Assembly (NCBI GenBank): GCA_965207735.1 | Contig: OZ242296.1 | Coordinates: 2,208,001 to 2,272,000, forward strand | Reading direction: 5' to 3' | DNA: 64,000 bases | Source: Candidatus Versatilivorator sp. | GTDB taxonomy: Bacteria > Acidobacteriota > Terriglobia > Versatilivoradales > Versatilivoraceae | In this document: positions 1-64,000 of the stretch, one piece after another | Position numbering within the stretch: position 1 is the first letter of the stretch | How the letters are laid out: each line of letters opens with the position of its first letter | Position numbers and translations under genes: made by a program | The notes under the pieces: model-generated | Databases searched by the model: none | Told to the model about the DNA's origin: nothing | Seen by the model: the letters and a program-made list of their open reading frames with translations, nothing else

Positions 1-54
1 ATGGACAGGATTTTTCTTTTGGACAATCCCAGGGCTTCCCGCCCGGCCACCCCC

Positions 55-80
55 AACTAACCACTATCCACTATTCACTG
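55..80. repeat. Short ~7-bp periodic repeat (AACTAACCACTATCCACTATTCACTG)
   Basis: CACTAT-like units with 7-nt period just downstream of the stop of the oxidoreductase gene. Confidence 0.4.
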
Positions 81-85
81 CCGTT

Positions 86-1258
86 CTACGCCCGGTTGCC
101 GCCGTAGGCGCCTTCAATCAGGTCGCCATGCTGGAACCGCGAAAGGGCGAAGCGGCCGATGTCCGCCGTGCGGGCCCGTCCGTTGACGATCTCCTCGGCC
201 ATCAGCTCCCCTACGCCGGGGGCGATCTTGAAGCCGTGGCCGCTGAATCCGGCGCACATGTAGAACCCCCCGACACCCTCCACCTTTCCCAAAATGGGAT
301 TCCAGTCGGGCGTCACGTCGTAGAGCCCGGTATAGGCGTCGATGGCCAGCGCCTTGTCGAAGGTGGGGAAACGCTGCAGGAACCGCTCGCGGGTCTCCCG
401 GATGAAATCGGGAGCGGCCGACCGCTCGAAGCGGTCGGGGTCCACCTGCTGGTAGTCCTTGGGAAACCCGCGGCCCACCAGGGTGCGCGAAGACCAGTGG
501 GGACGGTAGTAGATGGCCTTGGCCATGTCCGAAAACACCAGCCGGGGAGGACCGCCCACCTCGGCGGTCTCCAACAGGATCTCCTCCTCCCGGGTGACCT
601 GGATGGGCGCCTCCACCCCGGCCCAGCCGGCCACCCTGCCGGCCCAGGGGCCGGCCGCGTTGACCACCACCTCGGTCGATATCTCTCCCTGCGCGGTGTG
701 CACGCCGGCAATCCGCCCGCCCTCCACCCTCAGGCCCTCCACCGGGGTGAGGGGCAGCAGTTGCCCGCCCCGATCCTGGAAGCGCCCCGCGTAGGCGGCG
801 GTGGTGGCATGGGGGTCGGCGTAGCCCGCCCCCGGTTCCCAGGCGATCCGGTCGACGCCGCTCAGATCGATCCGGGGCTCCATCTCCAGCAACTGGCGCC
901 GGTCGATCTCGCGGGTATCGATGCCCAGTTGCCGCTGCATCTCCAGGTTGCGATCGAAGCCCTCCGAAACGTAATCGGGAACCAGAAAGGCCCAACCGCA
1001 GTTCACGAACCCCGGGCTTCCGCCGATCTCATCGTCGAAGTGGTGGAAGATCTGCACCGACCGCTTCACCAGCCGCACCAGGTCGGGATGGGAATAGTGC
1101 TGGCGGATGATGGCCGCCGATCGGCCCGTCCCTCCCGAGGCGATCAGCCCCTTCTCCAGCAAAATCACCTTCCGCAATCCGGCCTTGGCCAGGTTGTAGG
1201 CCGTGCTGGCGCCGTTGACTCCGGCCCCGATCACCACCGCGTCGGCTGTCCTGACCAT
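86..1258 (-). CDS. FAD-dependent oxidoreductase, DAO / sarcosine oxidase beta-like family
   Basis: N-terminal GxGxxG (VVIGAGVNG), GxTGRSAA, VVNAAGPWA, TPDxxPILG and GFSGHGFK motifs. Confidence 0.9.
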   Translation of the reverse strand: MVRTADAVVIGAGVNGASTAYNLAKAGLRKVILLEKGLIASGGTGRSAAIIRQHYSHPDLVRLVKRSVQIFHHFDDEIGGSPGFVNCGWAFLVPDYVSEGFDRNLEMQRQLGIDTREIDRRQLLEMEPRIDLSGVDRIAWEPGAGYADPHATTAAYAGRFQDRGGQLLPLTPVEGLRVEGGRIAGVHTAQGEISTEVVVNAAGPWAGRVAGWAGVEAPIQVTREEEILLETAEVGGPPRLVFSDMAKAIYYRPHWSSRTLVGRGFPKDYQQVDPDRFERSAAPDFIRETRERFLQRFPTFDKALAIDAYTGLYDVTPDWNPILGKVEGVGGFYMCAGFSGHGFKIAPGVGELMAEEIVNGRARTADIGRFALSRFQHGDLIEGAYGGNRA

Positions 1259-1329
1259 GTTGCCCCCTGAAAGGATCCCTTGGTGTCCGCTTGCCGGTCA
1301 ACAAACTGGAAAGAGGATTTGGGATGCTT

Positions 1330-2703
1330 CTATGTGCGGAAGTGCCTGGCTACAACCTCCTCGAAGAATCTCCTGCCAATCTCCTCAATCTTACCCACGG
1401 ACGCACGGCCGCTTCTTTTTCGTTCGACAAACCGCTCTTTGGATATTTCGTACCCGATCTCAAGCAAGTCGGGAACATTCTGCGCCACCACATTCTCGAG
1501 TCGTTCGTAGTTGTATGAATTCTGGGGTTCCTCCCGCGCCACGTGAAGCGTTACTGAGCACCTTTCCCGCAACCTAAAGCTTCCATGTCCGAAGAAAAAA
1601 AGATACCGCGCCGATCGATCGGCCCTCCGAAAATCCACGCGAAGAAACCATGTACGCTTTGCAGATTCGCCACGGCTCAAAGCCAAATACTTTTCGAATT
1701 CAAGGCTGCCAAAGTCCTTGAAATAGACATTCCCGTATTCGGCCAATTCATTGAAGACTCCTACTGTCTGCCGAAGATAGCTCTTAAGGAGTTCCATCGC
1801 ATTCTTCCATACCTCGTACTCGTTTTGTGCACGAACTTTCTCCGGTTCAGTAAACTTCTGCGCCAGTGACTGAGCCCATTCTGTTTGTTCCTGCTGCTCT
1901 CGTGCGGCATGTTCGTACTCTTCCAGGCTTTCCTCCAAACATTCAGCAAGAAGAACTGTAAACGGTGTCAAATCCGACGCTTGAGATGCTTCCAGCGTGT
2001 CGTAATAACGAAGACGGTCTTCCTTAGATATAATCGCAATCGGATAGCCGTACCGCATAAGAAGCAAGTTCATAAGCAGACGCGCCACCCGACCGTTTCC
2101 GTCGACAAACGGATGGATGGTCACGAACCAAGTGTGTGCAACCGCTGCCGAAAGCAATCCCGCAACGCTGGCGAACGAATCATCGCTAGGTGTGCTCACG
2201 TTAGCCAACCAAAGACCGAAATCCCGCATGTGAGCGCCAACCGATTCAGGTGGAGATGGATCAAACTGCGAACCGCTGATCCTGACAGGAACCGATCTAT
2301 AAGCTCCTGCCGCGTCGCCCATGCCATCCAAAACCAGAGAATGGATTTGTCGAATATCATTCTCGACAATCGGATCGTGTGCCTGGCCGGCCAAGTCTTC
2401 CAAAAAATCGATAGCGTGAGAAAGATTGCGTGCTTCGGCCTGGTCCTTCAGGGGCTTGCCGGTGATGGTGAGACCCAACTCAACGACTTGACGGGTTTCC
2501 CCAACTCCCAAGACATTTCCTTCGATCGCGTTTGAGTGATAAATATTCTTGATTCGAAAATATTTCCGAATGCGGTAGAGAACCTCCGGAGACAGACTTC
2601 CTTCTCCTCGCATTCGCTTAACTCGATCCGAAAGATCGCGAAAGTACGAATATCTCGATTCGTCGCAGCTATAAGCAGTGTTTTCAATTTCACGATGGGC
2701 CAT
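1330..2703 (-). CDS. Fic-domain protein (AMPylase-like) with N-terminal inhibitory motif and long C-terminal extension
   Basis: HPFVDGNGRVAR matches the canonical Fic motif; SNAIEGN matches (S/T)xxxE(G/N); DNA visibly more AT-rich than flanks. Confidence 0.92.
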   Translation of the reverse strand: MAHREIENTAYSCDESRYSYFRDLSDRVKRMRGEGSLSPEVLYRIRKYFRIKNIYHSNAIEGNVLGVGETRQVVELGLTITGKPLKDQAEARNLSHAIDFLEDLAGQAHDPIVENDIRQIHSLVLDGMGDAAGAYRSVPVRISGSQFDPSPPESVGAHMRDFGLWLANVSTPSDDSFASVAGLLSAAVAHTWFVTIHPFVDGNGRVARLLMNLLLMRYGYPIAIISKEDRLRYYDTLEASQASDLTPFTVLLAECLEESLEEYEHAAREQQEQTEWAQSLAQKFTEPEKVRAQNEYEVWKNAMELLKSYLRQTVGVFNELAEYGNVYFKDFGSLEFEKYLALSRGESAKRTWFLRVDFRRADRSARYLFFFGHGSFRLRERCSVTLHVAREEPQNSYNYERLENVVAQNVPDLLEIGYEISKERFVERKRSGRASVGKIEEIGRRFFEEVVARHFRT

Positions 2704-2704
2704 G

Positions 2705-3391
2705 TCAGTTCTCTCTATTGGTCATGCCGACATCCAGGATGCCTCCCTGCCCCCGACCCAGAACCTCCTCGGCCAACTCCCGGTAGCCGGCGGCCCGCTG
2801 GCGGATGTCGGCGGCCGGCAGCAGGTCCCGGATGACGGCCACCGAGTCCACTCCCGACCGGAACAGCGTCGGGGCATTCTCCAGGGTGATCCCGCCGATG
2901 GCTACCAGTGGCTTGGAGACGCACTCCCGGATGGCTTGCAGCTCCTGCCGCTCCACCACCGGATCGGGATTTTCCTTGGTCCGGGTGGGAAAGACCGGCC
3001 CGATGGCCAGGTAGTCCGCCGGGCTGTCCTGGGCCTGGCGGGCCTGCTCCAGCCCGTGGGTGGAGAAGCCGATGATGGCCTCCTCGCCCAGAATCTTTCG
3101 GGCCTCGGCGACGGGCAGGTCCTCCTGCCCCAGGTGAACCCCGTCGGCCCCGCTGACCAAGGCCAGGTCGGCGCGGTCATTGACGATGACCTTCAGCCCC
3201 AGCGGCCGCGCCAGGGCCACCAGCCGGCGGCACTCCCGGAAAAGGTCCCCGGAAGAGAGCTGCTTGCCTCTCAACTGAACCCATTGCACCCCGGCATCGG
3301 CCAGCCCGGCCAGAACCGGTTCAAGCGGCCGCTGCAGCACCGCCAGGTCGATGATGGGGTAGAGCGGGAAAATGCGGGCTTGGGACGGCAT
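2705..3391 (-). CDS. thiE: Thiamine-phosphate synthase
   Basis: VQLRGK, IVNDRADLA, GVHLGQEDL, IGPVFPTRTK and VAIGGIT motifs. Confidence 0.93.
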   Translation of the reverse strand: MPSQARIFPLYPIIDLAVLQRPLEPVLAGLADAGVQWVQLRGKQLSSGDLFRECRRLVALARPLGLKVIVNDRADLALVSGADGVHLGQEDLPVAEARKILGEEAIIGFSTHGLEQARQAQDSPADYLAIGPVFPTRTKENPDPVVERQELQAIRECVSKPLVAIGGITLENAPTLFRSGVDSVAVIRDLLPAADIRQRAAGYRELAEEVLGRGQGGILDVGMTNREN

Positions 3392-3439
3392 GAGCCTGGA
3401 AGGAGCGCCCTGCTCTGCCCTAGTGGGCGTCCCGGCAGG

Positions 3440-4771
3440 TCAGGCGTAGCGCTCCATGAACCCGGTATCCAGGCGTCCGGCCAGGAAATCGGGTTCCTTC
3501 ATGATCCTCTGGTGCAGCGGAATGGAGGTTTGCACACCTTCAACGATGAACATCTCCAGGGCCCGCTCCATCCTGCGAACGGCTTCCGGGCGGCTGGGCG
3601 CGTGCACCACCAGCTTGGCGATCAAGGAGTCGTAGTAGGGGGAGATCTGACACTCGGAGTAAACGGCCGTGTCCACCCGCACCCCTGCGCCTCCCGGCAC
3701 ATGGAAGGTGGTGATCCTCCCCGGAGAGGGCCTGAAGGTCTCCGGATCCTCGGCATTGACGCGGCATTCGATGCTGTGGCCCCGCAGCCTGAGGGGTTCC
3801 TCCAGCTCCAGGGGCTCCCCGGCGGCCATCCGGATCTGCAGCTTGACCAGGTCCACGCCCGCGACCATCTCGGTGACGGGATGTTCCACCTGAATCCGGG
3901 TGTTCATCTCCATGAAATAGAAGTTGCGGTCCTCGTCCACCAGGAACTCCACCGTTCCGGCGCCGGAGTATCCCACCTCCGCCAGAGCCTCCTCCACCTG
4001 CCTGCCGATACTTTCCCGAATGTCCTCGTCCACGATCACCGAAGGCGATTCCTCGATCAGCTTCTGGTGGCGGCGTTGGATGGAGCACTCCCGCTCCCCG
4101 AAGTGAACTACCTTGCCGTGCCGGTCTCCCATCACCTGGAACTCGATGTGGCGCGGCTTTTCCAGATACTTCTCCAGGTAGAGGTCGGGCACCCCGAAGG
4201 CCAGCATGGCCTCATTCTCGGCGGTGGAGTAGGCAGTGGACAGCTCGCCGGGGCCGCGCACGATTCTCATGCCGCGCCCGCCGCCGCCGGCCGCGGCTTT
4301 GACGATGATGGGATAGCCGATTCCGGAGGCAACCTCCAGGGCCTGATCCAGCGACTCCAGGGCCCCCTGGCTTCCCGGCAGCACCGCCAGCCCGGCCTCG
4401 ACCATGCGGGCGCGGGCTCGGGCCTTGTCTCCCATGAGCCGGATCACCTGGGGCGAGGGTCCGACAAAGCGGACGTTGCAGGCTTCGCAGACGTCGGCGA
4501 AGTAGGCATTCTCGGCCAGGTAGCCGTAGCCCGGGTGGACGGCGTCCACGTCGGCGACCTCTGCCGCGCTGATGACGCTGGGGATGTTGAGGTAGCTCTC
4601 GGTGCTGCGTGCCGGACCCACGCAGACCGCCTCGTCGGCGAAGCGGACGTGCAGCGAGTCCCTGTCAGCCTCTGAAAAGATGGCCACCGATTTGATGCCC
4701 AGCTCTCGACAGGCGCAGATGACGCGTAGCGCGATCTCGCCACGATTGGCCACCAGGATTTTCTTGAACAT
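3440..4771 (-). CDS. accC: Acetyl-CoA carboxylase biotin carboxylase subunit
   Basis: [59 protein letters not shown]. Confidence 0.97.
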
Positions 4772-4918
4772 GACGACTTCCGCGGTTCTGGGGCGGGTCC
4801 GACCCGCGTTTCCGGATTTGGAGGAAAGGCTCAGGCTGGAGGGAGAACCGGAGGACGTCCGACACGGTCCCGCGAGAGGACTCCGGACTGACCGCCGGCA
4901 CCCGATCCGGCCGGTCGA

Positions 4919-5383
4919 TCATCCCGTTCGGCGAATCCCGAAAAGCGCCTGGTTGTACTCCACGGGCTCGCCGTTGTTCACATAGATCTCGGCGACTTCA
5001 CCATCGGCATCCGAGGGGATCTCGTTCATCAGCTTCATGGCCTCGACGATGCACAAAATCTGTCCGGACCGCACCCGGTCGGCCACCTGGACGAAGGGGT
5101 CGGCGTCCGGTTTGGCCGAGCGGTAGAAGGTTCCCACCATCGGGGATCGAATCACGTGCAAGTCGGGCTCGGCGCCCGCGGGGGCTTCCGCGCCTGCCGC
5201 GGCCGGCTGCTCCGGGCCGATTCCGACGACGGAACTCTCCACCGTCACGGAGGGCGATCCGGCTTGGGATGAGGGGGCCTCCTTGCGGATTCTGATCTTG
5301 ACACCGGTCCGCTCCAGCTCCAGCTCGGTGATCCCGCTGTCGCAAACCGCCTGAATCAACTCCCTGATCTGTTCGATATTCAT
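4919..5383 (-). CDS. accB: Acetyl-CoA carboxylase biotin carboxyl carrier protein
   Basis: SPMVGTFY and EAMKLMNEI biotinylation motif; directly upstream of accC. Confidence 0.96.
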
Positions 5384-5476
5384 CCGGTCGCTCCTCTTTC
5401 CTCCCGGCCGCCGGCACGGTACGGCCGCCGGCCCATCCGGCAGCGGCAGAGGCGGCCTTGGGCGGAATAGCGGCTA

Positions 5477-5505
5477 AGTATAGCCAGAGCCATCGGCAAT
5501 TACAA
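5477..5505 (-). promoter_or_regulatory. Putative sigma70 promoter of accB-accC-thiE
   Basis: Minus strand TTGTAA-17 nt-TATACT about 95 bp upstream of accB. Confidence 0.55.
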
Positions 5506-5619
5506 TCGGTTTCAGATTGACAGTGAACGGCTTAGACGGCAACTAACGGCCGGGGGTGCAATTGCGGGTTCCTCTCGCCTGGGGAGCGGTTCATCGGCCG
5601 GCGCCCATTGACGCCTGGG

Positions 5620-6485
5620 ATGCCTTTCCATGGGCTTACGCCCACGGCTACCTGCTGCCGCCGCCTTCGCGGCTCGGGGTTGGGGGCATCGTTTTCCATG
5701 GGCTTACGCCCACGGCTACCTGCTGGCGCCGCCTTCGCGGCTCCGCTGGAACCCCCCGGCTCGCGCCCGGGGGACAATTCATCGAATAGTCGCCGGCCCC
5801 CAGCTTGTGTCGCATTTCGGCCAGTGCGCCGATTGATTGGCTGGGTTCCAAGACTCCATTGCCTCTTCAAATCTATCCCCCTTACCCTCGGGCCTTCCTG
5901 CTGTCGCCGCCTTCGCGGCTCGGCTTTGGGGCATCTCTTTCCATGGGCTTACGCCCACGGCTACCTGCTGCCGCCGCTACGCGGCTCTATAGGAAGGCCT
6001 GCATATGTGGCGTTTTCTCATGTGAGACACACCAATCCTGGCTATGCCACGCCCCCAAATCCCCAACTCGGCGGGGAACAAGATCTGAATAGAACTTGTA
6101 GCCCAAGAGAACCCGACACGTCCGAAGCGTAGCGATCTTAAGACTTGATCCTCCCTCGGGCGCCAGCCCGAGGGCATCGAGTGGAGCGGCGAAGACGCGG
6201 CAGCAGGTAGCCGTGGGCGTAAGCCCATGGAACAGGGAGTCTTAGCGTCGAGCCGCGTAGGCGGCGACAGCAATCAGCCTTGGTGCTCGGTCTCGAACAG
6301 GTAGCTAGGATCAAAGTTGATCCGATGTTCTTTCAATAACTCCAAGGTTTTTTCCGAAACGTCTTGGTCCAATGATGGACGAATTCCCCCGGGGCGCACC
6401 CTCGGAGTTCGATCAGAGCGGCGAAGTCGTGGCAGCAGGTAGCCCCGGGCGGAAATCCCCGCTACCGAAGCCGCGTACGCGGCGA
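5620..6485. repeat. Repeat family A: GTAG-type REP cluster (GTAGCCGTGGGCGTAAGCCCATGG plus AGCCGCGAAGGCGGC hairpin)
   Basis: Copies near 5628, 5695 and 5940 in one orientation, near 6205 and a degenerate one near 6438 inverted; GTAG followed by an imperfect palindrome. Confidence 0.85.
6274..6377 (-). pseudogene. C-terminal remnant of an IS200/IS605-like (Y1/HUH) transposase
   Basis: Manual translation gives HHWTKTFRKK, a frameshift, then LELLKEHRINFDPSYLFETEHQG*, resembling the HHxxxTFxEE..LL..H.I.FD..YLF tail of these proteins; flanked by family A REPs. Confidence 0.65.
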
Positions 6486-6552
6486 ACTAATAGCGCTGTC
6501 CCAAGACCCACCACCCTTTCAAGAAAATGCCGGCCAACCCGGTCCGCCCCTT

Positions 6553-7971
6553 CTACAAGATCCTCGGCGAGAGGAAGAAGACCAGCTCGCGGGTTTCCCG
6601 GACCAGGGATCGATTGCGGAAGAGGGCGCCCACGATGGGAATTTCGCCCAGCCCGGGCACCTGGCCGCGGCTGTCCTGGCGGCTGTCGATCAGGATTCCT
6701 CCGATCGCCACCGTGCCTCCGTTGTTTACCAGGATAGTGGTGGTGGTCTGGTGGGTGTTGACAGTGGGAATCCCCTGGACCTGGCGGGAAAAATCGGGTG
6801 TGGAATTTTCGATGTCCACGCTCAGCAGGATGGCGTCCTGCCGGGTGATCTGGGGGGTCACGGTGAGGCGCAGCACGAAATCGATGAAGCGGGCCGAGAC
6901 GGTGTTGTTCACGGTGGTCTGGATCGGAATCTGGATCCCCTGCTTGACCACCCCTTCCACGTTGTTCTGGGTCAGGATCTTGGGCTTGGAGAGCAGCTTG
7001 GCGTTCCCCTTGCGCTCGGCGGCGGTGATGAGGGCGTCGAGGACGAAGTCGGCCGCCAGGCCTGCGGCAAGAGTGAGGGGGCGGGCGGCTGCGCCGGTTT
7101 GCAGGTCGAGGCTCAGCCGCGACCGCTGCTCCCCCGAGGCCGATTCTCCGCCGGAGGCGGGAGCATCCAGCAGCGGAAAGGGGCTGAAGGCCGGCGCCGA
7201 GCCCGATCCTTCCTGCTGCCCTGTCCGGGCCTGCCGCCCGTAGAGGGCGCTCCACTGGACCCCGATGTCCTGCAGGAAACTCCGGCTGGCAGCCACTACC
7301 CGGGCTTCGATCTCCACCTGGCGGACCTTGCGGTCCAGCTCCCGCAAGAGGGCGTCCACCGCCTCCAGCCTGGGCGGAATGTCCGAAACGACCAGGGCGT
7401 TGGTGCGTTCATCCACGATGATGTCTCCGCGGGGGGAGAGCGCCTTCTTGAGGATGGGGCTCAATTCCGCGGCCTTGGCGAAGCTGGGCCGGCGAATCCG
7501 CGTCTCCAGGTCGGCCGCCGCCACTCTGGCCTGGGCCAGCCGCTGTTGCTGCTGCTGTTCCGCCTCCAGGGTCGAGAGCCTGGAGATCCTGAGCACGTTG
7601 CCGCTCAAGTGCCTGGCCATGCCCTGGTTCTCCAGCACCACCTCCAGAGCCTGGTCCCAGGGCACCTCCTTGAGGAATAGGGTGAGGGACCCTTCCACGT
7701 CGGGGTCCAGGACGATGTTGAGGCCGCTGATGCCGCCGATGAGGCGAAAGAAGTCCTTGAGGTCGGCGTCCTTCAGCTGCAGCGAGATTCGTTCCCCGGA
7801 GTAGGCAACCTTCTCCGTGGAAGCCGGAGGCCGCGCTTCGGCGGCGGGCTCGGGTTTCGGCCCGCCGGACTCCTCCGCGCCACTCCAGCCCCATGGCCCA
7901 GCCGCCCCCTGCCAGCAAAGCCAGAGCCCGCAGCCCCACAGGGCCAGGCGAAGTCGGGATTCAGTTCGCAT
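6553..7971 (-). CDS. pilQ: Type IV pilus secretin
   Basis: YSGERISLQLKDADL, VPWDQAL, QVEIEARVV, VPGLGEIPIVGALFR; start re-called at MRTESRL overlapping the upstream stop. Confidence 0.9.
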   Translation of the reverse strand: MRTESRLRLALWGCGLWLCWQGAAGPWGWSGAEESGGPKPEPAAEARPPASTEKVAYSGERISLQLKDADLKDFFRLIGGISGLNIVLDPDVEGSLTLFLKEVPWDQALEVVLENQGMARHLSGNVLRISRLSTLEAEQQQQQRLAQARVAAADLETRIRRPSFAKAAELSPILKKALSPRGDIIVDERTNALVVSDIPPRLEAVDALLRELDRKVRQVEIEARVVAASRSFLQDIGVQWSALYGRQARTGQQEGSGSAPAFSPFPLLDAPASGGESASGEQRSRLSLDLQTGAAARPLTLAAGLAADFVLDALITAAERKGNAKLLSKPKILTQNNVEGVVKQGIQIPIQTTVNNTVSARFIDFVLRLTVTPQITRQDAILLSVDIENSTPDFSRQVQGIPTVNTHQTTTTILVNNGGTVAIGGILIDSRQDSRGQVPGLGEIPIVGALFRNRSLVRETRELVFFLSPRIL

Positions 7972-8935
7972 GGTTGGCCTCCCCAGGCGCCGGATGCAAC
8001 TTCTTGACCACACGGCGGCTGCGCCTCCCTCCGGCGTCGCCCTCAACCCGCTCGGAAAAGACCACCCCGTCCCCGCCGATCTCCAGGACCTTGCCGTCGA
8101 ACAGGCGGTCTCCCTTCTTCAGCAGAAAGGAGCGGTCCCGACGGCCGGTGGCCAGGGCCGTGTATTCACCTCCGGCCACAACCAGCCCCACCAGCTTCAG
8201 TTCCGATACCCGTTGGCCCTTCAAGCCGCGCGGCCTGACGGCGGCAGGGGCGGCGGGAGGAAGGGGCGTGGAAGACCGCGGGACGCCGAAGGGATCGCGC
8301 CGCCCTCGGGCCCGATAGGGGTAGGCGTTCTGCCCTGCAGGGGGCGCGGGATCGGCGGGGACCTCGACGGCAGAGGCGGCCGGCCGGTAGCGATGGAGAA
8401 CGGCAGTGAGGTCGGCGGTGAGGGTGTGGCGAGAATCCTCCGGGCCGGCAGCCGCGATCCGCAGGTCCTCCAGGCTCACGATGGGGGCCAGCCCGGCCAG
8501 CTTGCCACAGAAGCCTCCCAGGTCGTGGTAAGCGCCGGCCAGCACCAGCCCGTGGGGTTCCCGGAAGAAAGTTTCTCCCTCCTGTGCGGGCTTCTTTCGA
8601 ATCCCCTTGACCTTCAATCCGGACGCCGCTGCCGCTTCCTGCAGATGCCCCAGCAGGCCCATCGCCTCCTCCTCCGGCAGGGCCGCCTCGAGACTTGCCA
8701 GCTTCGAGGCCAGCCTCCGGTTCCGGCCGGACCGCTCCTGGAGCTGCCGCTCCAGCCCTGCTCCCTGCCCCGCCTCCCGGCTCAACGTTTCCAACTGCCG
8801 CCGGCGCAGCTCGATTTCAGCTCCGTACCCGGAGACGAACAGATACCAGCCCAGTCCCAGGACCAGTCCACCCATGCCCAAGGGAATTCCCAGGCGCTGC
8901 AGCCAAGGAGGGATGTGGGTAGTTGTGAGGGTCAT
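7961..8935 (-). CDS. Type IV pilus PilO-PilP fusion-like protein
   Basis: N-terminal TM, coiled coil and LPEEE/GAYHDLGGF PilO-like domain; C-terminal YRARGRRDPF...LKLVGLV...KKGDRLFDGKVLEI PilP-like domain; lies between pilN and pilQ. Confidence 0.75.
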   Translation of the reverse strand: MTLTTTHIPPWLQRLGIPLGMGGLVLGLGWYLFVSGYGAEIELRRRQLETLSREAGQGAGLERQLQERSGRNRRLASKLASLEAALPEEEAMGLLGHLQEAAAASGLKVKGIRKKPAQEGETFFREPHGLVLAGAYHDLGGFCGKLAGLAPIVSLEDLRIAAAGPEDSRHTLTADLTAVLHRYRPAASAVEVPADPAPPAGQNAYPYRARGRRDPFGVPRSSTPLPPAAPAAVRPRGLKGQRVSELKLVGLVVAGGEYTALATGRRDRSFLLKKGDRLFDGKVLEIGGDGVVFSERVEGDAGGRRSRRVVKKLHPAPGEANHAN

Positions 8936-9019
8936 GGAATCAGGTGTCCCCGGGCTGTTCTGGTTGACGCCCGAGGGTTTGCTGTCGCCGCCTTCGAGGC
9001 TCGGCCGGCGTCGCTGATT

Positions 9020-10311
9020 TTGACTTACGGGACAGCGAGTTTCTCCCTACCGGCTCAACTGCGGGCTGGGCCCTCTCGCGACGCCGAGTTTGCCCCCCTC
9101 CGGCTCGACTGCGGGCGGAGCACTTTCGCGACGCCGAGTATGCCCCCCTCCGGCTCGACTGCGGGCGGAGCACTTTCGCGACGCCGAGTATGCCCCCCTC
9201 CGGCTCGACTGCGGGCTCCGCCCTCTCGCCGACTCCCCCTCAAGGGGGGAGTGATACTTGAGGCTTGCAGGGGGCGCCTTGCCCGATTCCTGGGCGGGAT
9301 GTAAACCATGTTCCCGGTCTAAAGTGTAAACGCCGTTCCCGGTTAGTACCCGGTATCACTCCCCCCTTGAGGGGGAGTCGCAGAAGTCGAGCCGAATGGC
9401 GAAGGCTGATGCGGTGGGGGGCCAGACGCCGGCGCAGCTTTGGGGCAACGCGTGCCCTTGAAGCAGGTCCGTCTCGCTTTGTGGCTCTGCGAGCACTGCC
9501 GATCGTCACTTACGGAACGCCGAGTCTGCCTCCCTCCGGATCGACTGCGGGCGGAGCACTTTCGCGACGCCGAGTATGCCCCCCTCCGGCTCGACTGCGG
9601 GCTCCGCCCTCTCGCCGACTCCCCCTCAAGGGGGGAGTGATACTTGAGGCTTGCAGGGGGCGCCTTGCCCGATTCCTGGGCGGGATGTAAACCATGTTCC
9701 CGGTCTAAAGTGTAAACGCCGTTCCCGGTTAGTACCCGGTATCACTCCCCCCTTGAGGGGGAGTCGCAGAAGTCGAGCCGAATGGCGAAGGCTGATGCGG
9801 TGGGGGTCAACCAACGCCTGGTACACTGTCTCCAGAACATCCATGCAGCTCTGAAACACCTCGTTGTTCCAAAAGCGCAATATTCTGTACCCCTTGCCCC
9901 GCAAATAATCATCGCGCTTCTCGTCGTAGGCGTGCCGTTCCCCATGCTGGCCGCCGTCCAGCTCGATCACCAACTTTCGGGACATGCAGGCGAAATCTAC
10001 GATGTAGGGACCTATCGGTTGCTGGCGCCGGAACTTGTAGCCGGCCAGTTGTTTCCTGCTCAGATAGTGCCACAGCAGGCCTTCTGCGTCGGTCTGTTCT
10101 TGGCGCAGAGTCTTTGCTCTTTCAAGTGTTTGCCGGGTGTAGGCGCGCATCATTCCCCCCACCTGTTGGTAGTCACTCTCGCGACGCCGCGTCTGCCCCC
10201 CTCCGGATCGACCGCGGGCTTCGCACTCTAGCGACGCCGAGTTTGCCCCCCTCCGGATCGACTGCGGGCTGCGCCCTTGTCTCTCCGACTCCCCCTCAAG
10301 GGGGGAGTGAT
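9020..10311. repeat. Repeat family B cluster (ACTCCCCCTCAAGGGGGGAGTGAT hairpins in alternating orientation) enclosing the DUF559 gene
   Basis: Hairpins near 9232, 9355, 9618, 9741 and 10288; 386-bp tandem period; 26-bp perfect inverted pair 9741-9766 / 10286-10311. Confidence 0.9.
9626..10153 (-). CDS. DUF559 / Vsr-like endonuclease; C-terminus reads on into the flanking repeat
   Basis: RAKTLRQEQTDAEGLLW..L...QLAGYKFRRQQPIGPYIVDFAC...LVIELDGGQH.......RDDYL...GYRILRFWNNEV; start at MMRAY, domain ends near 9805. Confidence 0.9.
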   Translation of the reverse strand: MMRAYTRQTLERAKTLRQEQTDAEGLLWHYLSRKQLAGYKFRRQQPIGPYIVDFACMSRKLVIELDGGQHGERHAYDEKRDDYLRGKGYRILRFWNNEVFQSCMDVLETVYQALVDPHRISLRHSARLLRLPLKGGVIPGTNRERRLHFRPGTWFTSRPGIGQGAPCKPQVSLPP

Positions 10312-10329
10312 TATTTCGTCCGATCTTCT

Positions 10330-10953
10330 TCATTTCCGGTCTCCGGTTCGACCCGATGCTTCTTCCGAGCCCTTGCCGGGTTGGTCGACAACGGCCTCCT
10401 CGAGGGAAAGGGCAAAGGCATACTGGCCGTCCTGCTCCTGGAAGTGGACCAGCTCCACTCGATGGAATTCGCCGGTGCGCTGCAAGCGGGCGATGAATTC
10501 CGAGACCCGCTCGGATTGGGCCGAGACCAGCCCGCGGAGCGAGAAGGACCCGTCCTTCCGGCTCACTTCCTGCAAGCGCAGCCCCGGAACGGCCTGGACG
10601 CAGTCTCCCAGCAGATCCAGCAGCCTGGCTGGACGCGCCTGGCGGGCCCGGAGCTGCTCTATGGCCCGGATGCGCCCCTCCATCCACAGGCCCTGCTGCT
10701 CCAGTTGCCGGATCTCCCGGGACAGGTCCAGTTGGCGCTGCCTCTGCCCGCGCACCTGCTGGATTTGCGCCTCCAGCCGTTGGCCGCGGGCCGCCTGTTC
10801 CATGCGCCAACTCAGGAGGATCGACGCCGCGCCCAGCATCATCCCCAGGGACAGCAGCCGCTGAAAGGCGCGACCGCGGCCGGCCCGGCCCATCCACCCC
10901 GGCGGTTCCGACCGCCCGGCCCCCCATTCTCCCGCCAGGTTGATCCTAATCAT
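10330..10953 (-). CDS. pilN: Type IV pilus assembly protein PilN
   Basis: MIRINL N-terminal PilM-binding motif, TM, coiled coil; overlaps the pilM stop. Confidence 0.85.
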   Translation of the reverse strand: MIRINLAGEWGAGRSEPPGWMGRAGRGRAFQRLLSLGMMLGAASILLSWRMEQAARGQRLEAQIQQVRGQRQRQLDLSREIRQLEQQGLWMEGRIRAIEQLRARQARPARLLDLLGDCVQAVPGLRLQEVSRKDGSFSLRGLVSAQSERVSEFIARLQRTGEFHRVELVHFQEQDGQYAFALSLEEAVVDQPGKGSEEASGRTGDRK

Positions 10954-11998
10954 GGAAACCCCTCAGAGCCAGGCCCACCGCCACCGCCAGGCTGGGCGCC
11001 TGCTGGTAGAGGCTCTCCTCGTTCACGCCCTTCCCGACGGCAATGCTCTTGAAGGGGTCCAGGGGTTCCAGGGGAAGATCGAGCCCGCTCTGCAGCCGGT
11101 CGAACAGCCCCGCCAGGCCTGAGCATCCGCCGCTCACATAGACCCGCTGTATGGATTCGCCCTCGGCCCCGGCCTCGAACAGGTCCAGGCTCTTGCGAAT
11201 CTCCAGCAGCAGGGTCTCCATGACCGAATGGAGAAGAGCGCCGGCCGGCCCCGCTTCCAGGGCTTCCACCCCGCTTTCCCTCTTCATCCTCTCGGCTTCC
11301 TCGAAACCGATCCGGAGCTGCTTTTGCAGCAGTCCGGTCAACTGGTTTCCACCGGCCGACAGGTCTCGGGTGAACAGAGGGACGCCGCCCCGCGTCACCA
11401 CCACGTTGGTGACGGCGGCGCCGATATGGAGCAGGGCGGCCGTGACCGCGGAGCCGGCGCCATAGTTGGCCTCGTAGGCGTTCTGCAGGGCGAAACCGTC
11501 CACGTCCACGATCAGGGGAGAGAGGCCGGCCCTGGCGATGGCCCCCAGTCGGCTCGCAACCCTCTCCTTGTGGGCCGCCACCAGCAGGACCTGGGTGTCT
11601 CCCCCGGCGGCGGCCTCTCCCAGAACCTGATGGTCCAGGTGCACGTCCGACAGATCGAAGGGGATCACCTGCCGGGCCTCCCACTGGATGGATTCCTCCA
11701 GTTCCTCCGGGCTCATGGCCGGCAGGGTGAGCTTCTTGACGATCACCGAATGACCCGAAACCGAGGTGGCCACCTTCCTGGCCCTGATCCGGCTTCGACT
11801 GAAGACCCTGCGGATGGCTTCAGCCACCGAGTCCGGGTCCCCGATGGCGCCTTCGGCCACTGCCCCCGGCGCCAGGGGCTCGACTCCGGCGCGAACCAGC
11901 TCGAAACCGGCCCGGACACGGCGCAGCTCCACCGCCTTGACGGTGCTGGATCCCAGGTCCAGCCCCGCCAGAATGTCGCCTCCGGAGAACAGACCCAT
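10946..11998 (-). CDS. pilM: Type IV pilus assembly protein PilM
   Basis: GLDLGSSTVKAVEL, VIVKKLTLP, VDVDGFAL, LHIGAAVT, VYVSGG, AVAVGLALR. Confidence 0.93.
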   Translation of the reverse strand: MGLFSGGDILAGLDLGSSTVKAVELRRVRAGFELVRAGVEPLAPGAVAEGAIGDPDSVAEAIRRVFSRSRIRARKVATSVSGHSVIVKKLTLPAMSPEELEESIQWEARQVIPFDLSDVHLDHQVLGEAAAGGDTQVLLVAAHKERVASRLGAIARAGLSPLIVDVDGFALQNAYEANYGAGSAVTAALLHIGAAVTNVVVTRGGVPLFTRDLSAGGNQLTGLLQKQLRIGFEEAERMKRESGVEALEAGPAGALLHSVMETLLLEIRKSLDLFEAGAEGESIQRVYVSGGCSGLAGLFDRLQSGLDLPLEPLDPFKSIAVGKGVNEESLYQQAPSLAVAVGLALRGFHD

Positions 11999-12167
11999 CC
12001 GTAAGCTCCCGCATACCGAAGTGGAGAGGGAACAAGGAGGGAGAACAAGGCAGATTCCGGCGCCCTGGGAAAATCAATCGGGGGACCGCTGGCCGACCCG
12101 TCACGGTCTGAAAAACCGAACGGGCCGACCTCAGAGGGAGATGCAGCGGGAGGGAGTAAACAGGAAA

Positions 12168-12196
12168 ATCTTAAGGCGAAAGGGGGCCGCTGTCAA
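12168..12196 (-). promoter_or_regulatory. Putative sigma70 promoter of the pilMNOPQ operon
   Basis: Minus strand TTGACA (12196-12191)-17 nt-TAAGAT (12173-12168). Confidence 0.65.
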
Positions 12197-12346
12197 GCCG
12201 GATCGACTCGGGATTGACTCCGCGCACACCCCTTTCATGCCCGGCTTTTCGTGATAGAATATCCCAGTGAGTCGTCAACACCCGAACCCCCTAACTTGTC
12301 TGATCTCCCTCTCAGAAGGTTCGTCACCGTGAAAGGAGCATCGACA

Positions 12347-12589
12347 ATGAATATCAGCCCGGAACTGATTGCCATCGGCATTCTTGGCGTGGCCTTGGTC
12401 AGCCTTGGTTGGAAAGTCTCAACGGACATCCGACAGGAGTTGAAACAAGAAATCCACTATGTCCGAGAAGATGTGGCCGTACTTGGCGATCGCATCGGCG
12501 GCCTGGAACAGCGCATGGCCCGATTGGAAGGCTGGATAGAGGGTCGCTTTACCGAGGAATTGGAGTTGAAGGCCAAGCCCGCCAAGTAG
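12347..12589 (+). CDS. Small membrane-anchored coiled-coil protein (N-terminal TM)
   Basis: AAAGGAG RBS, ATG at 12347, hydrophobic N-terminus followed by heptad pattern (IRQELKQEI...LEQRMARLEG); followed by a terminator. Confidence 0.75.
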   Translation: MNISPELIAIGILGVALVSLGWKVSTDIRQELKQEIHYVREDVAVLGDRIGGLEQRMARLEGWIEGRFTEELELKAKPAK

Positions 12590-12624
12590 CGGCAACTTGA
12601 TGTCACTACCTATGCGGCTTCCGC

Positions 12625-12655
12625 AATCCCCGGGCCGGGCTCGGGGATTTTTTTT
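12625..12655 (+). terminator. Rho-independent terminator
   Basis: AATCCCCGGGC-cgg-GCTCGGGGATT hairpin running into a T-tract. Confidence 0.8.
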
Positions 12656-12725
12656 GTCATGCGCAGCCTGCGCGACCTGTAGAGGTTTGGGGAAGAACCC
12701 GGAAGCGGCGGCAAAAGCCAAGCCG

Positions 12726-14078
12726 CTACCGCGCCCCGATGCGGCGGAGGGCCCGGGTGGCTTCCGACACCACCTCGGGGTCGTTGTCCTTCAGCAGGGG
12801 TCGCAGGCTTCTGGCGGAGGCACTGTCCCCGATCATGCCCAGCACCAGGCAGAGTCTCCTGCGGATCACCGGATTGCTGTCATTCAAGTATTTCACCAGA
12901 TCCGGAGACACCCGGGTTTTCAACTCGAGCAGGTAGGCCAAAGCCTGTTGATGGATGAGCCGCTCCTTGAGAGCCGCCACCATCTGGTCGAGGTACTCCT
13001 TGCGCCCCAGGTTGTAGAGGGCAAAGCTCATGGCCAGCCGGGGGGCGGGCTTCTTCTCGGCCAGAAAGGCCCTCGACACATCCCCGGCCACCGAAGCATC
13101 TCCCGCCCGGCCAATGCCCTCGGCGGCGAACTGGCGGTACTTGGGACCCCCGTCGCTCAGGTGGCGCCGAAACACGGGCAGGGAGCCGGGGTCGCCGATG
13201 AGCGCCATGGCCTCCAGGCAATTCAGCCGGACGTCGCGGCCGGGATTCTGATCGTAGAGCGTCTGCAACTGGGGCAGGGCCTCCAGGCTCTTGAAGAGTC
13301 CCAGGGTCAGGATGGCCTCGTTGCGAACCTTCTTGTTGGTATTCAGAAGATAGGGCTGAATCTCCCCGGCCACCGAGCGGTCCCTGATCTTGTAGAACGA
13401 CCGCAGGATGGCGATTTGCAGGTTGGGCTCGGCGCCGTTCATCCCCTCCACCATCTTGGGAATCGCCGCCTTTCCCCGCAACACCCCCAAGGCGTTGACC
13501 GCGTAGAAGCGCACCTCTCTATTGGAGTCCCGCAGGCGCTCGGCGATGCCGTCGATGACGGCAGGAGCCACCTTCACGTCGGGCTCGATGACGGTGTCAT
13601 CGCTGGGCACCGGGCCGCTGAAGGGGTTCAGACGCGCGTAGAGGCGCTTGGCCTGACGGGTCAGGAAGAAGCTGGCGTCCTGCTCGGTATAGAGGTTGAC
13701 CAGAGCGATGATGGCCTCCCGGCGAACCTCGGGCACTCCATCCTCGAGAACGGTCAACAGCATGGTGACGGCGCCGGGGTCCCGGATCATACCCAGGGAC
13801 TTGGCGACCGCGCGGCGAACCTCGGGGTCCTTGTCGCCCACCGCTCCCAGCAGCAGGGGGGTGGCCTCCCGGCTGAGCGTCTCGCCCAGCTCCCCGGCCG
13901 CCTTCCTGCGGTCGCCGGCCTTCTTGCTTTTCAGCTTGTCCCGCAGCTCCTCGATGGAATCCCCCCTGGCCTCGGGAACCAGCGGAGTTGCGGCGGGGCT
14001 CAGGAGGAGCAACCCACTGGCCAGGCCGACCAGCAGGATTCGGGAGGCCTCTTTTCTCGCCCTGAATGAAACGCTCAT
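12726..14078 (-). CDS. Exported HEAT/PBS-repeat protein
   Basis: Signal-peptide-like N-terminus; repeated D.D.EVR..A..ALG units. Confidence 0.85.
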   Translation of the reverse strand: MSVSFRARKEASRILLVGLASGLLLLSPAATPLVPEARGDSIEELRDKLKSKKAGDRRKAAGELGETLSREATPLLLGAVGDKDPEVRRAVAKSLGMIRDPGAVTMLLTVLEDGVPEVRREAIIALVNLYTEQDASFFLTRQAKRLYARLNPFSGPVPSDDTVIEPDVKVAPAVIDGIAERLRDSNREVRFYAVNALGVLRGKAAIPKMVEGMNGAEPNLQIAILRSFYKIRDRSVAGEIQPYLLNTNKKVRNEAILTLGLFKSLEALPQLQTLYDQNPGRDVRLNCLEAMALIGDPGSLPVFRRHLSDGGPKYRQFAAEGIGRAGDASVAGDVSRAFLAEKKPAPRLAMSFALYNLGRKEYLDQMVAALKERLIHQQALAYLLELKTRVSPDLVKYLNDSNPVIRRRLCLVLGMIGDSASARSLRPLLKDNDPEVVSEATRALRRIGAR

Positions 14079-14153
14079 GCTTGCCTCTTTTCTGACTCTG
14101 ACCGATCCAATCCGGGATGGGGCCGCGCCCTTGCAGCCACGGCGGCCTCGAGC

Positions 14154-14669
14154 TCATTGTCCCACATTCCCGCGGTCGGGTACAGGCCCGGCGCGGGGTC
14201 GGCTCTCCAGGAACAGGGTCAGGTAGAGCCCCAACCCCAGGCCGGCCGGCCCGCCGGTAGCGACCCGCGACCAGAGGGTGCTGTTCCAGGCTCCCACCAG
14301 GTCCAGGCCGGCGTCCAGGCCCGTGAGCAGCAGCGGCCCCAGCAACAGGGCCCGGCGGCCCAGCAACCAGGCGGCATGGCCGCGCGCCAGGGGCGCCAGC
14401 AGCACTCCCAGCAACCCGCCCAGGTAGAGGGACAGGCAGCGGTTGCACACCGGCAGGAAGACGCCCGCCAGGCTCAGGGAACGCTGAGGGTCCTGGTGGC
14501 AGAGGTGGGAAAAGACGTACCGGACCGATAGGGCCGCCGCGGCCTCACCCTGGAGGACCAGCCAGGGAGACAGCAGGATGGCGGCGCAGCAGATCCCCGA
14601 ACCCGCCAGCAGCACCAGCCAGGGCCAGCGGCGGCGGGAGGGATGGCGGAGGATGGCGGTCTGGTTCAT
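14154..14669 (-). CDS. DUF2085-like membrane protein
   Basis: CHQDPQRS and PVCNRC motifs with several TM segments. Confidence 0.8.
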   Translation of the reverse strand: MNQTAILRHPSRRRWPWLVLLAGSGICCAAILLSPWLVLQGEAAAALSVRYVFSHLCHQDPQRSLSLAGVFLPVCNRCLSLYLGGLLGVLLAPLARGHAAWLLGRRALLLGPLLLTGLDAGLDLVGAWNSTLWSRVATGGPAGLGLGLYLTLFLESRPRAGPVPDRGNVGQ

Positions 14670-14739
14670 GAGGAAGTGACACCCGGGAACGCGGGCGGGA
14701 CGCCCGCCCTAGCGCACTGCGCCACCGACGCAACGCTCA

Positions 14740-15570
14740 ATCTCACTTACGGGACGCCGCGTCTGCCCCCCTCCGGCTCGACTGCGGGCTCCGCCCTCTC
14801 GCCGACTCCCCCTCAAGGGGGGAGTGATACTCGAGGCCTGCATGGGGCGCCTTGCCGGATTCCCGGGTAGGGTGTAAACCATGTTCCCGGTTTAATGCAT
14901 CAACTCCGTTCCCTCTTCATAACACGGGATCACTCCCCCCTTGAGGGGGAGTCGCAGAAGTCGAGCCGAATGGCGAAGGCTGATGCGGTGGGGGGCGGTC
15001 GCCGGCGCGGCTTTGGGGCAACGCGTGCCGTTGAAGCAGGTCCGTCTCGCTTTGTGGCTCTGCGAGTACTGCCGATTGCCGCTTACGGGACGCCGAGTCT
15101 GCCCCCCTCCGGCTCGACTGCGGGCTCCGCCCTCTCGCCGACTCCCCCTCAAGGGGGGAGTGATACTCGAGGCCTGCATGGGGCGCCTTGCCGGATTCCC
15201 GGGTAGGGTGTAAACCATGTTCCCGGTTTAATGCATCAACTCCGTTCCCTCTTCATAACACGGGATCACTCCCCCCTTGAGGGGGAGTCGCAGAAGTCGA
15301 GCCGAATGGCGAAGGCTGATGCGGTGGGGGGCGGTCGCCGGCGCGGCTTTGGGGCAACGCGTGCCGTTGAAGCAGGTCCGTCTCGCTTTGTGGCTCTGCG
15401 AGTACTGCCGATCGTCACTTTCGGGACGCCGAGTCTGCCCCCTCCGGCTCGACTGCGGGCTCCGCCCTCTCGCCGACTCCCCCTCAAGGGGGGAGTGATA
15501 CTCGAGGCTTGCATGGGGCGCCTTGCCCGATTCGCGGGCGGGGTGTAAACCATGTTTCCGGGTTAATGTG
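14740..15570. repeat. Repeat family B tandem array (about 336-bp period)
   Basis: Near-identical units offset by 336 bp with hairpins near 14804, 14928, 15141, 15265 and 15476. Confidence 0.9.
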
Positions 15571-15586
15571 TGGACGATGCCCCCCC

Positions 15587-16792
15587 TCACGACTCCGGGA
15601 GCGGCGGCAGGTCGCAGCGGCGGGGCTTGTCGGTGCGGAAGCCCAGGGCGTAGTCGGCCTGCATGAGCGTGTGGATCTCCCGGGTGCCCTCGTAGATCAC
15701 GGCTCCCTTGCAGTTGCGGTAGTAGCGGCCCACCGGATACTCGTCCGAGAAGCCGTTGGCGCCGTGGATCTGCACCGCGTCCGAGGCGGCCCGCTCCGAG
15801 GCCACGGTGGCGTGCCACTTGGCCAGCGAGGTCTCTCGGTTGTTGCGCCGCCCCTGGTTCTTGAGCCAGCCGCAGCGAAGCCACAGCAACCGGGAGCTCT
15901 CGTAGTCCCGCACCATCCCGGCGATCATCTCCTTGACCAGTTGGTGGCGGGCGATGGGCTCATCGAAGGTACGCCTCCCCAGGGCGTACTTCCTGCTGGC
16001 GTCCAGGCAGGCTCGAATCAGTCCGGTGGCCCCGGCCGCCACCGTGTAGCGTCCCTGCTCCAGGGCGAACATGGCGATCTTGAACCCTTCGCCCTCCTTT
16101 CCCAGCCGGTTGGCGGCCGGGACCCGCACGTCCTGCAGGCTGAAGTAGCCGGTATTCCCCGCCCGGATGCCCCACTTTTGATGGTGGGTCCCGCTGGAAA
16201 ACCCCTTCATGGAGCGCTCCACCAGGAAGGCGCTGAGGCCGCGGTGGTCCCGGCTTTCCCTCTTGTCGGGATTGGTCCAGGCAAACACCAGGAAGTGGTC
16301 GGCCACGTCGGCCAGCGAGATCCAGGTCTTTTCGCCGTTGAGGATGTAGTGGGTGCCGTCGCGCCGGGCGGTGCTGCGGATTCCCAACACGTCGCTGCCG
16401 GCGTCGGGCTCGGTCAGGCCGAAGGTGGCGATCTTCTCCCCCCGGGCCTGGGGCTTCAGCCAGCGCTCCTTCTGGGCTTCGCTGCCCCAGCTCAGCAGGG
16501 TGAGGCCGTGCAGCGCCAGGTGCACCGAGAGGATGACCCGCAGGGAGGTGTCTCCGTATTCGAGCTCCTCGCAGGCCAGCCCCAGGCTGATGTAGTCGAA
16601 GTCGAAGCCGCCGTGGCGGGAGGGGATGCAGAGTCCCAGCAGGCCCAGCCTGGCCATCCTGGGCAGCAGGGATCGGTCGAAGCGGCCTTCGGAGTCGTTG
16701 CGGCCGATGTCGGGAAGCACCTCCCGGGACACGAACTGCCGCACCAGCTCCTGCACGCTCAGGTGGACCTCAGACAGATCGAAGCCGATCAT
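15587..16792 (-). CDS. Acyl-CoA dehydrogenase family protein
   Basis: TFGLTEPDAGSD, LNGEKTWIS, GKEGEGFKIAM, AVQIHGANG, IYEGTREI; start re-called at MIGFDL. Confidence 0.93.
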   Translation of the reverse strand: MIGFDLSEVHLSVQELVRQFVSREVLPDIGRNDSEGRFDRSLLPRMARLGLLGLCIPSRHGGFDFDYISLGLACEELEYGDTSLRVILSVHLALHGLTLLSWGSEAQKERWLKPQARGEKIATFGLTEPDAGSDVLGIRSTARRDGTHYILNGEKTWISLADVADHFLVFAWTNPDKRESRDHRGLSAFLVERSMKGFSSGTHHQKWGIRAGNTGYFSLQDVRVPAANRLGKEGEGFKIAMFALEQGRYTVAAGATGLIRACLDASRKYALGRRTFDEPIARHQLVKEMIAGMVRDYESSRLLWLRCGWLKNQGRRNNRETSLAKWHATVASERAASDAVQIHGANGFSDEYPVGRYYRNCKGAVIYEGTREIHTLMQADYALGFRTDKPRRCDLPPLPES

Positions 16793-16868
16793 GCCACTCC
16801 CCCAAACCGTCCCTGCCGCCCGAACCCGCAAGGCTCCGGCCGCAAGGGGACCATGCCTGCCGGACCGA

Positions 16869-17303
16869 TCAGGAATGCAGGGACCGGAGGTAGGCCGACA
16901 GGACCACCACAACCAATCCCAGGACCAGGCCCCAGGTCAGCAGGCGGCTTCGCGGGGAGAGCGGGTCGGAACCGGGCGAGCGCCCGGCAAGAGCCGCGAT
17001 GACCAGCGCCAGGACCGCCAGCGCCAGCACCACCTTGGCCAGGAAGACCTCCAGGTTGGGCGCCAGGGCGGTCCTCCAGTCCAGGTGGGTGTTGTAGAGA
17101 CCCGAAATCAGGGTCCCGGCGATCCCGCCGTGGACCAGCATCTTGAGGCGAATCTTGAGGCTCAGAAAGAAGTTCCGCCGGCTCTCGGTGCTCTGCGCGG
17201 CCAGGGCAGGCCGCAGCACCAGCACCATGAAGGCGGCCGATCCGATCAGGACGGCTACCGAAGACAGGTGCAGCCAGCGCATCAGCAGGTTCAACCACTC
17301 CAT
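16869..17303 (-). CDS. Membrane protein (CopD/DUF4149-like, four TM)
   Basis: RWLHL motif followed by hydrophobic helices; start at MEWLNLL with GGAG upstream. Confidence 0.65.
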   Translation of the reverse strand: MEWLNLLMRWLHLSSVAVLIGSAAFMVLVLRPALAAQSTESRRNFFLSLKIRLKMLVHGGIAGTLISGLYNTHLDWRTALAPNLEVFLAKVVLALAVLALVIAALAGRSPGSDPLSPRSRLLTWGLVLGLVVVVLSAYLRSLHS

Positions 17304-17565
17304 GGACCCCTCTCCTTTGGCCGGGTTGGAAGGCGCCGGAAGGCCAACAGGCAGGCCCGCCGCGTCCTGCCAGCCATGGTACCACAACTCGGAGCCCCCT
17401 CATGGACGACGATTCTCCTAGCCCGACCGGCGAAGCGGCGGCCCGGTCGGCGACGCCGCCCCGGGGGAAAGTACTTGTTTGGAGGGAATGACTCTGGTAC
17501 TAGTAAGGGTTTCGCCCTGGAAGGGATCCCGCCTGTCAGACCGGACGGCGGCGGATGGAAGCGAC

Positions 17566-18540
17566 TTGAACTGCCACATCCTCTATCACGACAACTGCTT
17601 CGACGGCGCCTGCTCGGCCGCCGTCTTCATGCGCTTCTACCTCTCGAGGATCGAACCAAGAGCCCGTTTCATCCTGTTCGGCCTGTACCATCAGCCCCGC
17701 CAGACCTTTCCCGACCACCTCTTCGGGGGGGACGAGAACGCCATCGTGGACTTCAAGTACGCCAGCCACGAGCGGCTGACCTGGTGGTTCGACCACCACT
17801 ACAGCGCCTTCCTGACTCCCGAGGACGAGGCCCACTTCCGGAGCCGGAACAGCGACCGGATGTTCCACGATCCCAACTACAAGTCCTGCACCAAGATGAT
17901 CGCCGCCATCGGCCACAGCCGCTTCGGGTTCGACTCCGGGGTGCTGGAGGACCTCATCCACTGGGCCGACATCGTGGACGGCGCCCTCTACGCCAGCGCC
18001 CGGGAGGCGGTCGAGGTGGGCGAACCGGCCCAAAAGCTGGCCGCCGTCATCGAGGCCAACCGGGACGCCGCCTTCTCCCACCGCATCATCCGCCAGCTCT
18101 CCCAGCAGCCCCTCGACCAGGTGGCCACCCAAGCCGAGGTGCTGGACCGCTACCGCCCCCTGCACCGGCACCACTCCGACAACATCCGCACCATCCGGGA
18201 GGTCTCCGAATGCAGCCGAGGGGTGACCTTCTTCGACCTGATCCCCTTCGGCATGGAGGGCTACAACAAGTTCATCCCCTACCATCTCCACCCCGAATGC
18301 AACTACCACGTCAGCCTGATGCAGTCTCCCCAGCGCACCAAGGTCTCGGTGGGCTCCAACCCCTGGAGCCCCAACCCCCGCCGCCACAACCTGGCCCGCA
18401 TCTGCGAACGCTACGGGGGCGGCGGCCATCCGGTGGTGGCCGCCATCTCCCTGCCTCCCGGCCAGGCAGACCGCGCCCGCCAGGTGGCGCGGGAGATCGT
18501 GGAGGAGCTTCAGGGATCCACCAAGGACGCGAAGAAATAA
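17566..18540 (+). CDS. DHH-family phosphoesterase
   Basis: YHDNCFDG, IVDF, WWFDHH and C-terminal GGGGH motifs; probable TTG start at 17566. Confidence 0.85.
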   Translation: MNCHILYHDNCFDGACSAAVFMRFYLSRIEPRARFILFGLYHQPRQTFPDHLFGGDENAIVDFKYASHERLTWWFDHHYSAFLTPEDEAHFRSRNSDRMFHDPNYKSCTKMIAAIGHSRFGFDSGVLEDLIHWADIVDGALYASAREAVEVGEPAQKLAAVIEANRDAAFSHRIIRQLSQQPLDQVATQAEVLDRYRPLHRHHSDNIRTIREVSECSRGVTFFDLIPFGMEGYNKFIPYHLHPECNYHVSLMQSPQRTKVSVGSNPWSPNPRRHNLARICERYGGGGHPVVAAISLPPGQADRARQVAREIVEELQGSTKDAKK

Positions 18541-18548
18541 AAAGAGTA

Positions 18549-18615
18549 ATCCACGAAGGGTCACGAAGGGGTTGGAGGAAAACCCAGAGGGATCCGCCAA
18601 GGGTCGGTAAGGGGG
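18549..18615 (+). repeat. Repeat family D unit (ATCCACGAAGGGTCACGAAGGGG...)
   Basis: Begins about 10 bp after the DHH stop, purine-rich strand on the sense strand. Confidence 0.7.
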
Positions 18616-18626
18616 AAGGAGTAGTG

Positions 18627-20130
18627 CCCCCCCGGGAGCGCGGGCGTCTCGCCCGCATTCGACTTGGCATGATGGAAACGATCCCCCTAAGGGTGAGTTG
18701 GGTGCGCTTTGCGAGGGAGTGGCCGGGGGCGGCAGACTGTTTGCAGGAATTCGGTTGCGGGCGGGACGCCCGCGTTCCCGGGGGGGCCATTCCTTTGCCG
18801 GTTTCCCGTGCGTCCATACTTCGTTGGCGACTTGGCGCACCGCACCTATTTCTTGGACCATTCTCGCTTTGGAGGCAATACGGCTCGTGAAGAAAGACCA
18901 CCCGGGAGCGCGGGCGTCTCGCCCGCACAAGGCCTGGCACGAACGTGGCTACCTCCCGCACTTCGATGAAGCGGGAACGGTGCAATTTCTCACTTTCCGC
19001 CTTGTTGACGCGGTTCCCGCCGCGACAGTCACCGCCTGGAAAACCGAACTGAAGCTCAGTGGCGGTGAAACGGCCGACGATCCCCGCTGTGCGCGCCTTC
19101 GCGGCCGAATCGAGCGTTTCGCCGACCAGGGACACGGCGCCTGCTGGCTGAAAGACGCCCGCGCCGCGCAGGTGGTCCAGGATGCGCTGCTGCATTTTGA
19201 CGGTGAGCGGTATCGGCTTCTGGCGTGGGTCATCATGCCCAATCACGTGCATGCGGTAATCGAGACACTGCCCGGCTTTCCCTTGGACGGGGTCATTCAC
19301 TCCTGGAAGTCGTTCACTGCCAAGCGGGCCAATCGACTCTTGGGCCGGACTGGCGCCTTCTGGATGGGAGACTACTTCGACCGCTATGTCCGCGATGAGG
19401 CACATCTCTGGGACGTAATGCGTTACATGGAAGAGAACCCCGCAAAGGCGGGTTTGGTGCGCTTCGCAAGGGAGTGGCCGTGGATGGGAGGCTGTCTACA
19501 GGAATAAGACCCACCCGGGAGCGCGGGCGTCTCGCCCGCACAAGGCCTGGCACCATGGAAACGATCCCCCTAAAGGTGAGTTGGGTGCGCTTTGCGAGGG
19601 AATGGCCGCGGACGGCAGGCGGCTTGCAGGAATAAGGTTGCGGGCGGGACGCCCACCCGGGAGCGCGGGCGTCTCGCCCGCACAAGGCTCGGCACCATGG
19701 AAACGATCCCCCTAAAGGTGAGTTGGGTGCGCTTTGCGAGGGAATGGCCGCGGACGGCAGGCGGCTTGCAGGAATAAGGTTGCGGGCGGGACGCCCACCC
19801 GGGAGCGCGGGCGTCTCGCCCGCACAAGGCTCGGCACGAAGGAAACGATCCCCCTGAAGGTGAGTTGGGTGCGCTTTGCGAGGGAATGGCCGTGGATGGG
19901 AGGCTGTTTGCAGGAATAGGGTTGCGGGCGGGACGCCCGCGTTCCCGGGGGTTTGGTGCACTATGCGAGGGAATGGCCGTGGATGGGAGGCTGTTTGCAG
20001 GAATAAGGTTGCGGGCGAGACGCCCGCGTTCCCGGGGGTTGGTGCACTGTGCGTGGGAATGGCCCTGGACCGCAGGCTGTTTGCAGGAATAAGGTTGCGG
20101 GCGGGACGCCCGCGCTCCCGGGGGGGCCTT
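18627..20130. repeat. Repeat family C: REP/REPIN-like cluster around the RAYT gene (CCCGGGAGCGCGGGCGTCTCGCCCGCA and inverse), 142-bp tandem units downstream
   Basis: Paired inverted REPs at about 18630/18757 and tandem units from about 19514 with 142-bp period. Confidence 0.9.
18887..19507 (+). CDS. REP-associated tyrosine transposase (RAYT, Y1/HUH family)
   Basis: WHERGYLPH, FLTFRL, WVIMPNHVH (HUH), WKSFTA, FW..DYFDRYVRD, Y.EENP.KAGL; GGAGG then GTG at 18887; flanked by REPs. Confidence 0.92.
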   Translation: MKKDHPGARASRPHKAWHERGYLPHFDEAGTVQFLTFRLVDAVPAATVTAWKTELKLSGGETADDPRCARLRGRIERFADQGHGACWLKDARAAQVVQDALLHFDGERYRLLAWVIMPNHVHAVIETLPGFPLDGVIHSWKSFTAKRANRLLGRTGAFWMGDYFDRYVRDEAHLWDVMRYMEENPAKAGLVRFAREWPWMGGCLQE

Positions 20131-20194
20131 TCCAATGGTGCGGTGGGCTCCGACAGTGGCAGCCTTTACCCGTCCGACCGCACGGCAACTCCAC

Positions 20195-22456
20195 TTACTC
20201 TTCTTCCGGCGAATCCGCCGGGCAGCCGGCGGACTCCGGATCCGAATCCGGAATCAACACGCGGATGCGGTGATTGACCCGGTCCGAGAGGTAAATCCTG
20301 CCGGTGCCGGCAATCGCCACGTCGGTGATGGCCCCCAGCCGGGCCTCGGTAGCGGGCACCCCGTCCCCGCTGTTCCCAATCATTCCCGTGCCCGCAATGG
20401 TGCTAATCGTCCCCGTGCAGGCATCCACCTTGCGGATTCTGAAGTTCACCGTGTCCGCGATGAACACGTTGCCCGAAGCGTCTACCGCCACGCCTTCGGG
20501 ATGCCCCAGCATGGCCTCGGCCGCCGGGCCTCCGTCCCCGCCATAACCGAACCGCCCCGTGCCCGCGATCGTGCTGATCGTCCCGGTCCCCGCCTCCACC
20601 TTGCGGATCCGGCTGTTCAACGTGTCCGCGATATAGACGTTGCCGGCGCCATCGACCGCCACACCGACCGGAAGCCTGAGCATGGCCTCGATCGCCGGGC
20701 CCCCGTCTCCGCCGTATCCATGACCGAGCCGTCCTCCGATGCCGGCAATTGTGCTGATCGTCCCCTTTGAAGCATCCACCTTGCGGATGCGGGAGCTGGC
20801 CCTGTCGGAGATGTAGAGGTTGCCGGCGATGTCGACCGCCACGTCATGAGGGTACGCCAGCATGGCCTCGGTCGCCGGGCCCCCGTCCCCGCCATAACCG
20901 AACCGCCCCGTGCCCGCGACCGTGCTGATCGTCCCGGTCCCCGCCTCCACCTTGCGGATCCGGTGATTGTAGGTGTCGGCGAGGTAGATGCTCCCGGAAT
21001 CATCCGCCGCAACGCCCACGGGGAACCCCAATCGGGCCCCGGTGGCCCGTTCGCCGTCGCCGCTGTCACCTCCTTCTCCCGTCCCCGCCCGGGTGGTGAT
21101 CCCGCCCGCCGAGAGGCTCGACTGGCGGATCCGGTTATAGCCGTAGTCCGCGGTGAAGATGTTGCCGAAGCCATCCACCGCCAGGCCGCGTGGTCTCGAG
21201 AGCTTGCCGGGCCCGGCCAGGGAATTATCCACCTGTCCCCCGCCGGCAATCGTGTCGATCGTGCCCGTCTCCGCGTCCAGCTTGCGGACCCGGTTATGGG
21301 CAGCGATATAGACGTTTCCGGCGCCGTCCACCGACACCCCCCTAACCAATCCGACTCGGGCCTCGGTCGCCGGGCCCCCGTCCCCGCTGTAACCGCGCTC
21401 CCCCACGCCCGCGATCGTTTGGATCGTCCCGGTGGCTCCATCCACCTTGCGGATGCGGTACCAGTCCGCGATGTAGAGATTGCCGGCGCCGTCCAACGCC
21501 ACTCCCTCGATTCGGCTCAGTCCAGCCTCGATGGCGGGTCCGCCGTCCCCGCTGAAACGAGCTTCTCCGTTCCCCGCGACGGTGCTGATCACGCCGCTGG
21601 CCCCATCCACCATGCGGATGCGGTCGTTCCCGTAATCCGCCACGTAGAGCTTTCCGGAATCATCCACCGCCAGGCCCCGCATCTCTCCCAACTGCGCCTC
21701 GGTGGCCGGGGCCCCGTCTCCGTCGAAGCCCCGCTCTCCGGTCCCTGCGACCGTACTGATCGATCCCGTGGCCCCATCCACTTTGCGGATGCGGAATCTG
21801 CCCCCGATGTAGAGGTTCCCGGCGGCATCCACCGCCAAGTCGCCGGCAAAGAGCCGGGCTTCGGTCGCCGGGCCCCCGTCCCCGCTGTAACCGCGTTTTC
21901 CCGTGCCGGCCACCACGCTGATGGTTCCCGTCATCGGGTCCACCTTGCGAACCACGGTGCCGGCCGGGATGTAGAGGTTGCCCTGACCGTCCACCGCCAC
22001 CGCGCCGGGGAATCCCACCTGAGCCTCCCTTGCCGGCCCACCGTCGCCGACCCGGCCCGGTTCGCCGGTGCCGGCGATCGTGTCAATCATTCCCGTCACC
22101 CCGTCCACCCTGCGGATGCGGTGGTGTCCCCAATCGGCGATGTAGAGATTGCCGCCGGAATCGACCGCCACCGCACGGGGGGACTCGAGCCAGGCCCGGG
22201 TGGCCGGGCTGCGGTCCCAGACGTCGTCGTTCCCCGCAACGGAGTCGAGCGTGTAGCCCGAGTGGGAAATGTCGATCGGTTCAACGACGTCTTGCCCGAG
22301 GAGCATGCAGGGAGCCAGGAGGAGGGCCAGTCCGGCGGCGACGGCAACCGTCATCTCCAGCAGGGCCCGGCCAAGCGTCCCACGGTCGCCTTCGGAGAGC
22401 CCATCTCCCGGATTGGTCAAGTGGATGGAGTGGCTACTGGAATCGGGGTAAATCAT
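20195..22456 (-). CDS. Exported NHL-repeat (teneurin-like beta-propeller) protein
   Basis: About 11 repeats of AVD..GNLYIAD..N.RIRKVD..TGTISTIAGTG..G..GDGGPATEA; hydrophobic signal-like segment near the N-terminus; start uncertain. Confidence 0.9.
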   Translation of the reverse strand: MIYPDSSSHSIHLTNPGDGLSEGDRGTLGRALLEMTVAVAAGLALLLAPCMLLGQDVVEPIDISHSGYTLDSVAGNDDVWDRSPATRAWLESPRAVAVDSGGNLYIADWGHHRIRRVDGVTGMIDTIAGTGEPGRVGDGGPAREAQVGFPGAVAVDGQGNLYIPAGTVVRKVDPMTGTISVVAGTGKRGYSGDGGPATEARLFAGDLAVDAAGNLYIGGRFRIRKVDGATGSISTVAGTGERGFDGDGAPATEAQLGEMRGLAVDDSGKLYVADYGNDRIRMVDGASGVISTVAGNGEARFSGDGGPAIEAGLSRIEGVALDGAGNLYIADWYRIRKVDGATGTIQTIAGVGERGYSGDGGPATEARVGLVRGVSVDGAGNVYIAAHNRVRKLDAETGTIDTIAGGGQVDNSLAGPGKLSRPRGLAVDGFGNIFTADYGYNRIRQSSLSAGGITTRAGTGEGGDSGDGERATGARLGFPVGVAADDSGSIYLADTYNHRIRKVEAGTGTISTVAGTGRFGYGGDGGPATEAMLAYPHDVAVDIAGNLYISDRASSRIRKVDASKGTISTIAGIGGRLGHGYGGDGGPAIEAMLRLPVGVAVDGAGNVYIADTLNSRIRKVEAGTGTISTIAGTGRFGYGGDGGPAAEAMLGHPEGVAVDASGNVFIADTVNFRIRKVDACTGTISTIAGTGMIGNSGDGVPATEARLGAITDVAIAGTGRIYLSDRVNHRIRVLIPDSDPESAGCPADSPEEE

Positions 22457-22702
22457 GGTCTTGCTCCTCCTATGCGGCCGGGCAGGCGGGCGGCACAGTT
22501 TATTGGCCTGAAGGGAGAATCTGTTTCAGGAAGGAACCCTATCCCGTGGCCGCCAGGTCGAATCACCGGCGACAACGAGTGAACCGTCCATTTTCCCTTT
22601 TCCGTGGAATCGGGCAGTCCGATGCCGTATCGACCACAAGGGTTGCCTCCTATCTGTTTCAGACCCAGTCGGAGTTCGATCCCGATAAGGCAACCACAGG
22701 GG

Positions 22703-23045
22703 TTGATCCACCAGGGAACACGAAGGTCGGCGAAGGGTCACCAAGGAGTTGGAGGACGATCCAGAGGGGTCCGCCAAGGGTCGGGAGCGGCGAAGGAGCA
22801 AAGCCACCCGGGAGCGCGGGCGTCTCGCCCGCACAAGGCCCGGCACCATGGAAACGATCCCCTAAAGGTGAGTTGGGTGCGACTTGCGAGGGAATGGCCG
22901 TGGATTGCAGGCTGTTTGCAGGAATAAGGTTGCGGGCGGGACGCCCGCGCTCCCGGGGGGTTTGGCGCGACTTGCGAGGGAGTGGCCACGGACGGCAGGC
23001 TGTTTGCAGGAATAAGGTTGCGGGCGGGACGCCCGCGCTCCCGGG
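22703..23045. repeat. Family D unit followed by family C mini-element
   Basis: ATCCACCAGGGAACACGAAGG... then CCCGGGAGCGCGGGCGTCTCGCCCGCACAAGGCCCGGCACCATGGAAACG...TGCGGGCGGGACGCCCGCGCTCCCGG. Confidence 0.8.
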
Positions 23046-23155
23046 CCAACCTTCATACTCTAGCGGTTTGGTGGTACACTGTGCAGGCATCGGTTTCCTT
23101 CCAGAATAGATTTAACTAACTGGATAAGAGTAACTTAACGAATTCCGATACCGGA

Positions 23156-24316
23156 ATGGACACCACGCCGAACGAGCCGCACGACCTCGATAGTCCCGGC
23201 AAGAGCCAGACGGTATCCATCGTGGTGCCGACCTTTCGCGAGGCGGCCAACATTCCCCGCCTGGCCGAGCGCATTCAGGCCGCCCTCTCCGACAGCGGAC
23301 TTGCCTGGGAGCTGCTGCTGGTCGACGACAACTCGGAGGACGGTAGCGAGGCCGTGGCGGCGGAGCTGGCGGGCCGCCTGCCCGTGCGCCTGGTGACGCG
23401 CCGCCGACCGCCTCGGGACCTGTCGCTCTCCGTGATCGAGGGAATCCGGCTCAGCCGCTTCGACCGGCTGGTGGTGATGGATGCCGATCTGTCCCATCCG
23501 CCCGAGCGCATCGCCGATCTGCTGGCCGCCCTCGAGGCCGATTGCGACATGGTGATCGGCAGCCGCTACGCGCCGGGCGGCCTCATCGATCGGACCTGGA
23601 GCCCCTGGCGCTTGCTGAATTCCCGCCTGGCAACCTCATTGGCGCTTCCCCTGGTCGGCTGCTCCGATCCCATGGCCGGGTTCTTCGCGACCGACCGCCG
23701 CCGGCTACCGGACCTTCAGAGCTTGCAACCCATCGGCTACAAGATCGCCCTGGAGCTGATGGTGCGCGGGAAATTGCGGGTCAAGGAACTGCCCATCGAC
23801 TTCCGCGACCGCAGCCTGGGCTCCAGCAAGATGAACTGGAGGCAGCAGCTCAACTACCTACGTCACCTGTACCGTCTCTACCGGTGCAAGTTCGGCGGGC
23901 CGACCCGGCTTCTCTGCTTCGGGCTGGTAGGCGCCAGCGGCCTGGTGATCGATGTCGCTTGCTACCTCGGTCTGCAGTGGATCGGCCTCGAGCACCGCCT
24001 GGCGCGTTTGCTGTCCTTCTGGCCGGCCGTCACCTGGAACTGGCGCCTCAACCGGAGCTTCACCTTCGGCGAGCGCCCTCGGGAGCCCCGCGTGCACCAA
24101 TGGGGAAAGTTCGTGGCCGGCAGCCTGGTGGGGCTCAGCGTGAACGTGGGCGGCTACACGGTCTTGACCAGCCTGGTCGACTTCTTCGCCTCTCATCGAC
24201 TGCTGGCGCTCCTGTTGGGCGTCCTCCTGGGCACCGTCGTCAACTTTCTGCTTGCAAACCTCTATGTCTATCGCCTGCACTCGGAAAGGCCTGGAATCGA
24301 GGCTTCAGGGAAATGA
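23156..24316 (+). CDS. Polyprenol-phosphate mannose synthase-like GT2 fused to a GtrA-like membrane domain
   Basis: SIVVPTFRE, VDDNSEDG, VMDADLSHPP, GSRY..GG, DPMAGFF, GYKI.LE (DPM1/Ppm1-like); C-terminal FGLVGASG...WN..LNR.FTF GtrA pattern. Confidence 0.88.
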   Translation: MDTTPNEPHDLDSPGKSQTVSIVVPTFREAANIPRLAERIQAALSDSGLAWELLLVDDNSEDGSEAVAAELAGRLPVRLVTRRRPPRDLSLSVIEGIRLSRFDRLVVMDADLSHPPERIADLLAALEADCDMVIGSRYAPGGLIDRTWSPWRLLNSRLATSLALPLVGCSDPMAGFFATDRRRLPDLQSLQPIGYKIALELMVRGKLRVKELPIDFRDRSLGSSKMNWRQQLNYLRHLYRLYRCKFGGPTRLLCFGLVGASGLVIDVACYLGLQWIGLEHRLARLLSFWPAVTWNWRLNRSFTFGERPREPRVHQWGKFVAGSLVGLSVNVGGYTVLTSLVDFFASHRLLALLLGVLLGTVVNFLLANLYVYRLHSERPGIEASGK

Positions 24317-25980
24317 CCAAGCGGAAGAAAGCAAGAAGAAACCGGCCCCGAGCGCGACGGGCCGCCGCGCAGCCCGCCTTGCCACGGATTCGGGCGGCGC
24401 TCGACATCCTGCTGCATCCAAGGCAGACCGACCGGCCCTGGAAATATCTGCCGCTGGTGCTGGCGCTGGCATTTGCGGTGCGCTCCGCGGTGGCTTTGTC
24501 GGGTGACTTCGTTCTGCACCCCGACGAGATCATGCAGTACCTGGAGCCGGCACACCGCCTGGTTTTCGGCAGCGGCGTCACCTACTGGGAATACTTCTAC
24601 GGCGCGCGCTCCTGGCTGGTGCCCGGAACGGTGGCCGGCGTCCTCATGCTGTTCGACGCCGTCGGCCTGGGTCAGCCGTCCTGGTACGTGGGCGGCGTCA
24701 AGCTGCTGTTCTGCGCCATCTCGCTGACGATTCCGGCCGGCATGTACTTCTTTGCCCGACGCCACTTCAGCGAAACCGCAGGGAGAGTAGCCTTGCTGGC
24801 GGGCGCCTTCTGGTACGAACTGGCCGGCTTCGCCCACAAACCCATGACCGAGTTCGTAGCCACGGCTCCGCTGGTGGCGCTGCTGGCGCTCTCCGTGCGG
24901 CCCTCCCCGGCAAACGCCCGCACGGTCTGGATGGCGGCCTTTCTCGGCGTCCTGACGGCAGCCATACGGTTGCAGTACGCACCGGTTGCGCTGGTGCTGC
25001 TGGGAATCGTGTTTCTGCGAACCGGGAAGAGGATTCAGCTCACACTGGCCGGGGCCGGGTTTGCCGTCGCCTTCGGCCTGTTCGACGCTATCTCGTGGAA
25101 CGGCGGCCTGTTCCACTCCTACGTCACCAACATCCGCTTCAACCTCGTTCTCGGTGCGGCGCGCACCGGAGAGAGTCCGGCCTACCAGTTCCTGTTGTGG
25201 CTCGCCATCGCGGGCCTGGGGCTGAGCCTGCTTTGCCTGGCGATGGCCTTGCGCCGGGTGCGGCGCTACGGATTCCTGCTGGGGCTGATCGCCCTGGTCC
25301 TGCTGCTGCATTCCCTGCAAGCCCACAAGGAGTACCGTTTCATCTTTGCCGTCATTCCGCTCTGGATCCTGATCGGCGCCGACCTGGCGGCGCGGTTGGC
25401 GGCGCGCGGGGACGGGTCGCGCCGGTTTGCCGGACTTGCAGCCGCCGGGTTCGCCGCCGTTTCCCTGGCAGGGATCCTGAATGGACTGCCCTACCAGGAC
25501 CGGGTGTACCGAGCCTGGTCGAGGGAGACCGGAGTGGTGGGCTTCGTCCGCAATCAGGACCCCATCTTCCCCGCTTATCGCTATCTTGCCCGCGCGCCCG
25601 GGGTGACCGGGGTATGGCAGGTCGACCGCGCCTATTACAATCTCCCGGGATACTACTACCTGCACCGCAAGATACCCTTCTACGACAGGGGCACGGGGAC
25701 CAGCCTCAAAGGGAATGTGGAAGCGGTTTCGTCCCGGGTCAGTCACATCGTATCCGCGGACCCCGGCTTTTCCGTTCCCGGATACTCCCTGGACCAGACA
25801 TTCGGCGAAGTTCGCATCTTGCGCCGCGACGAGAACGAACCGCCCGTCCGACCCTGGATCGACTACGCTCCCATCATGGTGTCCAATCGCTTTAGACGGA
25901 TTATCAGGCGGATAGATCCGGACAGCCCTTCTCCGCCGGCCAATTTCGGGATCCGATTTGCAGACCGGGAAAGGCCGTAG
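24313..25980 (+). CDS. GT22 (PIG-B/ALG9-like) membrane mannosyltransferase
   Basis: HPDEIMQYLEPAH...G...WEY...ARSW and HKEYRFIF motifs; about ten TM helices; ATGA overlap with the upstream gene. Confidence 0.82.
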   Translation: MTKRKKARRNRPRARRAAAQPALPRIRAALDILLHPRQTDRPWKYLPLVLALAFAVRSAVALSGDFVLHPDEIMQYLEPAHRLVFGSGVTYWEYFYGARSWLVPGTVAGVLMLFDAVGLGQPSWYVGGVKLLFCAISLTIPAGMYFFARRHFSETAGRVALLAGAFWYELAGFAHKPMTEFVATAPLVALLALSVRPSPANARTVWMAAFLGVLTAAIRLQYAPVALVLLGIVFLRTGKRIQLTLAGAGFAVAFGLFDAISWNGGLFHSYVTNIRFNLVLGAARTGESPAYQFLLWLAIAGLGLSLLCLAMALRRVRRYGFLLGLIALVLLLHSLQAHKEYRFIFAVIPLWILIGADLAARLAARGDGSRRFAGLAAAGFAAVSLAGILNGLPYQDRVYRAWSRETGVVGFVRNQDPIFPAYRYLARAPGVTGVWQVDRAYYNLPGYYYLHRKIPFYDRGTGTSLKGNVEAVSSRVSHIVSADPGFSVPGYSLDQTFGEVRILRRDENEPPVRPWIDYAPIMVSNRFRRIIRRIDPDSPSPPANFGIRFADRERP

Positions 25981-25983
25981 CCG

Positions 25984-28149
25984 ATGGCGCAGAGAAACAA
26001 GACGAGACCGAGCAAGCGCAAGCGATCGGCCTTGAGGGCAGCCTCCTCGCCCAAGGCAAGTGCCCCCGGCACAACCGAAACCGGAAGGGCTCAATCGTCC
26101 CCGGTTCCTCGCGAGTCCAGGCGGTTGTTTGACCGGTTCTCGGGCCGGGGTGCGCTGGCCGCCCTGGCGCTGGGCCTGCTGGCGGGGGTGTGCTACCTGC
26201 CGGCAATGCTTTGGGGCGGCTTTGTCTGGGATGACTTCATCTGGTTTCAGTCCCGGGCGGTGCTGGAGTGGTCCGGCCTCGGCGACATCTGGTCCTGGCC
26301 GTCGCGCATTCACCGAGAGGTGCACTACTGGCCTCTGACCTATACCACCTTTTGGCTGGAACACAAGATGTGGGGCCTGGCTCCGGCCGGCTATCACATC
26401 GTCAACGTGCTGCTGCACCTGCTGAACTCCCTGCTGGTGTGGCGCCTGCTGCTGCGCCTGGCCGTGCCCGGGGCCTGGGTTGCGGCCGCCGTGTTCGCCG
26501 TGCATCCGACGCACGTGGAGTCGGTGGCCTGGATCATCGAGCGCAAGGACGTGCTTTCGGGTCTTTTCTACCTGGCTGCCGTGCTGGTCTGGCTGCGCTT
26601 CCTGGAAAAACCGCGACCCTGGCGCTACGGCCTGGCGCTGCTGCTGTTCGCGGCGGGCCTGTTGAGCAAGTCCATGGTGGTGACGCTGCCGGCGGCCTTG
26701 CTGATTGTCCAGTGGTGGAGGAACGGCCGCATCGCGGTTCGGGATCTGCGGCGCATGGCCCCGTTCTTCCTGGTGGCTCTGCTCATCACGGCACTGGATC
26801 TCTACTCGGTCGGTTCGAAGTCCAGTCTGCTGGACTACTCGCTTCCCGAGAAGATGCTCATCGCGTCGCGGGCCTTGTGGTTCTACGCGGGCAAACTGGT
26901 CTGGCCGGCCGATCTGGCCATCATCTACCCGCGGTGGGACATCAGCCTCGGGGAACCCTGGGCTTGGCTCTACCTGGCCGGGGCGGGTGCACTGGCAGCC
27001 ACGCTGTGGTCGATGCGCCACAGGATTGGGCGCGGTCCGCTGGCCGGAGCCTTGTTCTTCGCAGTGACGCTGTCGCCGGTGCTGGGCTTCGTGAATCACG
27101 GTTACATGGACTACTCCCTGGTGGCCGACCGCTTTCAATACCTGGCCGGCATCGGGGTCATGGCAGTCCTCATCGGCGCCGCCGTACAGGGCGCCGGCCG
27201 GCTGCAGGGCCGATTGAAGTGGGGGGCGGCGGGTCTTCTGGTGGTGGTGCTGGCGCTTCTTGGAACCATGACCTGGAGCCAGGCGGGAATCTACCGGGAC
27301 AAGATCACCTTCTTCAGCCACATCGTCTCTCTCAATCCGGAGGCGCGGAACGCTCACTTCAATCTCAGCCAGGCCTTGGGCAGGGCAGGCCGTACCGAGG
27401 AAGCCCTGGCCCCCGCCCGGATGGCCGTGGAACAGCGCCCGGATGATGCCAGAGCCCTTTGCATGCTCGGTTCCGTACTGATTCACATGGAACGGTTCGC
27501 CGAGGCCGAGGAGACCTTGCGCCGCGCCCTGGAGATCGATCCCGACCACAAGTGCAGTCGCCGGGAAATGGCCCATATGCTACGGATGCAAGGACGCCGT
27601 GAGGAAGCGCTCGACGCCTATCGCGCGCTGCTTGAAATCTACCCCAACTACGCCCTGGCCTATGCCTACGTCGGCCGTGTGCTGGTTCAGCTCCAGCAAT
27701 ACGAAGAGGCCGTCAACCCCCTGAGCAAGGCCCTGGCAATGACCAGGGCGGCATCGTCCGTGACGGCGGAATTGCCCAAACCCGTGTCTGTTCATGTGCT
27801 CCTGGGCACGGCCTTGCGGGAGCTGGGGCGGACCCGGGCGGCGGAGGATCACTTCCGGCAAGCCCTGCAGCTCGACCCGCGCAACAGGGAGGCGCTCGAC
27901 CAGGTCGCCGCGGCGCATTTCAGGCGGAAGCGTTTCCAGGAGGCGCTCGATCTCTATCGAACCCTGTTGGAGATCGCTCCCGACGCGGCATCCGCTCACG
28001 CCGACATCGGCGTGACCCTCTACTACCTGGACCGAACCGAAGAAGCCATCCGGAGCCTGGAGCGGGCTCTTGCCCTGGACCCGTCCCTGGAAACGGCCAG
28101 AAACAATCTCGAAGAGATCCGCAAGAGAATCCGGCAACCGGAGGAATAG
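25984..28149 (+). CDS. TMTC-like GT-C membrane protein with C-terminal TPRs, copy 1
   Basis: FVWDD acidic motif after TM1, YWPLT, YH.VNV.LH, FAVHP.HVESVAWI.ERKD, ADRFQYL, TPR array. Confidence 0.85.
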   Translation: MAQRNKTRPSKRKRSALRAASSPKASAPGTTETGRAQSSPVPRESRRLFDRFSGRGALAALALGLLAGVCYLPAMLWGGFVWDDFIWFQSRAVLEWSGLGDIWSWPSRIHREVHYWPLTYTTFWLEHKMWGLAPAGYHIVNVLLHLLNSLLVWRLLLRLAVPGAWVAAAVFAVHPTHVESVAWIIERKDVLSGLFYLAAVLVWLRFLEKPRPWRYGLALLLFAAGLLSKSMVVTLPAALLIVQWWRNGRIAVRDLRRMAPFFLVALLITALDLYSVGSKSSLLDYSLPEKMLIASRALWFYAGKLVWPADLAIIYPRWDISLGEPWAWLYLAGAGALAATLWSMRHRIGRGPLAGALFFAVTLSPVLGFVNHGYMDYSLVADRFQYLAGIGVMAVLIGAAVQGAGRLQGRLKWGAAGLLVVVLALLGTMTWSQAGIYRDKITFFSHIVSLNPEARNAHFNLSQALGRAGRTEEALAPARMAVEQRPDDARALCMLGSVLIHMERFAEAEETLRRALEIDPDHKCSRREMAHMLRMQGRREEALDAYRALLEIYPNYALAYAYVGRVLVQLQQYEEAVNPLSKALAMTRAASSVTAELPKPVSVHVLLGTALRELGRTRAAEDHFRQALQLDPRNREALDQVAAAHFRRKRFQEALDLYRTLLEIAPDAASAHADIGVTLYYLDRTEEAIRSLERALALDPSLETARNNLEEIRKRIRQPEE

Positions 28150-28180
28150 TGGCTCGAAGAAGCGCGAACAGAGAGCAAAG

Positions 28181-28337
28181 ACCCCCCGGGAGCGCGGGCG
28201 TCCCGCCTGCACAAGGCCCGGCACCAAGGAAGAGAACTCCGTAGTGGCGGTTTCGGTGCGCTTTGCAAGGGAGTGGCGTGGGTGGGAGGCAGTTTGCAGG
28301 AAAAAGGATGCGGGCGGGAGGCCCGCCCCCCCGGGGG
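28181..28337. repeat. Family C mini-element between the TMTC paralogs
   Basis: REP, CACAAGGCCCGGCAC, RAYT-3'-like spacer, inverted REP. Confidence 0.8.
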
Positions 28338-28352
28338 AAGAAGGGAAACAGA

Positions 28353-30548
28353 ATGGTGAAGAGAAAGAAAAAGAGACGCACTCAGCGCAGGCGCTTGGAC
28401 TCGGGGCCGGCTTCCTCGCCTCAAGCCATGGTCTCCGTCAAAGCCGGGTCCGCAAAAACGCAGTCGTCCTCCGCTCCCCGGCAGGCGACCGGGTTTTTCG
28501 ACGGAATCTCGCGCCGGGATGCGCCGGCCGCCCTGGCTCTGGGCCTGCTGGCGGGGGTCTGCTACCTGCCCGCGATGCTTTGGGGCGGCTTTGTCTGGGA
28601 TGACTTCATCTGGTCTCAGTCCCGGGCGGTCCGAGAGTGGTCCGGTCTCGGCGCCATCTGGACCTGGCCAAATCTGATTGAGAAAGAGGCGCACTACTGG
28701 CCGCTGACCTATACCACCTTCTGGCTGGAACACAAGATGTGGGGACTCGAGCCGGCCGGCTATCACGTCGTCAACGTGCTGCTGCACCTGCTCAACACCC
28801 TGCTGGTGTGGCGCCTGCTGCTGCGTTTGGCCGTGCCCGGGGCCTGGATTGCAGCCGCCGTGTTTGCCGTGCACCCGCTGCACGTGGAGTCGGTGGCCTG
28901 GATTTTCGAGCGCAAGGACGTGCTATCCGGTCTTTTCTACCTGGCTGCCGTGCTGGTGTGGCTGCGCTTCCTGGAAAAACCGCGACCCTGGCGCTACGGC
29001 CTGGCGCTGCTGCTGTTCGCGGCGGGCCTGTTGAGCAAGTCCATGGTGGTGACGCTGCCGGCGGCCTTGCTGATTGTCCAGTGGTGGAGGAACGGCCGCA
29101 TCGCGGTTCGGGATCTGCAGCGGGTGGCGCCGTTCTTCCTGGTGGCGCTGCTCATCACGGCACTGGATCTCTACTCGGTCGGTTCGAAGTCCAGTCTGCT
29201 GGACTACTCGCTTCCCGAGAAGATGCTCATCGCGTCGCGGGCCTTGTGGTTCTACGCGGGCAAGCTGGCCTGGCCAACCGATCTGGCCGTCATCTACCCG
29301 CGGTGGGACATCAGCCTCGGGGACCCCTGGGCATGGCTCTACCTGGCCGGGGCGGCGGCGCTGGCGGCAACGCTGTGGTTCCTGCGCCACAGGATTGGGC
29401 GCGGTCCGCTGGCCGGGGCGCTGTTCTTTGCGGTGACGCTGTCGCCGGTGCTGGGCTTCGTGAATCACGGCTACATGCAGTACTCCTTTGTGGCCGATCG
29501 CTTTCAATACCTGGCCGGCATCGGGGTGATGGCGGTCGTCATCGGCGCCGCCGTACAGGGCGCCGGCCGGCTGCCGGGCCGATTGAAGTCGGGGGCGGCG
29601 GGTCTACTGGTGGTGGTGCTGGCGCTTCTTGGAACCATGACCTGGCGCCAGGCGGAAATCTACCGGGACGCCGTCACCTTCTTCAGCCACATCGCCTCTC
29701 TCAACCCCGAGGCGCGGAGCGCTCACTACAATCTCAGCATCCATTTGACCAGGGCAGGCCGTCCGGAGGAAGCCCTGGCCGCCGCCCGGATGGCCGTGGA
29801 AAACCGCCCTCAGGCCAAAGACCTTTCCACCCTCGGCGCCGCGCTGATTGACATGGAACAGTACGTCGAGGCCGAGGAGGTCTTGCGCCGCGCCCTGGAG
29901 ATTGATTCGAGCCACAAGAATACTCTCCGGCAAATGGCCAGAATGCTCAGGGAACAAGTACGCTTCGAGGAAGCGCTGGAGGCATACCGCCGCTTGCTCG
30001 AAATCGACCCCGAGGACGCACTTGCCCACGGCTACACGGGCAATATACTGTTCAACCTACATCGACCCGACGAAGCCATCGAGCCCCTGAACAGGGCCCT
30101 GACACTCACCCGGGCCGCACGGTCGCTGACACCGGACTTGCCGACGCCGGAGGCTCTGCATGTCCTGCTGGGCAAGGCGTCGTGGGAAGCGGGCCGACTC
30201 CAAGTGGGAGAGGAGCACTTCCGGCAAGCTCTGCAACTCAATTCGCGCAATACAGAGGCACTCGAGCATATCGCCGTTTCGCATTTCAGGCAGAATCGTT
30301 TCCAGGAGGCGCTCGATCTGTATCGAACCCTGTTGGAGATCGATCCCGACAAGGCGTCCACCTACTCCAACCTGGGCGCGGCCTTGTATCAACTGGGCCG
30401 GTTCGAAGAAGCACGCCAAAGCCTGGAGCGCGCGCTCGCCCTGGACCCTACCCTGGAAATGGCCAGATCCAACCTCGAAAAGGTACGCAAGACCGTGCCA
30501 AAGCCGGGGGAAAGCGCGTTCACCCCGATGGCGCCCGCAAGGAAATGA
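28353..30548 (+). CDS. TMTC-like GT-C membrane protein with C-terminal TPRs, copy 2
   Basis: Same motifs as copy 1 and near-identical membrane domain; start re-called at MVKRKK. Confidence 0.85.
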   Translation: MVKRKKKRRTQRRRLDSGPASSPQAMVSVKAGSAKTQSSSAPRQATGFFDGISRRDAPAALALGLLAGVCYLPAMLWGGFVWDDFIWSQSRAVREWSGLGAIWTWPNLIEKEAHYWPLTYTTFWLEHKMWGLEPAGYHVVNVLLHLLNTLLVWRLLLRLAVPGAWIAAAVFAVHPLHVESVAWIFERKDVLSGLFYLAAVLVWLRFLEKPRPWRYGLALLLFAAGLLSKSMVVTLPAALLIVQWWRNGRIAVRDLQRVAPFFLVALLITALDLYSVGSKSSLLDYSLPEKMLIASRALWFYAGKLAWPTDLAVIYPRWDISLGDPWAWLYLAGAAALAATLWFLRHRIGRGPLAGALFFAVTLSPVLGFVNHGYMQYSFVADRFQYLAGIGVMAVVIGAAVQGAGRLPGRLKSGAAGLLVVVLALLGTMTWRQAEIYRDAVTFFSHIASLNPEARSAHYNLSIHLTRAGRPEEALAAARMAVENRPQAKDLSTLGAALIDMEQYVEAEEVLRRALEIDSSHKNTLRQMARMLREQVRFEEALEAYRRLLEIDPEDALAHGYTGNILFNLHRPDEAIEPLNRALTLTRAARSLTPDLPTPEALHVLLGKASWEAGRLQVGEEHFRQALQLNSRNTEALEHIAVSHFRQNRFQEALDLYRTLLEIDPDKASTYSNLGAALYQLGRFEEARQSLERALALDPTLEMARSNLEKVRKTVPKPGESAFTPMAPARK

Positions 30549-30551
30549 GTT

Positions 30552-31503
30552 GTCCACGAAGGGGGTCCGTGCAGAACCGTGACGGGGTCAAAAGACTTAT
30601 CCACGAAGGGGGTCCGAGAAGAATCGTGACGGGGTCAAAAGGCTTATCCACGAAGGGGGTCCGAGAAGAATCGTGACGGGGGTTAAAAGATTTCCACGAA
30701 GGGGCACGAAGGTCCACGAAGGGGCACTAAGGCGGCGGAGGTGGATCGGGAGGGGTGCCAGGGGTCGGGTAGGGAAAAGAAAAAGATGTCCACGAAGGGA
30801 GTCCGAGAAGAATCGTGACGGGGTTAACAGATTTCCACGAAGGGGCACGAAGGGGCACTAAGGGGTTGGAGGTGGATCGGGAGGGGGGTGCCAGAGTTCG
30901 GGTAGGAAAAGGAAAAAGATTTCCACGAAGGGAGTCTATGCAGAACCGTGACAGGGGAAAAGGCTTATCCACGAAGGGAGTCCGTGCAGAACCGTGACGG
31001 GGGAAAAGACTTTTCCACGAAGGGGCACGAAGGACCACGAAGGGGCACTAAGGCGTTGGGGGTGGATCGGGAGGGGGTTGCCAGGGTTCGGGTAGGAAAT
31101 GGAAAAAGACATCCACGAAGGGAGTCATTGCAGAACCGTGACGGGGTCAAAAGACTTATCCACGAAGGGAGTCTATGCAGAACCGTGACGGGGGGGAAAG
31201 GCTTATCCACGAAGGGGCACGAAGGTCCACGAAGGGGCACTAAGGCGGCGGAGGTGGATCGGGAGGGGGGTGCCAAGGGTCGGGAAGGGAAAGGAAAAAG
31301 ATTTCCACGAAGGGAGTCTTTGCAAAACCGTGACGGGGAGAAAAGGCTTATCCACGAAGGGGCACGAAGGACCACGAAGGGGCACTAAGGCGTTGGGGGT
31401 GGATCGAGAGGGAGTTGCCAAGGGTCAGGAAGGAAAAGGGAAAAGAAATCCACGAAGGGAGTCCATGCAGAACCCTGACGGGGTCAAAAGACTTATCCAC
31501 GAA
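30552..31503 (+). repeat. Repeat family D array, purine-rich orientation (TCCACGAAGGGGCACGAAGG...CCGTGACGGGG)
   Basis: Many CCACGAAGGG and CGTGACGGGG units starting about 5 bp after the TMTC copy 2 stop. Confidence 0.9.
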
Positions 31504-31552
31504 ACAGTATATTGCCGACCTGGTTTGCTTTGAACAGGTTGAGGATTTCCTT

Positions 31553-32231
31553 TAACCCCCATCACGATTCTTCTCCGAGCCCTCCGTGGAAATCTTTTTC
31601 CCGTTTCCCCCCTTCCCAATCCCTGGCAACCCCCTCTCGAATTACCTCCGACGCCTTCGTGCCCCTTCGTGGTCCTTCGTGCCCCTTCGTGGAAATCTGT
31701 TAACGCCGCCACGATTCTTCTCGGACCCCCTTCGTGGAAATCCCTTCACCCCCGTCACGATTCTTCTCCGAACCCTCCGTGGACATCTTTTCCCCTTTTC
31801 ACCCCTTCCCGAACCCTGGCAACCCCCTCTCGAATTACCTCCGATGCCTTAGTGCCCCTTCGTGGTCCTTCGTGCCCGTTCGTGGAAATCTGTTAACCCC
31901 CGTCACGATTCCCCTCCGAACCCTCCGTGGAAATCATTTTCCCTTTTCTCCCCTTCTCGATCCGTGGCAACCCCCTCTCGAATTACCTCCGATGCCTTAG
32001 TGCCCCTTCGTGGTCCTTCGTGCCCCTTCGTGGAAATCTGTTAACCCCCGTCACGATTCCCCTCCGAACCCTCCGTGGAAATCTTTTTCCCTTTTCTCCC
32101 CTTCCCGATCCGTGGCAACCCCCTCTCGAATTACCTCCGACGCCTTAGTGCCCCTTCGTGGTCCTTCGTGCCCCTTCGTGGAAATCTGTTAACCCCCGTC
32201 ACGATTCCCCTCCGGACCCCCTTCGTGGATT
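31553..32231 (-). repeat. Repeat family D array, inverted orientation, 148-bp period
   Basis: CCCCTTCGTGGTCCTTCGTGCCCCTTCGTGGA units with 148-bp spacing; ends a few bp from the cyclase stop. Confidence 0.9.
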
Positions 32232-32235
32232 ACTC

Positions 32236-33291
32236 CTATCGCAACGCGATCGGGCGCATGGTGAAGCCGGCGGTGCTGCCCTTGATCTTGTTGGTGGCGG
32301 CGATGTAGCAGAACTCGTAGACCCGGTCGGCGGCCAGCTCCTCCAGGTAGTGGAACTCGGCCACGTGCACCCCCTGCTCCACCAGCAGGTACTCGTGCAC
32401 CGGGATGAAGCTGGTGCTTCCGGCCGGCGCCGGGGCCACCTCCAGCCCTGAGGTGTCGGACCCTACCATGATGGCCCCCTTCTCTTCCACCAGCCACCTG
32501 GCGGCCTCCAGGTTGATCCCGGCCGAGTCGTGGGCCCCGATCTTGTGGTGGTCTCCCCCGGCTTCCCCCCAGTAGCGCAGGGTCCCGGTGCGCACGAAGA
32601 CGGCGTCGCCGGGCTCGATCCCGGTGCCCTGCTTCTCCAGGGCGGCCTCGAGGTCCTTGGGACCGATGGCGGTCCCTCCCGGCAAGGCTTCGACTCCCTT
32701 GTTGCCGGCCACGTCAATCAGAACGCCCCGCACCACGATGGGAGGGATGGTGGAGGCGTCGGCCTTGCGGATGCCGAAGTTGCCGCCCCACTCGGCCTCG
32801 GTGAAGCCGTTGTACCAGTGGTCGTCCTCTCCGGTGGTGATGTGGCCCAGGCTGTCGATCTGGGTGGCCACGTTGTCGTTGATGAAGAGGGCGCAGCTAT
32901 GCCAGGCCAGCCGGGCCGGGTTCACCGATGCCGCGGTGAAGTCCAGGTCCTGCTGGCGTTTGACCCCCTCGGGGGTGCGGAAGGAGATGATCTCGCCCGG
33001 GGAGTGGCCCGGCCACTTGTAGGAGGTGCGGTCGTAGTCGATACCCAGGTCGTAGACTTTTCCCTTCTTGACCAGGCCGACGGCTTCGAGCACCGATCGG
33101 GGAGTCATGGCGTTGAGGGAGCCCACTTCGTCGTCCTTTCCCCAGACCCATCCCCAACCCCGGCCCTTCTTCCAGCCCTTCAGCTCATGGCCCGACGGGT
33201 CGGCCAGGGTCCAGGCTGTCCATCCCAGCAGCAGGGCGCCTACGACGAGAAGGGCCGGCAGCCGATGTGTCGATGTGGTGGTGTGTCTCAT
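32236..33291 (-). CDS. Exported cyclase-family (kynurenine formamidase-like) metal hydrolase
   Basis: WG.DDEVGSLN, ATQIDSLGH, RGVLIDVA, GDAVFVRTG, GSDT and VH.YLL motifs; signal peptide. Confidence 0.85.
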   Translation of the reverse strand: MRHTTTSTHRLPALLVVGALLLGWTAWTLADPSGHELKGWKKGRGWGWVWGKDDEVGSLNAMTPRSVLEAVGLVKKGKVYDLGIDYDRTSYKWPGHSPGEIISFRTPEGVKRQQDLDFTAASVNPARLAWHSCALFINDNVATQIDSLGHITTGEDDHWYNGFTEAEWGGNFGIRKADASTIPPIVVRGVLIDVAGNKGVEALPGGTAIGPKDLEAALEKQGTGIEPGDAVFVRTGTLRYWGEAGGDHHKIGAHDSAGINLEAARWLVEEKGAIMVGSDTSGLEVAPAPAGSTSFIPVHEYLLVEQGVHVAEFHYLEELAADRVYEFCYIAATNKIKGSTAGFTMRPIALR

Positions 33292-33409
33292 CCTCTCCTC
33301 CCGGAAGTTTGTGCTTCGATTGAAACGGATATTCTTGGCTCTGAGAATCTATCGGAGAGGCGGGCGTATTTCAAGGGGGAGGGGGTGGGGTTGGCGCTTC
33401 GGGGTGAGG

Positions 33410-33692
33410 TGCTGACGCCGCCTTCGCGGCTCGGGGTTTTGCATCTTTTCCCATGGGCTTACGCCCACGGCTACCTGCTGACGCCGCCTTCGCGGCTCGG
33501 GGTTGCATCCCTTCCCATGGGCTTACGCCCACGGCTACCTGCTGGCGCCGCCTTCGCGGCTCGGGGGTTTTCATCTCTTCCCATGGGCTTACGCCCACGG
33601 CTACCTGCTGACGCCGCCTTCGCGGCTCAGGGTTTTGCATCCCTTCCCATGGGCTTACGCCCACGGCTACCTGCTGGCGCGGCTTCGCCGCT
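33410..33692. repeat. Family A REP tandem array (four copies)
   Basis: CCCATGGGCTTACGCCCACGGCTACCTGCTG repeated at about 65-bp spacing. Confidence 0.9.
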
Positions 33693-33704
33693 CGACTGGT
33701 GTCC

Positions 33705-34300
33705 CTCCAACCCCTTCGTGTTCCTTGGTGGATCTTCGTGCCCCTTCGTCGACAAATCTTTTTGCCCCGTCGCGGTTCTTTGTGGATTCCCGCCTTGAAA
33801 GACGGGGGGCGGTGTTCACCCCCCACCGCATCAGCCTTCGCCGTTCGGCTCGGCTTCTGCGACTCCCCCTCAAGGGGGGAGTGATTATCTTTGCAGTGAA
33901 GTGGGCGGGATAGGCAAAGCCGTGCCAGGCCTTGTGCGGGCGGGACGCCCGCGCAAGACCTGGCACAATGAAAGAGAATCCGGTAAAGGCGGGTCTGGTG
34001 CGCTTCCAACGGGCGTGCCGTGGATGGGAGGCTGTTTGCAGGAATAAGGATGCGGGCGGGACGCCCGCGCTCCCGGGGGCTCATTTCATGGCGTCGCTGG
34101 GGAAAAAGACTCGCTTGTGCGGCGCTTCCCGGGCGGGTAAACAGCCAGAGCGAAGGGACGAGATTGCCGGACTATACCGTAGCGCAACTTTTGGCGTGCA
34201 AACGGATATTGGCGCCGTTTGTGGTTTGCGGAAGTGGGAGGGGTGGCGGGCCTTGTGCGGGCGGGACGCCCGCGTTCCCGGGGGGATCCCTTCGTGGATG
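33705..34300. repeat. Stacked family D, family B and family C elements
   Basis: CCCCTTCGTG units near 33710-33790, hairpin ACTCCCCCTCAAGGGGGGAGT near 33861, RAYT-derived mini-element near 33920-34080. Confidence 0.75.
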
Positions 34301-34390
34301 TCTTTTTCGTGGAAAACGCGGAAGCCCTGCGATGTTGGCTACTGGGGGAACTTTCCGGCGGAGGCCTGACCCGAAGCCCGAACCCGATAA

Positions 34391-34744
34391 CTAACTGAAG
34401 AAGGCCAGCTTGATCAGCAGCGCCAATCCTGTTGCGCCACCGCCAAAAACCGCGACTTCAAGCCTTGTCAACCGGTTCTCCAGCTTGGCGATGTCCTGCC
34501 TGGTCGCGGCCCTCAAGTTGGCGATGTCTTCCTTGGTCGCGGCCCTCAAGTCGGCGATGTCTTCCCTGGTCGCGGCCCTCAAGTCGGCGATGTCTTCCCT
34601 GGTCGCGGCCCTCAAGTTGGCGATGTCTTCCCTGGTCGCCAGCACATCGGAGACCGGGATGGCTTCGGCGGCGGCTTTGGCCTTGTCTTCCGGAGCGCCG
34701 GCGGCAATCAGGGCTTCGTAGACTTCGCTCACCATGATCCCCAT
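34391..34744 (-). CDS. CCDC90/DUF1640-like membrane-anchored coiled-coil protein with 11-aa repeats
   Basis: Head (EALIAAGAPEDKAKAAAEA), neck LATREDI, repeated ATREDIADLRA and a C-terminal TM; GGAGG RBS. Confidence 0.8.
   Translation of the reverse strand: MGIMVSEVYEALIAAGAPEDKAKAAAEAIPVSDVLATREDIANLRAATREDIADLRAATREDIADLRAATKEDIANLRAATRQDIAKLENRLTRLEVAVFGGGATGLALLIKLAFFS
34485..34639. repeat. Intragenic 33-bp tandem repeat (about 4.7 copies)
   Basis: TYGGCGATGTCTTCCCTGGTCGCGGCCCTCAAG units at 34485, 34518, 34551, 34584 and 34617. Confidence 0.9.
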
Positions 34745-34889
34745 GGTCACTTCCTCCCCGGTAAACTCCCCTGCAGCCGGACAAGGCTTGCCGTCAATCT
34801 TTCTTTTATTTTCTCACACACCACACCCCAATGCCAGGAATAGCAGATGAGGGTTCCTGAACGGGGCAACCCATTGCAAGCAGCGCCTG

Positions 34890-35550
34890 AGCCCTTGGTG
34901 GCCCTTCGCCGTTCCTTCGTGGCCCTTCGTGGAAATGTTGTTGCCTTTTCGCCCCTCGCGGATATCTTCTTCCCCCTTCCCGACCCTTGGCGAACCCCTC
35001 TCGATCTACCCCCGACGCCTTAGTGCCCCTTCGTCGTTCTTCGTGCCCCTTCGTGGATATCTTTTTGCCTTTTCCTTTTCGCCCTTCGCGGAAATCTTCT
35101 GCCCCCTTCCCGACCCTTGGCGAACCCCTCTCGATCTACCCCCAATGCCTTCGTGCCCCTTCGCCGTTCTTCGTGCCCCTTCGTGGATATCTTTTTGCCT
35201 TTTCGCCCTTCGTGGAAATCTCCTTCCCCCTACCCGACCCTTGGCGGATCCCTATCGATCTACCCCCGACGCCTTAGTGCCCCTTCGTCGTTCTTCGTGC
35301 CCCTTCGTGGATATGTTTTTGCCTTTTCCTTTTCGCCCCTCGCGGATTTCTCCTTCCCCCTTCCCGACCCTTGGCGAACCCCTCTCGATCTACCCCCGAC
35401 GCCTTAGTGCCCCTTCGCCGTTCTTCGTGGCCCTTCGTGGATATGTTTTTGCCTTTTCCTTTTCGCCCCTCGTGGATAAATCTTTTTACCCCGTCGCGGT
35501 TCTACGCGGCCGGGCCTTGTGCGGGCGGGACGCCCGCGCTCCCGGGGGGC
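34890..35550 (-). repeat. Family D array ending in a family C REP
   Basis: GCCCCTTCGTGGATAT...CCCGACCCTTGGCGAACCCCTCTCGATC units; TGCGGGCGGGACGCCCGCGCTCCCGGG near 35520. Confidence 0.85.
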
Positions 35551-35641
35551 ATCGTCTCATGACAGCACTATTCGTCTGAAGGGAGGAGCGGTGCGGGATT
35601 GGCACGCCGGAGCCCTTGGTGGACCCGCTTCGTGGATCGGC

Positions 35642-37411
35642 TCAGTTTCCGAGGTTTTCTCCCCTGGCCGGGGAACGTGCTCCTCCGAACTCCGGATCGG
35701 GAATCACCAGGGCCAGGTAACCGGTGGCCATGTCCAAGGATGCTCCCTGCATGGAATCGATCAGGATCATGGCCATTCCATGGGCATGACGGAAGCCTGC
35801 CCGGGCGATGGCGTATCCCTCGAATCCGGGCAGGAAATCGCTGCAGGTAAACGAAACGGTATCGCCCGCGGCCAGGCTGGAGGCGATCTCCATCACCATG
35901 GTCGGCGGCACCCTTCCGCTGGAGCCGTCGAAAGTGGGGATGCTCCTGGCAAAGGCATGAAACACGACGCTTCCGGACTGCTCCACCGCACCGCCGCTGA
36001 GTCCGAAGACCCCGTCGTCGCTGGTGGTGTTGGCAATGGAAATGACCATGTCCCAATTGGGGTAGGCGCCGCAATTGAGTTGGGGGAACAGCAGGTAGGT
36101 GACACACGGGGTGAAGTTCAGGATGCGGCCGTCGGGAAAGACGATCTCCGGATCGGATTCCGGCATCATCAGGTAGGAAAGCACCGAAGCGCGATCGTCG
36201 TCCTCACCGCTCTTGCCGGCCGGTCCAAGCCAAGCCCAGATATCGGCGATGCCGCCGGACCCCGCCATGTCGGGGTCGACTTCAACCGTGAACTCGATCT
36301 TGAAGAAATCCGAAACGGTGGCGACGTTCCTGTCGCCAGCGCCGGTCCTGCCCTCCGCGGTGGCGGCGTAGATGTAGGTGACCGTCTCGCCGGTGCCGGC
36401 AGCCACCGTCTCGCCCTCGACCTCTTCCTGACCGGCACCCCTATTATTGGCCGCATCCACCTGTCCGGCCTCTCGACGGGATGCATCCGTCAGGGTGAGA
36501 TTGCTCCAAGCGTTACGGGGGGAGGCATCCTGGTCGGGATCCATGAAATTGACCCCATGGGGCCAGCGCAAGTCGGTCCCCTCGGGCAAGTTGTTCACCT
36601 GGATGGTGACCCTGGTGGAGCCGATCCCGGATCCTTCATCGTCTTCCCAGGCCCGGGCGAAGCCCTCGGTCACCGTGATGGACGGGACGCCGCCGATGGG
36701 AACTTCAACGTCGTCGGCCGTATCGGCGGTGCCCTGGTCATCGGTCATGGTTCCGAGGTTGCACAGGAGCCGGTTGGCGCGCCCGACTTCAACCCTCAAG
36801 CCGTCCCTGACGATGGACACCCTGCCCCCCACGTTTTCGGACCTCTCCCGATCGATGGGAACGAACCCGGTGGGAGCCGTGGCGGAATTGATGGAGGCCA
36901 GGATCCTGTCTCCATCGGACAGGCGCGAAACGTCGGCTCGCACTCCCCGCAGAACCACAAAGCCGAACTGGCCGGCATCGGGCCGGGCGGTCCCCAGGGC
37001 GAGGGTGACCGTGCCGACCCCGGTGTCCTTGTCATTGGCGATGGTTGCGGCAATGCCGCCGTCGCAACTGGTGTCGGCTTCTCCTTCGGCGTCAGTCTGG
37101 TTGAAGGTACCGGCGCACAGCAACTCGGCGCCTCCGGTGAGATAGAGGCCACCGTAGTTCACGGTGACGGTCCTGCCGTCATCGATATCGCCGCCGCCGT
37201 GGGAGTAGTCCAGCCGGATGGCGCCCATCTCCTGGTTGCGTCCGTGCTGGACCACGGTCGTCTCGGATTTGGAGACTATGAATCCTTGGGCGTTGGCCCG
37301 CGTAAGGGACAGTCCCGGCAGGAGCAAGGCGCACAATAGAAGGGTTGATGGTGTTCGCAGGTTCTCGGTCGCCATTGTGAAGATCCAGCGGAGAAACGGC
37401 CGTCGTATCAA
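35642..37411 (-). CDS. Secreted acidic Gly/Thr/Asp-rich protein, S-layer-like, paralog 1
   Basis: GAGGAG RBS with TTG start; signal peptide ending ANA/QGF; colinear with 38617-40326, sharing VTYLLFP, FEGYAIA, FRHAHGMA and GYLALVIPDPEF. Confidence 0.7.
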   Translation of the reverse strand: MIRRPFLRWIFTMATENLRTPSTLLLCALLLPGLSLTRANAQGFIVSKSETTVVQHGRNQEMGAIRLDYSHGGGDIDDGRTVTVNYGGLYLTGGAELLCAGTFNQTDAEGEADTSCDGGIAATIANDKDTGVGTVTLALGTARPDAGQFGFVVLRGVRADVSRLSDGDRILASINSATAPTGFVPIDRERSENVGGRVSIVRDGLRVEVGRANRLLCNLGTMTDDQGTADTADDVEVPIGGVPSITVTEGFARAWEDDEGSGIGSTRVTIQVNNLPEGTDLRWPHGVNFMDPDQDASPRNAWSNLTLTDASRREAGQVDAANNRGAGQEEVEGETVAAGTGETVTYIYAATAEGRTGAGDRNVATVSDFFKIEFTVEVDPDMAGSGGIADIWAWLGPAGKSGEDDDRASVLSYLMMPESDPEIVFPDGRILNFTPCVTYLLFPQLNCGAYPNWDMVISIANTTSDDGVFGLSGGAVEQSGSVVFHAFARSIPTFDGSSGRVPPTMVMEIASSLAAGDTVSFTCSDFLPGFEGYAIARAGFRHAHGMAMILIDSMQGASLDMATGYLALVIPDPEFGGARSPARGENLGN

Positions 37412-37532
37412 TTCTTTCTCCTCAATGAAGTATGCCGCGGATTCGCCCAGTGCTTATCGACACCCCGACGGAATTCGCGCCGGCTTCCGAGCCGCCGGGT
37501 GAATGCCAGCCAGGACCAGGGTCCATTGAAGT

Positions 37533-38384
37533 CTAGGGATTCGCCGGTTCGGAGGGCCTACTGCCGGCGGCTTCCCGCGAGGGGCTGGGGGGCTGGGCGG
37601 CCTCTTCGGGAGTGTACACCTTGCCCGTGATGCGAAGCTTGACCATTTCCTTGACGGGCTCGAACTGGACGAAGAAATCCTGCACAAAAACTCCGTGAAG
37701 CTTGGCCGTGTCGAGTTCCACCAGGATCTCTCCCGATTCCCCGGCCGGAATCACCCGCTTTTCCGTCCTGTCGGCGATGAGACGCTCGGGACCATGGATC
37801 CTCTCGACCACAATGTCTCCGGAGGAAGCGTTGCGAAAGGAATAACGGGATTGGACGGGATCGCCCTGCACGGCCGTTGCGAAATCGAAGACCGATTGCT
37901 CGAACTCCGCCTTGGTGGCGGCTCCCAGCTTATCGTAGTAGTACTCCCTGAAAAGCTCGGCATCGGATTGGGGAGGATCGGCCGGGTCCAGGAACCACTC
38001 CCCCTCCTGCTTCTTCCAGCGAAACCTATCCCTGACCGTCAAGCGGCTGATTCCCCCGGCCGCGACCACTCGGCTAATAGTGACGATCGCCGAACTGTTG
38101 CCGACGTCGGGTTCCACGCCCACGATGCGGAAGTTGCTGATTCGGGCCTTCCCTGACCGGGAGACGTCGACGGCATCCCTGGAACCGGGAAGGATGAACT
38201 CCCTGGCCTGGCTGAAACGCCGGGCGTGAACCGCCCTGAAGTAGGCGGTCACCCGCTGCTTGAGCTGCTCCACGTCGGCCTGGCCTCCCTCCTCCGAACC
38301 GGTCACGGCACTTGCCGACATCCAGGACGCCAGCAGGACGGCCAACAAACCCGTGGAAAGCAGAATACACGTCGATCGCAGCAT
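37533..38384 (-). CDS. Exported protein with C-terminal DUF1573-like Ig domain
   Basis: Signal peptide; FDF...QGD.V...YSFRN...IPAGESGEI.V..DT....G.F pattern. Confidence 0.65.
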   Translation of the reverse strand: MLRSTCILLSTGLLAVLLASWMSASAVTGSEEGGQADVEQLKQRVTAYFRAVHARRFSQAREFILPGSRDAVDVSRSGKARISNFRIVGVEPDVGNSSAIVTISRVVAAGGISRLTVRDRFRWKKQEGEWFLDPADPPQSDAELFREYYYDKLGAATKAEFEQSVFDFATAVQGDPVQSRYSFRNASSGDIVVERIHGPERLIADRTEKRVIPAGESGEILVELDTAKLHGVFVQDFFVQFEPVKEMVKLRITGKVYTPEEAAQPPSPSREAAGSRPSEPANP

Positions 38385-38559
38385 TTCCGAATCCCCTTTT
38401 TAAGAATTATCCCCGATTCTACCCAACCAAGAACCGCCCTGCGAACCCTGCCCGGATGAGGCTTCGACAGAGTATGCCGCCGAACCGGCCCGACATTGTC
38501 AACCTCGGGCCGGCAGCTCTGCCCTGATCACCCGCCACAAGGGTTCCCGTCCGGCAGAG

Positions 38560-38594
38560 AAAAAAAAAGGGTAGCCACCGGAGTGGCTACCCTT
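38560..38594 (-). terminator. Strong Rho-independent terminator of S-layer-like paralog 2
   Basis: AAGGGTAGCCAC-tccg-GTGGCTACCCTT perfect stem followed by a T-tract on the minus strand. Confidence 0.9.
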
Positions 38595-38616
38595 GCAATC
38601 GGCATGGAGGCCTGGA

Positions 38617-40326
38617 CTACTGCCCCAGGCTTTCTCCATCGTTGGCTCCTCTTCCGGCGTTGTTGAATTCCGGATCGGGAATCACCAGGGCCAGGTAGCC
38701 ATGGGCCACGTCCTGGGAAGCTCCGTCGGCAAAGTTACCCAGGACGATAGCCATTCCGTGGGCATGACGGAAGCGCGCCTTGGCTATGGCATACCCTTCG
38801 AACCCGGGCATGATGGTGCTGCAGGTGGTCGAATAGGTATCGCCCGCGGCCAGGCTGTCGGTCAGCATCATGCTCATGGGTTTTGCCATGTGCTTCATGC
38901 TGTCCTCACCGTAGGTGCTCCGCGGGAAGGCGTGCAGAATGATGTCTCCGTTCTGGGCCGCCGCACCGTCACTGATTCCAAAGACTCCGTCATCCAGGGT
39001 GGTGTTGGAGATGGCGATGGCGGTGGTCCAGGCGGGGTCAGAGCCGCAGGTGAGGTAGGGGAAGAGCAGATAGGTGACGCACTCGGTGAAGTTGATGATG
39101 TCACCATCGTCGGATTCCGGATCGGTAACCGGGCTCATGTTGTAGGACAGTATCGTACCCCGGTCGTCGTCGTCACCGCTCTTGCCGGCCGGTGAAAGAA
39201 ACGCCCAGAGATCGGAGATGCCGCCGGCGCCCACGTCGGCCAGTGTGGCGATGTCGACATCGAACTCGATCTTGAAGGCTTCGGACTCGGTGGTCACGCT
39301 CTTGTCGTTGGCGCCGGTCCTGCCTGCCGCTTCATTCGAGTACACATAGGTGACCTCATCGCCGGCGGTGGCAGCGACAGTCGTGCCATCGACGTCTTCC
39401 TGACCCGCACCCGTAGTGCCGACAACCCTGCCGGCAGTCCGCCGGGAGGCGTCCGTCAGGGTGAGAGTGCTCCATACAGTGTCCACGTCTTCGGCGGGAT
39501 CCGCGAACGTGACCGTATGCGGCCAGCGCAAGTTCACTCCCTTAGGCAGATTGAGCATCTTGACGGTGATGTTGGTGGCGGAGATCCCGGATTGTTCCAC
39601 GCTTTCAAAGGCCGTGGCGAAACCCTCCGTCACCGTGATCGACGGGGTGCCGCCGATGGGAGTCGAAGTATCGTCTGCAGTGTCGTCCGTGCCTTGGTCA
39701 TCTACAAGGTCACCGATGTTGCACAGGAGCCGGCTGGCGCCCCCGAGCGTCACGGCCAAGCCGCCCTTGACGGTGGACACCACGCCACCCACGCTCTCGG
39801 TCCTGTCCTGGCCGATGGGAACGAAACCGCTCGGGGCCGAGGAGGAATTGACCGAGGCCACGATGGTGTCGCCGGCGGACAGGCCCGAAACGTCGGCCCT
39901 GACGTTTTTCAGAATGACGAAAGACCCGGCCGCCCGGCCCGCGGTCCCCATGCTGATGGTGACCGTTCCGACGCCGGTGTCGTCATCGTTGGCAACGGCA
40001 GCCGTGATAGCGGAGCAGGTGTCGGTTCCGAAACCGCCGCCGCACTGCAATGTAGCGGTGCCAGCGGTGGTGGAAGCGTTGTCGTTGGCAATGGCGGCGG
40101 AGGTGATCCTCAAACTACCGTAGGTCACCGTGATGGTCCTGCCGTCATCGATGTTGCCGCCGCTGGCAGCGTAGTCCAGCCGGATGGCGCCCATCGGCTG
40201 GTTTCTACCATGCATGACCACATCGGTCTCGCTCTTGGAGACGGTGAACCCTTGGGCATTCACCTGGGTCGCAGCCATCCCCAGCATGAGCAAAGCACAT
40301 ACTGCAATGGTAAATGTAACTCTCAT
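38617..40326 (-). CDS. Secreted acidic Ser/Thr/Gly/Ala-rich protein, S-layer-like, paralog 2
   Basis: GAGGAG RBS; MRVTFTIAVCALLMLGMAATQVNA signal peptide; own strong promoter and terminator. Confidence 0.75.
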   Translation of the reverse strand: MRVTFTIAVCALLMLGMAATQVNAQGFTVSKSETDVVMHGRNQPMGAIRLDYAASGGNIDDGRTITVTYGSLRITSAAIANDNASTTAGTATLQCGGGFGTDTCSAITAAVANDDDTGVGTVTISMGTAGRAAGSFVILKNVRADVSGLSAGDTIVASVNSSSAPSGFVPIGQDRTESVGGVVSTVKGGLAVTLGGASRLLCNIGDLVDDQGTDDTADDTSTPIGGTPSITVTEGFATAFESVEQSGISATNITVKMLNLPKGVNLRWPHTVTFADPAEDVDTVWSTLTLTDASRRTAGRVVGTTGAGQEDVDGTTVAATAGDEVTYVYSNEAAGRTGANDKSVTTESEAFKIEFDVDIATLADVGAGGISDLWAFLSPAGKSGDDDDRGTILSYNMSPVTDPESDDGDIINFTECVTYLLFPYLTCGSDPAWTTAIAISNTTLDDGVFGISDGAAAQNGDIILHAFPRSTYGEDSMKHMAKPMSMMLTDSLAAGDTYSTTCSTIMPGFEGYAIAKARFRHAHGMAIVLGNFADGASQDVAHGYLALVIPDPEFNNAGRGANDGESLGQ

Positions 40327-40557
40327 TTTCTCTCCTCTTTGTTTGGATCTAAAAACTAAAGACACTTCACATTTTTAACGAACAACGATGGAAACTCCAG
40401 TGGCAGCAGCTTGATATTTAGCGGGCGCTCACCTCCTCTTCCCTGGTGAGAATTTGCTGGAGGAAGCCCTCATGGCCCTCTCGAACAGCCTTCCCGTATC
40501 TATCAAACTGTGCATCACTGCGTACCGAAAAATGAATTTCGCTGCAAAACCAGCGGT

Positions 40558-40607
40558 AAGCTAACACCCTCAAAATGGCCTGTCAAGGATTTTTTTGGGG
40601 TTTTTTG
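40558..40607 (-). promoter_or_regulatory. Strong sigma70 promoter with A-tract UP-like element
   Basis: Minus strand A-tracts, TTGACA (40586-40581), 17 nt including extended TG, TAGCTT (40563-40558); implies a 5' UTR of about 225 nt. Confidence 0.7.
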
Positions 40608-40734
40608 AGCTAAGAACATCGTAAAACGGGAGTTAGTAGCCGAAGGGACAGTCGCCGGAGGGCCGTGCCGATCCCTCCTTTTCCCCTTCAATTAGAGTAT
40701 GCATCCGGAGGCGGGGGTTTTTGTCAGGGGTAAA

Positions 40735-41212
40735 AAGATTTCCACCAGGCGGATCCACGAAGGACGCGGAGGGATCGGAGGAGAATCGTGACGGGGGTTA
40801 AAGGATTTCCACGAAGGGGCACGAAGGCGTTGGGGGTGGATCGGGAGGGGGTTGCCAGGGTTCGGAAGGGGGAAAAGGGAAAAAGATTTCCACGAAGGGG
40901 GTCCGAGGGGAATTGTGACGGGGGTTAACAGATTTCCACGAAGGGGCACGAAGGCGTTGGGGGTGGATCGAAAGGGGGTTGCCAGGGTTCGGGAAGGGCA
41001 AAAAGGGGAAAAGATGTCCACGGAGGGTTCGGAGGTGAATCGTGACGGGGGTGAAGGGATTTCCACGAAGGGGGTTCGGAGAGGAATTGTGACGGGGGTT
41101 AACAGATTTCCACGAAGGGGCACGAAGGTCCACGAAGGGGCACTAAGGCGGCGGAGGTGGATCGAGAGGGGGTTGCCAGGGTTCGGGGAGGGGGAAAAGA
41201 TTTCCACGGAGG
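40735..41212 (+). repeat. Family D array
   Basis: TTTCCACGAAGGGGCACGAAGG and GTGACGGGGG units. Confidence 0.85.
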
Positions 41213-41214
41213 GT

Positions 41215-41880
41215 TGCCGATCGCCACTTACGGGACGCCGAGTTTGCCCCCCTCCGGCTCGACTGCGGGCTCCGCCCTCTCGCCGACTCCCCCTCAAGGG
41301 GGGAGTGATACTTGAGGCCTGCACAAGACCTCTTGCCCGATTCCTGGGCGGGGTGTAAACCATGTTCCCGGTCCAATGGGTAAACGCCGTTCCCGGTTAG
41401 TGCCGCGGGTATCACTCCCCCCTTGAGGGGGAGTCGCAGAAGTCGAGCCGAATGGCGAAGGCTGATGCGGTGGGGGGCGGACGCCGGCGCGGCTTTGGGG
41501 GCAACGCGTGCCGTTGAAGTAGGTCCGTCTCGCTTCGCGGCTCTGCGAGCACTGCCGGTCGCCGCTTACGGGACGCCGAGTCTGCCCCCCTCCGGCTCGA
41601 CTGCGGGCTCCGCCCTCTCGCCGACTCCCCCTCAAGGGGGGAGTGATACTCGAGGCTTGCATGGGGCGCCTTGCCTGATTCCTGGGCGGGGTGTAAACCA
41701 TGTTCCCGGTCCAATGGGTAAACGCCGTTCCCGGTTAGTGCCGCGGGTATCACTCCCCCCTTGAGGGGGAGTCGGAGAAGCCGAGCCGAATGGCGAAGGC
41801 TGATCCGGAGGGGGGCCAACGCGGCGTCCCGAGAGTGCTCCTCCCGCCGTCGATCCAGAGGGGGGCAGACGCCACCTACC
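41215..41880. repeat. Family B tandem array (about 338-bp period)
   Basis: Hairpins near 41286, 41411, 41624 and 41749. Confidence 0.88.
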
Positions 41881-41914
41881 GGGGATCACAACCCTTCCCG
41901 GTAATCAATTCCGC

Positions 41915-42139
41915 TTACCGAAGAATTTTGCAAATGGCTCTCTTCAGTGTCACGTCTTTGTACCGAACTGAGATCGGCGTTTGAGCAACAAAAGGGATCT
42001 TCCTGGCTCTCAACTCGATTTCCAGGGCTTCCTGGTAAATCGATTCCAGAAAGCCCGGGCCAAGCTCGCGATGCACCTCAATCGCAGCTCCCACAACGGC
42101 GTACACTTCGTCTTTCAATATCAAATCCGACACTGCCAA
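41915..42139 (-). pseudogene. Truncated GxxExxY protein (PD-(D/E)XK-like nuclease family)
   Basis: YAVVGAAIEVHRELGPGFLESIYQEALEIEL....IPF..Q..I.V.YK with the GxxExxY motif; only 74 aa, lacking the expected D...IVELK half. Confidence 0.85.
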
Positions 42140-42169
42140 CTCTCATGGCCCACCTGCCAAGGCTAGAAA

Positions 42170-42387
42170 CAGGCGCCAACCCCTCCCGGTTCTGCATAGA
42201 CTCCCTTCGTGGATATCTTTTTCCTTTTCCTTCGCGACCCCTGGCAACCCCCTCCCGATCCTCCTCCAACCCCTTAGTGCCCCTTCGTGGACCTTCGTGC
42301 CCCTTCGTGGAAAAGTCTTTTTACCCCGTCAGGTTCTGCACGGACCCGCTTCGTGGCACTTCGTGGCGCTTCGCGGCCCTTCGTGGA
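42170..42387 (-). repeat. Family D array between gspD and the GxxExxY gene
   Basis: On the minus strand the gspD stop TGA is followed directly by TCCACGAAGGGCCGCGAAGCGCCACGAAG. Confidence 0.85.
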
Positions 42388-44613
42388 TCAGTTCGCGTCC
42401 CGGCTCAGCTCCTTCTTGAGGCCCTTGAGGGTGGATTTCAGTTCCTCGGTGAGATCGGCGGCCTGTTCGATGTCCTCGATGACCTGGGGGGTGATGAGGG
42501 CGATGAGCTCGGTGCGGGTCTTCTTTCGGGAGGTGGTGCCGAACAGCAGACCCAAACCCGGGATCCGGCCCAGCAGGGGAACCCGGTTCCTGGAAACGCC
42601 GTTGCTCTCGGAAATGATGCCTCCGATGGCGATGGTCTGTCCGTTCTTGACGGTCACCTGGGTATCGACGGAACGGATGTTGATGCTGGGAGACTGGATG
42701 CCCGAGGTGGGCGGAGGCCCCGGGCTGCTCACTTCCTGCTGTACCTCCAGGGTGACCCAGCCCCCGGCGTTGATTCGGGGGGTGACGCTGAGAATGACGC
42801 CGGTGTTGCGGTTCTGGATGGTGTTGGAGAAGAGGCTGGTGCCGCCGGTCCCGCCCGGAATCACACCCTGGGAGGTCAGGATGGGTATCTGGGATCCCAC
42901 CTGGATGTTGGCGGCCACGTTGTCGGAGGCGATGACGGTGGGGGCCGAAAGCACCCGGGAGCGGTTGCGGGTCTCCTGGGCATTCAGAAAAGACACCAGT
43001 TCGCGGGTGTCGCCCATCAGGACCCTGGTGGCCAGGTTCAGGCCCGCCGACACGGCGCCGCCGGGCCCGAAGCTGGCGGTGGTGTTGGAGGGGCCTGCAA
43101 CCGCCCGGTTGCCGCGCTCCTGCAGAAAGGCCGAGATGCCCATGGAGAGCTCGTCGTCCAGCACCACCTCGTAGATCTTGACGTTGATCAGGACCTGGCG
43201 GGGCACCCGGTCCAGCTCCCGGATGGTTTCCTCGATGACCTCGAAGTCCTGGGGGCTGCACTGGACGATGACGGCGTTGTTCTGATCGTCGGCGACGATC
43301 TTGATCTCTCCCTGCACGATCTCTTCCGACCTTGCCAGCGGATCGGCGGCGCCCGCCGCGGTCCCGGCCTGAGCGCTTTCGGGGGGGAGAAGGATCTCCT
43401 CCTCCTCTCGCTTGCCGGCTCCATAGATTTTCAGCAGCAGCTCGGCAATGGCCACGGCGTCGCCGTTCTGGATCTTGACGAAGAAGTTGCGAACCTCGCG
43501 GTTGAGACCGGCCTGGTCCAGCCGGGCGACCCAGCGGTCGACTTCCTTGAAGGTGCCCGGACCGGGGCCGATGGCCAGCACCGAGTTCAATCGGGGAATG
43601 GGCACGAACCGGACGGGAGAATCTCCCGCCAGGGCGTAGCCGGCGAAGATGTCCTCCAGCTCCAGGGCCAGGTTGGTGGCCCGGCTGTTCCTGAGCTCAT
43701 AGAGGCGGACGCGCTTGCCGCCGAACACGTCCGAGTCGAAGATCCGGACCAGCTCCAGCAGCTTGGCGACGTTGGCGGGAGTGTCGGTAACGATCAGAAA
43801 GTTGGCTGCCCGGTGGTAGGTGATGTCGCCGCCGTCCGAGAGAAAGGGGTTGAGCAGCTCGGCCATCTCGGCGGCCGGCACGAAGTCCATGGGAACGATC
43901 TGAAGCACCCGGCTGCCCCCCGCGGGCGCGGCGGAGGCTTCCCGGCCCCGTCGAATGTCCAGCGGCAGTTGCCTGGCGTTGCGGCTGGGAATGATGCGGT
44001 AGAGGGGCCCGGTCCTGACGATGGCGGCGCCGTTGATCTGCAGGACGAGCTCCAGCAGCGGCATCAGGTCGCTACGCCTCATCTCGCCGTAGGTAAGGAT
44101 GTTGACCACTCCCTGTACCCCGGGGTCGACGATGTAGTTCAGCTTCAGCTCGTCGGCGATGTTGCGAACGAACTCGAGCAGTCCGCAATCCACGCAATTG
44201 AAGCGGAAGCGGGCGTTGGGCCCGGTGGGTCCCGAAGTCTGCAGGATCGGGCGGGCCTCCGGATCGGAAACCTCCTCCGGCCCGGGCGCGGCGGCCTCGC
44301 CGGAAGCCGGCGGCTCCGCCTCGGCCTCGGCCGGGGCGGGAGCAGCCTGCGGGGCCGCGGAGCCAGTGCCTGGCGCCGGGCGGCGGCCTCCCCCGAAAGG
44401 CGTGGGGATCGGCTCGGGCTGCGACTCGGGCTCCCCGGCCTCGGGCTCCGAGTCCTCCTCCGCCGGCGGCGAGGCCTGGGCGGAATTGTCGGCCTGGTCT
44501 TCTTCGGCCAGGGCCTGCAGGGGCAGGATTATCCCCAGACCGATCAGCAGCGCCAGGGCAAAGCCCCGGCCCATTGAAGACGATGCGATTCGAACCATGA
44601 TGCGACTCCTCAC
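42388..44613 (-). CDS. gspD: Type II secretion secretin
   Basis: N0 domain (FNCVDCGLLEFV...LNYIVDPGVQGVV), N-domain repeats, RQVLINVKIYEV, VPLLGRIPGLGLLFG, TELIALITPQVI; start uncertain. Confidence 0.93.
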   Translation of the reverse strand: MRSRIMVRIASSSMGRGFALALLIGLGIILPLQALAEEDQADNSAQASPPAEEDSEPEAGEPESQPEPIPTPFGGGRRPAPGTGSAAPQAAPAPAEAEAEPPASGEAAAPGPEEVSDPEARPILQTSGPTGPNARFRFNCVDCGLLEFVRNIADELKLNYIVDPGVQGVVNILTYGEMRRSDLMPLLELVLQINGAAIVRTGPLYRIIPSRNARQLPLDIRRGREASAAPAGGSRVLQIVPMDFVPAAEMAELLNPFLSDGGDITYHRAANFLIVTDTPANVAKLLELVRIFDSDVFGGKRVRLYELRNSRATNLALELEDIFAGYALAGDSPVRFVPIPRLNSVLAIGPGPGTFKEVDRWVARLDQAGLNREVRNFFVKIQNGDAVAIAELLLKIYGAGKREEEEILLPPESAQAGTAAGAADPLARSEEIVQGEIKIVADDQNNAVIVQCSPQDFEVIEETIRELDRVPRQVLINVKIYEVVLDDELSMGISAFLQERGNRAVAGPSNTTASFGPGGAVSAGLNLATRVLMGDTRELVSFLNAQETRNRSRVLSAPTVIASDNVAANIQVGSQIPILTSQGVIPGGTGGTSLFSNTIQNRNTGVILSVTPRINAGGWVTLEVQQEVSSPGPPPTSGIQSPSINIRSVDTQVTVKNGQTIAIGGIISESNGVSRNRVPLLGRIPGLGLLFGTTSRKKTRTELIALITPQVIEDIEQAADLTEELKSTLKGLKKELSRDAN

Positions 44614-44654
44614 GCGCTGCCCGCCCGGGTGTTCAAGAGACCCCGGGGGAGGGG

Positions 44655-45419
44655 CTATTTCGATTTGTCCTCGACCCAGGACCTGACGGGCCCGAAAGGG
44701 GTACTCTCCTCGACCAGACGCTTGCCGCCCACGACCGTTCCCACCGGCACCTCCCAGGTCTTGGGCAGCTGCTTCGCTTGCGATCTCGACCGGGTCTGCC
44801 GCCTTCTGGCGGCCGCTTCCCGCCTCTCCCTGGAACTGCTCCCGGAACCGACGCCGGTCGTTCGGGACCGTGTAGTCCGGGCGGGGCCGGCGGTGCGGGC
44901 GGCGCTGGGAGTGCGGGCCGTCCTCCTCGGTTTCCTGGATCGATCGTGCAGGCCGACCTTGACCTCCCTGTTGCCTGTCTTCATGACCACCCGATCGGCC
45001 TCGATGCGCACCAGGGTGTAGCCGTCCAGCTCTTCACCCACCTTGAGACGGCGATAGAGGCCGCCGGAGCTTCGGGAGCTCCCCGAAACCATGAGGGCAA
45101 CCTCTTCCCCCCCAATCCCCATGGTCCCCATCAGGACCGGCGCGGGCCGAAGCAGCACCTGCTGCTCTTCCACAGCCTCCTCGGGGAGATCGTTGTGGCG
45201 GTCGGAGTGGAAGAGGTGGTGGCCGGCAATGGCGCCGGCATCGGAGGCCGAGACCGGGGAGTCCGGCAGGCTGGAAGCGGCGGCTGCTTCGGGACCGGGT
45301 CCGGGGGAATCGAGGCGGCCCTCGCCCTCGGCCATGCCCCAGTTGTCGGCCAGCAGATAAACCCAGAGGGCGGCCAGCCCCAGCAGCAGCAGATTGACCT
45401 GAACCGTTCGTCTTTTCAC
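44655..45419 (-). CDS. Type II secretion GspC/GspN-like protein
   Basis: N-terminal TM, LF...R motif, LMGTMG...LKVGEELDGYTLVRIEADRVV HR-like domain; directly upstream of gspD. Confidence 0.65.
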   Translation of the reverse strand: MKRRTVQVNLLLLGLAALWVYLLADNWGMAEGEGRLDSPGPGPEAAAASSLPDSPVSASDAGAIAGHHLFHSDRHNDLPEEAVEEQQVLLRPAPVLMGTMGIGGEEVALMVSGSSRSSGGLYRRLKVGEELDGYTLVRIEADRVVMKTGNREVKVGLHDRSRKPRRTARTPSAARTAGPARTTRSRTTGVGSGSSSRERREAAARRRQTRSRSQAKQLPKTWEVPVGTVVGGKRLVEESTPFGPVRSWVEDKSK

Positions 45420-46042
45420 GATGCGCCTCCTTTGCGTCCGGAGGAGCCGGCCGCCGCCGGATCCTTGCCGGCCTGCGCCGGCTGGGCCCGCTTCAGGGCC
45501 GAGACCGCCAGCGTCACCCGGATGTCCTTGTTCTTGGGATCGTTAGGACGGACAGGGGAAATCCGGAGGTCCTCCACGAAGAGGATCTTGGGTCCCGTCC
45601 CCATGGCGTCCACGAAGTCCACCCATTGATGAATCCCCCCGCTCAGGCTGATGCGGGTCGAGACCTTGCTGTAGCGGGGACTGATCTCCTCCACCGGGAG
45701 CAGATCGCTGTTGCGGATGGTCAGCCCCTGGGCGGCGGCGATATCGCGGACCAGGCCCTGGATCTCGGCCCCGGCCAGGGCGTCGCCGGGGCTGTCGAGC
45801 AACCCTTGCTCCAACGCCTGGGTGCGGCGCCGGAGTCGGTCCAGCTCGGACCGGGTGCGGTCCTGCCCTTGCAGCATCCGCCGGTAGTTGCTCACCCGCC
45901 GGGCCTGGAACTCGGCATTGGCCCGGGTGTCGGCCAGCGAATCCCAGAAGGGCAGCAGCAGCAGGTCCACCAGCAAATAGAGGACCACCGCCAGGCCGCC
46001 CCAGACCAGCAGGGACTTCTCACGCCGGGAGAGACGGGTCAT
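45416..46042 (-). CDS. gspM: Type II secretion GspM-like protein
   Basis: LSRREK followed by TM and coiled coil; position after GspL. Confidence 0.75.
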   Translation of the reverse strand: MTRLSRREKSLLVWGGLAVVLYLLVDLLLLPFWDSLADTRANAEFQARRVSNYRRMLQGQDRTRSELDRLRRRTQALEQGLLDSPGDALAGAEIQGLVRDIAAAQGLTIRNSDLLPVEEISPRYSKVSTRISLSGGIHQWVDFVDAMGTGPKILFVEDLRISPVRPNDPKNKDIRVTLAVSALKRAQPAQAGKDPAAAGSSGRKGGAS

Positions 46043-47508
46043 GGCGTCACCTCCCCGGGGGAATCGGCCGCGCCGGAATCGGGGGCGGAAGGTTCAACCG
46101 ATCCGGCCGGCTCCTGCAGTCGGGCCTGGAGGTGGAAGGTCTCCCGTCCCTTGGAGTTGCGGCTGATGGAGGCAACCAGCTCCACCTGCCCGAAATGGCG
46201 CGAGTCTTCCAGGACCCTGGGCAGGGCCGCCGCCTGGCCGGCGGTTCCCTGGATGCGGAGCTGCCCTTCCTGCAGGTTCAACAGCGTCACCACCGCATCG
46301 GCAGGCAGGATGCGGGAGAGCTCGGCCAGGCCGGCCAGAAGGTGGGCGTTGCGGCTCCGGTGGGAATCCAGCAGGCCGGCCCGCTCCCGCCACAGGTCCC
46401 TCTCGGCCTCCAGCTTCCGGAAGGCGCTCACCGCCGGCTGCAGGCGCTCACGCTCCCGGCTCAGGCGCTCCGACCAGGCCCGCTGCTGCACGGGCCCCTG
46501 CAGCAGCAGCGCCAGCAGCAGCAGGGCGTTCAAGGCCGCCAGGGCGTAGGTGGGAACCCATTCCCAGCGCGACTTGTGGGGTCGCAGCTCGACAGGCAGC
46601 AGGTTGACCGCCAGGGACCCCTTGCGCTTGAAGCCGCAGAAGGCCGCCGCCAGGGCCGGCCAGTCGGCTGAAGAGGGACGAGCCGGGGCACGGGAGGGGC
46701 CGGAGGGCTCGGGCGGGTGCAGCGACCGAAGGGACAGCCGCACCCCGGATTCGGCCAGGGGTTCGCTATCGCCCGCCAGGAAGAGCTTGATTGGCGCTTC
46801 CTCGCCCAGCCCGGCCTCTCCCCGGAAGAGCTCGGTTTCGCTTTCCAGGACCTCCTCGAGGTTGGAGGAGTCATATCGGAATTCCTTGCAGAACCTCAGT
46901 TGGCCCTCGACCACCCCGGCCAGCTCCCCCCGGGTCGGGTCCAGCCGGACCGCCAGGACGGGAGCGGCCGCGGCTCCGGGCGCCCTGACCCGCAGGTAGT
47001 CGGCCAGGGCCACCGCCCCGGGCAGGATGCGGTCGGGGGAGAGGCCCAGCTCGCGGCAGGAGGCCAGGGTGCGCTCCAGGACGGACCGCAGCACCACGAA
47101 GAGGGTGACCCGCAGCCGGGGCGGGTCGGAGTGCTCCTGCACCGCCAGCGTGTCGGTAGCCACCGCCTGCTCCTCGGAGGGCAGCAGGTGGACCAATTGG
47201 TAGTCCACCACCTTGGCCAGGTTCTCGCGGGCCTCCAGGGGCAGCTCCAGTTGACGCAGCAACACCTCCCGGCGCGGCAGGGCCACCACCAGGTTGTAGT
47301 GGGCGGCCCGATTCTTCTCCAGGAAGGCCTGTACCCGGCGGCGGCGCTGGTCGGGCGGCATGGCCCGGAAGCCTTCGATGGTCTCGGCGTCCACCCGGCG
47401 CACCCGCTGCCAGTGGGAGGAGAGCAGGCTGAGGTGGAGGGCGTCGGGGCCGAAGGCCACTCCCAGGGAGAGCTGCTTGAGAAAGGCGGCGGAGCTCAGG
47501 AGGTCCAT
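46039..47508 (-). CDS. gspL: Type II secretion GspL / PilN-domain protein
   Basis: Actin-like N-terminal domain, VNLLP motif, TM and PilN-like periplasmic domain; AAAGGAGG RBS before MDLLSS. Confidence 0.78.
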   Translation of the reverse strand: MDLLSSAAFLKQLSLGVAFGPDALHLSLLSSHWQRVRRVDAETIEGFRAMPPDQRRRRVQAFLEKNRAAHYNLVVALPRREVLLRQLELPLEARENLAKVVDYQLVHLLPSEEQAVATDTLAVQEHSDPPRLRVTLFVVLRSVLERTLASCRELGLSPDRILPGAVALADYLRVRAPGAAAAPVLAVRLDPTRGELAGVVEGQLRFCKEFRYDSSNLEEVLESETELFRGEAGLGEEAPIKLFLAGDSEPLAESGVRLSLRSLHPPEPSGPSRAPARPSSADWPALAAAFCGFKRKGSLAVNLLPVELRPHKSRWEWVPTYALAALNALLLLALLLQGPVQQRAWSERLSRERERLQPAVSAFRKLEAERDLWRERAGLLDSHRSRNAHLLAGLAELSRILPADAVVTLLNLQEGQLRIQGTAGQAAALPRVLEDSRHFGQVELVASISRNSKGRETFHLQARLQEPAGSVEPSAPDSGAADSPGEVTP

Positions 47509-48563
47509 GGGCCTCCTTTCGCGAGTCCGAGTTTCGAGAGCCCACGGGAAGTCCGGCGGGCGGCAGCGCCATTGGAGGGGGTTGCGAACCTCCGGACCTC
47601 GGGCGAAGGCCAGTACTGGTCGTACCAGACCAGCCGCTGGTGTCCCAGCCTGGATCGGGCGTTCTTGCGGGCGACCACCCGGAGGCTCCTGCGGGTGGCG
47701 CTGCCCTCCAGCCAGGCGGTGGCCACCAGGCTGAAGGTGTCCGAGGCTTCGGTGGTCAGAAAGGGGAGGGCCTCGGGCGGCGCGCGGCCGGTGAGGTCGG
47801 AGGCTTCCAGCAGGCGGCGGGCGCGGGCGTCCACCAGGGACCGGGCCTGCTCGAAGCCCATGCCGGGCAGGGCCGCCAGCACCTCGGGGGCCGCGTAGTT
47901 GACGTTGACCCTGCCGGTGGCGGTGTAGACCGTCAGGAAGTCCATCAGCCCCCGCTGAAAGACGGTTCGCCCGTCCCGTTGGCGGCGGGGCCGGCCGTAG
48001 AGCAGCTCCCGTTCCATGCCGGGAACCTGCAGCAGTTCTTCCACGAAACGGAAGCGGCGGCTCCCGGAGCCGGATACCCCGGAGCCCACGCCGGGATTCC
48101 GCCAGGCCGCCACCGCCGCGGCCAGGGTCTCGGCCTGGAACGGGTTGGCGCCCACGATCCTCAGCAGCCTCTCCAGGGTCCGCGGGGCGGCGGCGTTGAG
48201 GTCCAGCCTGCCGGCTTCGTCCATGAGGGCCAGGTGGCAACGCAGTTTCCGGCTGCTGAGCCGGTAGTGGTTCATCCCGCCGGCATAGGGGAAGAGGGCC
48301 TGGTGCTTCCGGGGGTCGGGGTCGGGGTAGGCCAGGCGGTAGAGCACCGCTTCCAGCGCCCCCCGGGCAAAGAAGTAGGCCTGCTCGGCCTCGCCCGAGG
48401 CTCGGGCCAGGGTGGCCTCGGTGCGCACGGTGGCCGCCAGGGTGAGCGCCAGCAGGGAGAGCCCCACCATGATCCAGAGGACGGTGATGAGAACGACGCC
48501 GCGGGGGTCGGAAAGCCGCCCTGTGGCTCTGGTGTCCAACTTGTTCGAGTGCGGTCTTCTCAC
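47496..48563 (-). CDS. gspK: Type II secretion minor pseudopilin K
   Basis: RG/VVLITVLW prepilin-like N-terminus, DEAGRLDLNAA, FVEELLQVPGM, VNVNYAAPEVLAALPG. Confidence 0.88.
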   Translation of the reverse strand: MRRPHSNKLDTRATGRLSDPRGVVLITVLWIMVGLSLLALTLAATVRTEATLARASGEAEQAYFFARGALEAVLYRLAYPDPDPRKHQALFPYAGGMNHYRLSSRKLRCHLALMDEAGRLDLNAAAPRTLERLLRIVGANPFQAETLAAAVAAWRNPGVGSGVSGSGSRRFRFVEELLQVPGMERELLYGRPRRQRDGRTVFQRGLMDFLTVYTATGRVNVNYAAPEVLAALPGMGFEQARSLVDARARRLLEASDLTGRAPPEALPFLTTEASDTFSLVATAWLEGSATRRSLRVVARKNARSRLGHQRLVWYDQYWPSPEVRRFATPSNGAAARRTSRGLSKLGLAKGGPWTS

Positions 48564-48595
48564 GGCCGTTCTACCTTATCTTTATATACAGGCTC

Positions 48596-49690
48596 TCAGT
48601 GGCCGCCGACGGGCACCGCCACCTCGAAGGTTTTCGAGCCCCAGGGACCCTGGCCGTTCCAGCGCAGGCTGAGCTGGATGCCGGAGGGGAGTTGGGGCCG
48701 GAAGGCACGCCCGGGGCGGCGCCTGAAACGCCGCGGATCGATCCGGGACCCAAGCGGGAACCTCTCTTCCCGCGGCCGGGCCAGCGTGCGGAACGCCACC
48801 GATGACAGTCCCTCGGCCAGGGTCAGAGAACGGGGGCCGGGCCGAGGCAGAGACAGATTGGCCAGGAAGCGGTTGTCCTCGGTTTGAGTGACACCCCGGA
48901 TGACGGGGCCCCTCAGCCGGGCCTCCGGGGGCAGCGGGCGTTCGTTGAGCAGCAGGCGGCGGCCGGTGGCGCCGGAGCCGGGATCGGAGTTGGCCGCGAA
49001 GACCTGCACGAACCGCAGCCCTCCGGCGAAGCCCGAGGCGGCCGACCAGGTGGTGACGAAGCCCAGGCTTCGGGAGGTGGCCCGGAAAAGCAGCACCGGC
49101 ACCGGCCGGCCTTCGTGGTCCTGGCTGGAGACGTAGGGCGCCATGGAGGCGATCTGGCGGCTGAGGACGTCCAGGGAAGCGTTGGAGGCCTGCCAGGCCT
49201 CCAGGGAAGCCTCGGCCTTCTCCCGGGCGCTAAGCCCTACGCTGTAGCCCAGGTGGATGAAGACCGCCACCAGCCCGATGAGGGAGAAGCTCACCAGCAG
49301 TTCCATGAGGGTGAAGCCGGGGGCAAGCGATGATTGCTGCCGCCGCCTACGCGGCTCGGAGCGTGGGGCTGACGTTATCCATGGGCTTACGCCCACGGCT
49401 ACCTGCTGCCGCCGCTGCGCGGCTCGGTTGGAACCCTCAGCGTGGCGCCCCTTCGCAACTCCAATGGCCCCCGCGGGCCGGGGCCCCTTCGCGGCTCGGC
49501 TTGTAGCCCACGGCTGGGAGCACTTCGCGGCTATATTCGATCTCCAAGGCCGGCGCTGCATCGCGGCTCGGCTTGTAGCCCTGGGCGTGTGCCCGGGGGT
49601 GATTTGTTTATGATTTCCGGTTTGTCTCATTGGGTGTTGCGGCACGTTGGCGGGCCAGGGCCGGCATCTCTTTCCTTCTTCCTCCTTCAT
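48596..49690 (-). CDS. gspJ: Type II secretion minor pseudopilin J-like; leader region contains a family A REP, true start uncertain
   Basis: G/FTLMELLV prepilin motif near 49320; between gspI and gspK. Confidence 0.72.
   Translation of the reverse strand: MKEEEGKRCRPWPANVPQHPMRQTGNHKQITPGHTPRATSRAAMQRRPWRSNIAAKCSQPWATSRAAKGPRPAGAIGVAKGRHAEGSNRAAQRRQQVAVGVSPWITSAPRSEPRRRRQQSSLAPGFTLMELLVSFSLIGLVAVFIHLGYSVGLSAREKAEASLEAWQASNASLDVLSRQIASMAPYVSSQDHEGRPVPVLLFRATSRSLGFVTTWSAASGFAGGLRFVQVFAANSDPGSGATGRRLLLNERPLPPEARLRGPVIRGVTQTEDNRFLANLSLPRPGPRSLTLAEGLSSVAFRTLARPREERFPLGSRIDPRRFRRRPGRAFRPQLPSGIQLSLRWNGQGPWGSKTFEVAVPVGGH
49335..49430. repeat. Family A REP inside the gspJ leader
   Basis: CCATGGGCTTACGCCCACGGCTACCTGCTGCCGCCG near 49379. 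Confidence 0.85.
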
Positions 49691-49769
49691 CTAGATCGCT
49701 CGAACGGGGAAAAAGTCGAAAGAGGGGGCAAGAAAGGACGACGAACCGCAAATGGACACGAAAAAAAGA

Positions 49770-50545
49770 GATATCCACGAAGGGCCACCAAGAACGGCGA
49801 AGGGCCACCAAGCGGTACGGAGCTGCTTCAACGGCACGCGGCGCCTGCCCCCCACCGGATCGACGGCGGGCTGCGCCCTTGTCTCTCCGACTCCCCCTCA
49901 AGGGGGGAGTGATACTCGAGGCTTGCATGGGGCGCCTTGCCCGATTTCTGGGCAGGATGTAAACCATGTTCCCGGTTTAATGTGTAAACGCCGTTCCCGG
50001 TTAGTGCCCGCTATCACTCCCCCCTTGAGGGGGAGTCGCAGAAGCCGAGCCGAATGGCGAAGGCTGATGCGGAGGGGGGCCAACTCGGCGTCTCCGAACG
50101 GTAGCGCCGAATGGTGAAGGCTGATGCGGTGGGGGGCGGACGCCGGCGCAGCTTTGCGGCAACGCGTGCCGTTGAAGCAGGTCCGTCTGGCTTTGCGGCT
50201 CTGCGAGTACTGCCGATTGCCACTTACGCGACGCCGAGTCTGCCCCCCTCCGGATCGACGGCGGGCGGAGCCCTTGTCTCTCCGACTCCCCCTCAAGGGG
50301 GGAGTGATACTTGAGGCTTGCATGGGGCGCCTTGCCCGATTCCTGGGCAGGATGTAAACCATGTTCCCGGTTTAATGTGTAAACGCCGTTCTCGGTTAGT
50401 GCCCGCTATCACTCCCCCCTTGAGGGGGAGTCGCAGAAGCCGAGCCGAATGGCGAAGGCTGATGCGGTGGGGGGCCAACTCGGCGTCTCCGAACGGTAGA
50501 GCCGTATGGCGAAGGCTGATGCGGTGGGGGGCATACGCCGGCGCT
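49770..50545. repeat. Family D unit plus family B array between gspI and gspJ
   Basis: ATCCACGAAGGGCCAC near 49773; hairpins near 49890, 50013, 50285 and 50408. Confidence 0.85.
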
Positions 50546-50584
50546 CCCGGGGGGATCTCTTTCCGGGGAGCATGCCGGAGCCGG

Positions 50585-51016
50585 TCATTGTTCGCGCGGG
50601 ACGGGGACCCAGGTCATGGTCTCCAATGAATAGCGGTTCTCGGACCCGCTGCCCGGCCAGGCGACCTGCAGCCGGACCCGGGCCAGCCGGTAGGCTCTGC
50701 GGGGCCCTTCCTCCTCGTCGCCGCCGGCGGCTTCGATCTGGGCCCGCCAGCGGTACTTGCCGCCGAACTCCCCCGAGCGGGCCGCCGGCTCCCTGCCCTG
50801 CCGCAGAGCCAGGCAGATCTCATTGAGCTTCATCTGGGCGTTGCGGACCAGCGTCTCGCGGTCCTCAATGCGGGAGACCGACTGCAGCGAGCCCGACAGC
50901 ACTCCGAACAGCGCCACAAAACCCACTCCCAGGATGGTCACGGCCACCAGCACTTCTATCAGGGTGAAACCCTGGGCGGCGGGCTTGGAAGCAGGTTTTC
51001 GGGCCATCGGCAGCAT
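50585..51016 (-). CDS. gspI: Type II secretion minor pseudopilin I, copy 1
   Basis: QG/FTLIEVLVAVTIL prepilin motif; purine-rich RBS. Confidence 0.8.
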   Translation of the reverse strand: MLPMARKPASKPAAQGFTLIEVLVAVTILGVGFVALFGVLSGSLQSVSRIEDRETLVRNAQMKLNEICLALRQGREPAARSGEFGGKYRWRAQIEAAGGDEEEGPRRAYRLARVRLQVAWPGSGSENRYSLETMTWVPVPREQ

Positions 51017-51149
51017 CTCTCTTCCCTTCCCCTTAGAGCGTTTGAATCGCAAGAAAGTCGAAAGAGGCGTCGGGGATTGTGGATTTTGGATTGTAGGTTA
51101 TCGATTTGGGGCGCATTCAGACGTCGTAGGTCCCAATCGACTGATGGTC

Positions 51150-51930
51150 GCTCACGGGACGCCGGGTTGGCCCCCCTCTGGCTCGACGGCGGGCTGCGCT
51201 TTCTCGCGACGCCGAGTCTGCCCCCCACCGGATCGACGGCGGGCTGCGCCCTGTGGTAGTCACTCTCGGGGCGCCGAGTCTGCCCCCCTCCGGATCGACG
51301 GCGGGCTGCGCCCTTGTCTCTCCGACTCCCCCTCAAGGGGGGAGTGATACTCGAGGCTTGCATGGGGCGCCTTGCCCGATTCCTGGGCAGGGTGTAAACC
51401 ATGTTCCCGGTCTAACGCATAAACTCCGTTCCCCCTTCATAACACGGATATCACTCCCCCCTTGAGGGGGAGTCGCAGAAGTCGAGCCGAATGGCGAAGG
51501 CTGATGCGGTGGGGGGCGGACGCCGGCGCGGCTTTGCGGCAACGCGTGCCGTTGAAGCAGGTCCGTCTGGCTTTGCGGCTCTGCGAGTACTGCCGATTGA
51601 CACTTTCGGGACGCCGAGTCTGCCCCCCTCCGGATCGACGGCGGGCTGCGCCCTTGTCTCTCCGACTCCCCCTCAAGGGGGGAGTGATACTTGAGGCTTG
51701 CATGGGGCGCCTTGCCCGATTCCTGGGCAGGATGTAAACCATGTTCCCGGTTTAATGTGTAAACGCCGTTCTCGGTTAGTGCCCGCTATCACTCCCCCCT
51801 TGAGGGGGAGTCGCAGAAGCCGAGCCGAATGGCGAAGGCTGATGCGGTGGGGGGCCAACTCGGCGTCTCCGAACGGTAGAGCCGTATGGCGAAGGCTGAT
51901 GCGGTGGGGGGCATACGCCGGCGCTCCCGG
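51150..51930. repeat. Family B array inside the 1380-bp duplication
   Basis: Hairpins near 51324, 51450, 51665 and 51788; 51605-52417 matches 50225-51037. Confidence 0.85.
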
Positions 51931-51964
51931 GGGGATCTCTTTCCGGGGAGCATGCCGGAGCCCG

Positions 51965-52396
51965 TCATTGTTCGCGCGGGACGGGGACCCAGGTCATGGT
52001 TTCGAGTTGGTAGCGGTTCTCGGACCCGCTGCCCGGCCAGGCGACCTGCAGCCGGACCCGGGCCAGCCGGTAGGCTCTGCGGGGCCCTTCCTCCTCGTCG
52101 CCGCCGGCGGCTTCGATCTGGGCCCGCCAGCGGTACTTGCCGCCGAACTCCCCCGAGCGGGCCGCCGGCTGCCTGCCCTGCCGCAGAGCCAGGCAGATCT
52201 CATTGAGCTTCATCTGGGCGTTGCGGACCAGCGTCTCGCGGTCCTCAATGCGGGAGACCGACTGCAGCGAGCCCGACAGCACTCCGAACAGCGCCACAAA
52301 ACCCACTCCCAGGATGGTCACGGCCACCAGCACTTCCATCAGGGTGAAACCCTGGGCGGCGGGCTTGGAAGCAGGTTTTTGGGCCATCGGCAGCAT
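51965..52396 (-). CDS. gspI: Type II secretion minor pseudopilin I, copy 2
   Basis: Copy of 50585-51016 offset by 1380 bp with four visible amino-acid differences (R/Q, I/M, E/Q, S/Q). Confidence 0.8.
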   Translation of the reverse strand: MLPMAQKPASKPAAQGFTLMEVLVAVTILGVGFVALFGVLSGSLQSVSRIEDRETLVRNAQMKLNEICLALRQGRQPAARSGEFGGKYRWRAQIEAAGGDEEEGPRRAYRLARVRLQVAWPGSGSENRYQLETMTWVPVPREQ

Positions 52397-52417
52397 CTCT
52401 CTTCCCTTCCCCTTAGA

Positions 52418-54346
52418 CCGAAGTTCCTCCCATTTTACACCCAAAAAATCGCCTTAAGCCATTTGTTTTCTTGGGGAAGAGGATTGAGGCGTGTGGAGTG
52501 TTGTTCCCATGTATATGATTAGCATTTATCTTGACATGATAGTTGTATGTGATATCGTAGTCCCATGTACGTCGAAACCGTCCCCAACCGCAACTCTCCC
52601 CCTGCCATCCTCCTGCGCGAAGGCCGCCGTGAGGGTAAAAAGGTCCATAAACGCACCCTGGCCAATCTCTCCCATTGGCCCAAGGACAAGATCGAGCGCC
52701 TCCGGCGCGTGCTCAAGAACGAACCCCTGGTCCATCCCGACCAACTCTTCGCCATCGAACGCTCCCTGCCTCATGGCCACGTCGAGTTGCTGCTGGAAGT
52801 GGTGCGGCAGCTGAAGCTGCCGGCGCTGATCGATTCCCGACCCTCTCCCCAACGGGACCGGGTCTTGGCCATGATCCTGCAGCGTCTGCTCTATCCGGCC
52901 TCCAAGCTGGCCACCACCCGTCTTTGGCACACCACCACGTTGGGTGAGGAACTGTCCCTTGAGGACACCGACGAGGACGATCTCTATGAGGCCATGGACT
53001 GGTTGCTGGAGCGTCAGGACCGGATTGAGCGCAAGCTGGCCAAGCGGCACCTGGCGGAAGGGGATGCGGTGCTCTATGACGTCAGCAGCAGTTACTACGA
53101 AGGCCAGACCTGCTCGCTGATGCAGTTCGGCCACAACCGGGACGGCAGGCGGGACCGGCCCATGGTGGTCTACGGGGTGCTGGCCGACCAGATGGGGCGG
53201 CCGCTGTCGGTGCAGGCCTATGCCGGCAACACGGGGGATCCGACCACGGTGGGGGATCAGGTGGAGAAGGTGCGGGGTCGGTTTGGTCTGGAGCGGGTGG
53301 TGCTGGTGGGGGACCGCGGGCTGCTGACCGAGACGCAGATCAGCCATCTGAAGCGTCATCCGGGAGTGGGGTGGGTCTCAGCCCTGCGCCACCACCAGAT
53401 ACGCCGTCTGGTGGAGAGCGAGGCGGTTCAGCTCTCCCTGTTCGACGAGCGTCATCTGGCCGAAGTCCGCAGCCCGGACTATCCGGGCGAGAGGCTCATC
53501 GTCTGCCACAACCCGCTGCTGGCCGAGCATCGGCGGCGGAAGCGGGAGGCTTTGCTGACAGCCACCGAGGAGGCGCTGGCCGGAATCGCCCGCCAGGTGG
53601 CCAGACGGACCCGCACGCCCTTGTCGGCGACCGAGATCGCCGAGAAAGTCGGCCGGGTCAAGAACCGCTTCCAGGTGGCCAAACACTTCCGGACCCAGAT
53701 CGCAGACGGGTCCTTCCACTATGAACGGCGCACCGACGCCATCATCCGGGAGGCGCAACTGGACGGGTTCTACATGCTGAGGACCAGCGAGCCAGCCGAT
53801 CGCCTGCCAACAGCCGCGGTGGTGCGCCGCTACAAGGACCTGACGCGGGTGGAGCGGGCCTTCCGCTCCCTCAAGACCGTCGACCTGCACATCCGCCCCA
53901 TCCGTCATCGGGTGGAGAGCCGGGTGCGGGCTCATCTGTTCCTGTGCCTGCTGGCCTATTACGTTCAGTGGCATCTGCGGCTGGCCCTGGCTCCGTTGCT
54001 GTTCGATGACGAGGAGTTGGAAGCGGAACGGGCACGGCGAGACCCGGTGCTGGCGGCCCAGCCGTCGGACTCCGCCAAACGGAAGAAGAGCAAACGCCTC
54101 ACCGAGGACGGCTTGCCGCTGCAGAGCCTGGAGACGTTGATGGCGCAGATGGCGACGCGGGCCCGCCACCAGTGCCGATTGCCCTCCGAACCCGATGGTC
54201 CGCGAGTCCAGCGATTGACCGAGCCGACCCCGCTACAGCAAAGGGCCTTCGAGCTCATCAGGATGTTCCCAGGCAAGACAACCTGAGATTCCTGATTGAT
54301 GATTGAAGATAAAGGAGTTATCTTGTCGGTGGGTCAGGAACTTCGG
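52418..54346 (+). mobile_element. IS1634-family insertion sequence
   Basis: TIRs CCGAAGTTCCT (52418-52428) / AGGAACTTCGG (54336-54346); 6-bp TSD CTTAGA at 52412-52417 and 54347-54352; empty site at 51032-51037. Confidence 0.92.
52565..54286 (+). CDS. IS1634-family DDE transposase
   Basis: LYDVSSSYYEG, FGHNRDG, VGDRGLL, YKDL..VERAFRSLK, RPIRH....VRAHLFLC. Confidence 0.93.
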   Translation: MYVETVPNRNSPPAILLREGRREGKKVHKRTLANLSHWPKDKIERLRRVLKNEPLVHPDQLFAIERSLPHGHVELLLEVVRQLKLPALIDSRPSPQRDRVLAMILQRLLYPASKLATTRLWHTTTLGEELSLEDTDEDDLYEAMDWLLERQDRIERKLAKRHLAEGDAVLYDVSSSYYEGQTCSLMQFGHNRDGRRDRPMVVYGVLADQMGRPLSVQAYAGNTGDPTTVGDQVEKVRGRFGLERVVLVGDRGLLTETQISHLKRHPGVGWVSALRHHQIRRLVESEAVQLSLFDERHLAEVRSPDYPGERLIVCHNPLLAEHRRRKREALLTATEEALAGIARQVARRTRTPLSATEIAEKVGRVKNRFQVAKHFRTQIADGSFHYERRTDAIIREAQLDGFYMLRTSEPADRLPTAAVVRRYKDLTRVERAFRSLKTVDLHIRPIRHRVESRVRAHLFLCLLAYYVQWHLRLALAPLLFDDEELEAERARRDPVLAAQPSDSAKRKKSKRLTEDGLPLQSLETLMAQMATRARHQCRLPSEPDGPRVQRLTEPTPLQQRAFELIRMFPGKTT

Positions 54347-54464
54347 CTTAGAGCGTTTGAATCGCAAGAAAGTCGAAAGAGGCGTCGGGGATTGTGGATT
54401 TTGGATTGTAGGTTATCGATTTGGGGCGCATTCAGACGTCGTAGGTCCCAATCGACTGATGGTC

Positions 54465-55005
54465 ACTCACGGGACGTTGCGTTGGCCCCCCTCCGGATCG
54501 ACGGCGGGCTTCGCTTTCTCGCGACGCCGAGTCTGCCCCCCACCGGATCGACGGCGGGCTGCGCCCTTGTCTCTCCGACTCCCCCTCAAGGGGGGAGTGA
54601 TACTCGAGGCTTGCAGGGGGCGCCTTGCCCGATTGCTGGGCGGGGTGTAAACCATGTTCCCGGTCTAATGGGTAAACGTCGTTCTCGGTTAGTGCCCGCT
54701 ATCACTCCCCCCTTGAGGGGGAGTCGCAGAAGTCGAGCCGAATGGCGAAGGCTGATGCGGTGGGGGGCGGACGCCGGCGCGGCTTCGGGGCAACGCGTGC
54801 CGTTGAAGCAGGTCCGTCTCGCTTTGTGGCTCTACGAGTACTGCCGATTGCCACTTACGCGACGCCGCGTTGGCCCCCCTCCGGATCGACTGCGGGCTGC
54901 GCCCTTGTCTCTCCGACTCCCCCTCAAGGGGGGAGTGATACTCGAGGCTTGCACAGAGCGCCTTGCCCGATTCGCGGGCAGGATGTAAACCATGTTCCCG
55001 GTTTG
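54465..55005. repeat. Family B array downstream of gspH
   Basis: Hairpins near 54578, 54701 and 54915. Confidence 0.85.
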
Positions 55006-55043
55006 ATGGGTGGATATCTCTTTTTGTCCGAGGCACGACGTTG

Positions 55044-55547
55044 CTAATTCTCTTGTGGAGGGGCCTGCAGGATTCGGGGTGAGCGGCTGAAGGCCTGCTG
55101 CACCACTCGGAGGGAGCGGCCGCGGGCATTGACCAGCCGGATTTCGAGGGCCTGGGAGAGGCCGCTGGGAGCAAAGTAGAAGTCGGTGCGCTCGGGCGGC
55201 GGGCCCGGCCGAGGCGGGGTCCCGTCCAGCAGCAGCGCCTCCTGCAGGCGGACGCCCGGCGGAAGCTGAAAGGACCGCTGGAACTCCAGGTCCCCGCTGG
55301 CCACGGTCACCCGGCGCTGCTCCCGGTCCAGGCTCACCAGGTGAATCTCCTGGCTCCGGATGGCCCGGCCCCGGGCAAGTCGTAGGGCGGCCGCCACATG
55401 GCGGGCGGCGCTCTGCAGGCGCAGGGTCTGGATGCCGGCTCCGGCGACGGGCACGGCCACCGCCGTGATGATCCCCACCAGCACCAGCACCACCAACATC
55501 TCCAGCAGTGTGAAGCCGGCCCGGTTTCTTGTCGATGGGTGTGCCAT
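55044..55547 (-). CDS. gspH: Type II secretion minor pseudopilin H (FimT-like)
   Basis: AG/FTLLEMLVVLVL motif, LRLARGRAI, F.PSG; start at MAHPST. Confidence 0.82.
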   Translation of the reverse strand: MAHPSTRNRAGFTLLEMLVVLVLVGIITAVAVPVAGAGIQTLRLQSAARHVAAALRLARGRAIRSQEIHLVSLDREQRRVTVASGDLEFQRSFQLPPGVRLQEALLLDGTPPRPGPPPERTDFYFAPSGLSQALEIRLVNARGRSLRVVQQAFSRSPRILQAPPQEN

Positions 55548-55602
55548 TGAGGTCCTTGGCTGCGTTTCCGTGGCTTGCGATCGGCGTGTGCCCAACGCTA
55601 TT

Positions 55603-56260
55603 TGCTGTCGCCGCCTTCGCGGCTCGGCTCTCGCCGTAACCCTTTCCATGGGCTTACGCCCACGGCTACCTGCTGCCGCGGCTTCGCCGCTCGGCTCGTA
55701 ATGCCGATCGCCACTTTCGCGACGCCGCGTTGGACTCCCACTGGATCGACTTTGGGGCAACGGGTGCCGTTGAAGCAGGTCCGCCTCGCTTCGCGGCTCT
55801 GCGAGTACTGCCGATCGTCACTTACGGGACGCCGAGTCTGCCCCCCTCCGGATCGACGGCGGGGCAACGCGTACCGTTGAAGCAGGTGCGTCTGGCTTTG
55901 CGGCTCTGCGAGTAATGCCGATCGCCACTTTCGCGACGCCGAGTCTGCCCCCCTCCGGATCGACGGCGGGCTTCGCCCTTGTCTCTCCGACTCCCCCTCA
56001 AGGGGGGAGTGATACTTGAGACTTGCATGGGGCGCCTTGCCCGATTCCTGGGCAGGATGTAAACCATGTTTCCGGTTTAATGTGTAAACGCCGTTCCCGG
56101 TTAGTGCCCGCTATCACTCCCCCCTTGAGGGGGAGTCGCAGAAGCCGAGCCGAATGGCGAAGGCTGATGCGGTGGGGGGCCAACTCGGCGTCTCCGAACG
56201 ATAGCGCCGAATGGCGAAGGCTGATGCGGTGGGGGGCGGACTCCGGCGCGGCTTTGGGGG
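55603..56260. repeat. Family A REP followed by family B array between gspG and gspH
   Basis: REP near 55646; hairpins near 55990 and 56113. Confidence 0.85.
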
Positions 56261-56290
56261 CGGGACGTCCGGGCTCCCGGGGAGTGCCAA

Positions 56291-56767
56291 TCACCGCCAG
56301 CTCACCACGTCGGCGTTCTCGTCTTCCCCGCCCTCGCGGCCGTCGGCCCCGTAGGAGATGATGTCGGGCTGGTCCCCGTACTCTCCCGGGAAGCGGTAGA
56401 AGTACTCGTTGTTCCAGGGATCCAGCGGGATCTCTTTCTGCAGGTAGGGTCCGTCCCAGTTGTCGGCCGAGGTGGGCCTGACCCGCAGGGCCTGCAGCCC
56501 CTCCTCTGTGCTGGGAAAGATGCCCACCTCCAGCTTGTACTGGCCCAGGGCGCTCTGGAACATGGCGATCTGGGCCTTGGCGGCCGTGATCCTGCTCCGG
56601 CCCACGTTGCGGAACAGCCTGGGACCTACCAGGGCTCCCAGCAGGCCGATGATCACCATGACCACCAGCAGCTCGATGAGGGTGAAGCCCCTCTGCCGCC
56701 GGCGCTGGGACCGGGCGGCCGCCCCGGCCTGCGATGCGCGATCGGGTTCTATCCTTGGCGCCTTCAT
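56291..56767 (-). CDS. gspG: Type II secretion major pseudopilin
   Basis: RG/FTLIELLVVMVIIGLL, PSTEEGLQAL, WDGPYL, DPWNNEY, SYGADGREGGE..NADV; GGAGG RBS. Confidence 0.95.
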   Translation of the reverse strand: MKAPRIEPDRASQAGAAARSQRRRQRGFTLIELLVVMVIIGLLGALVGPRLFRNVGRSRITAAKAQIAMFQSALGQYKLEVGIFPSTEEGLQALRVRPTSADNWDGPYLQKEIPLDPWNNEYFYRFPGEYGDQPDIISYGADGREGGEDENADVVSWR

Positions 56768-56825
56768 TGCGTTTCCTCCTCCCCGGATGCCTCCGGAGGA
56801 CATCCGAGCAACTCGAGTCTCTTCC

Positions 56826-58040
56826 TCAGACCGGCAATTCGTTGATGCTGACCATGGCCAGCACGGTTGAGATGACGATGCCACCGATAACCAGGCCCAT
56901 GACCAGGATCATGACCGGCTCGAACAGGGCGATGAAGCTCTTGACCGCCGCCCGTACGTCCTTGTCGTAGACCTCGGCCAACCGCAGCAGCATGGCGTCC
57001 AGCCTCCCTGTCTCTTCGCCCACCTCGATGAGATGGATGGCCAGGGGCGGAAAGACTTCGGCCCGCCTCATGGGACCCGCCACCCCTTCTCCCCGCTTGA
57101 CCCCCTCGGCCACCGTGCGGATTGCCTGGCCGATGACCCGATTGCCGCTGATCTCCCTCACGATGCCCAGGGCCTGCACCAGGGGAACGGCGTTGTGCAC
57201 CAGGGTCCCCAGGGTGCGGGCGATGCGGGCCATCTCCACCTTCTTCAGGATCTCGCCGATGCCCACGGTTCTCAGCTTGAGCCCGTCCCACCACAAGCGT
57301 CCCCACGGGCTGGCCAGCAAGCGGGAGAAGCCCATCCCCAGTCCGGCCAGGACCAGCAGGAAGACCCACCAGTAGCCCCGGGTGAACCCGCTCACCGCCA
57401 GCAGGATCTGGGTGGGCAGGGGCAGGGACTGCCCGGCCTCCTGGAAGATCTCGGCAAAGCGCGGAATGACGTAGTTCAGCAGCACCACGATGGAGGCAGC
57501 CCCCACCACGGTCAGCAGTGCCGGGTAGATTAGGGAGGAGATCAGGTAGCTCCTCAACTCGTCGGCCGACTGCTGGAACTCCACCAGCCGCTCCAGCACC
57601 AACGGGAGGGCGCCGCCGGCTTCTCCGGCCCGAACCATGTTGACGTAGAGCTTGGAGAAGACCCGCGGGTGGGCGGCCAGGCTGTCGGCCAGTGTCCTGC
57701 CCCTCTTGAGGTCCTGCAGGATCTCGTCGGCCAGGGCCTGCAGCTTCTTCTTGCTGGAGAGTTCCTTGCAGATGGCCAGGCTGCGGTCCAGAGGCAGACC
57801 GGAGCTGACCAGGGTGGAAAGCTCCTGGGTGAAGAACATCAGGTCGCGGGAACCGATGCCGCCCGGCCTCCAGGCGATCTCCATGTCCCAGATGCGCCGG
57901 CTGCGCCGCGTCCCCAGGTGGAGGGGGACCAACCCCATGTCCTGCAGCTTGACGGCGGCGGCCCGGTCGGTGGATTCCTCCACCACCCCGTTGACGATCC
58001 CGCCGTCCTTGCCGACTGCTCTATAGAAAAAGGTGGGCAT
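56826..58040 (-). CDS. gspF: Type II secretion inner-membrane platform protein
   Basis: FTQELSTLVSSGLPL, YVNMVRAGEAGG, IEVGEETGRLDAML, EPVMI. Confidence 0.93.
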   Translation of the reverse strand: MPTFFYRAVGKDGGIVNGVVEESTDRAAAVKLQDMGLVPLHLGTRRSRRIWDMEIAWRPGGIGSRDLMFFTQELSTLVSSGLPLDRSLAICKELSSKKKLQALADEILQDLKRGRTLADSLAAHPRVFSKLYVNMVRAGEAGGALPLVLERLVEFQQSADELRSYLISSLIYPALLTVVGAASIVVLLNYVIPRFAEIFQEAGQSLPLPTQILLAVSGFTRGYWWVFLLVLAGLGMGFSRLLASPWGRLWWDGLKLRTVGIGEILKKVEMARIARTLGTLVHNAVPLVQALGIVREISGNRVIGQAIRTVAEGVKRGEGVAGPMRRAEVFPPLAIHLIEVGEETGRLDAMLLRLAEVYDKDVRAAVKSFIALFEPVMILVMGLVIGGIVISTVLAMVSINELPV

Positions 58041-58094
58041 GACGCCACTACTCCACCGCATGTGCGGCTAGGTGAGCAAAGAATTCAAACGACA

Positions 58095-58430
58095 TGAATG
58101 AACATGGATGCACAGGATGCACAGGATTTTTTGTCATCGACCGCCTTGTCCCAGAAGCGGACATCGAGCGTGTCGTATCGCAAGAGTGAGCTTCCCGTGC
58201 AGTAGCGTCCCGTCCTGGTTATCCTGTTCATCCTGTTAATCCATGTTCTTATGTTTTTGATTAACATGGATGCACAGGATGCACAGGATTTTTTCTGGAA
58301 ACGGCTAGCCTGTTTACCTGAGCATCCGCAATCCCGCACCGGTTCATCGCCCGAGTGAGCTTCTCATGCAGCAGCCTCTCATCCTGGACATCCTGTTAAT
58401 CCTGTATATCCTGTGCATCGATGTTAAATA
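58095..58430. repeat. Repeat family E: two inverted-repeat cassettes (AACATGGATGCACAGGATGCACAGGAT ... ATCCTGTTCATCCTGTTAATCCATGTT)
   Basis: 9-bp periodic ACAGGAT units near 58103 and 58265 with reverse complements near 58221 and 58381; a partial unit also at 1-15. Confidence 0.8.
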
Positions 58431-58482
58431 AATAGCCCGTCTCGATTGACCTGCCCCGTCGCGGGCGTGGCCACGCCCGCCG

Positions 58483-60177
58483 TTACACTTCCTGCGTTAC
58501 CCTTACCAGCTCTTCCAAAGTGGTGAGGCCGGTCATGACCTTTTCGAAGCCGTCCTCGCGCAACGTCCTCATGCCCCGCTGCCGGGCGTATTTGGCGATG
58601 ATGTTGGAGGCCTCGTTGGCCACGATCATGCGGCGGATCTCCTCGTCGGGCTGCATCAGTTCGAAGATCCCCTTGCGGTTCTCGTACCCTGTAAAGCCGC
58701 AGGCCTCGCACCCCTCGCCCCGGTAGAGTGTGACTTCGCTGCCGCCGTTGAGCGGGAACCCCAGGGAGTGCAGGCGGGCCGCATCCCCGGAGTAGCCCGA
58801 CTTGCAGCGCCGGCAGATGACCCGCACCAGGCGTTGGGCCAGCACGCCCACCAGGCAGGAGGACAGCAGGTAGTTCTCCACCCCCATGTCCACCAGCCGG
58901 GTGATGGCGCTGGGGGCGTCGTTGGTGTGGAGGGTGCTGAAAACCAGGTGGCCGGTGAGTGCCGCCCGGATGGCGATCTCGGCCGTCTCCAGGTCGCGGA
59001 TCTCCCCCACCATGATCACGTCGGGGTCCTGGCGCACGATGTGGCGCAGGCCGGCGGCGAAGGTCAGTCCGATCTGGGTGTTGACATGGATCTGGTTGAT
59101 TCCGTCCATCTGGTACTCCACCGGATCTTCGATGGTGATGATCTTCTTGTCGGCGTGGTTGATCCGCTTCATGGCGCTGTAGAGAGTGGTCGACTTGCCG
59201 CTGCCGGTGGGTCCGGTCACCAGCAGGATACCGTGAGGCAGGGCCGTCAGCGTCTCCATGGTGCCCAGGATGTCGTCGGGGAAGCCCAGGCGCTTCAGCT
59301 CGAAGCCGCCGGCGTCGCTCTTGTCCAGGATGCGCATCACCAGGCTCTCTCCGTAGAGGGTGGGCAGGGTGGAGACCCGCAGGTCGATCTCCTTGCCCAG
59401 CACCTTGAGCTGGATGCGGCCGTCCTGGGGCAGCCTCCGCTCGGCGATGTTCAGCTTGGCCATGAGCTTGAGGCGGGAGATGACGGCGGCCTTCAGTCGG
59501 GGCGAGGGAGAATCCATGGTGTGCAGGATGCCGTCGATCCGGTAGCGCACCCGGAAGTCCTTCTCGAAGGGTTCCAGGTGAATGTCGCTGGCCCGGCGCT
59601 CCACCGCCCGGGAGATCATCTGGTTGACCAGGCGGATCACCGGGACCTCGGAGGCCATGTCCCGCAGCTGCTCGATGTTCTCGGCAATGCTCTCGGACTC
59701 GTCCAGCCCTTCGCCCGATTCCTGGACCGTCTTGTCCCACTGGTCCGATCCCCCGTAGAGCCGTTCCAGGGCCTCGTCGATATCGGCATCCCGCCCCAGG
59801 AACACCCGGACCTCCAGCCCGGTGAACATGCGCAGGGAGTCCAGGGTGTCCTCATCGGAGGGGTCGGCCATGGCCACCGCCAGCACCCCGTCCTGCCGGT
59901 CCAGGGGCAGGATCCTGAACTGGCGCAGGAACTTGGGTGAGAGCTTGTCGACCATCAGGGGCACAGCCGGAAAGTCCTGGGCCGGGACGAGCTCGGCCTG
60001 GTGCTGGGCCGAGAGGGCGCCCAGCAGGTCCTGCTCGGAGAGGTATCCCAGGTCCAGCAGGATGCGGCCGATCTTGTCGCGACGCTCCCGCTGCAGGGCC
60101 AGCCCGTTCTGCAGCTCCGGGGGAGAGACCAGGTTCCGGTCCAGCAGGATCCGTCCAATGAGTTTGCGAGTCGCCAT
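58483..60177 (-). CDS. gspE: Type II secretion ATPase
   Basis: ASDIHLEP, ERRLPQDGR, Walker A GPTGSGKST, TIEDPVEY, RQDPDVIMVGEIRD, CxxC zinc motifs. Confidence 0.96.
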   Translation of the reverse strand: MATRKLIGRILLDRNLVSPPELQNGLALQRERRDKIGRILLDLGYLSEQDLLGALSAQHQAELVPAQDFPAVPLMVDKLSPKFLRQFRILPLDRQDGVLAVAMADPSDEDTLDSLRMFTGLEVRVFLGRDADIDEALERLYGGSDQWDKTVQESGEGLDESESIAENIEQLRDMASEVPVIRLVNQMISRAVERRASDIHLEPFEKDFRVRYRIDGILHTMDSPSPRLKAAVISRLKLMAKLNIAERRLPQDGRIQLKVLGKEIDLRVSTLPTLYGESLVMRILDKSDAGGFELKRLGFPDDILGTMETLTALPHGILLVTGPTGSGKSTTLYSAMKRINHADKKIITIEDPVEYQMDGINQIHVNTQIGLTFAAGLRHIVRQDPDVIMVGEIRDLETAEIAIRAALTGHLVFSTLHTNDAPSAITRLVDMGVENYLLSSCLVGVLAQRLVRVICRRCKSGYSGDAARLHSLGFPLNGGSEVTLYRGEGCEACGFTGYENRKGIFELMQPDEEIRRMIVANEASNIIAKYARQRGMRTLREDGFEKVMTGLTTLEELVRVTQEV

Positions 60178-60198
60178 TCTATCTTGCCTGGAACCGGC

Positions 60199-60810
60199 TC
60201 AGAACTGGCTGATCCGCACCTGGCGGACCAGCTCTTCCATGGTGATCTTCCCCTCCCGGTAGTCGCCGACCGAAGCCGCCCCGGTCTTGAAGATCAACTG
60301 GGAGGGAAGGGGCCGCCGGGGGTCGCCCACGCCGTTGTAGAGGTGGACGATCACGGCAAGGGAGTGGTTGGTATTCAACTGTCCCAACAGGGAGCCGTGT
60401 TCGGCCACGGTCTGGCGGAGGCCTTGCTTGAGACGCTCCAACCGCTCCAGGGCCTGCTGGTGGGCCTTGTCCAGCTCCTCCCGGCTGTAGGGTTTGCGGC
60501 TGAAGGGTGTAATGGGTCGGATGTGGTAGAGGGTGGCCTCGGTGGAAAAGACGGCCCCGTAGTCCTCCAGGTAGGCACCCCTGGGAGCGCTGAGCATGAT
60601 GCTGCCATAGCTTCGCCGCAGGGTGTTTTCGATGACCGCCTGAAACTGCTCGATCTGGGCTCGAAGTTGAGCAGGGTCGACCGGCACGGGGGCCGGGGAG
60701 CCCTGGGTTTCGGAATCCGGCGGTGTTACAGCCGGATCGACCGGAGCCGCCGGCCCGGAAAGCGCCCAGCCGGCCGCCACAACCAGGATTGAAAGAAGTG
60801 TCTTGCTCAT
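60199..60810 (-). CDS. Exported hypothetical protein
   Basis: Signal peptide; RGAYLEDYGAVF motif; in operon between anti-sigma and gspE. Confidence 0.7.
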   Translation of the reverse strand: MSKTLLSILVVAAGWALSGPAAPVDPAVTPPDSETQGSPAPVPVDPAQLRAQIEQFQAVIENTLRRSYGSIMLSAPRGAYLEDYGAVFSTEATLYHIRPITPFSRKPYSREELDKAHQQALERLERLKQGLRQTVAEHGSLLGQLNTNHSLAVIVHLYNGVGDPRRPLPSQLIFKTGAASVGDYREGKITMEELVRQVRISQF

Positions 60811-60837
60811 AAGCTGCTCCTCGAATTGCCTCCGAAT

Positions 60838-61536
60838 CTATTGGGCGACCGCATCCGCCGGACGGGGCAGGTAGCGATCGGCCACCGAGCCGATCAGCAC
60901 CTCGTTTCGGGCCGTCTCCTGGCGCGTGGCTTCCTGAAGCCTCAGCAGATAGCTCAGATCCGCGTTGACCTGCCGGAGGTCGACCGACCGCTGCTCCGTC
61001 CATTGGGACTCGACCCGGGCCACGGCCTTTCGGAGCCGCGCCTCCCAGGTCTCCTCCAGTTGACCGACCTGCCGGTCCAGCAGGCGGCGGAGCCGGGCCT
61101 CGACCAGGGCGCCGGAATCGCCGGCGGGCGCCGCATGCTGGAGGGCAGGCGGCGGGAGCTCGGGTCCGAAGGAGAGACGGAAGCTTCCCTGGCCGATCTC
61201 GACGCGGGCGTTCAGAAAGGAGAGGGTCCCCAGGCAGACCACCAGGCAGGCGGCCGCCGCCAGGCCCAGCCAGGCCAGGCGGGGCGGCTGGCGCCAGCCG
61301 AACCCGAAGCCGCCTGCAACGGCAGCCCTTCCCGGATGTCCGAAGGTCAAGGGCGCGGGGATGGGTTCCTCGGGCCAGGCGGACTTGAGCACCGAGGCCG
61401 TTTGTTCCAGCATCTCCAACTCCTTGCGGCAATCGGCGCAGTCGGCCAGATGCTTCCGGAGCTCCCCGGCCAACCGGGGATCGAGTTCTTCCCCGATCGC
61501 CTCGGGGAACAGTTCCCGGCAACGCTCACAAGTCAT
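60838..61536 (-). CDS. Zinc-finger (zf-HC2) transmembrane anti-sigma factor
   Basis: MTC...HLADCADC HxxxCxxC motif, single TM; ATGA overlap with the sigma stop. Confidence 0.88.
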   Translation of the reverse strand: MTCERCRELFPEAIGEELDPRLAGELRKHLADCADCRKELEMLEQTASVLKSAWPEEPIPAPLTFGHPGRAAVAGGFGFGWRQPPRLAWLGLAAAACLVVCLGTLSFLNARVEIGQGSFRLSFGPELPPPALQHAAPAGDSGALVEARLRRLLDRQVGQLEETWEARLRKAVARVESQWTEQRSVDLRQVNADLSYLLRLQEATRQETARNEVLIGSVADRYLPRPADAVAQ

Positions 61537-62120
61537 GATTTCCTCCCTGGATCTTCGTTCAGGATAGTCTTGAGCCGGCTCAGCCCCAGGTACATCCGGG
61601 ACTTGGCGGTGCTCAGCGGACACCCTGCAATACCTGCAATCTCATCGAAGCGGAGTCCTTCGAATACTTTGAGGACCACCGCCTCCCGCTGCTCGAAGGA
61701 GAGCCGGTCCAGCGCCCCCTCCATCAACAGGCGAAGCTCGGCCGGCTCCAGTTCCTGCAGATCTCCCAGGCGCGCCGGCGACCGCTTCGGCTGAAGCGCG
61801 TCCAGGCCCTGCGGTCCCGGTCCTTCGCCGTCCTCGGCCCGGCGCTGCCTGGTGCGGAAGTGGGCCAGGCAGTAGTTGCGGGCGATGGTGAACAGCCACC
61901 CGGCGAACCGGGCAGGATCCTGGAGCCGGTCCAGTTGCTGAAAGGCCTTGAGAAAGGTGTCCTGGCAAACGTCCAGCGCATCCTCGCGGTTCCCTGTCAA
62001 GCGGAAGGCGTAGTTGAAGAGCCGCTTCTCCCATCGGCTCACCAGGAGATTGAAGGCGCCGGTGTCACCGCGAGCCGCTCTGGCTACCAGATCCTTATCG
62101 GTCAGTCGTACCAGCTCCAA
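61533..62120 (-). CDS. ECF-family RNA polymerase sigma factor
   Basis: DALDVCQDTFLKA, FAGWLFTIARN, L..EQREAVVL....GL.FDEIA...GCPLSTAKSR. Confidence 0.95.
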   Translation of the reverse strand: MELVRLTDKDLVARAARGDTGAFNLLVSRWEKRLFNYAFRLTGNREDALDVCQDTFLKAFQQLDRLQDPARFAGWLFTIARNYCLAHFRTRQRRAEDGEGPGPQGLDALQPKRSPARLGDLQELEPAELRLLMEGALDRLSFEQREAVVLKVFEGLRFDEIAGIAGCPLSTAKSRMYLGLSRLKTILNEDPGRKS

Positions 62121-62218
62121 GTGAGCTCCTCACAGTGACGAGATGAACGGCACCGGCAAAAAGTCTAACTTGCCCGCATAAATGCTGGTCCAGGAAGAAA
62201 TAGAGTGATCCACCGAGG

Positions 62219-63152
62219 AGTGAGAAAGGCCATTGGGTTGCCCTGCGCTTCACGTGGGCCTGCCGGTGTTTGCTGCCGCCGCATTCGCGGCTCCACTCCC
62301 GTACGTTACGTTTCCGATGCACGTTTCCCATGGGCTGACGCCCACGGCTACCTGCTGGCGCCGCATTCGCGGCTCTCAGGGAAGCCGTCTCAAGATGCGT
62401 ATTGCAGGTGAGGAAGGCCATTGCGTTGCCCTGCGCTTCACGTGGGCTCGCCGGTGTTTGCTGCCGCCGCATTCGCGGCTCTCAGGGAAGCCGTCTCAAG
62501 ATGCGTATTGCAGGTGAGAAACGCTATTGCGTTGCCCTGGGCTTCACGTGGGCTCACCGGTGTTTGCTGCCGCCGCATTCGCGGCTCCACTCCCGTACGT
62601 TACGTTTCCGATGCACGTTTCCCATGGGCTGACGCCCACGGCTACCTGCTGGCGCCGCATTCGCGGCTCTCAGGGAGGCCGTCTCAAGATGCGTATTGCA
62701 GGTGAGAAACGCCATTGCGTTGCCCTGCGCTTCACGTGGGCTCACCGGTGTTTGCTGCCGCCGCATTCGCGGCTCCACTCCCGTTCGGTACGTTTCCGAT
62801 GCACGTTTCCCATGGGCTGACGCCCACGGCTACCTGCTGGCGCCGCATTCGCGGCTCTCAGGGAAGCCGTCTCAAGATGCGTATTGCAGGTGAGAAACGC
62901 CATTGCGTTGCCCTGCGCTTCACGTGGGCTCACCGGTGTTTGCTGCCGCCGCATTCGCGGCTCCACTCCCGTTCGTTACGTTTCCGATGCACGTTTCCCA
63001 TGGGCTGACGCCCACGGCTACCTGCTGGCGCCGCATTCGCGGCTCTCAGGGAGGCCGTCTCAAGATACGTATTGCAGGTGAGAAACGCCATTGCGTTGCC
63101 CTGCGCTTCACGTGGGCTCACCGGCATTTGCTGCCGCCGCATTCGCGGCTCG
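62219..63152. repeat. Tandem array of 188-bp units carrying a family A REP variant
   Basis: Near-identical units with 188-bp period plus one 106-bp partial; CCCATGGGCTGACGCCCACGGCTAC four times. Confidence 0.92.
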
Positions 63153-63349
63153 ACTGGTGCTTCGGGGGCGGGAGCCCGGGGCGTCTGAATTCTGCTCCAA
63201 CGTAGCCGCGAATCAAGAGCCGCGTCCCAAGACCCCTTGTTTCTCCGGAGAATGCCGCCCACGCCCCAGCGATTGTCACTATTTATTCTGGAGACACCTG
63301 CCGTTGAAGCAGACCCGTCTCGCTTCGGGCCCCTTCGTGAATAACTCTT

Positions 63350-63937
63350 TTAGTCCCCTTCGCTTCCCTTCGTGGACCCCTCCGGGGGGCGCCGGCGGCC
63401 GGCGTAGAGAGCCAACACCGCCGCCGTCAGAACCAGGAAGCGCACCGGAATCAGCAGCCCTCGAACCACCAGCCTCGCCACCCAAGCCAGGGGCGCCGCC
63501 AGCAGCCGTCCCACCGGTCCGGGGTTCCAGCGGCGCCGGCGGACACGGTCCGCCAGCAGCCTGACCAGCAGGGAAGCATCGAGTAGGCGGCACTCCATAC
63601 GCTCGTCGAAAATCAGGATGCGCCTGCCCCCGCAGACCAGGGCGAAGAGCTTGGGACGCAGGCGGGCCTCCTCACCGCACCAGAGGACCGCCACCGCCCG
63701 GTAGCGCTGTCCGCGGATCCGGCGCCACAGCCTGTAGCCCTTGCCGAGTTCGCGCCGGTGGGGAAAGACCCAGATCCGGCCGGCGGGCGGTTCCTGCTGC
63801 AGGTAGGAGAGATCGGAAGGGCTGCACAGCAGGTGAAACTCGGGCTGGTGGAAGAGAGTTCGGAGACGAAGGATCTCCCGGGCCTTCTGGATATTGGCGG
63901 CGGTGGAGGAGCAGACCAGCAGGACCTTGTCAGGCAT
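63350..63937 (-). CDS. Hypothetical membrane-associated protein in a glycosylation locus
   Basis: 195-aa ORF with a C-terminal hydrophobic segment, overlapping the stop of an upstream glycosyltransferase. Confidence 0.6.
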   Translation of the reverse strand: MPDKVLLVCSSTAANIQKAREILRLRTLFHQPEFHLLCSPSDLSYLQQEPPAGRIWVFPHRRELGKGYRLWRRIRGQRYRAVAVLWCGEEARLRPKLFALVCGGRRILIFDERMECRLLDASLLVRLLADRVRRRRWNPGPVGRLLAAPLAWVARLVVRGLLIPVRFLVLTAAVLALYAGRRRPPEGSTKGSEGD

Positions 63938-64000
63938 GACCGGCCTCGACCACGTCCAGGAACTCCCTGCCGATGACGCTCCAGTCGTAGCGCTTGCGGA
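63930..64000 (-). CDS. C-terminus of a probable GT4 glycosyltransferase (partial, runs off window)
   Basis: Manual translation RKRYDWSVIGREFLDVVEAGHA*; the terminal YDW helix is typical of GT-B/GT4. Confidence 0.55.
   Translation of the reverse strand, partial: RKRYDWSVIGREFLDVVEAGHA

What the first reader, a model, noticed from the sequence alone, without database searches (positions are those of the whole stretch)
35642..44613. Candidate acidobacterial S-layer locus next to a dedicated type II secretion system
Seen: two paralogous secreted proteins of about 570-590 aa, acidic and rich in S/T/G/A/D, with conserved cysteines and a shared C-terminal domain (TYLLFP..CG...IAISNT..D...FEGYAIA..FRHAHGMA...GYLALVIPDPEF). 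Paralog 2 has a consensus TTGACA promoter, a long leader and a strong terminator, which are hallmarks of a very abundant monocistronic product. Both lie just downstream of gspD, with glycosylation genes on either side of the region. Established: some diderm S-layers, such as that of Aeromonas, are exported by a linked T2SS. Inference: an uncharacterised S-layer or surface-lattice family with its export machine, the second paralog being a minor or variant subunit.
Basis: partly seen in the sequence, partly recalled or inferred. Interest (0 to 1): 0.72.

Follow-up and report, generated by a model that had tools for sequence, protein, structure and literature searches.

The report
Candidate crystalline coat of Acidobacteria
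A gene with conserved strong-expression signals sits directly behind the type II protein-export machinery in many Acidobacteriota and encodes an unnamed secreted protein predicted to join in rings of four, so it is likely the building block of a crystalline surface coat (S-layer) in a major bacterial phylum where such coats were an open question.

Summary
Two secreted, acidic paralogs (569 and 577 aa, 57% identical) flank a DUF1573 gene, downstream of the genome's only full T2SS. They belong to a large unnamed family (2,006 clusters; no Pfam or PDB sequence hit). In 401 genomes of the class, family and full-length gspD co-occur (both 139, family only 18, gspD only 3, neither 241). gspD lies upstream on the same strand in 28 of 40 sampled loci. 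Copy A's promoter, ribosome site and terminator recur in 13 of 13 close primary copies and 0 of 3 secondary copies. AlphaFold gives three beta-sandwich domains (pLDDT 91). The C-terminal domain is predicted to tetramerise (0.88 versus best control 0.08), and paralogs carry four fused repeats resembling it. Layout and predicted architecture match the Aeromonas AvsA S-layer locus, but the Slr4 profile does not match. Best reading: major S-layer subunit with a dedicated T2SS (0.75). No lattice, abundance, export or glycosylation is shown; there is no RNA data and codon bias was uninformative. Glycosylation genes were confirmed on one side only. The scan noted a similar locus on other DNA (e1-6650868).

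The parts
38617..40326 (-). Copy A, predicted major S-layer subunit, 569 aa: signal peptide 1-24, D1 25-187, D2 188-416 (C202/C416 pair), D3 417-569 (predicted tetramer hub), conserved C-terminal E-x-L-x-Q tail
40558..40608 (-). Sigma-70-type promoter of copy A: A-tract (40608-40587), TTGACA (40586-40581), 17-nt spacer, extended -10 TG-n-TAGCTT (ends 40558)
   Evidence: sequence; conserved; rare in the genome
40327..40557 (-). About 225-nt leader with ribosome site AGAGGAG at 40338-40332; leader length varies from 97 to 389 nt in relatives
   Evidence: no Rfam hit
38557..38594 (-). Intrinsic terminator after copy A (12-pair stem plus T-run)
37533..38384 (-). DUF1573 protein, 283 aa, hydrophobic N-terminus, C-terminal Ig-like domain; conserved neighbour (24 of 40 loci); likely an assembly or export helper (inferred)
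35642..37375 (-). Copy B, 577 aa, 57% identical to A; lacks the promoter and terminator signals; start codon uncertain (alternative TTG at 37411)
42388..44613 (-). gspD secretin, the only full-length T2SS secretin in the genome
44655..49690 (-). gspC, gspM, gspL, gspK, gspJ
50585..52444 (-). Two near-identical gspI-type pseudopilin genes (local duplication)
55044..60177 (-). gspH, gspG, gspF, gspE
60199..62120 (-). ECF sigma factor, zinc-finger anti-sigma-like protein and an unnamed 203-aa ORF directly upstream of gspE; link to the locus inferred from position only
23156..30548 (+). GT2-GtrA, GT22-type and two PMT-TPR glycosyltransferase genes; loosely linked, no role shown

Best explanation
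Copy A likely encodes the major subunit of an S-layer that would be exported through the type II secretion system encoded directly upstream. Shown from sequence: signal peptide, intact adjacent T2SS, conserved promoter, ribosome site and terminator, conserved linkage and co-occurrence with gspD. Predicted: three beta-sandwich domains, and four D3 domains joined head to tail in a ring, with the C-terminal tail laid onto a neighbour. Inferred: Sec export and disulfide formation in the periplasm (C202-C416, C427-C502), passage through GspD, a D3 hub on a four-fold axis facing the cell and possibly holding surface glycan, and variable D1-D2 arms linking hubs into a square (p4) lattice. Copy B would be a low-level minor subunit, and the DUF1573 protein a helper.
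For: (1) Linkage: gspD lies upstream on the same strand in 28 of 40 fetched loci (8 of 9 families), within 2 kb in 25 of them; also in 14 of 19 named loci and in 4 of 4 genomes of one family from another class. (2) Co-occurrence in 401 genomes: both 139, family only 18, gspD only 3, neither 241. In one mixed family 15 of 16 carriers have gspD and 0 of 63 non-carriers do. The single carrier among 80 genomes of another family has both, side by side. (3) Expression signals are in 13 of 13 close primary copies and 0 of 3 secondary copies. Only 27 sites in the 5.26-Mb genome match the promoter pattern; 16 belong to one IS, and this is the only other one with an AT-rich upstream tract. (4) Model pLDDT 90.9, pTM 0.87, all-beta, tail disordered in the monomer; Foldseek returns only generic Ig-like surface proteins, TM at most 0.33. 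(5) Four copies of D3 score 0.88 against a best control of 0.08; the mark was reached by 20 of 30 proteins solved as pairs and 1 of 23 solved as single chains (rough here: four copies, own alignment); runs share at least 82% of contacts, partner pLDDT at least 80. Interface residues are more conserved than the rest of D3 (0.53 vs 0.44, p 0.016). (6) Five paralogs keep D1-D2 but end in four tandem repeats of about 110 aa; the D3 profile aligns to one repeat (E 0.001; reversed control 0.61), which suggests a single-chain four-fold hub. (7) D1 and D2 diverge faster than D3 and much faster than GspD (L003: 36/36/60% versus 79%). (8) Known T2SS-linked S-layer genes share the layout; AvsA lies downstream of pulD with three predicted beta-sandwich domains and a low-confidence C-terminal strand.
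Against: No lattice, surface location, abundance or export was observed. Only D3 and only four copies were modelled, so the second interface that a lattice needs is untested and other ring sizes or an open arc are not excluded. The pass may reflect likeness to the solved TM1070/ASRT tetramer (nearest fold, E 0.003, 12% identity). Codon usage of A is average (59th percentile; GroEL 65th and 88th). The promoter pattern was defined after seeing the site and is absent from 9 of 9 f5 and 3 of 3 f106 loci. 12 of 40 loci have no gspD nearby, and G136 has no secretin near its two copies. Enrichment of the most conserved residues at the interface is not significant (17 of 26, p 0.07). The D3-to-repeat match has HH probability 22%. 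No sequence link to any proven S-layer protein. Loci were chosen for high score and long contigs, not at random, and kin are not independent.
Confidence: 0.75

Rival explanations
1. It is an abundant T2SS-exported tetrameric adhesin or matrix protein that binds glycans through an ASRAH-like D3 but forms no crystalline sheet.
For: The nearest solved fold of D3 is TM1070, a tetramer predicted to bind sugars. Whole-model hits are adhesin stalks such as antigen I/II and PrgB. No lattice-forming second interface was tested.
Against: Usually one full-length gene per genome, tied to the only T2SS, with isolated strong-expression signals: the pattern of VapA, AvsA, Slr4 and NpdA. Adhesin hits have TM at most 0.33.
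Confidence: 0.13
2. The subunit builds a filament, tube or sheath, with the DUF1573 Ig protein as a chaperone.
For: Head-to-tail interface with a donated C-terminal tail; weak Foldseek hits to pilins; conserved Ig-domain neighbour. Four copies cannot separate a ring from an arc.
Against: Four fused D3-like repeats in paralogs fit a closed four-fold hub. Residues 514-521 (mature numbering) touch both neighbours, as near a rotation axis. No usher gene was recognised among the window ORFs scanned.
Confidence: 0.06
3. It is a periplasmic or outer-membrane-associated structural partner of the T2SS, not its cargo.
For: Sec-type signal peptide and near-strict co-occurrence with gspD fit an accessory part as well as a substrate.
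Against: Own promoter and terminator separate it from the gsp operon. It diverges far faster than the Gsp proteins. No lipobox or membrane segment.
Confidence: 0.05
4. On copy B only: it is a silent donor for recombination-based variation of copy A, not an expressed minor subunit.
For: No promoter or terminator pattern in 3 of 3 B copies. A/B pairs cluster by lineage in two clades, consistent with repeated duplication or conversion. The two copies in G568 end identically.
Against: B copies form their own well-supported clades with intact frames and short branches. DNA identity to A is only 71-85% in matched blocks. B could be read through from the DUF1573 gene.
Confidence: 0.3

Closest known systems
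Aeromonas S-layer loci (A. veronii AvsA, bioRxiv 10.1101/2025.04.15.648961; A. salmonicida VapA; A. hydrophila paracrystalline protein)
   Same: S-layer gene directly downstream of pulD/gspD and near glycan genes; signal peptide; three predicted beta-sandwich domains; low-confidence C-terminal strand in the monomer model; T2SS export.
   Different: No sequence match was found, and no Aeromonas sequence was available for a direct comparison. Here the T2SS is the genome's only full one. Conserved disulfide pairs, DUF1573 neighbour and four-repeat paralogs were not seen in the passages read.
Slr4 (Pfam PF19526; Pseudoalteromonas tunicata; PMC7821379)
   Same: Gene immediately downstream of a T2SS cluster, Sec signal, similar size. 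Nearest named family by language-model features: 25 of 30 named hits, score 0.90, 180-186 shared features, with Slr4 on only 10-20% of those clusters' members.
   Different: PF19526 hits none of 53 + 21 aligned members and none of 5 genomes. Structure match to an Slr4-bearing cluster is TM 0.34/0.40 on a weak model. The paper's threading model was a beta-helix.
NpdA of Paracidovorax and Delftia (PMC10765051)
   Same: About 52 kDa, signal peptide, no annotated domain, upstream gsp cluster, SDS-resistant oligomer.
   Different: Proteobacterial, linked to one of two gsp clusters; homology could not be tested.
ASRAH domain (ASRT; Thermotoga TM1070, PDB 1NC7; PMC2739507)
   Same: Best structural hit of D3 (E 0.003, TM 0.46/0.61); tetramer; extracellular versions occur as dyads or tetrads; conserved Asn at the end of strand 2, like N441 here.
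   Different: 12% identity, no Pfam hit for D3, no Trp at the start of strand 1; D3 is longer and fused to two further domains; not described as an S-layer part.

Membership tests
S-layer protein (functional class) | Forms a paracrystalline 2D lattice on the cell surface | not testable with these tools
   Only one symmetric hub was modelled; a full-length dimer exceeds the 1000-residue limit.
S-layer protein (functional class) | Secreted, 40-200 kDa, mostly beta or Ig-like domains | tested here: met
   Signal peptide, 56 kDa mature, three beta-sandwiches.
S-layer protein (functional class) | Among the most abundant proteins of the cell | tested here: inconclusive
   Conserved strong signals; average codon usage in a genome with weak codon selection; no RNA holder listed.
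S-layer protein (functional class) | Self-association through a symmetric interface | tested here: met
   Predicted only: D3 x4 scores 0.88, best control 0.08.
T2SS-exported S-layer loci (VapA/AvsA/Slr4/NpdA kind) | Gene adjacent to a gsp cluster, conserved across taxa | tested here: met
   28 of 40 loci, 8 of 9 families; co-occurrence 139/18/3/241.
T2SS-exported S-layer loci (VapA/AvsA/Slr4/NpdA kind) | Export depends on the linked T2SS | not testable with these tools
   Needs a mutant.
Slr4 (PF19526) | Match to the Pfam profile (cut-off 25 bits) | tested here: not met
   No hit at E 0.1 in 74 aligned rows or at E 10 in 5 genomes.
ASRAH superfamily (D3 only) | Eight-stranded beta-sandwich like TM1070 | tested here: inconclusive
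   Foldseek E 0.003, TM 0.46/0.61; the VIA-align searches never ran.
ASRAH superfamily (D3 only) | Invariant Asn ending strand 2 and Trp starting strand 1 | tested here: inconclusive
   N441 is conserved at the end of strand 2; no Trp at strand 1.
S-layer glycoprotein | Covalent glycan and a conserved linked transferase | tested here: inconclusive
   PMT membrane-part homologues in 7 of 40 loci; modification itself not testable.

The most novel reading that the evidence does not exclude
This family is the missing S-layer of a large part of Acidobacteriota: a square lattice built on an ASRAH-derived, glycan-gripping four-fold hub. The canonical T2SS of the class would be kept almost solely to export it, and paralogs that fuse four hub repeats into one chain would plug single accessory proteins into four-fold sites of the lattice. 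It may be a deep relative of Slr4 and the Aeromonas proteins, which would unite T2SS-exported S-layers across phyla.
Probability: 0.3. Interest if true: 0.82.

Novelty: new variant of a known kind. Interest (0 to 1): 0.64.

Why it matters
A 2024 structural survey of S-layers (bioRxiv 10.1101/2024.05.28.596244) says their existence in Acidobacteriota 'remains ambiguous'. This names one gene family, found in 157 of 401 sampled genomes of the class, with a clear carrier/non-carrier split, a predicted hub interface and an export route. It can be tested directly by cryo-ET and surface proteomics in cultured relatives. It would also give a likely main substrate for the T2SS of these bacteria and a candidate variable surface for phage and host contact. 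The export logic itself is known from Aeromonas, Pseudoalteromonas and Paracidovorax, which limits the surprise.

Tried and rejected
No hit for the paralogs in Pfam, NCBIfam or PDB sequences, in plasmids or in Rfam for 34000-45000. Codon adaptation: uninformative, since the measure follows GC3 and places GroEL only at the 65th and 88th percentiles. Slr4 membership: rejected by profile. Enzyme fold: rejected. A broken T2SS: rejected; the IS lies between gspH and gspI and all frames are open. A twin-arginine start for copy B: the upstream TTG and its ribosome site are not kept in the two other B copies. An invertible cassette: the inverted repeats around A-DUF1573-B belong to genome-wide families with 61-72 near-full copies. 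Glycosylation genes on both sides: not confirmed. The VIA-align fold searches never ran, so a structural match to a solved S-layer protein may have been missed. The 32 metagenome loci were mostly short and were not analysed. Literature searches found no paper naming an acidobacterial S-layer protein; the supplements of the 2024 survey (Table S2) were not seen, and a 2021 review's sequence map includes a few uncoloured Acidobacteria entries.
Full report
Observation. The window is part of a 5.26-Mb single-contig genome. The closest named loci are titled Candidatus Versatilivorator or Terriglobia, in Acidobacteriota. Two minus-strand paralogs, A (38617-40326, 569 aa) and B (35642-37375, 577 aa), are 57% identical, acidic (pI 4.2 and 4.3) and rich in G, A, S, T and D. 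Each has a signal-like N-terminus and no other hydrophobic segment. A DUF1573 gene lies between them. Upstream on the same strand is a complete gspE-F-G-H-I-I-J-K-L-M-C-D cluster with open frames; its gspD is the only full-length one in the genome. These are the only two family copies in the genome. Glycosyltransferase genes are confirmed on one side only.

Expression signals. Copy A has an A-tract, TTGACA, a 17-nt spacer, TG-n-TAGCTT, a leader of about 225 nt, AGAGGAG and a strong terminator. All 13 primary copies from the window and the close named loci keep these signals while leader length varies from 97 to 389 nt; none of 3 secondary copies has the promoter or terminator. The promoter pattern occurs 27 times in the genome, 16 of them in one IS; of the other 11, only this one has at least 64% AT upstream, and another precedes the rpsL operon. 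The pattern was defined after seeing the site. It appears in 21 of the 40 wider loci, but in none of the 9 f5 or 3 f106 loci. Codon usage gave no signal, and no RNA run was listed, so abundance remains inferred.

Family. A profile of 53 close homologues hits 2,006 clusters at 50% identity. There is no Pfam, NCBIfam or PDB sequence match. In a 147-row alignment C202 and C416 occur together in 143 rows and alone in none; C427 and C502 occur together in 67 and alone in 2. 112 of 147 rows end in E-x-[LIVA]-x-[QNHK]. A match at E 1e-10, partial paralogs included, was found in 157 of 401 genomes of the class: 24 of 27 in the window's family, 69 of 75 in f5, 22 of 26 in f100, 16 of 79 in f101, 1 of 80 in f2 and 0 of 82 in f3. 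In a phylum-wide sample 19 of 401 matched, 10 of them over most of the profile. The family is thus lineage-restricted, not phylum-wide. The family codes carry no names; that f5 is Bryobacteraceae is my inference from its likeness to loci so titled.

Link to the T2SS. gspD lies upstream within 10 kb in 14 of 19 named loci; one contig is too short and four Bryobacterales loci lack it (an early note said 13 plus 2, recounted here). Of 40 further 20-kb stretches, chosen for score and contig length, 28 have gspD, in 8 of 9 families; three of these appear to repeat loci of the first set. In 28 of 28 it is upstream on the same strand, and within 2 kb in 25. Across the same 401 genomes, family and full-length gspD give both 139, family only 18, gspD only 3 and neither 241. 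At least one of the 18 is a search miss, since G583 has gspD beside the gene. Five carriers with an unlinked gene all have a full-length gspD elsewhere; five genomes from families that almost all lack the gene have none. Kin are not independent, so no p-value is given. Against: G136 has two copies and no nearby secretin. DUF1573 homologues neighbour the gene in 24 of 40 loci and PMT membrane-part homologues in 7.

Structure. The mature A model has pLDDT 90.9 and pTM 0.87, is almost all beta, and has a disordered tail. Foldseek finds three-domain Ig-like adhesin regions at TM up to 0.33 and no S-layer protein among the rows listed. D3 is the most conserved domain. Four copies of D3 scored 0.88 against a best control of 0.08. 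The mark was reached by 20 of 30 proteins solved as pairs and 1 of 23 solved as single chains, counts that hold only roughly for this job; runs share at least 82% of contacts and partner pLDDT is at least 80. The scored copy touches two neighbours through different faces, and the tail becomes part of the interface. The model supports binding and does not show it. D3 alone (pLDDT 89) is nearest to TM1070 (E 0.003, 12% identity), a solved tetramer of the ASRAH superfamily whose extracellular members occur as dyads or tetrads and are predicted to bind sugars (PMC2739507). That supports four-fold assembly, and it also means the pass may partly come from memory. Separately, five paralogs (four from loci that also hold a full-length copy) keep D1-D2 and end in four tandem repeats; four of the five were scanned and match DUF5719 weakly. 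The D3 profile aligns to one repeat at E 0.001, probability 22%, against 0.61 for a reversed control.

Copy B. In the tree, A and B copies form separate supported clades within each of two lineages, so the pair arose twice or was homogenised. B is intact and conserved but lacks the expression signals. A minor subunit read with the DUF1573 gene is somewhat more likely than a silent donor; neither is shown.

Comparison with what is known. It works like the T2SS-linked S-layers. Slr4 lies immediately downstream of a T2SS cluster (PMC7821379; abstract, introduction and passages read). npdA and vapA adjoin gsp clusters (PMC10765051, passages). avsA lies downstream of pulD and is modelled as three beta-sandwiches with a low-confidence C-terminal strand (10.1101/2025.04.15.648961, passages). 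Aeromonas S-layers are T2SS-exported and LPS-anchored (PMC13721041, passages). It is not a member of Slr4 by profile, although Slr4-bearing clusters are its nearest named neighbours by model features (a lead only). The 2024 survey (parts 1-3 of 4 read, supplements not seen) calls S-layers in Acidobacteriota ambiguous. A 2021 review maps a few uncoloured Acidobacteria sequences (PMC8559796, passages), and a comparative genomics paper mentions S-layer only as a dbCAN category (PMC5900883, one passage). Nine searches found no paper on this family; subscription journals are not covered.

Verdict. A real, large, unnamed protein family whose position, signals, fold and predicted four-fold hub all fit the major S-layer subunit of part of Acidobacteriota with its own T2SS (0.75). 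It is a new variant of a known kind. The lattice, export and abundance remain to be shown.

Noticed in passing
window 52490-54330: IS with a 573-aa DDE transposase inserted between gspH and gspI on the opposite strand; 16 near-full copies in the genome, each carrying a near-consensus promoter pattern.
   Followed up: partly
window 50585-52444: The gspI-type pseudopilin gene is duplicated almost identically; relatives examined have one copy.
   Followed up: partly
window 30700-35600, 40690-42390, 49700-56300: Intergenic space is swollen with composite palindromic repeats; two units tested have 61 and 72 near-full copies genome-wide, and relatives of the same genus show similarly long gaps after gspD.
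   Followed up: partly
L035:6452-8860, L036:5880-8234, L037:13215-15491, L040:6734-9331, L030:348-2741: Paralogs of 760-865 aa with the family's D1-D2 followed by four tandem repeats (DUF5719-like in the four scanned), often beside the main gene on the opposite strand.
   Followed up: yes
window 60199-62120; L013, L015, L034-L038: An ECF sigma and zinc-finger anti-sigma-like pair precedes gspE here; in distant loci an ECF gene (about 31% identity) is divergent from the family gene. Seen in only 1 of the 40 class-wide loci.
   Followed up: partly
G136:C1:1439652-1459039; G279:C1:7570129-7573410: G136 has two full copies and a D1-D2 paralog with no secretin nearby; in G279 a D1-D2 paralog lies just downstream of a shorter secretin while the full gene is elsewhere.
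   Followed up: partly
G148, G170, G200, G260, G088, G345: Short frames (about 200-260 aa) that match only the D3 region occur in other families of the phylum.
   Followed up: no
window 6553-11998: Separate type IV pilus pilM-pilO-pilQ cluster with a DUF559 nuclease-like ORF inside it.
   Followed up: no
window 20195-22456: 753-aa protein with many NHL (teneurin-like) repeats.
   Followed up: no
window 34391-34750: 119-aa ORF with short tandem coiled-coil-like repeats and a hydrophobic C-terminus, no convincing family hit.
   Followed up: no
L012: The record title says Acidimicrobiia, but the whole locus matches the acidobacterial arrangement; the label may be wrong.
   Followed up: no

Follow-up and report, generated by a model that had tools for sequence, protein, structure and literature searches.

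What joins a truncated gene of the GxxExxY family to the arrays of a short periodic repeat, family D, that lie on both sides of it in a 64,000-nucleotide stretch of a Candidatus Versatilivorator contig (OZ242296.1; hereafter the window)? The available part of PMC3424549 lists GxxExxY/PDDEXK_3 (PF13366, TIGR04256) with function “Unknown” and “multiple transfers”. In the literature covered, the main texts of open-access papers, the family received incidental mentions only, and no description of its flanking repeats or mobility was found. A preliminary description of the locus had proposed that the protein is the cognate factor of a non-palindromic dispersed repeat.

A decayed GxxExxY cassette in the window

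The locus 40735-42390 is a decayed cassette that consists of an arm, a GxxExxY (PF13366) gene and an inverted arm (Table 1). The truncated gene described at 41915-42139 was confirmed by profile search, as this minus-strand ORF matches PF13366 with an E-value of 2.5e-18 and 67 bits (cut-off 22) over positions 2-60 of the 117-position profile, and TIGR04256 GxxExxY with an E-value of 9.6e-19 and 67.9 bits (cut-off 35). The true homology runs from 42133 to 41941, and at the DNA level this remnant is 96% identical to its intact counterpart in relative G005. The last codons of the ORF are the sequence of an inserted MITE end derived from an insertion sequence (IS), which truncates the gene, takes the place of its catalytic 3' half and supplies a false C-terminus and stop; the window's copy ends at codon 64, without the catalytic D70, E80 and K82. 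The unrelated hairpin repeats that overlap the MITE end are later filler, outside the cassette.

The two arrays are in opposite orientation, as originally described, with an 85-nt pair at 91% complementarity, and belong to one cassette as its inverted arms. The outer end of the left arm adjoins the stop codon of a secretin (GspD-like) gene, and the right arm has been enlarged by tandem duplication of 127- and 47-nt units. An Rfam search gave no match at this locus. The repeat unit, initially given as 9-10 bp, has a period of 10 bp in the host genome (337 doublets at 10 bp, one at 9 and one at 11). The intact copy with family D flanks that the preliminary description suggested looking for was not found in the host genome; close relatives hold intact copies with the same arms.

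Table 1. GxxExxY cassettes, arms and inserted elements located in the window
Feature	Position	Strand	Remarks
Left (upstream) arm	42170..42390	(-)	CACGAAG/CACTAAG words, 10-bp spacing
GxxExxY/PF13366 gene, 5' half, 64 codons	41941..42133	(-)	GTG start at 42133
MITE end	41747..41940	(-)	Terminal repeat matches a 1487-bp DDE insertion sequence (43 copies in genome)
Unrelated high-copy hairpin repeat, two 270-nt copies 338 nt apart	41215..41822	.	
Right (downstream) arm	40735..41212	(+)	Inverted relative to left arm
Second decayed cassette, same family	30553..32226	.	Between TPR gene and cyclase-like gene
Solo arm	18516..18570	(+)	3' end of DHH-family gene, in place of relatives' stop codon
Expanded solo arm array	34893..35476	(-)	About where the intact cassette of G011 has its right arm

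The second decayed cassette is composed of a left arm at 30553-31497, then some 36 bp from the middle of a GxxExxY gene (31498-31533), and an inverted right arm, and relatives carry an intact GxxExxY gene at the same TPR/cyclase-like junction. At the DHH-family gene junction, where the window has a solo arm, relative G011 possesses an intact GxxExxY cassette. A Y1 transposase gene is also present in the window.

Arm architecture of GxxExxY genes across bacteria

Inward-facing chains of 7-bp words with 8-10-bp spacing occur on both sides of 72 of 109 GxxExxY genes, compared to 2 of 88 neighbouring ORFs. A lack of such enrichment would have refuted the preliminary proposal, and this check did not refute it. 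Chains on both sides were also found in 103 of 164 genes with full flanks and in 50 of 76 named-genome loci, the latter covering 10 named phyla. Moreover, an inverted-repeat score of at least 28 was reached by 84 of 105 GxxExxY loci, compared to 41 of 1861 control windows. Outward-facing chains on both sides, present at 16 of 109 loci, probably belong to neighbouring elements. Tandem triplicate cassettes exist in G014 and G017.

Among 65 three-plus-three elements, the median cassette size is 456 bp. The left and right arms agree at 93% of word positions, compared to 55% of spacer positions, and their spacing is identical in 57 of the 65 elements, against 28% in cross-element comparison; G-U-compatible mismatches between the arms show no strand bias (46 vs 45). 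The words therefore behave like candidate binding sites, and we take them as putative protein-binding sites rather than parts of an RNA stem. Long ORFs end between -25 and +80 nt from 69 of 130 arm ends. For a target-site duplication, no offset stands out among 2-8-bp direct repeats in the 65 elements, when symmetric offsets only are compared and the ends lack an empty-allele anchor.

Compared with shuffled sequences, single arms show no advantage in folding (z 0.60, 0.66 and -1.42), which rejects a hairpin REP identity for the single arm, in line with the first assignment. The label non-palindromic holds for one arm and fails for the whole, since the arms form inverted pairs and one gene-less pair, from a different genome, forms a long stem on folding (z -4.0).

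Fold and distribution of the GxxExxY protein

The predicted structure of the 125-aa GxxExxY protein (pLDDT 95.7) adopts a PD-(D/E)XK fold, and D70, E80 and K82 are each at least 90% conserved in intact relatives. Foldseek search revealed Cas4 SSO0001 as the top match, and a broader fold search ended in a tie among generic PD-(D/E)XK matches (Cas4, R.SwaI and others near Z 7-8, best Z 7.9), which do not decide the substrate. A sequence search for relatives of solved structure gave no significant match, and the homodimer prediction scored 0.00. In a domain search, the intact ortholog matches PF13366 only, HUH/Y1, GIY-YIG and DDE domains being absent. Intact genes have a median dN/dS of 0.18 over 28 pairs, showing that they are under purifying selection. 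We predict that the intact protein is an active nuclease.

The family comprises 20,404 clusters at 50% identity (E up to 1e-10), with 0 to 23 matches per genome that belong to several lineages and include many broken copies. It is scarce on plasmids (8 of 72,556 plasmid records) and had no match among 50,697 phage records, unlike ordinary IS elements.

Word type follows the protein lineage

On a 147-row protein tree, the word class changes 25 times, compared to at least 66 times in 200 shuffles. The flanking word of a GxxExxY gene also predicts which word abounds genome-wide, an association that the preliminary description had put forward for checking: the median doublet counts in genomes whose sampled gene has that word, compared to those whose gene does not, are 74 vs 1, 41 vs 1 and 20 vs 1. 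As word class tracks the protein tree and the flanking word predicts the abundant one, there is good support for a link of the repeat family to the protein lineage. The cognate-factor proposal is thereby supported in part, the cognate role itself being putative. The one residue-to-base correlation (Thr with G at word position 5 in 88/102 vs 1/37) fell short of significance when independent pairs were compared (median p 0.25).

Single genomes illustrate both the link and its exceptions. The outlier G067, with 494 CACGAAG doublets, has a second gene with CACGAAG arms and an N-terminus resembling that of the window's gene, and G001 has neither the gene lineage nor the repeat. G004, G006 and G007 contain 81-168 doublets with no gene of the window's lineage detected, and G086 and G070 contain 35-36 CACGAAG doublets with no fully matching gene among the genes examined. 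Gene-less arms are found in genomes with a matching gene. Gene-less inward arm pairs with unrelated interiors and flanks occur in G041 (14 hand-picked examples), and gene-less inverted doublets also at listed places of G059. Since the lineage-specific word is scattered gene-less in the same genomes, the protein likely recognises the repeats and may help to spread them.

Relic arms and relocated genes

The family D doublet occurs 296 times in the host genome, compared to 0 for the reversed control pattern. The arms are largely extragenic, 185 of 198 falling outside the gene calls made in our analysis, and an inward pair is present in only 3 of 191 arm-bearing regions. Because a different small hairpin repeat, which also occurs empty (27 copies), contains or adjoins 157 of the 198 arms, the arm copy number is not creditable to GxxExxY alone. 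A second, CACAAAA-type GxxExxY relic has many host-genome copies inside a MITE of a DDE IS, and relics can therefore multiply without the nuclease; these copies were dropped as proof of GxxExxY-driven spread. Altogether, most host-genome arms are solo, ride in another repeat and persist without the gene. As the enzyme has been lost here, they are relics, some of them amplified anew together with other repeats that carry them.

In the genus, eight intact copies in 7 genomes occupy four gene junctions and cluster around a secretion-system region, and both cassette orientations are found at one junction. The window's remnant groups (100/100) with the G005 copy, which sits at a different junction; on its 64 codons, the basis of the relocation signal, dS is 0.045 to the G005 copy, compared to 0.42 to the G009 copy at the remnant's own junction and about 0.25-0.60 for neighbouring host genes. 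The closest copy thus belongs to a more distant host, and the lineage is not congruent with the host genes. Recombination between homologous arms, without any nuclease, could yield this signal. Among the relatives compared, no empty allele could be matched cleanly, with defined ends, to a filled one, and the read-run contigs searched gave no trustworthy excised or empty form. One contig of run X5 joins the 5' half of the gene to an arm with 187 letters between; it fits an intact copy and is a candidate junction.

Comparison with known repeat-associated systems

In DDE insertion sequences and MITEs, too, a single ORF lies between terminal inverted arms, and derivatives with internal deletions occur. 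However, the GxxExxY cassette has no DDE domain and no target-site duplication was found among its elements; it encodes a 125-aa protein, and its copies are divergent rather than identical.

The GxxExxY cassette would work like REPIN/RAYT or Ssn/NTS and belongs to neither. As in the portion of the REPIN/RAYT work available (10.1101/2021.07.10.451892), a small nuclease or transposase gene is flanked by its own repeats, plasmids rarely carry that gene and the repeats outlast its loss. Extragenic gene-less inverted doublets of ~100 bp are a further REPIN/RAYT trait, which is clear in G041 and at the listed places of G059 and present in only 3 of 191 arm-bearing regions of the host genome. By contrast, the GxxExxY enzyme is PD-(D/E)XK instead of HUH/Y1, spaced 7-bp words in a non-palindromic series make up each arm in place of a palindromic REP, and its gene is often multi-copy and not at one fixed site. 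With Ssn/NTS (SRM), as described in the main text of PMC11893778, it shares a single-domain nuclease gene, a repeat-gene-repeat layout and directional repeats in hundreds of copies with lineage-specific motif variants. Ssn, however, is a GIY-YIG enzyme of demonstrated activity whose repeats have a hairpin core, whereas GxxExxY has a PD-(D/E)XK fold, an activity that is here predicted and a single arm that is unfolded; dispersed repeats flank both sides of 42% of Ssn genes, compared to 72 of 109 GxxExxY genes. That main text does not mention GxxExxY. TIRtrons/TIRYTs also have a gene within terminal inverted repeats that form dispersed single, dimer and clustered families, Acidobacteria included, but TIRYTs are HUH tyrosine transposases, and the available portion of PMC3733652 describes no periodic three-word arms.

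A proposed selfish cassette and other readings

It is somewhat unlikely, in our estimate, that the protein is a domesticated partner like those of Ssn/NTS or RAYT/REPIN, recognising the words in the service of its host, while its gene relocates passively via arm recombination. Such a partner might, for instance, nick single-stranded DNA that bears the repeats and so modulate recombination close to genes for surface structures. Such a role would agree with the purifying selection and, going by the available text of the sources, with three parallels: the very low frequency in plasmid and phage records, a trait that RAYTs share (10.1101/2021.07.10.451892), the position of the genus's intact genes near the secretion-system region, as for NTS near membrane-protein genes (PMC11893778), and the top match to Cas4 SSO0001, Cas4 proteins cutting ssDNA (PMC5704561). 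Nevertheless, the widely varying number of family matches per genome, with several lineages and many broken copies, one lineage at four junctions that does not follow the host genes, and the loss of the gene from a host that persists speak against it.

It is unlikely that the arms, as neutral repeats or as the operators or structural sites belonging to a gene of another role, are spread by other machinery such as RAYT-like Y1 transposases, IS-derived MITEs or tandem slippage. The composite of most host-genome arms with a hairpin repeat that also stands empty, the second relic family inside IS-derived MITEs and the Y1 transposase gene in the window all favour such passengers, but this reading explains neither why one protein lineage keeps one word, and high counts of it, across unrelated phyla nor the hand-picked gene-less inward pairs of G041. 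Very unlikely is an RNA-level element, in which the arms would base-pair to a long stem within the transcript, be processed out of operon mRNA like intervening sequences, and the protein would act on RNA. The arm starts near stop codons and the one gene-less pair that folds would suit it; the poorly complementary spacers, the unbiased G-U-compatible mismatches, which do not support a sense-strand RNA stem, and the lack of a partner for most host-genome arms do not.

We lean towards reading the locus as the broken remains of a likely selfish cassette of ~450 bp, in which a PD-(D/E)XK nuclease-fold gene sits between two inward-facing arms. Its protein would bind the 7-bp words of its own arms and cut at these arms, and host repair would then copy, flip or re-fill the cassette. 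Movement would accordingly be by cut-and-repair recombination, not by DDE or HUH transposition. A bolder version is possible, if still doubtful: GxxExxY cassettes may be widespread minimal autonomous mobile elements with a new chemistry, in which a 125-aa restriction-fold nuclease with a changeable code for phased 7-bp words cuts its own arms, and host repair copies the cassette and its gene-less derivatives without target duplication.

The window's copy is dead, and its worth lies in the record of relocation, inversion and decay. GxxExxY would be the third enzyme class paired with dispersed repeats, after HUH (RAYT) and GIY-YIG (Ssn), and this pairing would in addition account for a class of periodic repeats that lie between genes in many phyla. 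The family is very large and without known function; as the flanks of each gene give a predicted substrate, its function is directly testable. If the bolder version is true, the members of about 20,000 protein clusters would be small nucleases, each specific for a site that can be read from its own flanks. Recognition of the words via lineage-specific residues, if it holds, might make the family a source of very small nucleases with site specificity.

Structure of the decayed cassette and its intact relatives

In the complete, 5.26-Mb genome that holds the window (G000), the remnant cassette sits between the secretin gene and an unannotated secreted-protein gene. On the minus strand, a CACGAAG/CACTAAG array (family D) starts from the secretin stop codon; next come a GxxExxY gene of which the 5' half is left, ~730 bp occupied by other repeats, and finally an array in inverted orientation. 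Profile search matched the remnant ORF to PF13366 and TIGR04256, with homology ending at codon 64, ahead of D70/E80/K82 that are conserved in intact relatives, which bears out the truncation claimed in the preliminary description. What follows codon 64 is 98-99% identical over 194 nt to the end of a MITE at another place in G000; this MITE shares its terminal repeat with a 1487-bp DDE insertion sequence (IS) present in 43 copies. The two sequencing runs that match best share one sample, possibly the source of the window; one of these runs equals 41911-42301 with zero differences, which does not count as independent support. Breaks at nearly identical gene positions (198-200) occur at the MITE junction (41941) and where the mid-gene/3' pieces begin in the TPR/cyclase junctions of G000 (31498) and the relative G009 (locus L224), possibly reflecting one ancestral event.

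Same-genus genomes possess GxxExxY genes 82-86% identical to the remnant between inward-facing D arrays, including an intact gene in G009 at exactly the window's secretin junction. Because of these intact forms, the two oppositely oriented arrays of the window are taken as the two arms of one cassette. In addition, a 594-nt contig from sequencing run X5 carries, across a putative junction, the gene 5' half and an arm separated by 187 letters, the length of the missing half. Purifying selection acts on the eight intact genes of the remnant's lineage, found in seven genomes (median dN/dS 0.18). In G000 itself, a genome-wide search found no intact GxxExxY gene remaining; the intact copy with family D flanks that the preliminary description sought there is found in the relatives instead.

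A structure predicted for one intact ortholog (pLDDT 95.7) adopts a PD-(D/E)XK fold, with Cas4 SSO0001 as the top Foldseek match (E 2.9e-4). A wide fold search with this model gave several tied nucleases (best Z 7.9), which point to no single substrate. The GxxExxY family is large, with many two-domain fusions (such as proteins P0001 and P0002), is rare on plasmids and gave no match among phage records.

Features of the window, of G000 and of genomes G014 and G017 (window positions unless a contig is given)
Feature	Position	Remark
Remnant ORF	41915-42139 (-)	GxxExxY 5' half
Secretin gene	42388-44613	upstream side of remnant cassette
Second decayed cassette	30553-32226	~36 bp of GxxExxY gene left between arms
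CACAAAA-type relic MITEs	G000:C1:3043930-3044267, 4281632-4281968 and others	
DDE IS, 1487 bp (DDE_Tnp_1, DUF772)	G000:C1:105789-107275 and 42 other sites	4-bp duplications at many copies; several inserted in A-rich leader of D-arm units; MITE derivatives exist
D arm	18516-18540	replaces DHH-family gene stop codon found in relatives; several codons added
Y1/IS200-like (RAYT-like) gene	18887-19507	E 1.4e-6; amid palindromic GCGGGCG-type repeats; candidate driver of another repeat family
High-copy hairpin family	41215-41822, 14744-15568	336-338-bp tandem units; similar hairpins presumably stand beside DUF559 genes
Rfam Acido-Lenti-1 match	33647-33692	43.5 bits; lies at 66-bp tandem repeat array, suggesting that the model captures a dispersed repeat
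Two paralogous secreted-looking proteins	35642-37411, 38617-40326	~570-590 aa; adjoin type II secretion cluster; no match in Pfam search
Two similar pseudopilin-like ORFs adjoining DDE transposase gene	50585-51052, 51965-52396, 52565-54286	inside secretion cluster
ACAGGAT-type periodic repeats	58106-58419	between T2SS E and F genes; 175 such doublets in G000; same junction in relatives (loci L006, L008, L012, L018) holds intact GxxExxY gene of different lineage
Whole cassette in head-to-tail triplicate	G014:C59:287495-288799; G017:C4:159997-161314	~480-bp period

Movement between gene junctions

The remnant's gene lineage, as represented by the eight intact genes, occupies four gene junctions. 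At the TPR/cyclase junction, the orientation is one way in G003, G005, G010 and G012, and opposite in G002, G009, G011 and G000. The secretin junction was compared in the 13 genomes having the gene end. Its arms enclose the intact gene in G009, the remnant in G000, only another repeat in G012, and unrelated ORFs in G002, where two small ORFs take the nuclease gene's place (locus L114); two further genomes have one arm, and seven have none, including one whose contig ends there.

The remnant clusters with the G005 copy at the other junction (support 100/100). By approximate counting, dS to this copy is 0.045 (64 codons), whereas it reaches 0.42 to the G009 copy at the junction where the remnant lies, and about 0.25 and 0.60 in two nearby host genes. 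Because of this difference, the cassette switched its place or its host after the flanks had diverged, with the nuclease as a putative cause.

Generality of the architecture

We sampled 30 loci of relatives, two sets of 80 loci (named genomes and metagenomes) and two loci of viral contigs; each 80-locus set is the best 80 of about 600 and therefore biased towards the lineage of the query. Of 105 loci, 84 scored at least 28 for inverted repeats, compared to 41 of 1861 control windows. The arm word is 7 bp long (consensus about C-R-C-N-R-A-K) and is typically repeated three times in each arm, with a spacing of 8-10 bp. The median length of elements whose arms each contain three words is 456 bp, and the symmetry reaches ~5 bp past the first word; direct repeats of 2-8 bp were sought at the edges as target-site duplications, and none stands out.

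Inward word chains lie on both sides of 72/109 GxxExxY genes versus 2/88 neighbouring ORFs, so the flank enrichment that the preliminary description had put to the test is present; outward-facing chains occur at 16/109 loci. Both-side chains were found at 50/76 loci of named genomes, in 10 named phyla, and at 103 of the 164 loci with full flanks when metagenomes are included. Family D itself consists of direct periodic units as described earlier, with a period of 10 bp instead of 9-10 bp, and a folding test agreed that one arm is no hairpin.

Coupling of protein lineage and arm word

A protein tree of 147 rows requires 25 changes in the last three word bases, compared to at least 66 in 200 shuffles; kin share word labels, and this result therefore reflects co-inheritance, not co-evolution. 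One position of helix 1 follows word base 5, with Thr in 88/102 G-words and 1/37 A-words; on six supported independent pairs this link is not significant (3.3 in favour and 0.1 opposed; median p of 0.25).

Word doublets were counted in a subset of 50 from the 80 named genomes, picked for having a callable word. The genome-wide median is 74 where the sampled gene has the matching word and 1 where it does not (11 vs 39 genomes), with medians of 41 vs 1 (17 vs 33) and 20 vs 1 (3 vs 47) for a second and a third word class; flanking motif and abundance are thus correlated, the check proposed earlier. The largest exception, G067 (494 CACGAAG doublets), possesses a second gene with CACGAAG arms and an N-terminus like that of the window's gene, and G070 and G086 are still exceptions. 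In G041, gene-less inward pairs occupy 14 hand-picked sites whose interiors and flanks are unrelated. D doublets number 57-529 in 12 of the 13 other genomes of the genus; in G001 there is a single one and no gene of the remnant's lineage, and G004, G006 and G007 contain D repeats with no such gene detected.

The left arm agrees with the right at 93% of the word and 55% of the spacer positions, 57/65 elements have the same spacing in both arms, and G-U-compatible mismatches between arms showed no strand bias. Because of these features, we infer that the words serve as binding sites for a protein and not as an RNA stem.

Possible other drivers of copy number and comparison with known systems

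By our own gene calls, 185/198 arms in G000 are intergenic, and only 3/191 regions hold an inward pair. Moreover, 157/198 arms lie in or adjoin a small hairpin repeat of another kind (CTGAAACA, 3-4 nt, TGTTTC), of which 117 copies contain a D arm and 27 are empty. Another family of GxxExxY relics (64 motif hits), consisting of a 3' half that bears CACAAAA-type arms, is carried in ~337-bp MITEs of the 1487-bp IS. Since arms ride in the hairpin repeat and relics in IS-derived MITEs, much of the present copy number in G000 may be secondary.

The GxxExxY system would work like REPIN/RAYT (10.1101/2021.07.10.451892), Ssn/NTS (PMC11893778) and TIRtrons with their TIRYTs (PMC3733652), but differs from them in enzyme and repeat shape. 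PF13366 appears with unknown function in PMC3424549, and is mentioned incidentally in 10.1101/2021.01.26.428298. In searches of openly available main texts, we found no description of arms flanking GxxExxY genes. The preliminary description regarded the protein as the cognate factor of a dispersed repeat; the association is strong, given the word-lineage coupling, whereas the mechanism is put forward by inference. Altogether, the window locus genuinely belongs, in decayed form, to a nuclease-and-repeat system that is apparently undescribed.
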